Part shown: positions 1-17,750 of the stretch, piece after piece | How the letters are laid out: every line of letters starts with the position of its first letter | Position numbering within the stretch: position 1 is the stretch's first letter | UHGV virus genome: UHGV-0162636 | Direction: 5' to 3' (one strand) | Source of the DNA: a virus | DNA: 17,750 bases | Position numbers and translations under genes: made by a program | The notes under the pieces: model-generated | What the model was told of the DNA's origin: nothing | Databases searched by the model: none | The model's input: the letters and a program-made list of their open reading frames with translations, nothing else

Positions 1-49
1 AAGGTATACTCTCATACCGACAAAAACATGGATGCATTACGGGTGAATT

Positions 50-1300
50 TTGCTTACCGATACCAAACTGAAAAATCTGAAGCCGCAGGAGAAACTGTAT
101 AAGGTTTCCGACCGTGACGGGCTGTATGTCGCCGTGCTCACGTCAGGATCTGTCTCGTTCCGCTACGACTACCGCATTAACGGCCGCCGGGAAACGCTGG
201 TGATCGGTCAGTACGGTCGTGACGGTATCAGCCTGGCGGAAGCGCGCGAGGAACTTATTGCCGCCAAAAAGTTGCTGAAGTCAGGCCAGTCGCCTGCTGC
301 GGCAAAACGTGACGGTATCAGGCAGATTTCCAGCGCAGAAACATTCGCGGTATATACCGACGCCTACATGAAATATGTCACCCTGGCCGACAGCACCCGA
401 TCCATGAAGCAGGCGGTTATTGAGCGTGATATCCTCCCGGTGCTCGGAAACAAGATGATGACTGAGATAACCACCAGGGTGGTGCGCGACCTGTGCGATC
501 GTATCGTCGAGCGTGGCGGCCGGGCGAGGGCGATTCAGGTCAGGGAGATAATCAGCAGTGTGTACCGGTATGCCAACGACCGCGGGCACGGCCTGTTCAA
601 TCCGGCTGCCGACATTAAGCCATCATCCATCGCTATGTTTAAGCCGCGCGAGCGCACACTGTCGCCAGAGGAGATCGGCATTTTCTTCCGCGCGCTGGAC
701 GACATCGGAGCGATGGGCACAATGAAGATGGCTCTCAAGCTGGTACTGCTGACGCTGGTGCGAAAAAGCGAATTCACTTACGCGACCTGGGCAGAGATCG
801 ATTTCAAGAAATGGACATGGACGATCCCCGCTGACAGGATGAAGGCCGGGCGTGCGCATGTGATTTACCTGCCGAAGCAGGCGCAGGATCTGCTGGTGGG
901 GTTGCAGATGTGTGCTGGCGGCAGTGAATACCTGGTGCCCGGGCGCTACAACTTCCGTAAGCCGTTATCGAACGCGGCGCTGAACTCGCTGGTAAACCGT
1001 ACCGTGGAGGCCATAAACAGAGACGGCGAGAAGATACAGGACTTCACGGTGCACGACCTGCGCCGTACGGCAAGCACGCTGCTGCATGAAGCTGATTATC
1101 CATCAGACTGGATCGAGAAGGCACAGGCACATGAGCAGAAGGGCGTACGCGCGGTTTACAACAAAGCGGAGTATGCCCGGCAGCGAGCCTATATGTTGCA
1201 GCAGTGGGCAGATATGGTTGATTCCTGGATTAATGGGGAGCACACCGATCTGGTACCGTTCTCCCCGTCGAAGTTTGAGAGGTGGATGGAAAGTCAGTAG
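50..1300 (+). CDS. int: Phage tyrosine integrase (P4-type, with N-terminal arm-binding DUF4102-like region); likely TTG start at 50
   Basis: 416-aa ORF. N-terminal LTDTKLKNLKP...DRDGLYVAV...SFRYDYR is typical of P4-family integrases; C-terminal HDLRRTASTLLHE...Y catalytic region matches the tyrosine recombinase fold. In-frame TGA just upstream limits the start to TTG at 50. Confidence 0.9.
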   Translation: MLTDTKLKNLKPQEKLYKVSDRDGLYVAVLTSGSVSFRYDYRINGRRETLVIGQYGRDGISLAEAREELIAAKKLLKSGQSPAAAKRDGIRQISSAETFAVYTDAYMKYVTLADSTRSMKQAVIERDILPVLGNKMMTEITTRVVRDLCDRIVERGGRARAIQVREIISSVYRYANDRGHGLFNPAADIKPSSIAMFKPRERTLSPEEIGIFFRALDDIGAMGTMKMALKLVLLTLVRKSEFTYATWAEIDFKKWTWTIPADRMKAGRAHVIYLPKQAQDLLVGLQMCAGGSEYLVPGRYNFRKPLSNAALNSLVNRTVEAINRDGEKIQDFTVHDLRRTASTLLHEADYPSDWIEKAQAHEQKGVRAVYNKAEYARQRAYMLQQWADMVDSWINGEHTDLVPFSPSKFERWMESQ

Positions 1301-1335
1301 CCGAATTAAATGGCTATTTAAATCTCGCTGATGAA

Positions 1336-1983
1336 TTATGCCGCACGCTCCCGGCCCTGGTTGTCTGTTGGTGACAACGGAGCATGTCCGAATGCCCTCG
1401 TTATCCCGGCGATATCCAGCGCGTAACCAGGGTGCAACTGCACCGCCGGGCCTTCGCACTGGTTTCCCCAAACGTCAAACCCATGCGACGACTGGCGGGC
1501 GAATAGCTCGATGCGCGGCACATCGCCAAGCAACTGCACCAGCTTCTCTCTGATCACGTCCGGCTTGCGCGAGTTCTCCAGGCGCGGCGCCGTGACATGC
1601 TGGCAGATCGAAGCGTCCATGCGCGCCGGCAGTTTCCCGCGCACCGCAAACAGACAGTCTTCGCTGTTCGCCCGGGTCATGTGTCCCATGCCGATGGCGC
1701 TGTTGCCTTTGTGCTTATTCGTTTTGTGCCAGGTGAATCCCTTCATCGTCATCAGGCGAAATCCCCACGCTTCGATAACCTTCAACGCTTCAATCGGCTG
1801 TGTTGGAACCCACCACATAGCCAGCAGGCAATCTTCGGCAGCCAGATCCCACACAGGCAGGCGGCAGATGTCCAGCACGTTCATAACCGGATACTTGAAG
1901 CCGGCGCCGCGCTCGCCGTCGGCTGCTTTGTCACGGTATACCCAAGGCGGGTCTGCGTAAATGAGAGTGTATTTGCCAGTCAT
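1336..1983 (-). CDS. DNA N6-adenine methyltransferase, MT-A70-like (orphan, no adjacent restriction enzyme)
   Basis: 215-aa ORF beginning MTGKYTLIYADPPW; the DPPW catalytic motif right at the N-terminus is characteristic of MT-A70-family phage adenine methylases. Convergent with int. Confidence 0.8.
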   Translation of the reverse strand: MTGKYTLIYADPPWVYRDKAADGERGAGFKYPVMNVLDICRLPVWDLAAEDCLLAMWWVPTQPIEALKVIEAWGFRLMTMKGFTWHKTNKHKGNSAIGMGHMTRANSEDCLFAVRGKLPARMDASICQHVTAPRLENSRKPDVIREKLVQLLGDVPRIELFARQSSHGFDVWGNQCEGPAVQLHPGYALDIAGITRAFGHAPLSPTDNQGRERAA

Positions 1984-2138
1984 GCCGCCACCTTCTTACA
2001 GTTCATCAGCTCGGCCAGGCGCTGAGCCTTCAATGGGTTTCTGATAACGTCGCCGTTCGGTGCTACCCATCCACGGCGAATGATGGAATAGGGCAGCGTG
2101 ACACTGCCCACGGTGATCCCGTCGTGCGGGTTAGTCAT
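1980..2138 (-). CDS. Small hypothetical early protein (53 aa from internal ATG; the track ORF extends to 2258)
   Basis: ATG at 2138 is preceded by a GGGGTGG Shine-Dalgarno-like run and sits 2 nt after the TAA of the upstream ORF. The longer version would overlap the neighbouring gene by 128 bp. Stop overlaps the methylase start. Confidence 0.35.
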   Translation of the reverse strand: MTNPHDGITVGSVTLPYSIIRRGWVAPNGDVIRNPLKAQRLAELMNCKKVAA

Positions 2139-2427
2139 AAACCACCCCGCGACATCCGATCCCGCTGTAGTCCAGATGCGGGGTGCGGTTACCTTTGGTG
2201 ATGCACTGCTGGCGGCGCATCGCGATACGGGCGCGCTCAACTTCACCAACAGCCGCATCCAGGCACTGGAGCCAGAGGCGGGCCGCGATGCGATAATGAC
2301 CGCGGCGCTCGCGCTCGATGGCCCGGCTTTCGATCTCCATGGCTTCCGGCGTTACTGCCACCACTCTTTCAACACGGCGCTGCGAGACGTAGTCTTCGTG
2401 ATAGCGCTCAAGTTTCGTCTTTTTCAT
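2131..2427 (-). CDS. Small regulator-like protein, possibly PerC-family (99 aa from internal ATG at 2427)
   Basis: ATG at 2427 is preceded by GAGAGG at good spacing. Protein has the segment RGHYRIAARLWLQCLD, resembling the GLWRRAA-RW core I recall for PerC/Pch-like prophage regulators. Family assignment is from memory and uncertain. Confidence 0.45.
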   Translation of the reverse strand: MKKTKLERYHEDYVSQRRVERVVAVTPEAMEIESRAIERERRGHYRIAARLWLQCLDAAVGEVERARIAMRRQQCITKGNRTPHLDYSGIGCRGVVYD

Positions 2428-2536
2428 TTGATCCAGACCTCTCAACTGATTACCGCCGCCAGCCACATCAGGTAGGCGACCACGGCCAGATACAGGTACA
2501 CATCTGACCATCTGCCGATATGCTTCTTCAGCGCCG

Positions 2537-2785
2537 TCATGCAGCTGCACTCACCGGGCGATAAACGCGGCGGTCAACTGGAGGCTTTTTTCCGGTGAAC
2601 GTCGCCGGGCTTGCCGCCTTACGTTTATCCAGCCAGGCTTCAACTTCGCTCTGGTCCCACGCACAGCGGCGGTCGGTGATCCAGAAACGAGACGGGAATT
2701 CGCCAGCCTGTTCCAGGCGGTCAATCGTGCTCCATGACAGTGGCACCACCGCCAGGAGTTCCTTCTTACCAAATGCACCTTTCAT
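2537..2785 (-). CDS. AlpA/Xis-like small DNA-binding protein (excisionase or transcriptional regulator)
   Basis: 82-aa ORF with LSWSTIDRLEQAGEFPSRFWITDRRCAWDQSEVEAWL, the winged-helix pattern of AlpA/Vis/excisionase proteins. GAGAGGT Shine-Dalgarno 5 nt before the ATG. Confidence 0.75.
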   Translation of the reverse strand: MKGAFGKKELLAVVPLSWSTIDRLEQAGEFPSRFWITDRRCAWDQSEVEAWLDKRKAASPATFTGKKPPVDRRVYRPVSAAA

Positions 2786-2834
2786 AAATACCTCTCTTGG
2801 TTGCAGGTGTGGCGCCGTGGCGCCACGGTGGTGA

Positions 2835-3716
2835 TTACATTGGGACTTCGTTCAGCTCATCTCGGCGGATGGTGTACACGTCAGTGGCTTTAGCCAGTCG
2901 GTCATCGTCGTTAGAGAGCTTGCTGGCAACGTATTTGTATGCCTTGTCCAGATCTTTCAGCGTGTTGTAGTTCATCGCTGCATCAGTGAAGGCGCACAGA
3001 ATTTCTTCTGGATCGCGGTCGTCGCTGCTCTTCGGCTTCTCCTCCTGGTGCTGCTCAGACTTGGAGTTGATCAGTTTGTTCATGCCGGACGCGGTAGCGG
3101 GTGTCGGCGTGATATCGCGCTCAACGCGCGGTGCCGTTTCCTGCAATTCGTCAGGGGTGTACACGCCAAGCAGGACGTCAGGGGAATGCAGGCGAGCCCA
3201 ACGCTTAACGCAAAGGTATGCGAGCTGCTGTCGAGGATCCTGCTCCCATAGAGGGGAGTTCCGAACACCGGCCTGGGCCATGCTGATCGTCAGCTCGCGC
3301 GGCTCTGATTCTCCTTTGAGGGTTGCCCATACGGTAACGGTCAGGTTCGGCGATTTGTCGGATTTCCCGTTTACTTTCGACCAGTCACCATCCCAGCGAT
3401 AATTCAGGCGGGTGGCCAGCAGATTGGAGGAGGACACAACCGCGTTTACCAGCTGCGCTTCATAACCAAGCGTGCCGTTAACCACATGTGTTTTCTGCGC
3501 CACAGCGAACGGGTTCATGCCCCACTGCGCCGCCTGCATGGTCACAGCCAGGCAGTCAGCAGGCTTTCCTGCCAGGTGCGCAGGAACGGTGGCCTTACTG
3601 TCAGCCATCAGGGTTGCGAAACGCACCAGGCGGTCCATGCCCTCAGGGCTGAAGATTGCCGCAGCGGTGCCAACGGTTGCGCCAGGCTGCGATGTGATTG
3701 CGATGTCGTTGCTCAT
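2835..3716 (-). CDS. recT: RecT/Bet-family single-strand annealing recombinase
   Basis: 293-aa ORF. MQAAQWGMNPFA and VERDITPTP segments parallel ANQYGLNPW and ERDITP in lambda Bet as I recall it. Start ATG overlaps the exonuclease stop (ATGA), implying translational coupling. Confidence 0.85.
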   Translation of the reverse strand: MSNDIAITSQPGATVGTAAAIFSPEGMDRLVRFATLMADSKATVPAHLAGKPADCLAVTMQAAQWGMNPFAVAQKTHVVNGTLGYEAQLVNAVVSSSNLLATRLNYRWDGDWSKVNGKSDKSPNLTVTVWATLKGESEPRELTISMAQAGVRNSPLWEQDPRQQLAYLCVKRWARLHSPDVLLGVYTPDELQETAPRVERDITPTPATASGMNKLINSKSEQHQEEKPKSSDDRDPEEILCAFTDAAMNYNTLKDLDKAYKYVASKLSNDDDRLAKATDVYTIRRDELNEVPM

Positions 3717-4534
3717 ACGTACTTATCCTGTTTGCGTGCCCACTCGGGGCGTTTGATAATTTCAAATCCACCCCATTCGCCAGACTCACGGCACTGGTGG
3801 TAGGTATTCAGATCCCGGCGGAACAGTGCATGCCCGGCGTCAACGTCCTGTGCATCCAGTTCGAAAACGCGCACCGGGTAGCGGCCGCAGTCGATGGTTT
3901 CGCTCACTGCCAGGAAAAAGAATCCGTGCGGCTCACCGGTGGTCTGCTGCGCGCCTTCGCGGTACATGGCGTCCTGAACGTGGTACCGGAATTCCTCGAT
4001 GTGGCGGGAGAACCGCTCCATGTCCGCAACCTTCTTTACGTCCAGCAGAACCGGATGATTCTTCAGGCGCTTATCCGGGCGAATGCGGCACAGCTCTCCG
4101 GTTTCCGAATCCGTCCAGTAGTGCGACGCTTCGCAGAAACCTTCCGCCTCAAGAAGCCAGCGCGCCGCCGGATGGGCCATCGCGCTGTCACGCATAAGAT
4201 TCAGCTTGCGGCCCTGTTCGGCATCCATAACCGTCATGCCCATGTTCTCGACATCTTTCAGGAACGCTGCTTCATCCTCTTTTCCGGCTGCTGTGCGGCG
4301 GTTGAACTGCGGCGCCACGATGAAACGCTTATCGAACTCTTCCGGCTCCAGCAGCAGGCAGTGCAGGGCGGTGCCCATATCCAGCGCTTTCAGCTTTTCG
4401 GTGTCGACCGGCGCTGATTTCTGCCATTGCAGCAGGGCCGGGCTCAACGCAACCATATCCAGCTGCGACTTACTCACGCCGTCTCCGGAGTGGTAATCCT
4501 CGTTGCTGATGTCGAAGTAAATTCCTGGCTTCAT
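3713..4534 (-). CDS. PD-(D/E)XK exonuclease (RecE/exonuclease VIII-like partner of RecT)
   Basis: 273-aa ORF beginning MKPGIYFDISNEDYHSGDGVSKSQL; contains RPD...LLDVKK consistent with a PD-(D/E)XK nuclease motif. Sits directly upstream of and coupled to recT. Confidence 0.8.
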   Translation of the reverse strand: MKPGIYFDISNEDYHSGDGVSKSQLDMVALSPALLQWQKSAPVDTEKLKALDMGTALHCLLLEPEEFDKRFIVAPQFNRRTAAGKEDEAAFLKDVENMGMTVMDAEQGRKLNLMRDSAMAHPAARWLLEAEGFCEASHYWTDSETGELCRIRPDKRLKNHPVLLDVKKVADMERFSRHIEEFRYHVQDAMYREGAQQTTGEPHGFFFLAVSETIDCGRYPVRVFELDAQDVDAGHALFRRDLNTYHQCRESGEWGGFEIIKRPEWARKQDKYV

Positions 4535-4830
4535 GCCGCGTTCCTCGCCGTGTCCAACTGGTCAGCCAGATCCCACTTCGCGATGATGCTGGTCAGCGCG
4601 CTCTGGAATGCAGCGAGAGTTTCTTCAAATTCCGGATTCATCATTAGCTCTTCCAGAATCTCCTTGCGCACGCCTTTGCGCTCCAGCGCATAGAAAGGTT
4701 CCTGCAGCTGGTGATGCTTAATGGCGTCGATCAGCTCTACCTGGCGCTCGTAGTGCAACTGGCTCAGCTGGTAGTCGCTGTCGATGCTGGTCATGATGCT
4801 TTTTAGGTTATTGATCTGCTGGATGTTCAC
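4531..4830 (-). CDS. Hypothetical early protein (99 aa, GTG start)
   Basis: ORF with GGGGGTGAG upstream of the GTG start; stop overlaps the exonuclease start (ATGA). Acidic, helical-looking sequence with no recognisable motif. Its position in a recombination module is compatible with a host-nuclease inhibitor or Kil-type function, but that is speculative. Confidence 0.6.
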   Translation of the reverse strand: MNIQQINNLKSIMTSIDSDYQLSQLHYERQVELIDAIKHHQLQEPFYALERKGVRKEILEELMMNPEFEETLAAFQSALTSIIAKWDLADQLDTARNAA

Positions 4831-4976
4831 TTGCTCACCCCCATATCCATTTCAGTTTTGACTGCCATCTTGGTGACAAACGCCCAGTTGATGGCCTCAT
4901 GCAGAGTGCGGCACTTAGTGCTCATCAGCCCGCACGCCGTAACGCAGTACCAACCGTTGATGATTTTCCACTGCAT
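4827..4976 (-). CDS. Small hypothetical protein (49 aa), first gene of the early-left operon; not in the ORF track
   Basis: Hand translation: MQWKIINGWYCVTACGLMSTKCRTLHEAINWAFVTKMAVKTEMDMGVSK. GAGGT lies 8-9 nt upstream of the ATG at 4976; the TGA stop overlaps the GTG start of the next gene. Confidence 0.35.
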   Translation of the reverse strand: MQWKIINGWYCVTACGLMSTKCRTLHEAINWAFVTKMAVKTEMDMGVSK

Positions 4977-4982
4977 AATTCG

Positions 4983-5008
4983 TTACCTCAGTGTTACCGT
5001 TGAGGTAA
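4983..5008. promoter_or_regulatory. Inverted repeat TTACCTCA-N10-TGAGGTAA overlapping a candidate leftward early promoter (operator-like)
   Basis: 8-bp arms at 4983-4990 and 5001-5008 share the TTACC/GGTAA half-site with the window-wide palindrome. A minus-strand TTGACT (-35, 5031-5036) and weak -10 lie just upstream in transcript terms. Confidence 0.45.
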
Positions 5009-5055
5009 TAATTATCCTTATGTGGTTTGAAGTCAATAGGTATGATTATAAAAAA

Positions 5056-5070
5056 TTACCTGTAAGGTAA
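5056..5070. promoter_or_regulatory. 15-bp palindrome TTACCTGTAAGGTAA (candidate operator, copy A)
   Basis: Perfect TTACCT-N3-AGGTAA. Located between the repressor-gene terminator and the leftward promoter. Confidence 0.55.
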
Positions 5071-5080
5071 CGCTTCTGGC

Positions 5081-5107
5081 AATAAAAAAGCCGCTCAATG
5101 GCGGCTT
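5081..5107 (-). terminator. Rho-independent terminator downstream of the repressor gene
   Basis: On the minus strand: 7-bp GC-rich stem (5088-5094 pairing with 5101-5107), 6-nt loop, followed by a TTTTATT run. Confidence 0.5.
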
Positions 5108-5127
5108 AGTATCTGAAATATATGGTT

Positions 5128-5718
5128 TTAATCTTGCGCTTTACCGTTCTGAACAATCACAAAATCGACGTAGCTCTCAATCTTGCTTTTCTCGCTCTCA
5201 GGTAACAATGCGTAGCGGGCCCGGTCGTAATGGATGGTCGCCGGGTCGCGGGGATGGATGAGCAACTCATAGCCGCGGCGCCCGAACGCGCCAGCGATCG
5301 CCTCCAGGGTGGAGATAGAAACGCTAACCTCATTGTTCAGCATGCGCTGGATTGTCGCCTGGGCAACGCCGGACGCTTTAGACACCTTTCCCTGAGACGA
5401 CAGGTCGCGGTTATTCTGCATCCACGCTTCGAGATTATGCGCCGCCAGCTGGCCGATATCGGAAGGGGTGATCTCCTCCTGCGGTATGGCAACAGCAGAT
5501 AATGAGTGGTCTACGTCCAGCCAGTTCGACGGCTTGTTCGCCGCCTTCTCAATCTTGCGCGCCACCGTGTCGCCGATAACCTTCTGCCCGCGGGCCCAGC
5601 GGTTCACCAGGTTGGCCTGAGTTCCCAGTTTTTCCGCCAGACGAGTCTGCACCCCGTTAAAGTCACGGTCGATGATATCGTTAATATTCTGCCTGCGGAT
5701 ATCCTGAATACTTTTCAT
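5128..5718 (-). CDS. Prophage repressor (CI-like) with two tandem XRE-type HTH domains and no LexA-like S24 peptidase domain
   Basis: 196-aa ORF. HTH-like segments GVQTRLAEKLGTQANLVNRWARGQ and KASGVAQATIQRMLNNEVSVSISTLEAIAGAF. No Ala-Gly/Ser-Lys autocleavage domain visible. Divergent from the Cro-like gene. Confidence 0.8.
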   Translation of the reverse strand: MKSIQDIRRQNINDIIDRDFNGVQTRLAEKLGTQANLVNRWARGQKVIGDTVARKIEKAANKPSNWLDVDHSLSAVAIPQEEITPSDIGQLAAHNLEAWMQNNRDLSSQGKVSKASGVAQATIQRMLNNEVSVSISTLEAIAGAFGRRGYELLIHPRDPATIHYDRARYALLPESEKSKIESYVDFVIVQNGKAQD

Positions 5719-5773
5719 GCTCTGGTGATTCGCCTCATATATGAATTAGTTAGTGGTTCAATTAAAAGCGAAT

Positions 5774-5788
5774 TTACCTCACAGGTAA
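5774..5788. promoter_or_regulatory. 15-bp palindrome TTACCTCACAGGTAA (candidate operator, copy B1) in the repressor/cro intergenic region
   Basis: Perfect TTACCT-N3-AGGTAA in the divergent promoter region; an additional GGTAA half-site follows at 5801-5805. Confidence 0.6.
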
Positions 5789-5821
5789 ATGCACCCGACA
5801 GGTAACAAACCTTGATTATTA

Positions 5822-5837
5822 TTACCTTCTGGGTGAA
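5822..5837. promoter_or_regulatory. Degenerate operator-like site TTACCTTCTGGGTGAA inside a candidate rightward promoter
   Basis: Lies between a TTGATT -35-like hexamer (5812-5817) and a weak -10 upstream of the Cro-like gene. One arm deviates (GGTGA instead of GGTAA). Confidence 0.4.
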
Positions 5838-5872
5838 TATTTGTTATCTGAAATTAATATCAGGCAATAGCT

Positions 5873-6103
5873 ATGAGCGAGAACGAAAAATTCGACTTCA
5901 AAAAACACTGGTTGCAACTCACTCCTGATGAGCGAAATGCCTTTGCTGACGAGGCAGGAACTACCAGCCATTACATCCAGACGCATCTGACAGGTCGCCG
6001 GAAAATGCCAGGTAAGACATTGATGAATGGGCTGTTTAAGGCATGCAAACAGCGCGGATGGGTCAGAACAAAGCCGGAACTGGCCATCTTCTTCTACGAA
6101 TAA
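5873..6103 (+). CDS. Cro-like small HTH regulator (YdaS/Cro family)
   Basis: 76-aa ORF divergent from the repressor; HTH-like LTPDERNAFADEAGTTSHYIQTHLTGRRKMPGKTL. Confidence 0.7.
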   Translation: MSENEKFDFKKHWLQLTPDERNAFADEAGTTSHYIQTHLTGRRKMPGKTLMNGLFKACKQRGWVRTKPELAIFFYE

Positions 6104-6124
6104 AACCTCCCTCTAAACCCCATC

Positions 6125-6147
6125 AGGCCGCCTTCTGGCGGTCTTTT
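6125..6147 (+). terminator. Hairpin plus short T-run after the Cro-like gene (tR1-like position)
   Basis: AGGCCGCC-ttct-GGCGGTC followed by TTTT. Short T tract, so probably a weak or conditional terminator. Confidence 0.4.
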
Positions 6148-6252
6148 CATATCTATTCAGTTCTCTCAGGTAATAATGATCCGAATATGGTTGATCTTTT
6201 TTCGGCCATCGCACAAAATTACCGTAATAGTAAACGTCAATGAGGTTGCGTA

Positions 6253-6462
6253 ATGGAGATTATCACTCGTCTGGACGCTGCAAAGGCAGGTCTTAAGCGT
6301 TATTACACCGGTAAAAAGTGCAAACACGGTCATGACAGTGAGCGTTACGTCTATAACGGCCATTGCGTTGAGTGCGCCATCAACTCAAGTCTGCGCCGCC
6401 AGGCGGAGATTAAACGGATTATGGATGAAGCTGCGAAAGGCAACGTGCCGGAGGTGATCTGA
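6253..6462 (+). CDS. Small zinc-ribbon-like protein in the cII position
   Basis: 69-aa ORF with CKHGH...NGHCVEC (four Cys/His ligand candidates). GAGG Shine-Dalgarno upstream; stop overlaps the start of the O-like gene. Confidence 0.55.
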   Translation: MEIITRLDAAKAGLKRYYTGKKCKHGHDSERYVYNGHCVECAINSSLRRQAEIKRIMDEAAKGNVPEVI

Positions 6463-7232
6463 TGGCCAGCAGCTGGATTAAGGTCGAGGTGATCACCCCT
6501 GATAAGCCTGAAATATTTCAGATAGCCGAGCTACTGAATATCGACCCGGATGCCGTTCTCGGGAAGCTGGTTCGCATCTGGGCATGGGCCGATCAGCAGA
6601 CAATAGACGGTAACGCTGGCAGCGTTACAAAGGGAGTACTGGACAGACTCGCTTTTATTACCGGATTCGCTGATGCATTGATCGCTGTTGGCTGGCTCGC
6701 ATATGTCGACGAAAAGCTGGTACTGCCTAACTTTGAGCGTCACAACGGTGAATCATCGAAAAAACGGGCACTTACAAACAGAAGAGTCGCAGAACACCGC
6801 AAACGTGAAACGCAAAATGTAACGCGAGCAGCGTTACAAAAAGAGTTACCAGAGGAAGAGGAAGATATAAATAAAACCCCTCTCTCTGCGCGCGAAGGAA
6901 TTCAAATCCCTCCCGTTGTCGTTCCAGGTATCGGGGAACCGATCGGCAAATTCACCATGCATGAAAACTGGCAGCCGTCAGATGACTTCGTCATGCGCGC
7001 CAGGATGTGGGGTCATGCACTTCCTGCAGACGGGTACAAGAAATCAGACCTGATTGAATTCATCACCTACTGGATGGCGGAAGGCAATGTGATGCAACAC
7101 GTGCAGTGGGAGCAGAAGTTTGCCCGGCTGCTGATGAACAGGAGAAAAAGAGCGGCAGGAAAGCGCGGTGACAGCTCTGACGATGACGTACCACACTGGA
7201 ACAGCCCTGAGGGCTGGAAGGATTTCTTATGA
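6462..7232 (+). CDS. Phage replication initiation protein (O-like, possibly with DnaT-like C-terminal domain)
   Basis: 256-aa ORF immediately upstream of and coupled to the P homolog. Contains an internal acidic linker (PEEEEDI) and two dyad-symmetric repeats in its coding sequence. Domain assignment is by position and weak recall. Confidence 0.6.
   Translation: MASSWIKVEVITPDKPEIFQIAELLNIDPDAVLGKLVRIWAWADQQTIDGNAGSVTKGVLDRLAFITGFADALIAVGWLAYVDEKLVLPNFERHNGESSKKRALTNRRVAEHRKRETQNVTRAALQKELPEEEEDINKTPLSAREGIQIPPVVVPGIGEPIGKFTMHENWQPSDDFVMRARMWGHALPADGYKKSDLIEFITYWMAEGNVMQHVQWEQKFARLLMNRRKRAAGKRGDSSDDDVPHWNSPEGWKDFL
6610..6628. repeat. Dyad-symmetric repeat GTAACGCTGGCAGCGTTAC (copy 1), candidate iteron or protein-binding site
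   Basis: 7-bp inverted arms GTAACGC/GCGTTAC around a 5-bp spacer, followed by AAAGGGAG. Repeated 209 bp downstream with 23/27 identity. Confidence 0.5.
6819..6837. repeat. Dyad-symmetric repeat GTAACGCGAGCAGCGTTAC (copy 2)
   Basis: Same arms as copy 1; followed by AAAAAGAG and an A/G-rich stretch. Confidence 0.5.
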
Positions 7233-8014
7233 ATAACGTATTCGCAGCAATTCAGAATCGTGATGCTGGTGCCATGGCTCGCATGATGGGCCCGGACAAT
7301 CACCATGATCAGCAGGACAACGTTGTTAACATCAGCGCAGAGCGTCTCGTCGATGCCCTGTTTAAACAGCTTAAGCAACTCTTTCCTGCAGCTGAGCAGA
7401 CCAACCTGAAGACCGCGCAGCAGGAAACCGACGCGAAGCGCCAGTGGATAGCCGCATTCGCTGAAGGTGGGATCCGTACCCGCGAGCAGGTATCGGCAGG
7501 TATGCGTCATGCCCGCGCCAGTGAATCACCGTTCTGGCCTTCGCCCGGGCAGTTCATCAAGTGGTGCAAGGACAGCAAAATGGTGCTTGGCGTGAGCATC
7601 GAGGACGTGATGGGGGAGTTTCACCGTTACGCCAAAGAGAAAAGCTTACAGCCCGGAGGACCTGAGAGATTCCCGTGGCGCCACCCGGTCATGTACTGGA
7701 TTGTATGCGATACCCGCCGTGCGATGTACCAGCGCCAGCTGAGTGAGGTGGAAGTTGAGAGGCATGCGCGCAAACTGCTTGAGGAATGGGCTACGAAAGT
7801 GGCGGCCGGTCACCAGATTCCGGATCCGGTTCTCAGCATCCAGGCGAAGCCAGAGCCGATACAAACACCGGATGACACAGGGGGGAGTGCTTACCACCCT
7901 CCCGGAAAAAGCTTCGGATGCATGCCGAATTCCGCCACCCTTGGAGGGCTGACACCGGCCCAGTGGTTGATGGAGGAATACCGGCGAGGGAAGGCAGCGG
8001 GACTCATCAGGTAG
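7229..8014 (+). CDS. P: Replication protein P homolog (DnaB helicase loader, lambda P family)
   Basis: 261-aa ORF. LFPAAEQTN...KRQWIAAFAEGGIRTREQVSAGMRHARASESPFWPSPGQFIKWCKD aligns by eye with lambda P (FPASLANRDQ...RRQWVLAFRENGITTMEQVNAGMRVARRQNRPFLPSPGQFVAWCRE), recalled from memory. Confidence 0.85.
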   Translation: MNNVFAAIQNRDAGAMARMMGPDNHHDQQDNVVNISAERLVDALFKQLKQLFPAAEQTNLKTAQQETDAKRQWIAAFAEGGIRTREQVSAGMRHARASESPFWPSPGQFIKWCKDSKMVLGVSIEDVMGEFHRYAKEKSLQPGGPERFPWRHPVMYWIVCDTRRAMYQRQLSEVEVERHARKLLEEWATKVAAGHQIPDPVLSIQAKPEPIQTPDDTGGSAYHPPGKSFGCMPNSATLGGLTPAQWLMEEYRRGKAAGLIR

Positions 8015-8051
8015 CACCAGCGCGGCAGCGCATTTTTTTACGCCTGTATAA

Positions 8052-8066
8052 TTACCTTGCTGGTAA
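8052..8066. promoter_or_regulatory. Variant palindrome TTACC-TTGCT-GGTAA (copy C1)
   Basis: Same 5-bp half-sites at the same centre-to-centre spacing as the perfect copies, but the inner base pair differs. Confidence 0.4.
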
Positions 8067-8113
8067 CAAAATATGCGCATAGCTATTTATTTTAACTCTA
8101 ATGTGGATTTAAA

Positions 8114-8128
8114 TTACCTGAGAGGTAA
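8114..8128. promoter_or_regulatory. 15-bp palindrome TTACCTGAGAGGTAA (copy C2) overlapping the ribosome-binding site of the 8132 gene
   Basis: Perfect TTACCT-N3-AGGTAA ending 3 nt before the ATG at 8132; the GAGGT inside it is the likely Shine-Dalgarno. Confidence 0.55.
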
Positions 8129-8131
8129 GCC

Positions 8132-8923
8132 ATGACAGCAATATTAGGGATTGACCCGGGATGCAGCGGGGCGCTGGTTCTCGTAACTGAGCAGGGCGGA
8201 TACATCGACCATCTGGCAATGCCAACCATCAAGGTCGGCACAAAGTCCAGGGTGAACGGCGCAGCGGTAGCTGCATGGGTTCGGCAGTACGGAATCACTC
8301 ATGCGTACCTAGAGCAGGTCGGAGCCATGCCAGGACAGGGAACGGCAAGCATGTTCACGTTCGGGCATGCAGCTGGCGTACCGGCGCTTAAATTCCTCGC
8401 TTCATACATAGCAGGCACGACATTGGCTGGGATGTTTGCAAACCAGATGAACAGCCTATTGACCGGCAATGACCCACTGGATATGACAAAGCCAACTACA
8501 TGGGTGCAGGCTCTGCTGAAGGGCGGCTCATTCGGTATCTACGGCGATTTCCTTTTCCAGGACCATACGCAATATGGATCCAGTATCGCGGCCACCATCG
8601 GGGGGCCGGTGCTGAGCTTCGCCGAGCAGTTAACCAAACTTCTGATCACGAACCCGCAGAAGGCATTGCAGGGCGAAGAAACTTCTTTCGGTGCCGATGC
8701 GCTGAAGACGGCGCGCATGATCACCCCATTCGCCAACCTCTGGTACGCGAAAGCCATTACCAACCACCTGATACTCCAGCAACTTCAGGAGATGGCTAAC
8801 CCAGGGTATAACGACAGGGTGCGTGACAGAGCGCAGCGTGAATTCAACACGACGAGCTGGTGGGAGCCTGGCGAGACAACGCCTCGCCGCGCACCAGACC
8901 TCGGGAAGGCAGTGGGGCAATAA
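8132..8923 (+). CDS. Chimeric ORF: RuvC-like Holliday-junction resolvase N-terminus (about 85 aa) fused to an unrelated C-terminal segment, possibly a virion or DNA-injection protein fragment
   Basis: N-terminus MTAILGIDPGCSGALVLV matches the RuvC-type ILGIDPG motif. After about residue 85 the sequence no longer resembles a resolvase. A complete resolvase would be about 160 aa. Confidence 0.5.
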   Translation: MTAILGIDPGCSGALVLVTEQGGYIDHLAMPTIKVGTKSRVNGAAVAAWVRQYGITHAYLEQVGAMPGQGTASMFTFGHAAGVPALKFLASYIAGTTLAGMFANQMNSLLTGNDPLDMTKPTTWVQALLKGGSFGIYGDFLFQDHTQYGSSIAATIGGPVLSFAEQLTKLLITNPQKALQGEETSFGADALKTARMITPFANLWYAKAITNHLILQQLQEMANPGYNDRVRDRAQREFNTTSWWEPGETTPRRAPDLGKAVGQ

Positions 8924-9114
8924 TGGATATATTGATCAAGATAGGCATGATTCTGTTCTGGTTTGCGTTCTTCGTGGTATGCGGCACGGCGTATGTTTGG
9001 GCGGTAATATTCGCTATCAGAAAAGGTTGGCTTGGCGAGACCTCTGCGAAGGTCGTTTACTTCGCGACCTTCGTCATTCTCGCGGCTATAGTGTTTAAGC
9101 TACCATTACTGTGA
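8923..9114 (+). CDS. Small hydrophobic membrane protein (63 aa, two predicted TM segments)
   Basis: Internal ATG at 8923 overlaps the TAA of the upstream ORF. Sequence MDILIKIGMILFWFAFFVVCGTAYVWAVIFAIRKGWLGE...FATFVILAAIVFKL is strongly hydrophobic. Confidence 0.5.
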   Translation: MDILIKIGMILFWFAFFVVCGTAYVWAVIFAIRKGWLGETSAKVVYFATFVILAAIVFKLPLL

Positions 9115-9123
9115 CATGTCACA

Positions 9124-9146
9124 AGGCCGCTATGCGGCCTTTTTTT
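9124..9146 (+). terminator. Rho-independent terminator (probably works for both convergent genes)
   Basis: AGGCCGC-tat-GCGGCCT stem-loop followed by TTTTTT. The T-run overlaps the stop codon of the minus-strand gene. Confidence 0.6.
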
Positions 9147-9405
9147 AAGTCGTTTCCTGCTTCAGTTTTTCCACACAGTAATCGAGATGCATCTGCAGAT
9201 CCTTCATGGACATCTGCGAGCTGGTGACGTAGTTCACCAAGGCAGTTAGTTCCGCCATCGGGCCATCAACGTTAAATCCGTCCTCATTCAGTTGTCGCAG
9301 CAACGTCATCAGATGTGATTCTTCTACAAGGGAGCGGACGCCTCCCGGCGTGTGTATGCGTTCGGCAAATCCTTTTTCCAGCGGGTGATGATACTGACGT
9401 TGCAT
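9145..9405 (-). CDS. Small SOS-regulated protein (86 aa), candidate antirepressor or moron of unknown function
   Basis: ATG at 9405 with GGAGAA Shine-Dalgarno; the track's TTG start at 9423 is less likely. A near-consensus LexA box lies 20-39 bp upstream. No motif recognised in the protein. Confidence 0.55.
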   Translation of the reverse strand: MQRQYHHPLEKGFAERIHTPGGVRSLVEESHLMTLLRQLNEDGFNVDGPMAELTALVNYVTSSQMSMKDLQMHLDYCVEKLKQETT

Positions 9406-9424
9406 CTCATGTTCTCCATGCAAT

Positions 9425-9444
9425 TACTGTATGTATGTACAGTA
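9425..9444. promoter_or_regulatory. LexA (SOS) box TACTGTATGTATGTACAGTA
   Basis: CTGT-N8-ACAG with an AT-rich spacer, matching the enterobacterial SOS-box consensus TACTGTATATATATACAGTA at 18 of 20 positions. Immediately upstream of the 9145..9405 gene. Confidence 0.65.
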
Positions 9445-9481
9445 GCAAAACTTTGAAACACTATCCAGCACGATATGAGCT

Positions 9482-9496
9482 TTACCTGAAAGGTAA
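9482..9496. promoter_or_regulatory. 15-bp palindrome TTACCTGAAAGGTAA (copy D) between the SOS-regulated gene and the tailspike gene
   Basis: Perfect TTACCT-N3-AGGTAA; a further AGGTAATAA half-site at 9541-9549. A TATAAG -10-like hexamer lies about 30 bp downstream on the plus strand. Confidence 0.55.
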
Positions 9497-9600
9497 TAAC
9501 TTTCATGATTGTTATTCATTCAATTCATATAAGGTTTGCTAGGTAATAAACTGTCCAGATGATGCATGCGCGCCGGGCGCTGCTTTATTGGAGACAGGCC

Positions 9601-12351
9601 ATGACGGTATCAACCGTAGTTGACCATAACGATTACACCGGGAACGGCGTTACGACATCATTCCCTTACACCTTCCGAATTTTCAAGAAAGCAGACCTTA
9701 CCGTTTCAGTGATTGACCTGAGCGAAAACATCACGGTACTGGTGCTGGATACTGACTACACCGTGACGAACGCTGGTGGCTTTAACGGCGGAAGTGTTGT
9801 TCTTACCTCGCCGCTGGCGAACGGTTGGCAAATATCGATTGCCCGCGAGCTGGAGGCAACGCAGGAAACAGACCTGCGCAATCAGGGTAAGTTTTTCGCT
9901 GAGGTGCATGAAGATGCATTCGATAAACTGACGATGCTGATTCAGCAGGTGGGCAGTTTGTTCAGCCTGGCATTGCGTAAACCGTCGTTTGTGGCAAATT
10001 ATTACGATGCCATGAGTAACTATATTAGAAATCTGCGAGATCCGGTAAGGCCACAGGATGCAGCAACTAAAAATTATGCTGATTCATTAAGCGAAGGAAA
10101 TACTTCACATACAGATTTGTTATTCAGCAGAACGCTTCGTACGGAAGAAAGCATCCCACAATTACCATCTATTGAGTTACGAAAAAATAAAATTGTTGGT
10201 ATGGATTCATCTGGTAATCCGATTATGCTTCTTCCGGAAAGCGGAAGCGCAGCGGATGTCCTCATTGAATTAGCAAGCACTGATGATGGGAAGGGGGATT
10301 CCTTAATTGGCGTAAAACAGCCTTATGCTGGAGCGGTAGGGCGTACGCAGCATGATTTTAACGCGCAGTTTATCAGTATTAAAGACTTCTTAGGCGATGA
10401 ATATTCCGGCGCAACGGACGCCTCACCGGCATTCTCTACCGCAAACGCCCTAGTGCCAAAGGGCAAGCAAATTCTCGTTCCTGCTGGAAACTACATGCTC
10501 AATACCGAAGTGGACTGCTACGGCCGCCACTTCATTTTTGAAGAGCCAGTAACGATAACAGGAACCGGATATCTTCGCCGTGCTGTTGTTCAGCGTATTG
10601 ATGGTGGTTCCGGGGCTGTAAGTATTGGAACTGAAGGCGTTCGCGGTTCGGATGGGCACCCGCAATTTGGTGTTAACTTCAGGTTTGGGAGCAATGCTGG
10701 CAATGTATCCGGTCTACAGGTTGGTGGCGGAAACCCAATTAATGGAACTTATGGTAATGTTTTCTTTCCGGATGGCTATTCGTCATGGACTTCAGTACAA
10801 CCAAGTAAATACCCAAGCCCGACAGAGATCGCAGTCCAGCCAGCTTCTCGCGCGGGTAAATGCACAACTGTTGCCGGAACTAATATCGTAAATGTAAATA
10901 CAGGACCAGGCTTAACGGTTGATGAAATTGGAAAAACAATATGGATCAGGGATGCTGGGTATACGGTGGTATCAGTGGCATCAGGATCATTTACAGTGAA
11001 AAACATCGATAACAGCGCGGTGTCATTTCCGTCATCAATATCTGCAACCTATGTATGCTGTTACATTTGGGGGCAGGGTAAATGCAATGTATCGGGGAAG
11101 AAAATTATTCGTATATCTGGCGACCCATTTATTCCGCTCAACAATATACAAACTACGTTCGTAGTGAATGGCATTACGACTGTACAGGCATCATATTCTG
11201 ATTCTTGGTTAGCCACACTTACCGCGGATGTAGGTATTGCTGATAATGTCGACTATTATTGGTGGGGTAGTGTAGATAACTTAGTTACTGCATTGCGTAT
11301 GCATCGTGTTACCGGAGCTGGATTTGAAGAAAATATTTCTCTTATTGCTTCTGCTCGGGGATTTTATCACCTACACGCAGCTGGTGGTAACGGTGACCAG
11401 TATCCAGTATTTATTGGTAGTGGGTGGGATCCGGACGGCAATGCACGACGACAGATCACTGTTGATGGTGTAAATGGCATAGTCACTATAGGGGGGGCAT
11501 ACGGGCGAGCATGTGCAGAGTTCGGTTATCGCACATACTCTTCTGGAGACGTGAATAGATTTCGTTTTGATAGTGCCACTACTGGTGATCAACCTGCTTT
11601 TAGCGCTGTCGGCCCTGATGCGAATATAAATACTATTCTGGCCGCGAAAGGTAATGGGTTTATTCAAATAAATAATGAACTACATTTTAATGCCGCTATT
11701 TACCCGCATGTAGATAATATGTTTACCGTTGGTAAATCTGGAAATCGCCCTTCATCTATTTGGGCTGCAAATGGAACAATTCAAACATCTGATGGAACTT
11801 TAAAAACTGATGTGGCTGAAAGCAACTTATCGATAGAGTTTATTAAAGGGCTGCATCCGGTATCATATCGTTTCATCAGTGGGGGGAATGTTGTTGAAGA
11901 AATTGATGACGGATTTGAATATATAGAACGGCAGGTCACTGAGATTATCCATAGTACAGAAGAGATTAACGAGCGAATTAATGTTGATGGTGTAATCAAA
12001 TTTGTAAGAAAATATGTTACAAAAGAAGTTGAGCACCCGGTATTTGATACTGTTAACGTTGAAGACGAAAACGGTAGTTTCCTTGAGACGGTCAGCATTC
12101 CTCGCATGGAAACTGTAAGGGTACCAAAGAAAAAAACGGTTATCACTTCGGTTGCCGGTAAGCGTACCCATTACGGCTTTATCGCTCAGGAAGTTAAAGC
12201 CCTACTTGATCAACTCGGCACTGGCGACTTTGGTGGATATGTAGAGGGTGAAGATGGGGAGATTGGTTTACGTTATGAACAATTCATAGCACCAATTGTA
12301 TCAGCGATGCAAGATGTAATAAAAAGAATTGAAAAATTGGAAGGCAATTAA
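9601..12351 (+). CDS. Tailspike/tail fibre protein: conserved N-terminal anchor, central beta-helix depolymerase-like domain, C-terminal intramolecular chaperone (peptidase S74-like) domain
   Basis: ATG at 9601 with GGAGACAGG Shine-Dalgarno (the track's start at 9559 is less likely). N-terminus TVSTVVDHNDYTGNGVTTSFPYTF...DAATKNYADS is tail-fibre-anchor-like. Centre has DDGKGDSLIGVKQP...FISIKDFLGDEYSGATDASPAF, resembling pectate-lyase-fold tailspikes. C-terminus SDGTLKTDV...HYGFIAQEVKALL...IEKLEG is typical of auto-cleaving chaperone domains. Confidence 0.8.
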   Translation: MTVSTVVDHNDYTGNGVTTSFPYTFRIFKKADLTVSVIDLSENITVLVLDTDYTVTNAGGFNGGSVVLTSPLANGWQISIARELEATQETDLRNQGKFFAEVHEDAFDKLTMLIQQVGSLFSLALRKPSFVANYYDAMSNYIRNLRDPVRPQDAATKNYADSLSEGNTSHTDLLFSRTLRTEESIPQLPSIELRKNKIVGMDSSGNPIMLLPESGSAADVLIELASTDDGKGDSLIGVKQPYAGAVGRTQHDFNAQFISIKDFLGDEYSGATDASPAFSTANALVPKGKQILVPAGNYMLNTEVDCYGRHFIFEEPVTITGTGYLRRAVVQRIDGGSGAVSIGTEGVRGSDGHPQFGVNFRFGSNAGNVSGLQVGGGNPINGTYGNVFFPDGYSSWTSVQPSKYPSPTEIAVQPASRAGKCTTVAGTNIVNVNTGPGLTVDEIGKTIWIRDAGYTVVSVASGSFTVKNIDNSAVSFPSSISATYVCCYIWGQGKCNVSGKKIIRISGDPFIPLNNIQTTFVVNGITTVQASYSDSWLATLTADVGIADNVDYYWWGSVDNLVTALRMHRVTGAGFEENISLIASARGFYHLHAAGGNGDQYPVFIGSGWDPDGNARRQITVDGVNGIVTIGGAYGRACAEFGYRTYSSGDVNRFRFDSATTGDQPAFSAVGPDANINTILAAKGNGFIQINNELHFNAAIYPHVDNMFTVGKSGNRPSSIWAANGTIQTSDGTLKTDVAESNLSIEFIKGLHPVSYRFISGGNVVEEIDDGFEYIERQVTEIIHSTEEINERINVDGVIKFVRKYVTKEVEHPVFDTVNVEDENGSFLETVSIPRMETVRVPKKKTVITSVAGKRTHYGFIAQEVKALLDQLGTGDFGGYVEGEDGEIGLRYEQFIAPIVSAMQDVIKRIEKLEGN

Positions 12352-12358
12352 GTAGATT

Positions 12359-12391
12359 GGTGGGGCTTACGCCCCACCTTTTTATTTTTTT
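12359..12391 (+). terminator. Rho-independent terminator after the tailspike gene
   Basis: GGTGGGGC-ttac-GCCCCACC stem-loop followed by TTTTTATTTTTTT. Confidence 0.7.
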
Positions 12392-13500
12392 AATTCTGAT
12401 AATTGTTTTTCGATTTTTGAAACTCTTTCATCAAGTTTTAGTAGGTCATTTAATTTCTTGCCATTAATGTAAACATCCCCATTAATGTAAACGCCGCCAT
12501 CGTTGTCGACTGCAAGAACTTCTTTAGTATTATCATTTGAGACTATACGAGTTCCACCTTCGCCGTTTCTTATTGAAATCCAGTTGCGCTTATCTTCTGA
12601 ACCGTTCCAGCGAGTGCCTCCATATATTTCTCCCGACTTTCCTTCATTCAAGATAATACCGGTACCAACACCTTCTGTGCGTGCCTGCATTATCCCTTCG
12701 CGGAATAGAGATCGCCTAAAGTCAAAACCCATCTTGGCTTTATCAAAATCAGCAACAATGAGCCTGCCATAATCAGCTATAGAATTCTTGAAGTAAATCC
12801 CACTTTCCCAGACACCGCGACGCTTCTCTGCTGGTACATCTTTATCTGTATCTTCGCTTCGCACTTCTACGGCCATGGAGTTTGGATTTCCAAAGCCAAC
12901 TATCTGTAAGCCCACTTTGGACTTATTGGGGAATACTCCGGGCTTGCCGCCATTAAGGACATCAATCTCAACCCCTACGAGTTGGTTATCATAGTCTTCT
13001 GGATTGAATGTGAAATCTGAACCAGCCGGTGCCAGATCATGATATTTCCCATCCTTTGTAAAGGCCTTGAAATATGAACGAGCGCTAAAGAATGCCCCCC
13101 ACGCCTTTGAGTCTTTAGCAATGGCAGCAGAATCACCCCAGATGGAGACAGCGTTGGTGTTTGGTTTAAAATTCCATACTTCACTCAGGAAGTTTTGATA
13201 GTGATTGTGAACGCTATCATAATTATCGGCATTCTGATTTGTTAAATCATGGGCTTTTACTGGCTCACCTTTCCAGTTGTAGAACTGTGAATTAGGTTCA
13301 ATGACATCAGTGAGAATTTCATGACCGCGCAGGGCTGTATCAAGACCTTCGTATTGAGTCCAAATGCCATTTGCTCTTGGGTGATTACCTCTTACAGTAA
13401 CCTCATTTAATTTTTCATTGCCATTATCATCTTGTGAATATCCCGGCCCTGATATAAAAAGGCAACTTAATCCAAAAACAAAAAAAGAATTAACTTTCAT
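12382..13500 (-). CDS. Secreted protein of unknown function with Sec-type signal peptide (AT-rich cargo gene)
   Basis: 372-aa ORF. N-terminus MKVNSFFVFGLSCLFISGPGYSQ has the n/h/c-region architecture of a signal peptide. C-terminus has GGVYINGDVYINGKKL and a coiled-coil-like tail. GAGGAA Shine-Dalgarno. GC content well below the flanking phage genes. Confidence 0.7.
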   Translation of the reverse strand: MKVNSFFVFGLSCLFISGPGYSQDDNGNEKLNEVTVRGNHPRANGIWTQYEGLDTALRGHEILTDVIEPNSQFYNWKGEPVKAHDLTNQNADNYDSVHNHYQNFLSEVWNFKPNTNAVSIWGDSAAIAKDSKAWGAFFSARSYFKAFTKDGKYHDLAPAGSDFTFNPEDYDNQLVGVEIDVLNGGKPGVFPNKSKVGLQIVGFGNPNSMAVEVRSEDTDKDVPAEKRRGVWESGIYFKNSIADYGRLIVADFDKAKMGFDFRRSLFREGIMQARTEGVGTGIILNEGKSGEIYGGTRWNGSEDKRNWISIRNGEGGTRIVSNDNTKEVLAVDNDGGVYINGDVYINGKKLNDLLKLDERVSKIEKQLSELKK

Positions 13501-13501
13501 C

Positions 13502-13741
13502 TTACAAATTCCTCACTATTATTACATTTACATTTTGTAGCAGGATGGTATGTTGCCAAATTTTTTGGTTGTTATAATTATCATCACATCTTTCAGTGTC
13601 TGAAATAAAACATTCGTGTTCGTTTTTATATTTATTCCACGCTTTTTGCTCCATTTGATTATCGATTGCGGAAAGAGCAAGAACTGCAAACAGCGCTATT
13701 GCAAAAGAGAGGGATATGTATTTGATAATTTTGCCAATCAT
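13502..13741 (-). CDS. Small membrane-anchored or secreted Cys-containing protein (79 aa), co-oriented with the secreted protein
   Basis: Hydrophobic segment ISLSFAIALFAVLALSAI followed by a polar region with three Cys (ECFISDTERC). No clear Shine-Dalgarno; AT-rich. Confidence 0.35.
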   Translation of the reverse strand: MIGKIIKYISLSFAIALFAVLALSAIDNQMEQKAWNKYKNEHECFISDTERCDDNYNNQKIWQHTILLQNVNVIIVRNL

Positions 13742-13952
13742 GATGGTTTTCTTTTGATATCACCAGGTGGCACGATTCTGCCATGACAAATGACAAAAAA
13801 CCAGTTGGTAGCTTACACCACTGGCATGTCTGATTGTGATTATGAAGCTGCTGTATTTTTACTGATGGTAACAATTAACCACATATGGTTTATTGTGTAT
13901 GATGGACTCACCAACTAAGGGGGTTCTATATGCACAATAAACGGTGGTCACT

Positions 13953-14357
13953 ATGTCAACCACGCTGACAACAGAGTCACTCAATCAGGGGTTTAGCCTT
14001 GGTGCGCTGGCTTCCGTCGTCGCCGGGGTTCCTCCTGAGGTGGCTTTAGGGGCGCTCGCTGGCGCGGTAATTTTTGTTACCTCAGCAGTTGAGTATCCTA
14101 TAAAGCGCCGGCTTCTCCTGGCGCTTCTCAGCTTCCTCTGCGGTGTTCTCTTCTATAAAGCGACAGCTTCCATTCTGATTGGCTTTGCCAGCCTGATACC
14201 GACGATTACGCAGGACTCTTTTGAGAAGGGCATTGTGTATTCAGCCGGGGCATTCGTGTCGGCAATCGTCGCTGTTCGCATTGGCATCTGGCTGTATCAC
14301 CGTTCTGAAAATCCGCGCGACCTGATTCCGGGGAGAAAAGACGATGACCAGTCCTGA
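13953..14357 (+). CDS. Putative holin (multi-TM small membrane protein)
   Basis: About 134 aa from the ATG at 13953 (GGTGG Shine-Dalgarno-like run upstream; the track's GTG at 13944 is the alternative). At least three hydrophobic segments and a charged C-terminus (PGRKDDDQS). First gene of the lysis cassette. Confidence 0.6.
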   Translation: MSTTLTTESLNQGFSLGALASVVAGVPPEVALGALAGAVIFVTSAVEYPIKRRLLLALLSFLCGVLFYKATASILIGFASLIPTITQDSFEKGIVYSAGAFVSAIVAVRIGIWLYHRSENPRDLIPGRKDDDQS

Positions 14358-14637
14358 GCTGCTTCTCATCCTTAACGCCGCTATCTGCGGCGGCATTGCA
14401 ATCCGAGTGCTTCTGTTCCGTCGTGACGGGTCACGCCATCGCTGGTGGGGGGGATGGCTCGCCTACCTGTTGATCGTCGTGGCCGCCAGCGTACCTATCC
14501 GGACGTTTTACGGGTACTACGTCAGCGCCGACTGGTCAGAAGTCATCATTAAAGCCGTGTTCCTGGCTGCGCTCATCAAGACAAAAGGGAATGTGGTACA
14601 AATTTTCAAGATAACGAGGTCCCAGCATGGACATTAA
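14344..14637 (+). CDS. Second small lysis-cassette membrane protein (holin, antiholin or LysA-like)
   Basis: 97-aa ORF with hydrophobic segments (LLILNAAICGGIAIRVLL; WLAYLLIVVAASV). GGGGAGAAA Shine-Dalgarno. Overlaps both neighbours by a few codons. Confidence 0.55.
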   Translation: MTSPELLLILNAAICGGIAIRVLLFRRDGSRHRWWGGWLAYLLIVVAASVPIRTFYGYYVSADWSEVIIKAVFLAALIKTKGNVVQIFKITRSQHGH

Positions 14638-15256
14638 CCAATTCCGCCGCGCCGCCGGTATCAGTGAGGTGCTGGCCACGCGCTGGTATCTGCATATCAC
14701 CGCGGCAATGAAAGAGTTTGGCATCGAACAACCGCTGCACCAGGCGATGTTTATCGCGCAGGTCGGGCATGAGTCTACCGGCTTTACCCGGCTGCAGGAA
14801 AACTTCAACTACAGCGTAGCAGGGCTGGCAGGTTTCGTCCGTACCGGGCGCCTAACTCAGGGTCAGGCTAACGCGCTGGGCCGTCGTGCTGGTGAACCAT
14901 CGTTACCGCTGGAGCGCCAGCGTGCGATCGCCAACCTGGTGTACAGCAAAAGAATGGGGAACAACGGTCCGACTGACGGCTGGTTTTACCTCGGGCGCGG
15001 GCTTATCCAGATCACCGGGCTGAACAACTATCGCGACTGCGGCAATGGCCTGAAGGTGGATCTGGTTAAGCAGCCTGAGCTGCTGGCGCAGGACGAATAC
15101 GCGGCCCGCAGCGCGGCGTGGTTCTTCGCAACCAAAGGCTGCATGAAGTACACCGGCGACCTGGTGCGCGTCACGCAGATCATCAATGGTGGGCAGAACG
15201 GCATCGACGACCGGCGTGCGCGGTATATCACTGCCAGTAAGGTGCTGGCGGTATGA
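14627..15256 (+). CDS. Endolysin, glycoside hydrolase family 19-like (chitinase-fold lysozyme)
   Basis: 209-aa ORF with AMFIAQVGHESTGF and YLGRGLIQITGLNNY, recalled as GH19 endolysin hallmarks. No N-terminal TM or SAR segment. GAGGT Shine-Dalgarno. Confidence 0.85.
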   Translation: MDINQFRRAAGISEVLATRWYLHITAAMKEFGIEQPLHQAMFIAQVGHESTGFTRLQENFNYSVAGLAGFVRTGRLTQGQANALGRRAGEPSLPLERQRAIANLVYSKRMGNNGPTDGWFYLGRGLIQITGLNNYRDCGNGLKVDLVKQPELLAQDEYAARSAAWFFATKGCMKYTGDLVRVTQIINGGQNGIDDRRARYITASKVLAV

Positions 15257-15735
15257 TCTGGGCATTCGTCAAAGCGTACTGGAAACAGTTGCTTATCGTG
15301 GCGATGCTTGCTGCTCTGGTAATCGGCGGCAGGGTTGCCTGGAATGTACACGGCAGCCACCAGTACGATGCCGGGTATGCGCAGGCAAAGGCAGATCAGA
15401 AACAGGCTGATGATAAAGCTCGTCAGCATGACGAACAGGAAAAAGCGACCAATGAACGTGAAGCGCAGCAGAGGATCGACCAGGCGCGCAATGATGCTCT
15501 TGATGCTGCCGCTCGCGCTGGCCGGTTGCAGCAACAGCTCGTTGCCATCCGTGAGCAGCTCAGGCAGTATAACGCCACTATCGGCACTGGGGCGTCAGCC
15601 GCAGACACCGGAGTTTTGCTTGCCGACGTGCTCAGCAAATCTCTCGAGCGAAACCGACAACTGGCAGAGTACGCTGACCGGGCCGCCGAAGCCGGACGAG
15701 TCTGTGAAAAGCAGTACGATTCGCTGACACGGTGA
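15253..15735 (+). CDS. Rz: i-spanin (Rz-like): N-terminal TM segment plus periplasmic coiled coil
   Basis: 160-aa ORF; LLIVAMLAALVIGG TM segment, then a Q/A/R/E-rich helical region. Start overlaps the endolysin stop (ATGA). Confidence 0.8.
   Translation: MIWAFVKAYWKQLLIVAMLAALVIGGRVAWNVHGSHQYDAGYAQAKADQKQADDKARQHDEQEKATNEREAQQRIDQARNDALDAAARAGRLQQQLVAIREQLRQYNATIGTGASAADTGVLLADVLSKSLERNRQLAEYADRAAEAGRVCEKQYDSLTR
15452..15727 (+). CDS. Rz1: o-spanin (Rz1-like lipoprotein) embedded in the +1 frame of the Rz gene
   Basis: Alternative-frame ORF with signal peptide and lipobox (MNVKRSRGSTRRAMMLLMLPLALAGC), followed by a Pro/Ser-rich mature region. Lies entirely within Rz. A start at ATG 15491 is also possible. 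Confidence 0.7.
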   Translation: MNVKRSRGSTRRAMMLLMLPLALAGCSNSSLPSVSSSGSITPLSALGRQPQTPEFCLPTCSANLSSETDNWQSTLTGPPKPDESVKSSTIR

Positions 15736-15887
15736 CATGGCATTTTTCATGGCACTGATTTCCGGTGACGGTATATAAAACGGTACGGTGAAAATCAGAT
15801 TGCATAAAATTGTTACCAGTCAATTGGTTATGTGTGTCGTAAATAATTGAGTGGGAATGATTTTAATCCCTGCACTATGAATGAACA

Positions 15888-15916
15888 AAACCCTCTGTTA
15901 CTATAGAGGGTTTTTT
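15888..15916. terminator. Rho-independent terminator between the convergent spanin and host-side genes
   Basis: AAACCCTCT-loop-AGAGGGTTT stem followed by TTTTTT on the plus strand; T-rich on the other side as well. Confidence 0.65.
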
Positions 15917-15954
15917 ATCTTCAAGAATCATAGGCTTGAAGTTACTAACATCGA

Positions 15955-16494
15955 TTAATTAAACCAGCTGTCCGATTTGTTCTCTTCTGCTTTGCCCACG
16001 CTTTTCATCAGATCGCGACCGCCTTCAGTCATATTTCTGTTGGCGTCAGCTTCAGATTGCACCACATCGGTTTGCGCAGCTTTGTGCTTCAGTTCCTGAT
16101 CGATAAATTCGTTTTCTCGCTTAACGCGGGCTTCTTCTTTTGCCAGCGCCAGTTTTTGTTTCTGAATCTCTAAGCTGCGTAGCTCATCTTCATAACTTTG
16201 ATCGCGTTTTTTGTCCGCAGAGGCTTCGGCGTCCAGTTTATCCTGACGAGCTTTCTTATTTGCTGCTGCCGTTGCCGCTCTTTTGTTAGCGGCGGCCTGG
16301 GCATTTGCGCGACGTTGCTTCTCTTGCTGGATTTCCCTGTTGCGCTCCGCGACCCATTCGTCATGCTGCCTTTGCTCTTCATTTTTACCTTGCTGTTCCG
16401 CTTCTGCTACAGCAGAGAGTTGATCCTGCAATGATGAGGCGATAGCCGGATAGCTTAAGGAGGCCAAGATGGCGCAAAGAAAAACTTTCTTCAT
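15955..16494 (-). CDS. Exported (periplasmic) charged coiled-coil protein of unknown function
   Basis: 179-aa ORF; signal peptide MKKVFLCAILASLSYPAIASS, then a highly charged K/E/Q/A-rich helical sequence. Lower-GC context suggests it lies outside the prophage. Confidence 0.65.
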   Translation of the reverse strand: MKKVFLCAILASLSYPAIASSLQDQLSAVAEAEQQGKNEEQRQHDEWVAERNREIQQEKQRRANAQAAANKRAATAAANKKARQDKLDAEASADKKRDQSYEDELRSLEIQKQKLALAKEEARVKRENEFIDQELKHKAAQTDVVQSEADANRNMTEGGRDLMKSVGKAEENKSDSWFN

Positions 16495-16509
16495 GACTCC
16501 TCCTGATTA

Positions 16510-17028
16510 TTAGCTCTTTTCAGGACATTTAGTATTTGGCTGAATACGCGTTTCGTTATACGTTGTGGTAATAACAACGGCTAAACCTGTCGTAAACTGG
16601 CACTCTTTACCCACCTGGGTAGAGGTATACACTTTGGTGCCTTCCTTATATGTTAAAGAAACACCTTCCACTAAGGTTTTATCATTCACCATAGAACCCG
16701 CTGCCGCGCCTACAGCTCCGCCGCCAACTGCCCCTGCCGTCGTTCCGGAATTGCTGCCAGAACCGACGTTGTGGCCGATAACACCGCCAGCAACTGCGCC
16801 AATAAGCGCGCCGAAGGCTTGTGCGTTCCGTTTATTTTGGGAGTTGTCTACGGCAACTTTTGCGGGAAGAATGGAAATAATATTAACGGTTTTAGTTTCT
16901 TGTTTGGTATTCAGTTGATCGGTTTGATAAACATCGGCGGCATGATCGTCAGCATTTGACTGGCATCCTGCCAGAGTGAATGACGCTAACATTGCCACAG
17001 GCAGAAGACATTTTTTAAATTTCATCAC
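16510..17028 (-). CDS. Glycine-zipper outer-membrane lipoprotein (SlyB/Pcp-like)
   Basis: 172-aa ORF; lipoprotein signal with lipobox LAGC; central GALIGAVAGGVIGHNVG...AGAVGGGAVGAAAG glycine-zipper repeats. Confidence 0.7.
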   Translation of the reverse strand: MMKFKKCLLPVAMLASFTLAGCQSNADDHAADVYQTDQLNTKQETKTVNIISILPAKVAVDNSQNKRNAQAFGALIGAVAGGVIGHNVGSGSNSGTTAGAVGGGAVGAAAGSMVNDKTLVEGVSLTYKEGTKVYTSTQVGKECQFTTGLAVVITTTYNETRIQPNTKCPEKS

Positions 17029-17338
17029 TATTCCTTGTTATACACATTACGAAAAATAAGACATTTAAGATCATCAAAAGAGGAAAGTAAATGTATTGCG
17101 TATAAAGGGATAGATTAAATTTATTAAAATTCACGCAGGGAATAATTTATAAAAATATATCATTACAACATATATATTAATTTTATATTTATTTCGCAGC
17201 CAAACAGGATAAACATCAGTCAGGACAAAGACGTAAAATTTAAGATGAAAGAATATCTGCCGCTTTGATAATTCCAAAGAGCAAAAGCATCCGACAGCGA
17301 AGTGCCGTTAGGTTCTGTGAAAGTGGAGAAGGTAACCG

Positions 17339-17512
17339 CTAACGTTGTACCGGTGATTCGACGGAGAGTGTGGATTGCTGAGCTTCTTTTTTGCTCTGAT
17401 GGTGCTGCCAGGCACCGACGGACGAGTAGATAAAACGGCCAAAGAAGAAGATAAAGCTGATGAGCAGTACGATACGGGTCATGCGACTGTTAAATCGGTG
17501 TCGTTTTCGCAT
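17339..17512 (-). CDS. Possible small inner-membrane protein (57 aa from ATG at 17512; the track start at 17530 is GTG)
   Basis: Basic N-terminus MRKRHRFNSRMTR followed by one hydrophobic segment IVLLISFIFFFGRFIYSSVGAW. Weak Shine-Dalgarno; overlaps a plus-strand ORF of similar length. Confidence 0.3.
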   Translation of the reverse strand: MRKRHRFNSRMTRIVLLISFIFFFGRFIYSSVGAWQHHQSKKEAQQSTLSVESPVQR

Positions 17513-17750
17513 ACTGGTTGCCTGACTCACAAAAGGTTCCTTGAAGTATGTCCCACGCTGTGGACGGTACTTACATTAAGGCACAACAGGACAAAATGGT
17601 CAATTCTTCGTTATGTAAAAAAGCGTCAGTGGATACATATTTTAATGTTATGGAAGTTAATTTAATTATTTACAATGATGATGTAATAATGATGAATTAA
17701 CATGATAAACGTAATAATTCATTAATCAGGGTTATTTTGTTTGATATATA

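Follow-up and report, generated by a model that had tools for sequence, protein, structure and literature searches.

Dispersed palindromes of a defective epsilon15-like prophage as probable operators of its master repressor

In the window, the whole 17,750-nucleotide stretch of viral DNA analysed here, dispersed palindromes very probably serve as operators for Rep, which is the master repressor of an epsilon15-like (Uetakevirus) prophage; the Cro-like protein may use them as well. The prophage of the window is defective and is inserted between E. coli guaA and yfgI. Because the palindrome matches the annotated master-repressor site of epsilon15-like phages, we regard the operator system as ordinary and already known, not as new. 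The initial annotation proposed the right mechanism, a repressor-operator network reaching beyond the immunity region, for an operator that it did not recognise and that is of the epsilon15/SPC32H type, annotated in AY150271.2. The network is supported at the sequence level by the epsilon15 annotation, synteny, co-occurrence with Rep, absence from control DNA and the homology of Rep to that of SPC32H. Our additions to the known system are small: around promoters, operators come in pairs with a spacing of exactly 62 bp, and both the tailspike gene and the lysis genes are preceded by a second conserved motif that resembles a promoter. The features are collected in Table 1.

Table 1. Positions of predicted regulatory sites and relevant genes in the window; operator and promoter assignments are putative.
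Position	Strand	Feature	Remarks
1..9		Right half (AAGGTATAC) of a 1-mismatch site upstream of int	Site cut by the window edge
4983..4991	-	Extra half-site TTACCTCAG	Minus strand CTGAGGTAA is the Shine-Dalgarno sequence of a gp37-like ORF (4827-4976)
4994..5008		OL promoter-side operator TTACCGTTGAGGTAA	Abuts -10 of leftward early promoter; aligns with annotated epsilon15 repressor site 32554-32570
5056..5070		OL distal operator	62 bp from 4994, upstream of PL -35; aligns with annotated epsilon15 site 32616-32632
5128..5718	-	Rep, prophage master repressor, 196 aa	Full-length match to SPC32H Rep (PDB 5D50), E = 3e-48
5774..5788		OR operator closest to rep, perfect	Aligns with epsilon15 site 33341-33355, unannotated there
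5791..5805		Weak middle OR site GCACCCGACAGGTAA, 3 mismatches	Perfect TTACC-N5-GGTAA at this position in epsilon15 and SPC32H
5822..5836		OR operator within spacer and -10 of rightward early promoter	Conserved in all five relatives
5873..6103	+	Cro-like small regulator, gp39 homologue	PHROG 35 'transcriptional repressor', E = 2.7e-10
6219..6233		1-mismatch site TTACCGTAATAGTAA	Abuts promoter-like element upstream of gp40 and replication genes; putative function
8052..8066		Distal operator upstream of RuvC gene	Aligns with annotated epsilon15 repressor site 35906-35922
8114..8128		Proximal operator	Abuts -10 TTAAAT (8109-8114); covers ribosome-binding site of the 8132 gene
8132..8923	+	Chimeric ORF	RuvC residues 1-83 joined in frame to the C-terminal 181 residues of virion protein gp17; marks a 22.7-kb deletion
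9145..9405	-	Ant, small antirepressor homologue	76% identity to epsilon15 gp19; same position as SPC32H ant
9425..9444		LexA box TACTGTATGTATGTACAGTA over ant promoter	Conserved in five relatives
9482..9496		Single operator between ant and tailspike gene	Aligns with annotated epsilon15 repressor site 19895-19911
9526..9549	+	Promoter-like element CATATAAGGTTT-N6-TAATAA	Separate, conserved, upstream of tailspike gene; contains the 9541 'half-site'
9601..12351	+	Tailspike gene, downstream target of 9482 site	Start per EP91B annotation; N-terminal homology to epsilon15 tailspike region

The repetition of the palindrome is real and non-random. The four perfect copies of TTACCT-N3-AGGTAA listed by the initial annotation (5056-5070, 5774-5788, 8114-8128 and 9482-9496) were recovered at the same coordinates, and 200 shuffles gave 0 matches. 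With up to two mismatches there are seven sites against 0.32 expected, and the looser core TTACC-N5-GGTAA occurs perfectly six times against ~0.01 expected by chance. The variants proposed alongside the perfect copies stand at 4994-5008, 5822-5836 and 8052-8066, all within two mismatches; the left end of the first of them (4983-4997) is only a 3-mismatch match, and a ribosome-binding site explains the half-site there better than part of an operator does. This half-site is kept in phiV10 and BUCT554 with a variable gap to the next site, and the small leftward ORF that it serves is annotated in BUCT554 and in EP91B, an intact sister prophage of E. coli. AGGTAATAA occurs five times (0.07 expected), at 5003, 5819 (minus strand), 6168, 9491 and 9541. 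The three half-sites named earlier (5003, 6168 and 9541) all carry it, and the one at 9541 is better explained by the separate promoter-like motif to which it belongs. All full sites of the window are intergenic, as had been claimed; in EP91B, 8 of 8 perfect sites likewise fall in the 8% of its sequence that is intergenic (P ~2e-9).

Repressor-binding sites of epsilon15 were reportedly described by Kropinski et al. in 2007, in Virology 369:234. Its GenBank record (AY150271.2) carries seven ATTACC-N5-GGTAAT sites labelled 'protein_bind: repressor, lysogeny', features that may be predictions rather than footprints. These sites are dispersed: three lie at OL, and the others precede the tailspike gene, the RuvC gene, terS and the portal operon. 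Four have orthologues in the window, at 4994, 5056, 8052 and 9482. The window shares with epsilon15 the same intergenic slots, namely OL, the region upstream of RuvC and the gap between ant and the tailspike gene. The initial annotation had suggested scanning related genomes; alignment of four intergenic regions from five genomes, together with whole-genome motif scans, shows that the window sites align one-to-one with sites at syntenic positions in epsilon15, phiV10, SPC32H, BUCT554 and the intact EP91B prophage, and the motif accompanies Rep homologues across hosts. Across the relatives the half-sites are invariant, and the N5 spacers and flanks vary. The site upstream of int is conserved in epsilon15, phiV10, SPC32H and BUCT554; in EP91B it is TTACCTGAAAGGTAT, 43-57 bp upstream of int, and the window starts within that site. 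Among 77 distinct Rep-carrying IMG/VR loci we counted 363 perfect sites, and an unbiased search of the loci that encode three more divergent Rep homologues in public assemblies (54-61% identical; two with named sources, Serratia and Raoultella) returned the TTACC-N5 palindrome as the top recurrent one.

A cognate Rep homologue is encoded beside the OL and OR sites. Window Rep is 46% identical to epsilon15 gp38 and about 47% to SPC32H Rep, with a conserved N-terminal helix-turn-helix; its N36-L-V-N-R-W41 motif is invariant across homologues, and the candidate recognition helix NL[VI][NS]RW is found in all of them. Its Pfam matches, which include HTH_3 and YdaS-like, are all HTH families, with the LexA-type peptidase (S24) family absent among them. 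A lambdoid CI/Cro immunity region does not fit the window, where sites lie far outside OL/OR and Rep, among its Pfam matches, shows no S24 self-cleavage domain. As a tetramer, SPC32H Rep occupies palindromic sites, and Ant disassembles it (PMC9638917). Rep comprises domains for DNA binding (N-terminal), dimerisation and tetramerisation, and the structural mechanism of its repression has not been characterised at length (PMC9986798). The proposed 'tandem-HTH' binder has to be revised, since DNA binding by SPC32H Rep resides in the N-terminal domain alone and the second HTH-like domain serves dimerisation (PMC9986798).

The sites are arranged around predicted promoters in a recurrent manner. The leftward PL-like promoter would consist of -35 TTGACT (5036-5031) and -10 AATTAT (5013-5008), and the rightward early promoter of -35 TTGATT (5812-5817) and -10 GAATAT (5835-5840). 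The geometry at PL, where the -10 abuts the operator at 4994-5008, recurs at 8114 and 6219. The promoter-like element next to the 6219 site (-35 TTGATC, 6191-6196; -10 CAAAAT, 6214-6219) has a degenerate partner site at 6159-6176 with AGGTAATAA, and the 6219-6233 site is also present in BUCT554, EP91B and L091. Upstream of the RuvC gene, the 8114 operator lies 62 bp from that at 8052, and its 15-mer, TTACCTGAGAGGTAA, is identical to epsilon15 35969-35983. The 62-bp spacing of the OL pair is invariant in relatives, and exact 62-bp pairing was found 140 times (IMG/VR Rep loci); the spacing is not universal, as in the Serratia locus the distances between OL sites are 74 and 105 bp.

The motif, its enrichment, its conserved intergenic and syntenic placement, its co-occurrence with Rep and the homologies are observed; Rep binding to the window dyads, like the promoter assignments, we infer. 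The N-terminal helix-turn-helix of Rep would read each TTACC/GGTAA half-site, with Rep acting as a tetramer, and Rep on sites that overlap or flank promoters would directly shut off every lytic transcription unit. Silencing would reach the leftward early operon through 4994 and 5056, the rightward early operon through the OR sites (5774, 5791, 5822), the RuvC-gene unit through 8052 and 8114, and the tailspike gene through 9482. Intact relatives would offer Rep further targets in terS, the portal operon and int, and in some cases also in the lysis cassette. Induction would follow the SPC32H scheme: DNA damage takes LexA off the 9425-9444 box, Ant is made, and the Rep tetramer is disassembled. 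Indeed, ant is divergent from the tailspike gene, as an SPC32H-type switch requires, and Ant belongs to PHROG 450 with a weak match to the antirepressor family PHROG 1760. In our own reading of the sequence, no convincing sigma-70 promoter for the tailspike gene was seen overlapping the 9482 site. The CATATAAGGTTT-N6-TAATAA motif recurs once in the window, at 13880 ahead of the lysis cassette, and each relative has exactly two copies.

A single Rep tetramer may bridge the 62-bp pairs. We put forward, as a tentative and rather doubtful extension, that one tetramer clamps each early promoter through both operators exactly 62 bp apart, one at the -10 and one upstream of the -35, in a very tight micro-loop of DNA. 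Neither the half-sites nor the recognition helix vary among the known Rep homologues, even between pairs that are only 46% identical; therefore, if this extension is true, a remnant prophage with rep could make its host immune to the entire epsilon15-like genus. The window is such a remnant. Its RuvC-gp17 chimera, with the fusion junction at 8378-8384, marks a 22.7-kb deletion of morphogenesis genes, and the distances of 2.4-3.8 kb between the repressor gene and its remote sites, which had seemed notable, exist because this deletion fused RuvC to gp17. Nor is the dispersal unusual, as had been argued from lambdoid phages: the phage belongs with the epsilon15-like podoviruses and is not lambdoid, and dispersed sites are normal in that genus.

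It has to be considered whether another protein reads the palindromes. The Cro-like protein, instead of Rep, could be their main or only reader, with the dispersed sites serving lytic-phase control. It is annotated as a transcriptional repressor in PHROG, and operators are common to Cro and CI in lambda-type switches. Its sequence is 76-80% identical genus-wide, and its HTH motif AGTTSHYIQTH is strongly conserved in step with the invariant half-sites. As this HTH is as conserved as that of Rep, covariation cannot tell which of the two proteins reads the sites. Other evidence favours Rep: it is the repressor to which the sites are attributed in the epsilon15 record, palindromic sites are the reported targets of SPC32H Rep (PMC9638917), no similarity to Rep is detectable in the Cro-like protein, and sites upstream of structural genes fit a lysogeny repressor best. 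We thus consider it improbable that the Cro-like protein replaces Rep; the two readings are compatible at OR, where the Cro-like protein is a possible second binder.

Two explanations without a phage regulator are less probable still. The resemblance among sites might arise from overlapping ordinary signals, such as -10-like TAATAA and Shine-Dalgarno AGGT/GAGG, and not from a protein site. There is a -10-like hexamer inside GGTAATAA, GAGGTAA is the ribosome-binding site at 8122-8128 and 4983-4991, and the orphan AGGTAATAA at 9541 sits in the separate promoter-like motif. However, this leaves unexplained the complete 15-bp dyads, whose left halves do not vary, the 140 exact 62-bp pairings and the enrichment statistics; it applies to orphan half-sites only, and as a general account it is very unlikely. 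Least credible of all is a conserved enterobacterial host factor whose site was recruited by the phage, although the same motif occurs in prophages of E. coli, Salmonella, Enterobacter, Serratia and Raoultella, and IHF sites are annotated beside several epsilon15 copies. A ubiquitous host site, which the initial annotation had named as one finding that would overturn its proposal, was not seen: 77 kb of control DNA (E. coli chromosome and an unrelated lambdoid prophage) holds 0 perfect sites (P(0) ~1e-7 at prophage density), against 8 in a 38.8-kb epsilon15-like prophage. In addition, the Rep gene always accompanies the motif, and no E. coli regulator is known to have a consensus of the TTACC-N5-GGTAA type.

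Read as Rep operators, the window sites closely resemble those of epsilon15, sharing the ATTACC-N5-GGTAAT half-sites, the positions at OL and upstream of the RuvC and tailspike genes, and a dispersal that reaches structural genes. The window differs in having less AT-rich spacers, in its OR sites and second RuvC-upstream site, which are unannotated in epsilon15, in the deletion of the terS and portal sites, and in the absence of the lysis-cassette site from its lineage. The Rep-Ant-LexA switch of SPC32H is reportedly the work of Kim & Ryu (2013) and Kim et al. (2016). That system (PDB 5D50, 5D4Z) has a homologous Rep, an Ant encoded beside the tailspike gene and a LexA box over the ant promoter, and the SPC32H genome contains the same palindromes; window Rep is about 47% identical to its SPC32H counterpart, and its tetramer formation and Ant sensitivity are putative. 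Rco of the Bacillus plasmid pLS20 likewise combines an N-terminal HTH with a C-terminal p53-like tetramerisation domain and an anti-repressor partner, and, like Rep, has operators that lie in pairs around promoters at distances of tens of bp; its TetDloop tetramer loops between operators 75 bp apart (PMC9986798). In contrast, Rco recognises direct repeats and needs several tetramers, and Rep would loop over 62 bp. Lambda CI is similar in its tripartite OR between divergent repressor and cro-like genes, its operators over PL and PR and its site-bridging oligomer. However, lambda operators are confined to OL/OR, control of its late genes runs via the antiterminators N and Q, and CI is removed by RecA-assisted cleavage, whereas Rep would be removed by an antirepressor. 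P1 C1 has many 17-bp operators spread around the genome, and both it and the gp71 stoperators of mycobacteriophage L5 resemble the present system in that one repressor acts directly at many transcription units genome-wide. The proteins are unrelated, and their sites are asymmetric, with the L5 stoperators lying within transcribed regions, whereas the window sites are symmetric dyads at promoters.

In the window, a rescan finds the palindrome TTACCT-N3-AGGTAA without mismatch at 5056, 5774, 8114 and 9482, and the copies lie where the initial annotation had placed them; 200 dinucleotide-preserving shuffles contain none. Allowing up to two mismatches adds 4994, 5822 and 8052, giving 7 sites against 0.32 expected. 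The 10-base core TTACC-N5-GGTAA describes the motif better; it has 6 perfect copies against 0.01 expected, and AGGTAATAA occurs 5 times against 0.07. The operator sequence had at first seemed to match no known one; the same palindrome is in fact annotated in the epsilon15 record AY150271.2, where seven features are labelled 'protein_bind, repressor, lysogeny' and read ATTACC-N5-GGTAAT. The window sites were paired with those of epsilon15 by aligning orthologous intergenic regions (see table); a text search of the literature for an operator consensus string gave no match. Motif, binder and dispersal are on record for epsilon15, through GenBank features and secondary descriptions; the observation holds and had been read correctly, yet it is already known. 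Since these are recorded and structures of the repressor family have been solved, it carries little weight as a discovery.

Features of the window, repressor sites of epsilon15 and conserved slots of the operator dyad
Feature	Window	epsilon15	Remark
int	50-1300		
Leftward early genes			between int and rep
rep	5128-5718		minus strand
cro-like gene	5873-6103		
gp40, DnaT-like and P-like replication genes			after cro-like gene, before 8132
RuvC-like start	8132		
ant homologue	9145-9405		minus strand
Tailspike gene	9601-12351		
Two leftward genes			position of epsilon15 conversion genes; 3' of tailspike gene, before lysis cassette
Lysis cassette, then host yfgI and yfgH			right end of window order
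Repressor site		12-27	before terS
Repressor site		2931-2947	before gp3 and portal
Repressor site		19895-19911	between gp19/ant and tailspike gene
Repressor sites		32479-32494, 32554-32570, 32616-32632	between gp37 and 3' end of repressor gene
Repressor site		35906-35922	before RuvC
Paired site	4994	32554	annotated there
Paired site	5056	32616	annotated there
Paired site	5774	33341	present, without annotation
Paired site	5791	33358	present, without annotation
Paired site	5822	33388	present, without annotation
Paired site	8052	35906	annotated there
Paired site	8114	35969	identical 15-mer, without annotation
Paired site	9482	19895	annotated there
62-bp operator pairs	4994/5056, 8052/8114		
PL (left early promoter)	TTGACT 5036-5031, AATTAT 5013-5008		promoter scan
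Predicted promoter before gp40	TTGATC 6191-6196, CAAAAT 6214-6219		sequence inference
Predicted promoter before RuvC	TTTATT 8086-8091, TTAAAT 8109-8114		sequence inference
Slot upstream of int			one mismatch
Slots at OL and OR (left and right early operators)			two or three sites each
Slot after cro terminator			weak
Slot upstream of RuvC or DUF1064			two sites
Slot upstream of terS			two sites
Slot upstream of portal operon			
Slot between ant and tailspike gene			
Slot upstream of lysis cassette			some genomes only

Whole-genome scans of epsilon15, the related phages phiV10 and BUCT554, the Salmonella phage SPC32H and the intact sister prophage of E. coli EP91B place the dyad in matching slots; at window 1-9 the edge leaves just the right half of the site upstream of int. 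In the alignments of orthologous intergenic regions, the half-sites are invariant, unlike the flanks and the five bases at the centre. All eight perfect sites of the EP91B prophage are intergenic, though only 8% of that prophage is. In IMG/VR, 77 distinct loci with a relative of the repressor Rep contain 363 perfect sites. Public assemblies supplied the loci of three Rep homologues that are more distant, at 54-61% identity (Serratia and Raoultella are the sources of two). There, an unbiased search across all 5+5 palindromes ranked TTACC-N5 as the top recurrent one; TTACC is kept in all three. The initial annotation had held that a host-factor site, spread through the chromosome at similar density, would refute the operator reading. 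In 77 kb of EP91B DNA outside the prophage, including an unrelated lambdoid prophage, there is no perfect site (P ~1e-7 at prophage density); a host-factor site is rejected on density, and the operator reading stands. The NarL/NarP 7-2-7 and CpxR boxes differ in half-site spacing and orientation and were likewise discarded.

The initial annotation had named the repressor or the Cro-like protein as the candidate binder. The 196-residue window protein matches SPC32H Rep (PDB 5D50) over its full length (E = 3e-48). The SPC32H Rep tetramer binds palindromic DNA with DNA-binding pairs that each come from different dimers, and Ant, an antirepressor that is itself a tetramer, breaks it down into dimers (PMC9638917). 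Rep consists of an N-terminal DNA-binding, a middle dimerisation and a C-terminal p53-like tetramerisation domain, and its repression mechanism is described as not extensively characterised (PMC9986798). By this layout, the tandem HTH that Pfam sees pairs one DNA-binding HTH with an HTH-like module for dimerisation. Five phage Reps all have the stretch N36-L-V-N-R-W41, though otherwise their identity is 46-96%; among ~100 database homologues it varies only within NL[VI][NS]RW, in keeping with the invariant half-site. A covariation test, for which we searched for Rep homologues with an altered recognition helix, found none down to 54% identity, all having NL[VI][NS]RW. The Cro-like HTH is conserved as strongly as that of Rep; on such sequence evidence, covariation and conservation cannot separate the two proteins as binders, and the Cro-like protein may share the OR sites. 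No similarity between it and the N-terminal domain of Rep was detected. Considering the epsilon15 annotation, the syntenic conservation and the Rep homology together, the proposal that the prophage repressor has operators beyond the immunity region is well supported, with Rep as their predicted binder.

Three sites appear to share one promoter geometry: a -35, a 17-bp spacer and a -10, the final T of which doubles as the operator's first. At the right early promoter PR, the operator would instead lie inside the spacer and overlap the -10, and combining the right half with TAA would yield a -10-like hexamer at the int, terS, portal and tailspike sites (TAATAA; TATACT at int). At 8086-8091, the -35 of the RuvC promoter, the window and EP91B have TTTATT, against TTGATT or TTGAAA in BUCT554, epsilon15 and SPC32H; the G-to-T change should give a weaker promoter. 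PL and the RuvC promoter each have a second operator, placed exactly 62 bp further upstream (start to start) and beyond the -35. In the 77 loci, neighbouring perfect sites define 286 gaps; 140 of these measure exactly 62 bp, and the values listed include no 61 or 63 bp. The exceptions include the Serratia OL sites (74 and 105 bp apart) and the window's outer OR sites (48 bp). Because 62 bp is ~5.9 helical turns, the pairing suggests that one oligomer, the Rep tetramer, contacts both sites. Operator pairs that flank promoters in this way bear on how tetrameric Rep represses, and the geometry is testable. Separately, 4982-5009 is a 28-bp hairpin-capable extended palindrome, whose 12-pair stem combines an extra half-site (4983-4991) with the operator 4994-5008; a terminator scan flagged it, yet its place is where the leftward early transcript has its 5' end, over the ribosome-binding site of ORF 4827-4976.

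Neither a promoter scan nor our own reading gave a convincing sigma-70 promoter overlapping the 9482 site, so the mode of Rep control at the tailspike gene is putative. About 45 bp downstream, at 9526-9549, lies a separate conserved element, CATATAAGGTTT-N6-TAATAA, and the half-site previously noted at 9541 is part of it, kept in every relative. The element (CATATAWGGTTT) at 9526, upstream of the tailspike gene, has a second copy at 13880-13909 before the lysis cassette; the consensus is yCAYATRWGGTTT, then a -10-like hexamer, TAATAA or TATGAT. The window, EP91B, epsilon15, phiV10, SPC32H and BUCT554 each contain exactly two copies, in the same two places, always on the coding strand and just upstream of the tailspike gene and of the lysis cassette. 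With its good -10 and poor -35, it may be akin to an activator-dependent late promoter; no annotation of it was found in the records examined. Epsilon15 has a Rep dyad 44-47 bp upstream of each copy, the lysis-cassette one at 24704-24718, with one-mismatch forms in phiV10, SPC32H and BUCT554. The window lineage lacks the dyad before the lysis cassette: 13742-13880 is without it, and the leftward module next to it is a different one, so direct Rep control of the remnant's lysis genes may be lacking. At 12382-13741 (minus strand), two leftward genes of 372 and 79 aa occupy the epsilon15 serotype-conversion position, match nothing in Pfam or PHROG, and may be a different O-antigen modification module.

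The region 4500-10000 matches phages of genus Uetakevirus, with an identity of 94.5% to Enterobacter phage BUCT554 (over 4500-8136) and of 76-79% to epsilon15, phiV10, TL-2011b, ZX5 and Tyrion. In E. coli chromosomes the full window sits between guaA and yfgI, at the site where phiV10, epsilon15 and ZX5 are reported to attach (PMC9782041), and E. coli Z226-5 and Z226-6 carry near-identical copies (99.8% over 91% of the window, with extra IS elements). ORF 8132-8923 is an in-frame chimera, in which RuvC residues 1-83 (93% identical to epsilon15 gp43) are joined to the last 181 residues of the virion protein gp17 (chimera residues 83-263, 99% identical). Compared with EP91B, the window lacks 22,679 bp, comprising the remainder of ruvC, terS, terL, portal, and capsid and tail genes into gp17, and the junction at 8378-8384 is an imperfect microhomology, GTA(G/C)CGG. 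The prophage is thus defective, and keeps int, rep, ant, tailspike, conversion-position and lysis genes. That the RuvC-upstream sites and the tailspike site lie so close together is an accident of this deletion.

For annotation, the gain is a label for the window: an epsilon15-like prophage at guaA that is defective but has its rep, ant, tailspike, O-antigen-conversion and lysis genes intact and its operators mapped. The map is completed by the OR sites and the second RuvC-upstream site, unannotated in the epsilon15 record. The additions, which also include the 62-bp pairs, the deletion and a second conserved motif, are modest. The ant homologue is 76% identical to epsilon15 gp19, and a canonical LexA box, TACTGTATGTATGTACAGTA, at 9425-9444 overlaps the ant promoter region and is conserved in five relatives. 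In SPC32H, as Kim & Ryu reportedly described in 2013, LexA represses ant, and Ant inactivates the non-cleavable Rep; judged by its genes and sites, the window has every part of such a LexA-Ant-Rep circuit. Its predicted operators belong to the epsilon15/SPC32H Rep operator set, with all sequence-level defining features present. The phage is epsilon15-like, not lambdoid, and this is not a lambdoid CI system, because the Pfam hits of Rep include no S24 domain and operators also lie outside OL and OR. Repressors with dispersed operators are likewise found in P1 (C1) and mycobacteriophage L5, and in the window such operators are combined with an antirepressor switch of the SPC32H type.

Follow-up and report, generated by a model that had tools for sequence, protein, structure and literature searches.

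The open reading frame at 5128..5718 of the window (the whole 17,750-nucleotide stretch analysed, UHGV virus genome UHGV-0162636) encodes what is, judging from its homology, an immunity repressor orthologous to Rep of Salmonella phage SPC32H, whose repressor–antirepressor system has been solved structurally. The product very probably works as an SPC32H-type Rep, with an N-terminal DNA reader, a middle domain for dimerisation, a C-terminal domain for tetramerisation and docking of the antirepressor Ant, and induction driven by Ant. Besides the homology and the domain layout of the protein, we found in the window its operators in their characteristic arrangement, the ant gene and a LexA box. The gene itself was taken from the list of open reading frames.

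5128..5718, minus strand: rep, 196 aa from an ATG start; immunity repressor and SPC32H Rep orthologue as assigned by homology

A sequence search of the PDB aligned residues 1–192 of the product with residues 2–197 of 5D50_A, labelled 'Repressor' (E = 3e-48), and its C-terminal half with 5D4Z (Rep 92–198). The two structures were reportedly presented by Kim et al. (PNAS 2016), and the SPC32H antirepressor Ant is said to have been described by Kim and Ryu (J Virol 2013). Pairwise alignment with SPC32H Rep gave 90 identical residues of 196 (about 44–46%), and the identities of the N-terminal, middle, and C-terminal domains were 58, 38, and 44%, respectively. PHROGs repressor families matched both halves of the product. 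The prior suggestion that rep encodes an immunity repressor is thus borne out by homology over the full length.

At the nucleotide level, the DNA around rep was 94.7% identical to Enterobacter phage BUCT554 (Uetakevirus) and approximately 76% identical to phiV10 and its relatives. Orthologues with 66–96% identity included the putative repressors of Escherichia phage phiV10 and of Enterobacter phages BUCT554 and Tyrion, and the orthologue of Salmonella phage epsilon15 showed 43% protein identity. All four phages have the rep–cro module in common with the window, and their repressors are known from annotation. The GenBank record of phiV10 already annotates its repressor with 'two helix-turn-helix motifs (PF01381)', and given the crystallised SPC32H relative, the presence of two helix-turn-helix (HTH) units is an ordinary finding. 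The PGAP/GenBank label for the product is 'helix-turn-helix domain-containing protein' and nothing more.

The protein was divided into the following segments.

5503..5718, minus strand: Rep aa 1–72, N-terminal HTH and presumed DNA-binding domain, with HTH_3 and YdaS/Cro-like matches and a net charge of +4
5458..5502, minus strand: Rep aa 73–87, variable acidic linker, with pLDDT <50 at aa 75–85 and with indels
5254..5457, minus strand: Rep aa 88–155, second XRE/HTH_3 fold, equivalent to the SPC32H MDD, with an HTH_3 match, a five-helix model and a 5D4Z match
5131..5253, minus strand: Rep aa 156–196, putative C-terminal tetramerisation and Ant-binding domain (CAD/TetDloop), recognised by conserved residues and the SPC32H alignment, its function assigned by homology

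In a Pfam scan of the whole protein, HTH_3 matched two stretches (E = 7e-13, 48.8 bits against a cut-off of 23 bits). Scanned alone, aa 1–75 matched HTH_3 at 24–67 with 22.5 bits, slightly below the cut-off, and also the Cro-like YdaS family (24.7 bits), while aa 86–156 matched HTH_3 at residues 108–148 of the full protein (31.5 bits, E = 1.8e-7). Two XRE-type HTH units, which the sequence-only reading had placed at approximately residues 20–70 and 110–155, were accordingly present rather than a single one. The recognition helix of the N-terminal unit spans about aa 35–43 (ANLVNRWAR). BLASTP of the N-terminal domain against the rest of Rep returned zero alignments between the two HTH units, and a recent internal duplication as their origin was therefore rejected.

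Structure prediction of Rep alone, which had been suggested as a check, gave an AlphaFold2 model (a single chain built on 39 homologues, pLDDT 78) with a helical domain at 4–59, a five-helix domain at 88–153, and a C-terminal helix at 174–194. The linker was disordered at 75–85 (pLDDT <50), and in the homologue alignment aa 73–87 formed the least conserved segment of Rep. In a Foldseek search the model was closest to the chains of 5D50 and 5D4Z, and ordinary XRE regulators came next.

No match to Peptidase_S24 or any other protease family was obtained with Pfam, even at E ≤ 10, nor was there an AraC-family match, and all 196 residues were covered by non-protease domains when Pfam and the AlphaFold2 model were combined. 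The claim that Rep has no LexA-like cleavage domain therefore stands. The same reading had gone on to deny Rep a C-terminal LexA-like dimerisation domain, and here it overlooked a conserved domain of 40 aa. Pfam gave no match for aa 157–196 scanned alone; in the family alignment, Y164, D165, L172, P173, K177, E181, and F186 were invariant or nearly so. Residues F187 and F190 of the SPC32H tetramer interface align with Y183 and F186 of Rep, respectively, and F186 was invariant across 39 family members. Because aa 156–196 match the tetramerisation and Ant-binding domain of SPC32H, Rep can be expected to carry an oligomerisation domain.

The net charge was +3 to +6 in the N-terminal domain versus -1 to +1 in the middle domain. 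The family alignment showed no variation at R125 and very little at Q120, both in the third helix of the middle domain; the equivalent of Q120 is a proline in SPC32H Rep, with the operator core unchanged there. By analogy with SPC32H, the N-terminal domain (aa 1–72) is the probable DNA reader.

As to the DNA that Rep would read, a palindrome TTACCT-N3-AGGTAA had been proposed as the operator. The palindrome is real, with 7 matches at two or fewer mismatches in the window versus 0.32 expected, and the hexamer AGGTAA occurs 26 times versus 5.1 expected. Its extent had to be revised, as the unit conserved over nine loci is TTACC-N5-GGTAA, with 5-bp half-sites and a variable central 5 bp. The nine loci were the window, SPC32H, phiV10, Tyrion, BUCT711, Raoultella, Serratia, and E. 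coli prophages, and one contig of a Logan run assembly. Six perfect sites of this form were found in the window, and nine at one or no mismatch versus 0.33 expected. The sixth base of the half-site, mostly T in the window and mostly A in SPC32H, was considered as a specificity determinant and rejected, because both TTACCA and TTACCT sites occur within SPC32H. The candidate operators and the elements around them are listed below.

5774..5788: TTACCTCACAGGTAA, perfect OR candidate operator immediately before the -35 element of the rightward promoter, at a position common to 8 related loci
5791..5805: GCACCCGACAGGTAA, degenerate OR candidate operator overlapping the rightward -35 element, read from the sequence
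5822..5836: TTACCTTCTGGGTGA, OR candidate operator that departs from the 10-position core at one base, located at the rightward -10/+1 region
5795..5822, plus strand: promoter-like site of the cro-like gene, CCGACA-16-TATTAT, a consensus match only
5873..6103, plus strand: cro-like small regulator of 76 aa, matching phrog_35 'transcriptional repressor' (E = 2.7e-10)
4994..5008: TTACCGTTGAGGTAA, OL candidate operator directly adjoining the leftward early -10 element
5056..5070: TTACCTGTAAGGTAA, OL candidate operator on the upstream side of the -35, at a spacing of 62 bp from the other OL site
5008..5036, minus strand: promoter-like site of the leftward early operon, TTGACT-17-AATTAT, a consensus match only, flanked by both OL operators
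5088..5107, minus strand: terminator-like hairpin after rep
8052..8066: TTACCTTGCTGGTAA, candidate operator that begins a third pair, located downstream of the replication genes
8114..8128: TTACCTGAGAGGTAA, second candidate operator of the third pair (62-bp spacing), coinciding in part with the putative ribosome-binding site of the open reading frame at 8132
9482..9496: TTACCTGAAAGGTAA, single candidate operator between ant and the tailspike gene

The OR sites bracket the promoter-like site of the cro-like gene, which is divergent from rep and identically placed in all relatives, and, at a distance of 17 bp from the perfect OR site, a homologue of the degenerate site also occurs in SPC32H and other loci. 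The 62-bp spacing at OL was kept in most of the nine loci, and the third pair has its SPC32H counterpart at 35972/36034. Indeed, the SPC32H operators occupy the same four positions as those of the window (OR, OL, downstream of the replication genes, and beside ant) with equal 62-bp spacing, and the operator layout was conserved in the nine loci, which represent six host genera. Paired operators are separated by approximately 47 bp, and reading of the sequences in between revealed no conserved motif apart from promoter-like hexamers. A promoter scan of 7950–9650, including the third pair and the ant-proximal operator, found no consensus promoter.

Two further observations concern single sites. 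TTACCTGAGAGGTAA stops 3 nt short of the ATG at 8132, and the probable Shine-Dalgarno sequence of the gene starting there is the GAGAGG at the centre of the operator. An operator-like site with one mismatch, TTACCGTAATAGTAA, was located at 6219–6233, 20 nt upstream of a 69-aa open reading frame at 6253, and could be a chance occurrence.

The motif NL[VI][NS]RW of the N-terminal domain was invariant in all nine of the Reps sharing the TTACC half-site. When operators and third helices were compared over the nine loci, the TTACC core and this motif were invariant and the middle-domain helix was fairly conserved. The comparison weakly favours the N-terminal domain as the reader; since the whole family keeps one and the same operator core, covariation has no power to show which domain reads it.

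The antirepressor and its control region were located elsewhere in the window.

9145..9405, minus strand: ant, 86-aa antirepressor, matching 5D50_E 'Anti-repressor protein' (E = 9e-44)
9425..9444: LexA box TACTGTATGTATGTACAGTA, a perfect match to TACTGT-N8-ACAGTA, upstream of the ant start codon with 19 bases in between

Ant shared 68 of 86 residues (79%) with chain E of 5D50. The arrangement in SPC32H matches that of the window, with ant, a LexA box at an equal offset, and the tailspike gene on the opposite strand, and the distance from the LexA box to the ant-proximal operator is 37 bases in both (the SPC32H site being 20013–20027). The view that this repressor needs a trans-acting antirepressor is upheld, because an Ant orthologue lies behind a perfect LexA box in an SPC32H-like arrangement. 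Through the single operator at 9482–9496, with the LexA box on one side and the tailspike gene on the other, Rep may also act on the promoter of the tailspike gene or on ant. We also observed that Ant is much better conserved with respect to SPC32H (79%) than its target Rep (46% overall and 44% in the Ant-binding C-terminal domain), which suggests that cross-induction between Uetakevirus prophages may be possible.

In papers that cite the primary SPC32H study, three domains of its Rep are described: DNA binding is placed at the N-terminus, dimerisation in the middle domain (MDD), and tetramerisation via F187 and F190, together with Ant binding, in the C-terminal domain (CAD) (PMC9986798). SPC32H Rep is described as forming dimers and tetramers, of which the tetramer binds DNA and the dimer does so weakly, and an Ant tetramer as binding two Rep dimers (PMC9638917). 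The pairs of N-terminal domains that read the palindrome were proposed to form across different Rep dimers (PMC6868357), and Ant synthesis is stated to come after LexA cleavage (PMC7380047, citing Kim and Ryu 2013).

From this homologue we infer the oligomeric state of Rep, the domain that touches DNA, and the action of Ant. The second XRE-fold domain (aa 88–155) would be a dimerisation module, not a second reading head, and the short beta-alpha C-terminal domain (aa 156–196) would join two dimers into a tetramer and dock the antirepressor. A pair of identical N-terminal domains would sit on each 15-bp TTACC-N5-GGTAA palindrome; having two such pairs, the tetramer could therefore hold two operators simultaneously, and the operators bound in this manner would flank or overlap the early promoters. 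Upon DNA damage, LexA would leave its box at the ant promoter, and the 86-aa Ant would be produced, bind the C-terminal domains of Rep, and bring Rep off the DNA. The occurrence of most operators in pairs or triplets fits an oligomer with several DNA-binding units.

An unlikely variant is the cis geometry of lambda CI, in which both N-terminal domains of one dimer would occupy each palindrome and tetramerisation would serve cooperativity only. The conserved 62-bp operator spacing fits cooperative binding by a dimer of dimers equally well, and the sequence alone is compatible with cis and trans pairing alike; however, trans pairing was proposed in the SPC32H study, according to which the dimer binds DNA weakly (PMC9638917, PMC6868357).

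It is very unlikely that both HTH folds contact DNA within the oligomer, with pairs of N-terminal domains on the palindromes and the paired middle domains adding contacts, specific or not. XRE domains commonly pair so that both recognition helices face DNA, and this general pattern speaks for such contacts, as do the higher HTH_3 score of the middle domain compared with the N-terminal domain, its third helix with the invariant R125 and the nearly invariant Q120, and the approximately 47 bp that separate paired operators. Against them stand the net charge of the middle domain (-1 to +1), the replacement of Q120 by proline in SPC32H Rep despite an equal operator core, and the recurrence of nothing but promoter-like hexamers between paired operators. 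In the literature on the homologue, moreover, the middle domain appears as a dimerisation domain only (PMC9986798). We regard as highly improbable the more elaborate form in which the paired middle domains grip the promoter between operators 62 bp apart, so that the promoter would be wrapped by eight HTH units of two classes.

Scarcely credible is the binding mode put forward by the sequence-only reading, in which a single Rep chain would place two different HTH units on both half-sites of one palindrome as a monomer, similar to MarA/SoxS: Rep does have two HTH_3-type units, the second of which keeps the canonical HTH_3 signature, and its disordered linker of approximately 15 residues could span half-site centres 9–10 bp apart, but the inverted half-sites are identical and thus require two identical readers, whereas the HTH units of Rep are unrelated in sequence, with no detectable similarity; the basic charge is confined to the N-terminal domain, the C-terminal tetramerisation domain is conserved, the operators are mostly paired or in triplets, and in papers citing the SPC32H study the homologue is a DNA-binding tetramer and a weakly binding dimer that uses its second unit for dimerisation (PMC9638917, PMC9986798). 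That reading had named binding as a conventional dimer as the outcome contrary to its monomer, and the published behaviour of the homologue, if it extends to Rep, corresponds to this outcome in spirit.

The element that carries this SPC32H-type Rep system is a defective epsilon15/SPC32H-like (Uetakevirus) prophage in E. coli, between guaA and yfgI. The flank at 15800–17750 consists of E. coli yfgI-yfgH-yfgG, and guaA adjoins the integrase in sister loci with identical Rep, on the side corresponding to 1–1300 of the window. This rep was present in only 17 of 5426 complete E. coli genomes. The open reading frame at 8132–8923 (plus strand) is chimeric, with a junction near 8381; its initial 83 residues are 100% identical to the start of a RuvC-like resolvase that is intact (154 aa) in sister prophages such as locus L007, and it continues with the last ~180 aa of an 824-aa SPC32H_018-like virion protein. 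It follows from this fusion that a deletion has taken out the packaging genes together with almost all of the virion genes; the defective prophage that is left measures about 15.7 kb. Retained are the immunity module, ant, the tailspike gene, the lysis genes, and the end of one virion-protein gene. Among the sister genomes, the resolvase/virion region was intact, disrupted by an IS, or similarly deleted. The open reading frames at 12382–13500 (372 aa) and 13502–13741 (79 aa), both on the minus strand, had no match in Pfam or PHROGs; they occupy the interval between tailspike and holin, where relatives have O-antigen modification genes (gtr, oac).

The gain for annotation is that rep can be named an SPC32H-type Rep, with operators, Ant, and a LexA box assigned; beyond annotation, rep has little significance. 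Uetakevirus repressors down to 44% identity have a common TTACC-N5-GGTAA core, a common operator layout, and a highly conserved Ant. The shared core, layout, and recognition helix raise a modest question on immunity specificity, cross-induction, and heteroimmunity among Uetakevirus prophages.

Among known systems, the AraC-family proteins MarA, SoxS, and Rob are, to our knowledge, the sole well-known precedent for one chain with two HTH heads. In these proteins, which act as monomers on asymmetric sites, the HTH units are joined by a rigid helix, whereas in Rep the linker is disordered, the site palindromic, and the folds XRE-type; Rep is thus not a rigid two-HTH chain on an asymmetric site. 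Rco of the Bacillus plasmid pLS20 resembles Rep in having an N-terminal HTH, a C-terminal beta-alpha tetramerisation domain, and a protein antagonist, and the tetramerisation domain of p53 (TetDloop) has been grouped with Rco and Rep by the beta-alpha C-terminal tetramerisation domain (PMC9986798). Rco differs in having no middle XRE-fold dimerisation domain, and the C-terminal domains have no sequence similarity to one another. With lambda CI and LexA-type repressors, Rep has in common an N-terminal HTH on palindromic operators at divergent early promoters, oligomerisation that would link separate operators, and induction tied to the SOS response. Unlike them, Rep has no C-terminal Peptidase_S24 domain with the Ser-Lys dyad and Ala-Gly cleavage site of autocleavable repressors, and in place of RecA-stimulated autocleavage the SOS signal would reach it via the LexA-repressed antirepressor. 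The differences from SPC32H are a Salmonella host as opposed to E. coli for the prophage in the window, middle and C-terminal Rep domains that are just 38–44% identical, and, in the window prophage, the loss of its packaging genes along with almost every virion gene. Overall, the likeness to SPC32H comprises the three-domain Rep with its aromatic interface residues, the operator core and its four positions, the equal offset of the LexA box from ant, the ant–tailspike synteny, and membership in the genus Uetakevirus.

Follow-up and report, generated by a model that had tools for sequence, protein, structure and literature searches.

Initiator proteins of the lambdoid phages bind type-specific repeats located inside their own genes, which has been established for λ and inferred for P22 and L; gene 18 of P22 holds four tandem repeats of ~20 bp, and gene 18 of phage L holds six 11-bp tandem repeats (PMC8022706). 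Furthermore, the Rac prophage has been reported to have an active origin, oriJ (PMC3945230), and sequence-specific single-stranded DNA elements have been described in unwinding regions, as in the account of Rep binding to one strand of the DNA-unwinding element (DUE) (PMC4081077). In this work, we describe a replication initiator gene located in a 17.75-kb stretch of DNA (hereafter the window), in which two clusters of inverted repeats lie within the coding sequence. As in gene 18 of P22 and phage L, where such repeats are taken as the origin, the gene has its own specific repeats in the coding region and the specificity varies by initiator type; conversely, the gene 18 repeats are tandem arrays by description, their proteins are distantly related to O, and a split arrangement has not been reported for them (PMC8022706).

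The λ origin (ori) and the locus studied here share several traits: a mid-gene location within the initiator's own gene; 19-bp dyads, built as 7+5+7 here and of the TCCCTC-N5-GAGGGA type in λ; an equivalent position, given that cluster 2 lies at gene nt 346-388 and the λ iterons at nt 349-433 of O when λ is run through the same script; a purine-rich, AT-rich and easily melted tract on the 3' side; and a module joint just after the origin, or putative origin, with a λ P homolog as the next gene. There are also differences. The initiator's N-terminal domain is here unrelated to Phage_rep_O; in place of four tandem iterons with steps of ~20-24 bp, there are two clusters of repeats, 209 bp apart; one of the clusters is found inside the coding sequence of the presumed binding domain; and the protein has a DnaT-like C-terminal domain, the gene carrying in addition a polypurine tract that is near-invariant family-wide. 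Two groups of iterons located hundreds of bp apart are also a trait of iteron plasmids such as P1 (incC/incA), F and R6K, in which the groups pair via protein, by looping or handcuffing, and a DNA-unwinding element adjoins one of them. Unlike the locus described here, however, the iteron sets of these plasmids flank the rep gene, the repeats are direct and serve as sites for monomers, and the Rep proteins come from other families.

Regarding Rac, the Rac-type prophages of E. coli strains other than K-12 carry an initiator of the same branch as the window's (group A, see below), with GTAACGC dyads, beside the DnaC-like gene ydaV. In the K-12 Rac prophage (oriJ, ydaU-ydaV), by contrast, YdaU has an unrelated N-terminal domain, DUF1376 (PF07120), to which no kinship of the window's initiator was found in the comparison, and its own repeats, TGTTCAAACA, at nt 392-460; since both domain and repeats differ, K-12 oriJ represents a different allele and not the window's element. 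Thus, the element belongs to a known kind, that of in-gene initiator repeats, outside the λ O family and distinct from the K-12 oriJ allele.

Two repeat clusters within the initiator gene

A reading of the sequence alone had pointed out two 27-bp repeats starting at 6610 and 6819, and their coordinates and counts were reproduced in our analysis (Table 1). Copy 2, GTAACGCGAGCAGCGTTACAAAAAGAG, spans 6819-6845 and is identical to copy 1 at 23 of 27 positions, the repeat search extending the match to 24 of 28, with a start-to-start distance of 209 bp. The 7-bp inverted repeat GTAACGC/GCGTTAC noted in that reading is present in both copies around a 5-bp spacer; alternatively, the arms may be taken as 9 bp long in copy 1, with one base between them, and as 8 bp long in copy 2. 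Within the window, matches to the shared 22-mer pattern GTAACGCNNGCAGCGTTACAAA, with up to 3 mismatches allowed, were found at copies 1 and 2 only, and none of 200 dinucleotide-preserving shuffles contained a match, 0 being expected by chance. The offsets of the copies from the ATG at 6462 are 148 and 357, and hence their reading phases differ, as had been claimed; the encoded peptides are G-N-A-G-S-V-T for copy 1 and V-T-R-A-A-L-Q for copy 2.

The copies had also been described as few, widely spaced and non-tandem. This holds in that there are two clusters 209 bp apart, but the second one is an array of four half-sites and not an isolated copy: GAAACGC (6807-6813), GTAACGC (6819-6825), GCGTTAC (6831-6837) and GAGTTAC (6843-6849). 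Its outer half-sites are degenerate in the window, with one mismatch each, and are perfect in relatives, at the equivalent gene positions 346> and 383<.

Table 1. Location of the features of the replication region in the window, followed by the equivalent clusters of diverged branches (in gene nucleotides).
Feature	Position	Strand	Remarks
Replication initiator gene	6462-7232	+	256 aa; ORF; N-terminal PHROG 2509 domain + origin module (putative), C-terminal DnaT-like module
N-terminal domain coding region (aa 1-125)	6462-6836	+	Presumed origin-binding domain; AlphaFold2 model
Cluster 1, dyad GTAACGC-TGGCA-GCGTTAC	6610-6628		19 bp; in the loop-coding segment D-G-N-A-G-S-V-T; within 27-bp copy 1, GTAACGCTGGCAGCGTTACAAAGGGAG, 6610-6636
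Cluster 2, four half-sites in 12-bp steps, '> > < <'	6807-6849		Central dyad 6819-6837; gene nt 346-388
Polypurine tract AGAGGAAGAGGAAGA	6851-6865	+	Local, shorter, altered version of the family-wide (AGAGA)n tract
Short AT-rich stretch ATATAAATAAAA	6865-6876		With the purine tract, presumed DNA-unwinding element
Mosaic joint, [N-terminal domain + putative origin] / [C-terminal domain + P]	6870-6881		Similarity breakpoints
DnaT-like ssDNA-binding domain of the initiator (aa 164-233)	6951-7160	+	Pfam PF17948, E=3e-17; NCBIfam DnaT, partial match
λ P-family helicase loader gene	7229-8014	+	Pfam PF06992, E=1.3e-55; overlaps the initiator stop codon
Epsilon15, SPN1S, BUCT711, phiPSA1 and RPZH6 branch, half-site TGTCCGC	Cluster 1, gene nt 54-107; cluster 2, gene nt 333-390
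Raharianne, half-site TGTAGACG	Cluster 1, gene nt 141-185; cluster 2, gene nt 357-390
Vibrio 1.211, half-site TGTCACA	Cluster 1, gene nt 165, 198; cluster 2, gene nt 358, 372

The PHROG 2509 initiator and its relation to λ O

The gene harboring the repeats had been designated an O-like replication gene. Its assignment as a replication initiator is supported by residues 1-135, which match the PHROG 2509 profile 'replication initiation protein' (E=1.8e-73), but the likeness to O did not extend to homology. The N-terminal 140 aa displayed no Pfam match even at E<=10 and no NCBIfam match; in the same Pfam scan, λ O, used as a control, scored 5.7e-36 for Phage_rep_O (PF04492). Likewise, hhalign comparison of the initiator family profile with the λ O N-terminus yielded a probability of 0.2%, and the sole BLASTP match to λ O comprised 31 residues (E=0.012) between the C-terminal parts. 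Because the defining Phage_rep_O domain was absent on testing, the initiator is not a member of the λ O family, and homology to λ O was ruled out by Pfam, NCBIfam and hhalign; as judged from its sequence, the gene is a functional analogue of λ O, not a homolog.

Relatives of the PHROG 2509 type were found by tblastn in 68 phage records, and in more than 570 stretches of IMG/VR in each of two scans. The family includes epsilon15, SPN1S, the Shiga-toxin phage TL-2011b, Rac-type prophages, and phages of Xanthomonas, Pseudomonas and Ralstonia, and its records are annotated only as 'primosomal protein I', 'replication initiation protein', 'hypothetical protein' or 'DnaT-like ssDNA-binding domain-containing protein'. 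The proteins range from 247 to 378 aa, their C-terminal domains being freely swapped, and the DnaT domain PF17948 is not universal, as proteins of Rac-type prophages, PAN70 and Raharianne are devoid of it. In the examples examined, the PHROG 2509 N-terminal domain is fused to varied C-termini whose type tracks the neighboring loader: the DnaT domain is found with λ P, and where the neighboring gene is DnaC-like or DnaB-like, the C-terminus is of another kind. Sequence comparison indicated that the C-terminal half of the window's initiator and P were inherited as one block, and the DnaT-like domain presumably contacts P and/or unwound DNA.

An AlphaFold2 model of aa 1-125, derived from a shallow alignment of 61 homologous proteins, mostly fragments, reached a mean pLDDT of 73.8 and displays three helices, a beta-hairpin (aa 80-87) and a long basic helix (98-124). 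Structure searches with this model returned weak matches only, many of them to winged-helix modules; the modeled fold thus appears winged-helix-like, which is compatible with DNA binding and no proof of it.

Conservation of the dyads and their concerted change with the N-terminal domain

A collection of 94 related genes, 78 of them distinct, was assembled from annotated phages and IMG/VR contigs. Absence or lack of conservation of the repeats in homologous genes had been named in the sequence-only reading as evidence against an origin function, and on examination the repeats proved to be conserved there: both dyads occur at equivalent gene positions in every group A relative (the window's branch), down to ~45% protein identity (45-50%), in elements from E. 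coli, Enterobacter, Xanthomonas, Pseudomonas and Ralstonia, and in a Pusillimonas phage-like circle. The comparison against synonymous sites in homologous genes, proposed in the same reading, was carried out for dyad 1 with 31 representatives sharing <92% nucleotide identity, and the arm codons were far more fixed than the other columns. The codons of the arms were GGT in 30/31, AAC in 29/29, AGC in 25/25 and GTT in 29/30, which corresponds to top-codon fractions of 0.97-1.0 vs a mean of 0.55 among the 72 remaining degenerate columns in which the amino acid is conserved; these four codons have the four lowest codon entropies among 76 columns (Mann-Whitney p=4e-4). The arms are fixed, whereas the 5-bp spacers vary, with 18 different 5-mers at dyad 1 and 23 at dyad 2. 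Moreover, dyad 2 is read in two frames, as V-T-x-x-A-L-Q-K in 33 of 75 distinct genes and as G/S-N-A-x-S-V-T in the remaining 42. The arms are therefore under selection at the DNA level, independently of the reading frame, and the proposal that their conservation is not imposed by the protein was borne out by codons frozen beyond the synonymous expectation and by this double reading of dyad 2.

Additional half-sites were observed in group A relatives at 12-bp steps; in the Rac-type genes, a 12-nt insertion in the loop has created one extra half-site together with four residues. Helical phasing of the two clusters was also considered and discarded, as the distances between them (207-216 and 276-300 bp) do not share a phase.

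Palindromes of this type might alternatively act as hairpins in mRNA or ssDNA, serving as mRNA stabilizers, translational pause sites, or primosome-assembly or priming signals. Each palindrome does fold into a 7-8-bp hairpin (-9.4 to -12 kcal/mol, z-scores -2.4 to -3.7), palindromic symmetry is retained when the sequence switches between lineages, and the initiator carries a primosomal DnaT-like domain. Nevertheless, the arms are invariant within lineages and show no co-variation, with a one-sided change left uncompensated in VW-6S and PAN70 (GCGTTAG); in CP2, VW-6S and PAN70, 17 nt separate the two arms at site 2; and many of the half-sites are direct repeats at 11-12-bp steps, unable to pair as hairpins. 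Nor would two separate hairpins have any reason to share an identical sequence. An Rfam scan of 5700-8100 returned nothing better than E=0.98, and a U-run follows the hairpin on neither strand, since on the + strand the hairpin is followed by an A-run and on the - strand the T-run precedes it, which does not correspond to an intrinsic terminator. Taken together, a hairpin function is very unlikely.

Outside group A, the half-sites have diverged, and in each diverged branch clusters 1 and 2 changed together to a new half-site (Table 1). In the epsilon15-type genes (group B, 77 distinct genes), the commonest architecture is 55> 66> 79< 101< / 334> 345> 358< 369<, and the codons within half-sites are nearly fixed (0.95 vs 0.68, synonymous test p=8e-7). 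A reciprocal control was provided by the codon for Gly50, which is fixed as GGT in group A and free in group B. A natural domain swap was found in E. coli EC2 and Klebsiella phage ST512-KPC3phi13.3, which match the window from ~6870 to 8013 at 87-100% identity; their N-terminal domain is unrelated to the window's, no kinship between the two types having been found in the comparison, and unrelated dyads, AGTACCGTA..TACGGTACT, lie at the same mid-gene position. Hence, both clusters change in concert with the N-terminal domain.

This distribution bears on the identity of the binding protein, for which the sequence-only reading had left room for another DNA-binding protein. The dyads could be bound by a second phage protein, either the 69-aa Cys-rich product of 6253-6462 or a CI-like repressor, or else by a host factor; in favor of the small protein, translation of its ORF is coupled to that of the initiator gene, and the ORF is conserved in BUCT554. 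However, the distribution of neighboring genes and hosts contradicts this possibility. The half-site differs between group A and group B phages infecting the same hosts (Enterobacteriaceae, Pseudomonas, Ralstonia), so that a host factor is excluded; many relatives retain the dyads with no small ORF upstream (Rac type, VW-6S, PAN70, YL1), and this ORF is present upstream of EC2 and KPC3phi13.3, whose dyads differ. As for a repressor, the operator-like repeats at 5760-5850 are of the TACCTCACAGGTA type, unlike the dyads in sequence, and the dyads were accordingly rejected as repressor operators. The N-terminal domain encoded in cis is the sole partner that always co-varies with the sites, which neither the upstream small ORF, the repressor nor the host track, and another binder is thus highly improbable.

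The purine tract, the mosaic joint and a putative two-part origin

Directly 3' of cluster 2, a polypurine tract is always found in the family. Phages from five host genera (Salmonella, Klebsiella, Pseudomonas, Xanthomonas and Ralstonia) share its family version, AGAGAAGAGAAGAGAAGAGAAGA, letter for letter. Rare AGA codons are employed in the tract, and in six phages of GC-rich hosts the Arg codons within the tract are AGR in 17/17 cases vs 17/101 elsewhere in the same genes (Fisher p=1.7e-11). Given this identity across host genera and the AGR codon bias, the tract is selected as DNA. Further, positions 6851-6876 constitute the least stable 25-step duplex window within 6462-8014, that is, across both replication genes. 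Like the DnaA-trios and the DUE strand bound by Rep, the (AGAGA)n tract has a short period, lies directly beside putative duplex sites of the initiator, is strongly strand-asymmetric and is conserved at the DNA level; it differs in its 5-nt period and all-purine composition, and the window's version, AGAGGAAGAGGAAGA, is shorter and altered. Formation of H-DNA at the window's tract was considered and rejected, the tract being no mirror repeat. In the canonical family tract, by inspection, a core of 21 nt, (AGAAG)4A, does form a mirror repeat.

The tract also adjoins a mosaic joint. Similarity to TL-2011b-type sequences stops at ~6881, and from ~6870 onward the sequence resembles that of E. coli EC2 and Klebsiella phage ST512-KPC3phi13.3. 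From gene nt 1 to ~410, the relatives are TL-2011b and many E. coli prophages (~83%), and Rac-type prophages (~72%); for gene nt 408-771 and P, they are Klebsiella phages and E. coli EC2 (87-100%). With the joint directly after the second repeat, it may be argued that the conserved sequences are recombination linkers, i.e., short homologies at module boundaries that promote mosaic exchange and bind no replication protein, a proposal with which the position of the joint right behind the conserved tract and the free exchange of C-terminal domains agree. Conversely, the dyads are lineage-specific and not common to different modules, 260 bp separate cluster 1 from the joint, and the dyad symmetry, the 11-12-bp phasing and the concerted switch would be left unexplained. 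A linker role could at most add to the selection acting on the purine tract, and as an account of the dyads we find it hardly credible.

Cluster 2 is thus adjacent to both the least stable duplex and the module joint. Together with the conservation of the arms and their joint switch with the N-terminal domain, this easily melted mid-gene tract lends comparative support to the proposal that the repeats are origin iterons. The dyads most likely serve the prophage's own initiator as binding sites and would mark a two-part origin inside the initiator gene; on these comparisons, we regard a bipartite, initiator-specific origin, operating in the manner of λ ori, as probable. We infer that the N-terminal domain is the binder, that the clusters cooperate by looping, that 6851-6876 is the stretch that melts, and that replication fires from this locus. 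According to this model, initiator dimers would bind, through their N-terminal domain, to the 19-bp dyad in cluster 1 and to the array of four half-sites in cluster 2; protein-protein contacts would join the clusters across 209 bp by looping or wrapping, comparable to the O-some of λ; the resulting strain would melt the neighboring tract; and the C-terminal DnaT-like domain could then recruit the λ-P/DnaB complex, which the next gene encodes or loads.

The comparative evidence for initiator-specific sites would fit equally well if the dyads bound by the initiator served regulation or copy control, as an autoregulatory roadblock or in handcuffing, with the true origin located elsewhere. In iteron plasmids, inverted repeats are the sites through which Rep dimers exert repression, and the split into two clusters with variable spacing resembles control iterons. 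The two readings, control sites or origin, are separable only through the flanking tract and the λ analogy. In this respect, cluster 2 always lies just 5' of the purine tract conserved at the DNA level and of the least stable duplex, and its position matches that of the λ iterons within O. In addition, the repeat search and the duplex-stability scan revealed no other repeat array or AT-rich candidate in the replication region, and in-gene sites are far from the promoter region (5719-5872). A role restricted to control is therefore judged improbable.

An extension of the bipartite origin, which we consider conceivable but doubtful, is a three-part grammar of a kind not known from any phage. In it, the lineage-specific double-dyad array '> > < <', with 11-12-bp steps, would nucleate assembly; the remote, loop-coded copy would loop to the array; and a conserved part of the initiator, or else the machinery that loads the helicase, would read the near-invariant (AGAGA)n element of 5-nt period as ssDNA or in an unusual structure. 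The polypurine element would then be the phage counterpart of DnaA-trios, and residues of loops and linkers, e.g., the (G/S/C)-N-A repeats and REEKRRE, would largely be passengers of DNA signals.

In the literature searched, including searches with sequence strings, and with subscription papers mostly outside coverage, neither a prior description of an origin for the PHROG 2509 initiator family nor published data on its origin activity or on specific binding by the initiator were found. What appears new, as judged by these comparisons, is a candidate origin for an initiator family without a described one, its split arrangement with one cluster in the coding sequence of the presumed binding domain, and the near-invariant polypurine element. 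Our results thereby predict, in a specific and testable form, where the origin lies in the genes of a large family of phage and prophage initiators that has gone unstudied. They also suggest that the λ design recurs with an unrelated presumed DNA-binding domain, with an in-gene origin and two exchangeable modules, [N-terminal domain + origin] and [C-terminal domain + loader], and they provide a clear example in which DNA signals acting in cis dictate the amino acids of the very protein presumed to read them. The split arrangement of sites and the conservation of the polypurine element at the nucleotide level across bacterial classes deserve study in their own right. In practical terms, the prediction could be used in origin annotation, in the design of minimal replicons, and in predicting the replication specificity and incompatibility of co-resident prophages.

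Circular records were set aside as evidence of autonomous replication; they are suggestive, but assembly or excised phage DNA could explain them. Only two such records carry a related element: a 52-kb E. coli circle with no typed replicon, in which this remnant is joined to a Mu-like phage, and the 41-kb phage-like circle of Pusillimonas.

DNA sites within the initiator coding sequence

The DNA half-sites (GTAACGC) appear to dictate the protein sequence of the initiator. When read in frame, these half-sites translate as (G/S/C)-N-A, giving rise to motifs such as GNAECNARGVT and SNAESNAESNADSVT, and a 12-nt insertion, located in a loop between helices, adds one further half-site together with four residues. 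The polypurine string found in relatives, (AGAGA)n, is 23-26 nt long and nucleotide-identical among phages of Gamma- and Betaproteobacteria; the genes carrying the identical string have GC contents of 52-65%, and the string imposes rare AGA codons on them. By inspection, its 21-nt core, (AGAAG)4A, constitutes a perfect homopurine mirror repeat, and could therefore form H-DNA.

Coordinates of sites and repeats in the window and in other records (L-numbers)
Feature	Record	Position	Remarks
Polypurine string (AGAGA)n	L008, L012-L014, L097, L098, L100, L102, L186	gene nt ~375-425	
Loci where half-sites appear to set protein sequence	L003, L005, L006	gene nt 149-180	
Locus where half-sites appear to set protein sequence	L007	gene nt 341-384	
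Third-type initiator dyads	L104 (E. coli EC2)	1430-1500	
Third-type initiator dyads	L103 (Klebsiella phage ST512-KPC3phi13.3)	1430-1500	
K-12 Rac ydaU repeats	L015	3011-3080 (gene nt 392-460)	DUF1376 initiator; mid-gene linker
69-aa Cys-rich ORF (C-x2-H ... C-x2-C)	window	6253-6462	PHROG 1081, a family without assigned function
Solitary GTAACGC half-sites (n=5), outside the two dyads	window	2349, 4939, 5067, 6342, 9647	
Operator-like repeats, unlike the dyads in sequence	window	5760-5850	repressor / early-right intergenic region

Other initiator types and the upstream ORF

In EC2 and ST512-KPC3phi13.3, a third N-terminal type (MARIRTIKPEFW...) is joined to a C-terminal half and a P gene of the window type. 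At gene nt 333-365, both genes harbor overlapping dyads of their own, which are of the AGTACCGTA-TGAG-TACGGTACT type. Those of the Klebsiella phage are followed by the 7-mer TCAGGGA, repeated three times in tandem, and a polypurine tract is absent. The ydaU gene of the E. coli K-12 Rac prophage carries two copies of TGTTCAAACA and one of the inverted TGTTTGAACA, at the same relative gene position as the dyads in the initiator gene of the window. These repeats are candidates for the iterons of oriJ, the classical origin reported for Rac.

Directly upstream, the stop codon of the Cys-rich ORF overlaps the initiator start codon (ATCTGATGG). A 210-nt ORF occupies the same place in BUCT554, EC2 and KPC3phi13.3, also overlapping the initiator start, whichever N-terminal type the initiator has.

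Half-sites elsewhere in the window and a circular record

The half-site occurs 9 times in the whole window versus 1.9 expected, a count of at least 9 being reached in 0 of 200 shuffles. Among the solitary copies, two (4939 and 5067) lie on either side of the region 5' of the repressor gene, and another (6342-6348) is situated inside the small ORF just 5' of the initiator gene. The repressor / early-right intergenic region contains tandem (AATTTACCTCACAGGTA / AATGCACCCGACAGGTA) and inverted (CAGGTAACAAA / TTTGTTATCTG) repeats, and displays the lowest duplex stability within 5700-8100.

Finally, the prophage remnant of the window, including the initiator gene and both dyads, is present at 99.8-99.9% identity in CP088505.1 (E. 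coli pE16EC1016-8), a 52,198-bp circular record deposited as a plasmid, in which it is joined to a segment of Mu-like phage DNA (with transposase, AAA ATPase and Gam), the two making up the record. The record has no typed replicon, and could represent either a real extrachromosomal element using the putative origin of the window or an assembly artefact.

Follow-up and report, generated by a model that had tools for sequence, protein, structure and literature searches.

The defective prophages Rac, DLP12, e14, and Qin of E. coli K-12 are internally deleted and have kept an integrase, a RecET-type module, a repressor, and lysis genes. Internal deletions of prophages generally leave the two ends in place and lose the central block. 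Among phages that can be compared with the locus described here, SPC32H carries a Rep-Ant antirepression switch, reportedly described by Kim and Ryu in J Virol in 2013 (cited in PMC7380047). In the epsilon15-type phages (Uetakevirus), a tailspike gene, a minus-strand conversion slot, the lysis cassette, and att make up the normal layout (PMC10408124), and gp17 belongs to the virion proteins that make up the tail-hub/ejection cluster (PMC12391199). For the E. coli Uetakevirus vB_EcoP_ZX5, whose published attP/attB core is identical to the one found in this work, the integration site is the guaA 3′ end (PMC9782041).

Judged from gene content and attachment sites, the element in the window (the whole 17,750-bp stretch of DNA that was analysed) is a Uetakevirus prophage of the epsilon15/phiV10/SPC32H type in E. 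coli. The window is E. coli chromosome, with guaA just outside it, before the integrase gene, and with yfgI, yfgH, and yfgG from position 15955. The DNA and protein matches of the element are to epsilon15, BUCT554, and Tyrion. Its 16-bp attachment core is found a second time 157 bp ahead of the window, at the stop codon of guaA, where it forms attL, as seen in a 180-kb ENA contig (locus L004). Integration at the guaA 3′ end with the core attgagtgggaatgat is shared with epsilon15, phiV10, vB_EcoP_ZX5, and a prophage of E. coli strain EP91B. The gene order is also that of the epsilon15-type relatives, leading from an early-left region (int, methyltransferase, PerC-like gene, xis, RecT/exonuclease) through Rep and the replication genes to gp18, ant, the tailspike anchor, the conversion slot, and the lysis cassette. 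The Uetakevirus synteny of gp17, gp18, ant on the minus strand, tailspike, conversion slot, holins, endolysin, Rz/Rz1, att, and int is thus present in the window, and of the complete morphogenesis module that a viable phage possesses, terminase through gp16 are missing. Its bounding att sites, and its colinearity with an intact relative outside a deletion that took away essential genes, give the element the make-up of a defective (cryptic) prophage. The module of ant and tailspike anchor occurs in 24 of 5,426 complete E. coli genomes.

An earlier note on this DNA had regarded the order of tailspike and lysis genes as non-canonical and had counted the lack of Q and N antiterminators among the effects of a deletion. 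Neither point is supported by the comparison: the same order is found on the epsilon15 and EP91B maps and does not speak for a rearrangement, and the intact EP91B prophage and epsilon15 have no Q or N gene annotated either. The modules listed there as retained, on the other hand, are all found, namely RecET-like recombination, a repressor, a LexA box with its gene, a tailspike, and a complete lysis cassette, and 23 of the 23 retained genes are intact. The main features outside the deletion junction are the following.

50..1300, plus strand: tyrosine integrase
1336-1983, minus strand: MT-A70 DNA methyltransferase, early-left operon
2131-2427, minus strand: PerC-family transcriptional activator homologue, early-left operon
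2835..4534, minus strand: RecT recombinase and PD-(D/E)XK nuclease (exonuclease VIII-like)
5128..5718, minus strand: SPC32H-type repressor Rep, 196 aa (PDB 5D50 chain A, E 3e-48)
6462..8014, plus strand: replication genes, DnaT-like initiator and lambda P-like helicase loader
8923..9114, plus strand: gp18-like small ORF, 63 aa, its start overlapping the gp17 stop codon
9145..9405, minus strand: SPC32H-type antirepressor Ant, 86 aa (PDB 5D50 chain E, E 9e-44)
9601..12351, plus strand: tailspike, 916 aa, with Uetakevirus-type N-terminal anchor and C-terminal Peptidase_S74 chaperone, identical to the EP91B protein
12382-13500 and 13502-13741, minus strand: two cargo genes, 372 aa and 79 aa, in the lysogenic-conversion slot
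13953..15735, plus strand: lysis cassette of Phage_holin_8, Phage_holin_3_7, GH19 endolysin, Rz-like DUF2514, and an embedded Rz1-like lipoprotein
15452-15727, plus strand: Rz1-like o-spanin ORF in the +1 frame with an LAGC lipobox (MMLLMLPLALAGC), inside the Rz gene at 15253-15735
15846..15861, no strand: attR core ATTGAGTGGGAATGAT, a 16-bp direct repeat

Between the replication genes and gp18 lies a hybrid open reading frame. With high confidence, we regard it as the scar of a single 22,678-bp deletion that arose by illegitimate recombination in a Uetakevirus prophage. Its parts are as follows.

8132..8923, plus strand: chimeric ORF, ruvC'-'gp17, 263 aa, open over 263 codons (NCBI HAJ3016815.1, E. 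coli, "hypothetical protein")
8132..8380, plus strand: ruvC 5′ fragment, codons 1-83 of 154 (RuvC-type Holliday junction resolvase)
8378..8384, no strand: deletion junction at codon 83, the GTA at 8378-8380 being exact in both parental sites
8378..8923, plus strand: gp17-like 3′ fragment, codons 738-918 of 918 (virion structural protein)

The evidence for this reading comes from E. coli EP91B (NZ_CP149810.1), which harbours, at the same guaA/yfgI site, an intact prophage almost identical to the element (about 1,210,090-1,248,780; locus L003), and nothing speaks against the deletion itself. Window positions 1-8384 correspond to L003 2245-10628 with 99.92% DNA identity, and positions 8378-17750 correspond to L003 33300-42670 with 99.76% identity; these two colinear blocks share 7 bp, and the window lacks 22,678 bp of L003. 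The left parent is a gene for a 154-aa RuvC protein (L003 10376-10840), cut after 246 nt or 82 codons, and the right parent is a gene for a 918-aa gp17-like protein (L003 31089-33845), cut after 2211 nt or 737 codons. Each half of the hybrid is 100% identical to its own EP91B gene, and the two genes stand 22.7 kb apart. The earlier note had proposed an in-frame fusion across a large deletion, to be checked by aligning each half separately against intact prophages and by comparing the locus across strains. Both comparisons bear the proposal out, the first yielding the parental genes and a breakpoint at GTA 8378-8380, and the second an intact version at the same site in EP91B.

The profiles of the two halves agree with this origin. 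In a PHROG scan, the first 83 residues align with positions 3-80 of the 158 in the profile of phrog_1770, a Holliday junction resolvase family (E 1e-16), and residues 77-261 match the C-terminal end of the virion structural protein family phrog_684 (profile positions 659-840 of 840, E 5e-82). This split, with the break at codon 83, corresponds well to the claimed succession of about 85 resolvase-like and about 175 unrelated residues. Both parental proteins match their respective families end to end; the 154-aa RuvC parent covers positions 3-148 of phrog_1770, as compared with only 3-80 for the hybrid. The Pfam RuvC model (PF02075) gives the hybrid ORF 18 bits, under its gathering cut-off of 22.2 bits, and the threshold for the family is therefore not reached. 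The gp17 part, consisting of the last 181 residues, has 98.9% amino acid identity to epsilon15 gp17. A full-length phrog_684 protein has ~820-920 aa and is encoded in the morphogenesis operon, behind gp15 and gp16; here only the last 181 residues remain, and gp13 to gp16 are absent. A PDB sequence search gave nothing significant for the hybrid protein or for the full gp17-like parent, and the residues that follow the junction (85-103) have a mean Kyte-Doolittle value of 1.27, which is too weak for a membrane helix.

Of the carboxylates of the resolvase, D8 (in GIDPG) and E61 (in YLEQ) are left in the hybrid, and the C-terminal 71-72 residues are gone. The catalytic set is incomplete, the acidic residue in IADALL having been deleted; in the parent, this residue aligns with the alanine-substituted position in the MOC1 variant structure 6lct. 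Because about half of the fold and the C-terminal catalytic carboxylate are missing, the hybrid protein is predicted to be without resolvase activity. A virion role is likewise not expected, as the gp17 fragment has no obvious role absent the other virion proteins. We infer that the hybrid ORF is a by-product and not a selected gene. Its good ribosome-binding site and its open frame, which had a chance of only about 1 in 3, count against a protein without function.

Measured from att to att, the intact prophage spans ~38.7 kb and the remnant ~16.0 kb. The EP91B prophage carries genes for terminase, portal, protease, capsid, decoration, tail tube, and internal virion proteins. Some 30 genes were deleted, comprising accessory early genes, a putative regulator, both terminase subunits, portal, protease, capsid, decoration, tail tube, and the internal virion/ejection genes. 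The absence of terminase, portal, capsid, and tail-tube genes, which had been noticed from the window alone, is explained in this way, since all of them lie inside the 22,678 bp that are missing relative to L003. Compared with the epsilon15-type relatives, the window lacks this block, goes straight from codon 83 of ruvC to codon 738 of gp17, and contains no gene for a head, portal, terminase, tail-tube, or ejection protein. The deleted block also encodes a UmuD-like protein and, just before the terminase genes, a phrog_536 "transcriptional regulator" (epsilon15 gp49-like). The region of the small terminase gene, where the pac sites of such phages usually lie, is inside the deletion as well. 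The element is incapable of DNA packaging and of particle assembly.

Between the terminase and portal genes of the intact prophage, in a part deleted from the window (L003 16771-16885), we observed a pseudogenic tRNA-Gly and a small minus-strand ORF. At this position, epsilon15 has gp50 and regulatory sites.

A three-way alignment of the junction shows the 7-mer GTAGCGG in the left parent and GTACCGG in the right parent and the window, with 6 of 7 positions equal. Beyond GTA, the same alignment revealed no extended flanking similarity at the junction, and no IS, inverted repeat, or att-like sequence. Since GTA is a valine codon at the break in both parents, the fusion is in frame. The deletion bears the signature of illegitimate, microhomology-level joining. 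A 3-bp ambiguity is estimated to be expected by chance in ~5% of cases, which makes it modest evidence for microhomology-guided over random end joining, and an in-frame outcome is expected by chance in about 1 in 3.

The course of events is, with high confidence, the following. Illegitimate recombination deleted 22,678 bp from a prophage residing at the guaA 3′ end. The left break fell in codon 83 of ruvC in the early-right operon, and the right break in codon 738 of the gp17-like gene, with which the series of large morphogenesis genes ends in its operon. Joining took place at the GTA microhomology, where the frames happened to match, and the resulting hybrid ORF took its start codon from ruvC and its stop codon from gp17. 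A phage of ~38.7 kb thereby became a defective prophage of ~16.0 kb, unable to make virions. It is highly unlikely that a mobile element or site-specific recombination made the deletion instead. Two sibling remnants discussed below do have IS elements in the prophage, one of them, in 2017.15.02CC, with an IS1 at the deletion junction itself, but in the window the parental sequences abut directly at GTA, without an IS, an inverted repeat, or an att-like sequence.

The hybrid could also be imagined to be a natural two-domain protein of intact phages, a reading that would be expected to leave full-length homologues. A search of a collection of ~5.8 billion proteins gave 1,477 matches to the hybrid. 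Among the matches listed, none spans both halves and the maximum query coverage is 75%, with 154-aa RuvC proteins covering ~32% of the query and gp17 C-terminal fragments covering 38-75%. The hybrid's own cluster in this collection is represented by a fragment. A tblastn search against 50,697 phage records likewise found no two-domain homologue. Some of its rows against phiV10-type phages reach 85% query coverage, which at face value speaks for a two-domain protein, but they lie wholly inside gp17 genes; we rejected them as two-domain homologues, as their alignment over residues 29-82 is a chance extension. When the N-terminal 82 residues are used alone, the E value is 1.1 for phiV10 gp17 and 13 for the gp17-like protein of EP91B. 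Full-length homologues in intact phages, which the earlier note had named as the result that would contradict a fusion, were thus found neither among the matches listed from the 5.8 billion proteins nor in the phage records. With its halves residing in two separate EP91B genes and no listed protein match exceeding 75% coverage, the hybrid is extremely improbable as a natural two-domain protein.

The same holds for the suspicion that the junction is an artefact of assembly or a chimeric contig, to which we assign a negligible probability. Nothing specific speaks for it beyond absences: the 41-mer spanning the junction was found in 0 GTDB species-representative genomes and 0 JGI metagenomes, and the junction in 0 of 5,426 complete E. 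coli genomes. However, at least 24 contigs of NCBI, ENA, and Logan, with lengths of up to 235 kb, encode the exact 263-aa protein; the 180-kb ENA contig (L004) has 100% identity to the window across all 17,750 bp; and a repeat of 3-7 bp cannot mislead an assembler. The junction is thus real, but it is rare and may be limited to a single clone, so that the persistence of its carriers says little either way.

The deletion is also young. Over the ~15.8 kb of retained prophage (window 1-15860), the remnant differs from the EP91B prophage by 8 substitutions (0.05%), which indicates that the deletion is very recent. The chromosomal flank yfgI-yfgH-yfgG (15864-17750, 1.9 kb) shows 21 differences from EP91B, or ~1.1%. 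This disparity between prophage and flank indicates that the same phage recently entered different E. coli backgrounds. Polarised with three other copies, 3 SNPs are specific to the window lineage, and all of them are nonsynonymous (integrase, exonuclease, holin). The intactness of the remaining ORFs accordingly reflects youth and carries no signal of selection.

Other strains allow this remnant to be placed in a wider context. Z226-5/-6, 2017.15.02CC, and PSS-07 contain the same or a related Uetakevirus prophage at guaA from which the morphogenesis region has been lost. In Z226-5/-6, the deletion reaches from codon 74 of P to just downstream of gp18; in 2017.15.02CC, 27 kb flanked by IS1 are missing, into the tailspike gene; and in PSS-07, whose prophage is a related one, the deletion runs from a 69-aa ORF into ant. 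The breakpoints of these strains differ from that of the window, and the ruvC'-'gp17 fusion is found in none of them. The endpoints of the Z226-5 deletion (window 7450 and 9131) bracket the window junction, and the differing chromosomal flanks suggest that Z226-5 and the window carriers belong to separate host lineages. That these strains show three further deletions at one guaA site suggests that the morphogenesis block has been lost repeatedly in this phage group.

Z226-5/-6 additionally carry a 1.9-kb insertion (ISEc53 and a ClbS/DfsB family gene) in the region of the LexA box and the ant promoter (L001 9256/11142). Its 8-bp target duplication (window 9431-9438) lies inside the LexA box, and the insertion would uncouple ant from its SOS-controlled promoter.

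The earlier note had further described the element as a domesticated remnant. In this reading, the remnant, possibly including the hybrid ORF, is a selected module, either as an SOS-inducible device for tailspike/lysis release or as an immunity/serotype-conversion island kept by the host. All 23 kept genes are intact, with the Rep/Ant/LexA switch, tailspike, cargo, and lysis genes preserved; Rep, the conversion-slot genes, and the lysis cassette have likewise survived in the three other deletion variants, as has the full tailspike gene in Z226-5/-6 and PSS-07. However, 8 substitutions from an intact phage leave no time for decay, and the three that are specific to the lineage are all nonsynonymous. 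The kept modules are located at the prophage ends, where any internal deletion would spare them, the candidate late regulator phrog_536 has been deleted, and the junction is as rare as 0 in 5,426 complete genomes. Domestication is thus unsupported, and we consider it very unlikely.

A variant of this reading combines youth with function, in that a young remnant would be kept for an SOS-induced or donor function, with the hybrid protein interfering with incoming relatives. We see only a very slight chance of this. If it were true, Ant-triggered derepression would free an O-antigen-specific tailspike through the intact lysis cassette or, alternatively, the element would serve superinfecting Uetakeviruses as a RecET-equipped donor of tailspike and conversion genes, and the 181 highly conserved gp17 C-terminal residues of the hybrid might hinder incoming relatives.

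Our preferred reading, a recent deletion scar, leaves the question of when the hybrid ORF would be expressed. The regulatory sites that bear on it are listed below.

8052-8066 and 8114-8128, no strand: two Rep-operator-like palindromes in the P-ruvC intergenic region, where a repressor site is annotated in epsilon15
9123..9141, plus strand: GC-rich hairpin with T-run, intrinsic-terminator-like, between gp18 and the convergent ant; epsilon15 has a terminator at the same position
9427..9442, no strand: LexA box CTGTATGTATGTACAG, perfect CTGT-N8-ACAG, just upstream of ant
9482..9496, no strand: Rep-operator-like palindrome between ant and the tailspike gene

The gene whose control by LexA had been claimed does have a perfect LexA box, and this gene, downstream of the box, encodes the antirepressor Ant. 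The arrangement resembles the SPC32H Rep-Ant switch in its close Rep and Ant homologues and in the presence of a LexA box and a Rep operator upstream of ant. Nothing notable differs between the two, except that here a switch that appears intact governs a defective element. Palindromes of the Rep-operator-like form TTACC-N5-GGTAA occur 9 times in the window as against 0.33 expected. Besides those listed, they are located on the PL side (4994, 5056), in the rep-cro region (5774, 5822), and upstream of the 69-aa ORF (6219), and their positions match the annotated repressor sites of epsilon15; a further one at 3323, inside recT, is probably due to chance.

The hybrid ORF has kept the good ribosome-binding site of ruvC, which is embedded in a Rep operator-like palindrome, the one at 8114-8128 overlapping its Shine-Dalgarno sequence. 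A sigma-70 consensus scan of 7900-9650 detected no promoter-like site, and expression control is consequently read from the operator-like palindromes only. Because of the Rep operator-like sites on its upstream region, the hybrid ORF is predicted to be silent in the lysogen. Upon SOS induction, release of LexA would allow Ant to be made, Ant would inactivate Rep, and the hybrid ORF would be transcribed with the PR operon. With int, O and P, an AlpA-like xis gene, and both att sites present, derepression, excision, and replication of the element are probably still possible.

Some further observations concern the retained genes. PerC-like prophage proteins can affect host virulence regulons, and a PerC-family homologue stands in the early-left operon. 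In relatives, the conversion slot holds O-antigen polymerase, acyltransferase, or GtrABC genes. Here, the slot encodes a 372-aa protein with a signal-peptide-like N-terminus and a coiled-coil-like C-terminus and a 79-aa protein with a hydrophobic N-terminal segment. The 372-aa protein falls into no Pfam, PHROG, or NCBIfam family, has no tblastn match in the 50,697 phage records, and shows no similarity to epsilon15 gp21; its single-sequence AlphaFold2 model has a pLDDT of 36 and is unusable. This cassette may be a new conversion or exclusion cargo. The embedded Rz1-like ORF completes the lysis cassette and is unannotated in the RefSeq relatives listed.

In summary, we have traced a hybrid ORF to a single deletion in a Uetakevirus prophage. 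The case is ordinary prophage decay with a textbook deletion scar and presents no new kind of protein or system, and its significance beyond annotation is small. For annotation, "hypothetical proteins" of the HAJ3016815.1 type would be better labelled as a ruvC'-'gp17 fusion pseudogene, and the locus as a defective Uetakevirus prophage and not as a source of virions. Like Rac, DLP12, e14, and Qin, the element is internally deleted and retains the same types of modules. Unlike them, it is much younger, nearly identical to a living phage, and derived from another phage genus, and its deletion junction survives as an open hybrid ORF. With an intact EP91B sibling that has 99.9% DNA identity over the kept 15.8 kb available for comparison, its value lies in offering a datable first step of prophage decay.

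Follow-up and report, generated by a model that had tools for sequence, protein, structure and literature searches.

A probable SOS-controlled antirepressor gene of the Ant family in a deleted epsilon15-like prophage of Escherichia coli

The window (the whole stretch of 17,750 nucleotides analysed here, UHGV virus genome UHGV-0162636) is an epsilon15-like (Uetakevirus) prophage inserted between guaA and yfgI, an assignment that follows from its DNA match to Enterobacter phage BUCT554, a Uetakevirus, and from the tailspike gene that lies next to the locus of interest. The 801 bases around the small minus-strand gene at this locus, which we refer to as ant, have matches in 23 of 5426 complete E. 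coli genomes, and BUCT554 is the one phage matched at the DNA level. The features of the region are listed in Table 1. The gene order (the end of the late operon, a small membrane protein, ant on the opposite strand, and the tailspike) is the same in the full-length prophage EP91B and in BUCT554, SPC32H, SPC32N and epsilon15. The longest tailspike ORF starts at position 9559; the start that all relatives keep, which is also the one used by RefSeq, is ATGACGGT at 9601 and has GGAGA before it, and the ant-tailspike intergenic region is 195 bp in length (9406-9600). A conserved GC-rich palindrome, GCGCGCCGGGCGC, is located just upstream of the tailspike start at about 9568-9580.

Table 1. Features of the ant locus and of the related repressor region, with the basis for each assignment.
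Feature	Coordinates	Strand	Basis
Two exact probable operators, upstream of leftward early operon	4994..5070	.	Repressor sites annotated at the corresponding position in epsilon15
rep, repressor of 196 aa with two HTH regions, S24 domain lacking; presumed Ant target	5128..5718	-	PDB, Pfam
Probable operator cluster between rep and cro-like gene	5774..5836	.	5774 exact, 5791 with 2 mismatches, 5822 with 1 mismatch
Two exact probable operators, upstream of resolvase gene	8052..8128	.	epsilon15 repressor site upstream of RuvC-like gene
Fusion ORF from ~22.7-kb deletion	8132..8923	+	Junction 8378-8380, GTA microhomology, mapped against EP91B
63-aa protein with two TM segments, last late-operon gene, converging on ant	8923..9114	+	phrog_29212 (E 5e-32), hydropathy, epsilon15 gp18 equivalent
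Hairpin common to the converging genes	9123..9141	+	T-run on + strand only
ant, 86-aa predicted antirepressor, orthologue of SPC32H Ant	9145..9405	-	Identity, PDB match, phrog_450, dN/dS
Shine-Dalgarno GGAG, 8 nt before ant ATG	9414..9417	-	Within invariant block TGCATGGAGA
LexA (SOS) box	9425..9444	.	20-mer consensus match, heterology index, both arms kept in 7 of 8 Uetakevirus loci
Predicted ant promoter: -35 TGGATA (9462-9467), 17-nt spacer, -10 TACTGT (9439-9444)	9439..9467	-	Conservation only
Rep-operator-like palindrome TTACCTGAAAGGTAA, ant-tailspike intergenic	9482..9496	.	Equivalent epsilon15 site annotated 'protein_bind: repressor'
Tailspike gene, divergent from ant	9601..12351	+	PHROG tail/tailspike families, RefSeq start in EP91B, alignments

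The initial annotation of this DNA, made from the sequence without database searches, treated the window as a prophage, which is correct as far as it goes, but the prophage is a 16-kb deletion remnant. In comparison with EP91B it is missing ~22.7 kb, from the terminase to the injection proteins and including the portal and capsid genes. The deletion has created an in-frame fusion in which resolvase codons 1-83 are followed by the ~180 codons for the C-terminus of the last virion or injection protein; residues 1-83 of the product match the Holliday-junction resolvase (RuvC-like) family phrog_1770, and residues 77-261 match the end of the virion protein family phrog_684. As a result rep and ant, which are ~26 kb apart in the intact prophage, are separated by 3.4 kb in the window. 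The deletion junction is present in none of the 5426 complete E. coli genomes. There is, however, an independent remnant of the same prophage in E. coli Z226-5 (NZ_CP159644.1, 7940-8380), in which another deletion has brought the replication P gene up against the middle of the hairpin that separates ant from the converging late operon. The Z226-5 locus also has a copy of ISEc53, with a ClbS/DfsB gene, inserted inside the ant LexA box, with the loss of the left arm TACTGT and the predicted promoter.

The same hairpin had been proposed as a terminator belonging to ant. The structure is real, but it has a T-run on the plus strand only, the ant strand reads UUGUGACAUGU after the hairpin with no T-run, and the equivalent stem-loop is annotated in the epsilon15 record as the terminator of the converging late operon; we therefore regard it as a hairpin shared by the two genes and not as ant's own terminator. 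Beside it, at 9109-9120, is a 12-bp palindrome (GTGACATGTCAC) that forms a second small hairpin and is kept in BUCT554, SPC32H and epsilon15 even though the adjacent small membrane gene differs.

The 86-aa product of ant is 79.1% identical across 86 of 86 residues to the protein annotated as 'ant: anti-repressor protein' in SPC32H and SPC32N, and a phmmer search of the PDB returns a single match, 5D50 chain E ('Anti-repressor protein'), at E 5.8e-44 over residues 1-86. A tblastn search with the protein returns 35 phage records, the majority of them Uetakevirus and related phages with Enterobacter, Salmonella, Escherichia or Klebsiella as hosts. Conservation among these relatives identifies ant as a core gene across the genus and not a variable moron, and dN/dS values of 0.04-0.12 against five homologues are indicative of purifying selection. 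By sequence comparison the product thus belongs to the Ant family of epsilon15-like phages, which is already characterised (Kim & Ryu 2013, J Virol 87:11775; Kim et al. 2016, PNAS 113:E2480; as represented in PMC7380047 and PMC9638917), and the earlier suggestion that it might represent a new antirepressor family does not hold. That the family could not be named initially is readily explained by its annotation: Pfam and NCBIfam scans match no domain model, and PHROGs labels the matching family, phrog_450 (E 4e-43, covering 85 of 88 positions), as 'unknown function'. In RefSeq the protein is hypothetical (WP_066019107.1). We also considered a relationship to DinI or Tum and rejected it, as a Pfam scan at E <= 0.01 gives no DinI match, in agreement with the initial reading; a Bro-N (PF02498) or ANT domain was likewise rejected, there being no such match in the Pfam scan. 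A single-sequence AlphaFold2 model of Ant is all-helical but of low confidence (pLDDT 62.5, pTM 0.34), and a Foldseek comparison of this low-confidence model with the PDB gave no match at E <= 0.001, with 5D50 not among the matches. With 79% sequence identity, however, it is near certain that Ant has the fold of 5D50 chain E.

The rep product matches chain A ('Repressor') of the same crystal structure, 5D50, at E 3e-48, as well as 5D4Z_A (E 1.7e-22), and both partners of the crystallised complex thus have homologues in the window. A Pfam scan of Rep matches HTH_3 twice and gives no Peptidase_S24 match, as expected from the earlier description of a repressor with two HTH domains that lacks an autocleavage domain. 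The resemblance to the SPC32H repressor is nonetheless considerably lower than that of Ant, with 45-47% identity overall and 40% in the C-terminal domain, which is the part of SPC32H Rep that Ant is reported to bind. The repressors of these phages fall into two types that are ~45% identical to each other, with the window, EP91B, BUCT554 and phiV10 having one type, and SPC32H and epsilon15 having the other. Ant is 76-85% identical across both types, which suggests either a conserved Ant-binding surface on the repressors or cross-reactivity between immunity types. With Rep types this far apart, we infer the binding of the window Ant to the window Rep from their co-inheritance.

Six exact copies of the palindrome TTACC-N5-GGTAA, 15 bp each, are present in the window (at 4994, 5056, 5774, 8052, 8114 and 9482), where 0.01 would be expected. 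The same repeats are found in the rep-cro region of SPC32H, and we note that the six sites are probable Rep operators. The site between ant and the tailspike gene is 37 bp from the LexA box, and in an alignment of eight phages, extending from the tailspike start to the ant stop, the palindrome ATTACC-N5-GGTRA is invariant or nearly so. Its position between the two genes raises the possibility that Rep may control the tailspike promoter or exert feedback on ant.

The initial annotation had also called an SOS box in front of ant, and this has stood up well. The sequence TACTGTATGTATGTACAGTA, which on the ant strand reads TACTGTACATACATACAGTA, has two mismatches to the full 20-mer consensus TACTGTATATATATACAGTA, and sites within three mismatches occur in 0 of 200 shuffled sequences. 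The minimal CTGT-N8-ACAG motif is not significant by itself, as one is found where 0.24 are expected per window, and at least one is present in 44 of the 200 shuffles. With a matrix derived from 20 E. coli LexA sites, the heterology index of the box is 2.2, within the range of strongly bound sites, and that of the next best site in the window is 12.4; the index should be read as supportive and not authoritative. The box and that of sulA differ at a single position. On the minus strand the order is TTTTGC, TACTGTACATACATACAGTA, ATTGCATGGAGAACATGAG and the ATG of ant, which places the box 19 nt from the start codon of ant and 156 nt from that of the tailspike gene; the distance to ant, given earlier as 20 bp, is shorter by one. 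The good Shine-Dalgarno sequence ascribed to the gene is also present.

Conservation within the eight-phage alignment adds to this picture. Both arms of the LexA box are conserved in seven of the eight loci while the flanks vary, and the window box aligns column for column with that of SPC32H. The block TGCATGGAGA, which includes the Shine-Dalgarno sequence, is invariant or nearly so, and TGCTGGATAG is found unchanged in all eight loci, each time 17 nt upstream of the box, with a spacer that varies in sequence. The ant promoter is predicted from this conservation alone, since a consensus scan of 9380-9620 found no sigma-70 promoter, and its -10 element is the left arm of the LexA box. SPC32H and SPC32N differ by a single base in the aligned region, the right arm of the box having ACAG in the former and AAAG in the latter. 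One change in the LexA site is reported to render Ant synthesis constitutive and to drive SPC32N into lytic growth. We infer that E. coli LexA binds the box at this locus and that ant is inducible by DNA damage. In the homologous loci of Klebsiella phages, with Ant proteins 58-60% identical, the left arm of the box is ATGT rather than CTGT and is ~20 nt upstream of the start, and LexA control may be weaker or altered in these phages.

Taken together, the orthology, the synteny and the aligned box columns indicate that 9145..9405 is very probably ant, the SOS-controlled antirepressor of an epsilon15-like prophage, and they lend support to the initial proposal of a small LexA-controlled protein directed against a repressor that does not cleave itself. 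In undamaged cells, host LexA would occupy the box, which overlaps the predicted ant promoter, and ant would be silent; Rep, as a tetramer on its TTACC-N5-GGTAA operators, would keep the early promoters shut. Following DNA damage and activation of RecA, self-cleavage of LexA would allow Ant to be made, and Ant would then bind Rep, dismantle its DNA-binding assembly and free the operators, such that the lytic programme is derepressed without cleavage of Rep. With the virion genes gone from this remnant, only the leftover genes would be derepressed, with no phage production, and the effects would be limited to recombination, replication, tailspike and possibly lysis genes, or the switch may act in trans on a related prophage. 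The components of this scheme that are seen in the window are the orthology of Ant and Rep to the solved SPC32H complex, the identical synteny, the conserved LexA box and a Rep that lacks an S24 domain. The SPC32H literature supplies the control by LexA and the break-up of the Rep tetramer by Ant, and the action of E. coli LexA at the box, the pairing of the window Ant with the window Rep, and the exact promoter are extrapolated to the window. In the account given in PMC7380047 (citing Kim & Ryu 2013), the SOS response and LexA self-cleavage in these Salmonella prophages lead to production of an antirepressor that inhibits the repressor by protein-protein interaction, and as summarised in PMC9638917 (citing Kim et al. 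2016), the DNA-binding form of SPC32H Rep is a tetramer, which is broken when a tetrameric Ant binds two Rep dimers. A more recent description has Rep trapped by Ant in a non-functional conformation (bioRxiv 10.1101/2025.11.27.690993).

Whether such a switch has any consequence in this strain is a separate issue. A plausible view, to which we would give a little less than even weight, is that it is a fossil circuit, with Ant and Rep intact only because the deletion is recent and with no selected switch function in the strain; at most, the leftover early genes would be expressed at a cost during the SOS response. Such a view bears on the consequence of the genes and not on their identity, and it is compatible with the Ant-Rep switch described above. 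The Rep and Ant proteins are 99.5-100% identical to those of the full-length EP91B prophage, with 99.8% identity in the rest of the window, and the absence of the junction from the complete E. coli genomes is consistent with a recent event; the second deletion in Z226-5, together with the insertion in its LexA box, points to ongoing decay. Against this, int, rep, ant, the tailspike, the orphan genes and the lysis cassette are still present in both of the independent remnants, which leaves room for selection, although two cases prove nothing. One form that a retained function could take, and which we consider rather unlikely, is that a single Ant inactivates both Rep types, as the Gifsy antirepressors act on more than one repressor, so that the remnant, once triggered by SOS, could induce other Uetakevirus prophages or incoming phages in trans; alternatively, it could be a retained module that switches on, upon DNA damage, the operator-flanked tailspike gene, the orphan secreted protein and the lysis genes. 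That one Ant may inactivate both types of repressor is suggested by its being far more conserved than the Rep proteins with which it travels.

Three further explanations bear on the target and the function of ant itself. The window Ant might spare the window Rep and act only on the repressors of other prophages, or Rep might be removed by another route. The low identity of the window Rep to the Ant-binding SPC32H Rep, particularly in the C-terminal domain, would fit with this, as would the finding that antirepressors can act on non-cognate repressors and miss their apparent cognates (Lemire et al. 2011, PMC3121763). It is improbable, however, as EP91B, BUCT554 and phiV10 combine this Rep type with an ant gene and a LexA box that are conserved, a Rep that lacks S24 has no alternative SOS route, and one operator motif is common to both Rep types. 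A role for the LexA box chiefly in control of the divergent tailspike gene, rather than of ant, could be envisaged from the palindromic nature of the box and its location in the shared intergenic region, but is very improbable given the much shorter distance to ant and the effect reported for the SPC32N box mutation on Ant synthesis; GenBank records KC911856 and KC911857 also annotate the gene beside the box as ant. Finally, the initial annotation had offered the alternative of an SOS-induced moron that acts on the host, of which a DinI-like modulator would be one example. A small product, a LexA box and a position outside all Pfam and NCBIfam families are in keeping with this, but it is scarcely credible for a core gene of the genus whose product lacks a DinI match and has 79% full-length identity to a protein crystallised in complex with the phage repressor.

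Several known systems are similar to this one to differing extents. The closest is the Ant-Rep pair of the Uetakevirus SPC32H (PDB 5D50, 5D4Z), which shares with the window an Ant of 86 aa, an ant gene in the same position and divergent from the tailspike, a LexA box at the same distance from the ATG, a two-HTH, non-S24 Rep, and the TTACC-N5-GGTAA operator motif. It differs in that its host is Salmonella and not E. coli, the window Rep is of another sequence type, and the window pair is part of a deletion remnant. The GfoA and GfhA antirepressors of the Gifsy-1 and Gifsy-3 prophages (Lemire et al. 2011, PMC3121763) are also small, encoded outside the immunity region, under direct LexA control, and directed against a non-cleavable repressor, which is released from DNA through formation of a complex, but they are unrelated proteins of lambdoid siphophage systems. 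In the comparison made in PMC9638917, their interaction is reported to involve dimers, in contrast to the tetramer of SPC32H Ant. We detected no family common to the Gifsy antirepressors and the window Ant in Pfam or PHROGs.

Coliphage 186 encodes a further LexA-controlled antirepressor, Tum (Shearwin et al. 1998, cited in PMC7380047), which is located far from the immunity region and acts on a non-cleavable CI. Tum is a protein of 146 aa with a DinI-like part, whereas the window Ant has no DinI match in the Pfam scan, and 186 is a P2-like myovirus. In the podovirus P22, the ant gene of the immI region lies just upstream of the tailspike gene. The position next to a tailspike is thus shared with the window gene, although P22 Ant is ~300 aa, is under the control of Mnt and Arc and not LexA, and is dispensable for SOS induction (PMC7380047), and the window Ant has no ANT/Bro-N domain.

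Some of the relatives have a second, larger antirepressor of the Bro-N type encoded just downstream of ant, as in phiV10 (19646-20230, minus strand), Tyrion (gp20) and Klebsiella phage ST11-OXA245phi3.2. The C-terminus of the phiV10 Bro-N protein (phiV10p23, residues 150-180) is 45% identical over 31 aa to Ant residues 3-33 (E 4e-7), and the C-terminus of phrog_1760 ('anti-repressor') matches Ant residues 28-76. In view of these resemblances, the Ant sequence may be a module that is common to larger antirepressors.

Between the tailspike and lysis genes, a slot in which relatives carry the O-antigen-modifying genes gtrABC, oac or an O-polymerase gene, the window has two minus-strand genes. The first (12382-13500) codes for a 372-aa protein with an N-terminal signal peptide and no TM helix, for which there is no match in Pfam, PHROGs, NCBIfam, the PDB or 50,697 phage records, and the adjacent gene (13502-13741) codes for a protein of 79 aa that has a hydrophobic, anchor-like stretch at its N-terminus. 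A membrane O-antigen polymerase was considered for the 372-aa ORF and rejected because of the signal peptide and the lack of TM helices. The two proteins are candidates for a new surface-modifying or exclusion function.

The switch described here is not novel, as it corresponds to the known Ant-Rep switch of epsilon15-like phages. These sequence comparisons suggest that the SOS-LexA-Ant-Rep route of induction of the SPC32H type extends to E. coli prophages of the same genus. They also expose a gap in annotation, with Ant hypothetical in RefSeq, of unknown function in PHROGs, and without a model in Pfam or NCBIfam, even though the complex has been solved by crystallography. With a family model for Ant, such prophages would be annotated correctly and flagged as DNA-damage inducible despite their non-cleavable repressor.

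Follow-up and report, generated by a model that had tools for sequence, protein, structure and literature searches.

The gene that lies between the tailspike and the lysis genes of this prophage raises the question of what its protein, which carries no recognised motif, contributes to the phage or to its host. The window, i.e., the whole analysed stretch of 17,750 nucleotides of the virus genome UHGV-0162636, contains a decayed 15.7-kb E. coli prophage remnant without virion/morphogenesis genes, of which the lysis cassette is the right end. The tailspike of 930 aa (9559..12351, plus strand) was assigned by PHROG tail families and PF13884, and the lysis cassette (13944..15735, plus strand) consists of two holins, a GH19 endolysin and an Rz-like spanin. 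A sequence-only reading of this DNA had described two minus-strand ORFs convergent to the tailspike, and both were confirmed in position and strand: ORF372 (372 aa; 12382..13500), from an unannotated family, and ORF79 (79 aa, small and hydrophobic; 13502..13741). The first holin ORF (13944-14357, plus strand) is divergent from both. A terminator scan found a strong, GC-rich stem-loop with T-runs on both sides (12359..12378; 8 pairs, 7 GC) between the convergent tailspike and ORF372, which is the probable bidirectional terminator and 3' junction of the ORF372 cassette. No att-site direct repeats of 15 nt or longer were found.

The low-GC stretch had been taken as one AT-rich cargo islet. The drop in GC content was confirmed, with values of 0.44 at 10213-12351, 0.41 in ORF372 and 0.35 at 13501-13943, as compared with 0.55 in the flank at 1-9000 and 0.575 in the lysis genes. 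However, the stretch is composed of three separately exchanged modules, the receptor part of the tailspike, the ORF372 cassette and the leader, and because their histories are separate it is not a single islet. The tailspike begins with a particle-binding part (to about 10212), continues with a receptor-binding/enzymatic part, in which residues 240-316 matched the Sf6 tailspike in the PDB, and ends with a Peptidase_S74 chaperone domain. The DNA at 10213-12365 is 94.8% identical to L045, a dusA-integrated prophage of a different type, and this homology stops at position 12365. Residues from about 222 to 930 are correspondingly about 97% identical to the tailspike of the dusA-integrated prophage, but the N-terminus is only about 25% identical. 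Among phages, Pantoea phage ROV85 (host P. agglomerans TAC.III.94.1) is a candidate for a matching tailspike, as are the E. coli phages FH3 and vB_EcoP-ZQ2, whose tail proteins share 46-73% identity in the receptor part. The conserved leader, which extends from the holin start to the cargo ATG (13498..13943, minus strand), showed about 90% identity in an alignment to the leaders of two prophages with other cargo; it precedes an acetyltransferase gene in one related prophage and a 430-aa paralogue of ORF372 in another. Promoter-like hexamers are present on the minus strand at 13604-13577 and 13559-13532, and the leader presumably holds the cargo promoter. An Rfam search of the leader and of the whole window gave no match.

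ORF79 had been counted as cargo together with ORF372. This assignment was not sustained, since ORF79 belongs to the leader that is common to prophages with other cargo, and it is not conserved with the ORF372 family, being absent upstream of the member in the second (dusA) phage backbone. ORF79 is not part of the cargo, and the leader presumably drives different cargo genes in related prophages. The status of ORF79 as a gene is itself uncertain: only 3 near-identical protein clusters were found among 5.8 billion, and in the two other copies indels interrupt its reading frame towards the N- and the C-terminus, whereas its 57-codon core shows coding constraint, with a dN/dS of 0.17 (8 synonymous and 7 non-synonymous differences; Fisher p=0.0016). 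It is highly doubtful that the two proteins work as one unit, in which the small ORF79 would assist ORF372 in the membrane, anchor it or regulate it. Such a unit would be consistent with the constrained core, with the TM-like segment of ORF79 (KD 2.5 over 18 residues; the protein has two Cys) and with its stop codon 1 nt from the ORF372 ATG; in L043, this stop overlaps the ATG left over from a replaced cargo gene. In addition, homology among the three loci appears to reach about 50 nt into the signal-peptide coding region of ORF372, which suggests that the leader and ORF372 were originally one unit. However, the scarcity of ORF79 clusters, the variation of its end frames among the three copies and the presence of the same leader before the acetyltransferase and the 430-aa paralogue all argue against it, the family members of the dusA prophage and of glycan operons have no ORF79-like ORF beside them, and no Shine-Dalgarno sequence is evident for ORF79.

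ORF372 is a real gene under purifying selection. Comparison with an 82%-identical homologue from the Klebsiella/Raoultella group gave a dN of 0.12 with saturated synonymous sites, and GAGGA is located 9 nt upstream of the ATG. The N-terminus, MKVNSFFVFGLSCLFISGPGYS|QDD, has K2 in the n-region, hydrophobic residues at 5-16 (mean Kyte-Doolittle value of 2.33 over a 12-residue window) and a small/small −3/−1 site, G-Y-S|Q, at which putative cleavage was read from the sequence. This pattern fits the signal peptide that had been proposed, predicted here at residues 1-22 (13435-13500, minus strand). It is followed by the conserved domain, residues about 36-350 (12451-13395, minus strand), and by a C-terminal helix or coiled coil, residues about 350-371 (12388-12453, minus strand). 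The repeat and coiled-coil tail of the earlier description were also borne out: the GGVYINGDVYING repeat is encoded by a tandem duplication of 18 nt (12461..12496, minus strand), giving GDVYING GDVYING just before the C-terminal helix, and residues about 350-371 were a confident helix in both AlphaFold models. Three other identities were considered for ORF372 and rejected: a lipoprotein, as FGLSC, which has G at −3, makes a poor lipobox; a spanin or lysis protein, as an Rz-like spanin is already present in the cassette; and a tail-fibre chaperone, as an S74 chaperone domain is built into the tailspike itself and ORF372 is putatively exported.

Searches against Pfam, NCBIfam, PHROGs and PADLOC gave no match for ORF372 or ORF79, in agreement with the sequence-only reading, which had recognised no motif in either, and the PADLOC models did not match the 430-aa paralogue. 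For ORF372 and 112 relatives, no Pfam, NCBIfam or PHROG match was obtained at E≤0.1-1, and Pfam at E≤1 on all 112 relatives gave scattered noise only. The phage-borne paralogues were not assigned to any family in PHROGs, from which the ORF372 family is missing, and PDB sequences gave no match to either the single ORF372 sequence or the family profile. Homology to the known O-antigen-modifying classes (Acyl_transf_3, GtrA/GtrB/GtrC, Wzy and polymerase inhibitors) was not found, hhalign detected no relation between the family and the neighbouring tailspike, and the family was not described in any paper retrieved by accession or topic. Thus, the profile and structure-based searches placed ORF372 in no characterised family, and the earlier proposal that it may be something new still stands.

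At E≤1e-3, 188 homologues of ORF372 were detected, with E-values reaching 1e-240; every one is named 'hypothetical' and none has a Pfam domain. A profile search with the family yielded 152 representatives among 1.84 billion proteins. The family is small, yet it is spread over many phyla, and ORF372 shares 70% identity with its homologue in Paenibacillus, 53% in Pseudomonas and 46% in Oryzibacter. In the full-length alignment, ORF372 has the family motifs H-N-H-Y-Q (98-102), W-G-D (121-123), S-A-R-S (139-142), D171...G-x-E178-x-D180-x-x-N183, K195, V-G-F-G (201-204) and G-x-D260. Most relatives have a signal-peptide-like N-terminus, often together with a C-terminal membrane anchor: an N-terminal hydrophobic segment was found in 91 of the 112 core members (81%), and a C-terminal one too in 68 of these 91. 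The 430-aa paralogue of E. coli shows an AYA|I site and, at the C-terminus, a TM segment. Some members lack a signal peptide or are fused to a pyruvyl transferase, a sulfotransferase or an FkbM methyltransferase, which are cytoplasmic enzymes, and therefore the ORF372 domain is not exclusively periplasmic. It also occurs in at least 8 YadA-anchored proteins, in several of which it forms the N-terminal head.

Outside phages, the family resides mostly within ABC-transporter-dependent O-antigen or S-layer-glycan operons. The closest neighbours in 32 species are mainly glycosyltransferases, NTP_transferase, ABC_tran and HAD proteins, and within 8 kb of family members the WsaF/HAD-GT family was present in 20 of 34 loci, and Wzt and GT2 in 12 of 34 each. 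The loci of Paenibacillus tarimensis and P. urinalis encode Wzm/Wzt (with Wzt_C), a WsaF-like GT, Methyltransf_24, rml genes and Bac_transf. A distant 530-aa subgroup is adjoined by a WsaE-like MT+GT protein, and ugd and gnd adjoin the Klebsiella/Raoultella-group homologue, which is part of an O-locus. Of the two kinds of residence, in an ABC-transporter-type glycan cluster or beside an S74-type tailspike, the window copy has the tailspike-adjacent one. Since the family is at home in polysaccharide biosynthesis clusters, the candidate function was narrowed to surface-glycan biology.

In three prophage lineages, a family member is directly beside a homologous Peptidase_S74 tailspike. Apart from the window, in which the two genes are convergent, a Phytobacter-like prophage that shares the lysis genes carries a 430-aa paralogue (44% identical) and a tailspike of 68% identity; the dusA-integrated E. 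coli prophage, with a T7-like terminase, carries the 430-aa paralogue next to the tailspike that resembles ours from residue 222; and in a Pseudomonas element a homologous tail fibre gene is followed, at 43 nt, by the member in the same orientation. At the chromosomal site of our prophage, sister prophages have O-antigen acetyltransferases in the slot of ORF372, and L044, EC2 and PT62 encode Acyl_transf_3 / PHROG 3333 O-acetyltransferases between tailspike and holin. These occupants support the earlier view of the slot as a moron position for lysogenic-conversion genes, and the orientation of ORF372, opposite to the late genes, is moron-like as had been noted. ORF372 has the position and the orientation or insulation that expression of a seroconversion moron in the lysogen would call for: it adjoins the tailspike, runs opposite to the late genes, has a leader to itself and is bounded by a terminator. 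Tailspikes that are about 30% identical in the receptor domain are paired, one with an acetylase and another with an ORF372 family member, which indicates a loose pairing of tailspike type and cargo type.

From these contexts we consider it quite possible, although short of probable, that ORF372 is a periplasmic lysogenic-conversion factor of a new protein family, which would act on surface polysaccharide. ORF372 would be exported and its signal peptide cleaved, and the protein would form a trimeric, fibre-like periplasmic assembly held by the C-terminal coiled coil. There it would meet the exported polysaccharide, undecaprenyl-linked or LPS-linked, and would bind, trim or chemically alter it. 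The cell surface would then be without the receptor recognised by the adjoining tailspike, and the lysogen would be protected from superinfection with its surface antigen changed. ORF372 has no known catalytic motif. The invariant residues H98-N-H-Y-Q102, D171, E178, D180 and K195 hint at an enzyme; the fusions to cytoplasmic glycan-decorating enzymes and the adhesins that have the domain as their head hint at binding, as by a protein that attaches to glycan or masks it. Several observations speak against the conversion factor: some relatives have no signal peptide or are fused to cytoplasmic enzymes, the family is missing from 50,697 sequenced phage isolates and from PHROGs, the prophage is a remnant, ORF372 is identical in its 6 complete-genome hosts, two of which differ in O-locus, and tailspike and cargo types pair loosely. 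A wider proposal, which we regard as somewhat unlikely, is that the family represents an unrecognised extracytoplasmic step of ABC-transporter glycan assembly, in which a membrane-anchored or soluble trimeric enzyme would process O-antigen or S-layer glycan after export, and that temperate phages took over the soluble version as a new, tailspike-matched seroconversion enzyme that is not of the membrane type.

The distribution of the prophage bears on a different and unlikely explanation, that ORF372 is an inert passenger, captured through recombination from an enterobacterial O-antigen locus and persisting in a decaying prophage without benefit to its hosts. The remnant was found in 6 of 5426 complete E. 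coli genomes, and its loss of morphogenesis genes, the IS insertions in some strains and the destroyed O-locus of one host all fit such a passenger. The GC content of ORF372, 41%, is that of the Klebsiella-group O-locus homologue. In addition, ORF372 is 100% identical in the 6 hosts, so that its intactness may reflect recent ancestry and not selection. However, ORF372 remains intact even where IS1 truncates the tailspike, the exact protein was reported on 143 contigs, and its 90% cluster takes in Phytobacter, Lelliottia, Atlantibacter and Citrobacter. The 430-aa paralogue, indexed in 195 collection blocks, occupies the same slot in apparently complete prophages of many E. coli assemblies, and strong purifying selection acts across the family. 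The O-loci of two of the 6 hosts, EP91B (O112ac) and PM4 (O23, decayed), are unrelated to each other, and thus the host O-types do not name a target glycan. A further natural host is 2017.15.02CC.

A periplasmic superinfection exclusion without action on glycans, in which ORF372 would bind a tail or ejection protein of the incoming phage, or an envelope protein, and block DNA entry, seems quite unlikely. Exported or membrane exclusion proteins are known in temperate phages, e.g., Cor, Llp and SieA, and these are precedents for a putatively exported moron product whose gene runs against the late genes and whose predicted fold is fibre-like with a coiled coil. On the other hand, the family occurs chiefly in non-phage polysaccharide operons of many phyla, PADLOC gave no match, and the same slot of sister prophages holds O-antigen acetylases, all of which speak against such an exclusion.

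The fold of ORF372 was modelled by AlphaFold. From 112 close relatives alone the core was modelled poorly (pLDDT 68.7), and a mean pLDDT of 82.5 was reached only once distant subfamilies were added. In the latter model, residues 60-260 were mostly at 72-90 (about 49-70 around residues 80-120), with nearly no intrachain strands. It showed weak fold matches only, to trimeric phage fibre/depolymerase proteins, and the best Foldseek matches, HylP hyaluronate lyases, were below significance. Together with the YadA-anchored proteins that contain the domain, these results make ORF372 a probable trimer. The likeness to depolymerases, weak as it is, would fit an accessory role in the lytic cycle, either as a secreted depolymerase, which would destroy receptors and so release progeny from debris, or in envelope conditioning before lysis, and so would the vicinity of the lysis cassette and the co-oriented arrangement behind the tail fibre gene in Pseudomonas. 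We regard this role as very unlikely, as both enterobacterial backbones carry the gene on the strand opposite to the late operon, set off by a terminator and preceded by a leader of its own, a predicted signal peptide takes the place of a virion-attachment domain, and tblastn of ORF372 against 50,697 phage isolate genomes, virulent or temperate, found it in none.

Among known systems, acetyltransferase morons of the Oac/OafA type, as in Sf6 and related seroconverting phages (Acyl_transf_3, PHROG 3333), occupy the same slot in the sister prophages, between the tailspike and the lysis genes or prophage end; like ORF372 they are single-gene cassettes, presumably serving to alter the receptor of the phage's own tailspike. 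However, they are unrelated to ORF372 in sequence, and an Oac protein is a polytopic acyltransferase of the membrane, in contrast to the putatively exported, largely soluble and probably trimeric ORF372. HylP hyaluronate lyase of a streptococcal prophage and gp83 of Acinetobacter phage Solidus have no sequence similarity to ORF372. Tailspike and fibre depolymerases possess a virion-binding N-terminus, where ORF372 has the predicted signal peptide; it is without a particle-binding domain and lies on the strand opposite to the virion and lysis genes. In several YadA-type trimeric autotransporters, the N-terminal head is the ORF372 domain with D171, E178, D180 and K195 kept, but ORF372 lacks the YadA stalk and anchor (PF03895 and PF05662, which are present in the relatives P0233 and P0371), and its C-terminus is a short coiled coil. 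Another exported protein encoded inside a polysaccharide operon, that of colanic acid, is WcaM, a beta-helix protein of undefined role; wcaM is annotated in the host polysaccharide loci inspected. It resembles the ORF372 family as an exported, tailspike-like protein within a surface-polysaccharide gene cluster, but by analogy only: no homology was detected, and WcaM belongs to a Wzx/Wzy-type pathway while the family belongs to Wzm/Wzt pathways.

To our knowledge, phage seroconversion genes encode either membrane enzymes (Gtr, Oac and Wzy variants) or tiny polymerase inhibitors. Judged by its sequence and gene context, ORF372 is plausibly a new kind of cell-surface-changing phage gene, and a soluble, exported and trimeric seroconversion protein would be a novel way to change the receptor and to gain immunity to superinfection. 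For a family that has no domain annotation and resides in the glycan operons of many phyla, an identity of 70% between Enterobacteriaceae and Paenibacillus is notable. We know of no soluble or anchored periplasmic processing factor in the ABC-transporter pathway, and the function of the ORF372 family would fill this gap; the phage copies offer a simple single-gene handle on that function.

The prophage in the window is a 15.7-kb remnant (1-15735) in E. coli, inserted between guaA and yfgI. It retains an integrase (50-1300), genes for an MT-A70 protein, RecT and a nuclease, among them recombination genes, an immunity region with a cI-like repressor (5128-5718), DnaT-like and lambda-P replication genes (6462-8014), one tailspike (9559-12351) and a lysis cassette (13944-15735) with two holins, a GH19 endolysin and an Rz-like spanin. 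It carries no genes for head, tail or terminase, the tailspike being the one tail-type gene retained. A 263-aa ORF (8132-8923, plus strand), with no Pfam or PADLOC match, lies where a deletion probably joined the replication genes to the tailspike. From this ORF, the tailspike, ORF372 (12382-13500, minus strand) with ORF79 (13502-13741, minus strand), and the lysis genes follow directly one after another; chromosomal yfgI and then yfgH lie right of the spanin, past the prophage end. The segment 12300-14000 was present in 6 of 5426 complete E. coli genomes, at the guaA/yfgI site every time. The ORF372 gene was 100% identical across the six. A less likely rival explanation is that ORF372 is an inert passenger of a dying prophage.

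Further IS insertions occur in other strains, namely ISEc53 with a ClbS-like gene, and IS1A, which truncates the tailspike. Two 28-nt direct repeats within the DnaT-like gene (6610-6637 and 6819-6846; 86% identical), each with a short palindrome, look like origin iterons. Chromosomal yfgH (16510-17028, minus strand), which is glycine-zipper lipoprotein-like, matched PHROG 1277 ('DNA methyltransferase', E=5e-111), and yfgI matched PHROG 1094. Host genes picked up through prophage predictions are probably included in both PHROGs, and the 'DNA methyltransferase' label looks mistaken.

The sequence-only reading had described an AT-rich cargo islet at 12382-13900 that encodes ORF372 and ORF79, with the exported protein as a plausible lysogenic-conversion candidate. 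Both ORFs, their orientation and the fall in GC were confirmed, and the finding is real and moderately interesting; however, the AT-rich stretch is not one unit but three modules, i.e., the tailspike receptor part, the ORF372 cassette and a leader. The first module (10213-12365) comprises the receptor-binding part of the tailspike and the terminator, and its DNA was 94.8% identical to the tailspike (L045 8312-10463) of a dusA-integrated E. coli prophage, which is quite unlike the window prophage (T7-like terminase, different lysozyme). Between the two tailspikes, the particle-binding N-terminal parts were only about 25% identical. The window tailspike is a mosaic and a clean example of a receptor-binding and chaperone part exchanged between phage types. 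A strong terminator stem-loop (12359-12378) sits between the convergent tailspike and ORF372. The leader (13498-13943), which spans the interval between the holin start and the ATG of ORF372, was about 90% identical in two prophages whose lysis cassette is the same, a Phytobacter-like one (L043) and an E. coli sister prophage (L044), and this homology peters out within about 50 nt past the ATG. ORF372 is a single-gene cassette, bounded by the tailspike/terminator and leader junctions.

Several observations speak against ORF79 as a gene. It is located in the leader common to L043 and L044, its protein formed only three clusters, near-identical, among 5.8 billion, and indels in the other two copies shift the start to another frame and alter about 20 C-terminal residues. 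In its favour, the 57-codon core showed 8 synonymous and 7 non-synonymous differences from L043 (dN/dS 0.17, Fisher p=0.0016). Because this evidence bears both against and for gene status, we treat ORF79 as possibly a lineage-specific leader peptide or small protein. A rival explanation takes ORF372 and ORF79 as a two-protein unit; no ORF79-like ORF was found ahead of the family member in the dusA prophage or beside family members in glycan operons. ORF79 is not a conserved partner of the ORF372 family, and the picture of a cargo islet with ORF79 as partner holds only in part.

The signal-peptide-like N-terminus, GDVYING tandem repeat and C-terminal helix of ORF372 were as first described. No match to Pfam, NCBIfam, PHROG, PADLOC or PDB sequences was obtained with ORF372, with 112 relatives scanned individually or with the family profile, so that no known family was assigned, and no paper describing the family was found in the literature. 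Even so, conservation of the gene is high, and an 82%-identical homologue gave a dN of 0.12 with synonymous sites saturated. Homologues (188 at E<=1e-3) came, among others, from Paenibacillus (70% identity), Pseudomonas (53%), Brucella/Ochrobactrum, Microvirga, Thiobacillus, Planctomycetes, Acidimicrobiia and one Dojkabacteria genome. An exhaustive profile search yielded only 152 representatives among 1.84 billion proteins, and therefore the family is rare yet widespread. Invariant or near-invariant polar residues include H98-N-H-Y-Q102, W121-G-D, S-A-R-S, D171, E178, D180, N183, K195 and D260; the most distant subfamilies keep W121, D171, E178, D180, N183 and K195, and have lost the HNHYQ motif. 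An N-terminal hydrophobic segment was present in 91 of the 112 core members, 68 of which also have a C-terminal one; 15 of the 112 have neither. The domain is also fused, with signal peptides absent, to polysaccharide pyruvyl transferase, sulfotransferase and FkbM methyltransferase (P0195, P0198, P0213, P0218), suggesting that it works in the cytoplasm too, beside glycan-decorating enzymes. In at least 8 proteins it forms the N-terminal head of YadA-anchored trimeric autotransporters.

The structural model from 112 close relatives was poor (pLDDT 68.7), and adding distant subfamilies gave pLDDT 82.5 and pTM 0.70. Residues 60-260 (pLDDT mostly 72-90, about 49-70 around 80-120) nearly lack intrachain beta ladders; beyond them come beta hairpins and then a long helix at the C-terminus. 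From this pattern, and because the domain occurs in obligate trimers, the model may represent a single chain out of an intertwined trimer. Foldseek gave no significant match for the model, the top ranks being HylP hyaluronate lyases and phage fibres, which suggests that the fold is either new or distantly related to that of trimeric phage fibre enzymes.

Outside phages, the family gene lies in P. tarimensis and P. urinalis inside S-layer-glycan-type clusters with Wzm/Wzt (Wzt_C domain), WsaF-like rhamnosyltransferases, Methyltransf_24, rmlABCD, a Wzy_C-type transferase and Bac_transf. The 82%-identical relative is next to ugd and gnd in an O-locus of the Klebsiella/Raoultella group (taxon inferred from the gnd protein cluster). 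Within 8 kb of the family gene at 34 loci, the WsaF/HAD-plus-GT family occurred at 20, Wzt at 12 and GT2 at 12. Nearest neighbours (two per side, 32 species) were mostly glycosyltransferases, nucleotidyl transferases, ABC ATPases and HAD domains, and a distant 530-aa subgroup adjoins a WsaE-like methyltransferase-glycosyltransferase. A less likely rival explanation is that ORF372 is an exclusion protein acting other than on glycans. The O-loci of the present hosts are unrelated or decayed.

A recurrent neighbour of the family in glycan clusters, alongside WsaF-like transferases, is a protein type of about 680-730 aa with a HAD-like domain at its N-terminus (L004 2531-4606 and 5824-7860, L025 12311-14449, L016 12320-14395). 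These proteins group with the WsaF-like transferases in BLAST clustering, and Pfam gave no match to their C-terminal part. A 691-aa neighbour in L004, the Klebsiella/Raoultella-group O-locus, matched nothing in Pfam. The O112ac O-antigen cluster of the host EP91B contains a polysaccharide pyruvyl transferase gene (L052 19736-20665), of the class fused to the ORF372 domain elsewhere.

Three lineages pair a family member with an adjacent, homologous S74-type tailspike: the window prophage with L043 (430-aa paralogue 44% and tailspike 68% identical), the dusA prophage (430-aa paralogue; tailspike about 97% identical from residue 222), and a Pseudomonas element (tail fibre identity 45% at the N-terminus and 31% across the receptor part). 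Among isolated phages, the closest tail proteins were from a Pantoea autographivirus (73%) and E. coli N4-like phages (46%). At the guaA/yfgI site, L044, EC2 and PT62 carry an O-antigen acetyltransferase (Acyl_transf_3, PHROG 3333) in the tailspike-holin slot, and in ETEC4090 this slot is empty. The L044 tailspike shares its N-terminus with that of the window, and the receptor part weakly. This varying content in sister prophages suggests a receptor-modification slot. As the sequences stand, slot content varies along with the tailspike, though it is not strictly set by it. As a less likely alternative, ORF372 might be an accessory of the lytic cycle. At the end of the prophage, the spanin-yfgI interval forms a further slot for cargo, which may serve defence genes; in E. 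coli PT62 it holds two DUF262-domain genes (L056 8366-11595).

We infer, tentatively and at somewhat less than even chance, that ORF372 is a periplasmic, probably trimeric, polysaccharide-directed lysogenic-conversion factor of the prophage. Cutting, modification or mere binding of a glycan would all be compatible with the evidence, from which every functional statement here is drawn by inference. ORF372 is a promising candidate as a conversion gene of a new type, and it gives a handle on an unannotated glycan-pathway family.
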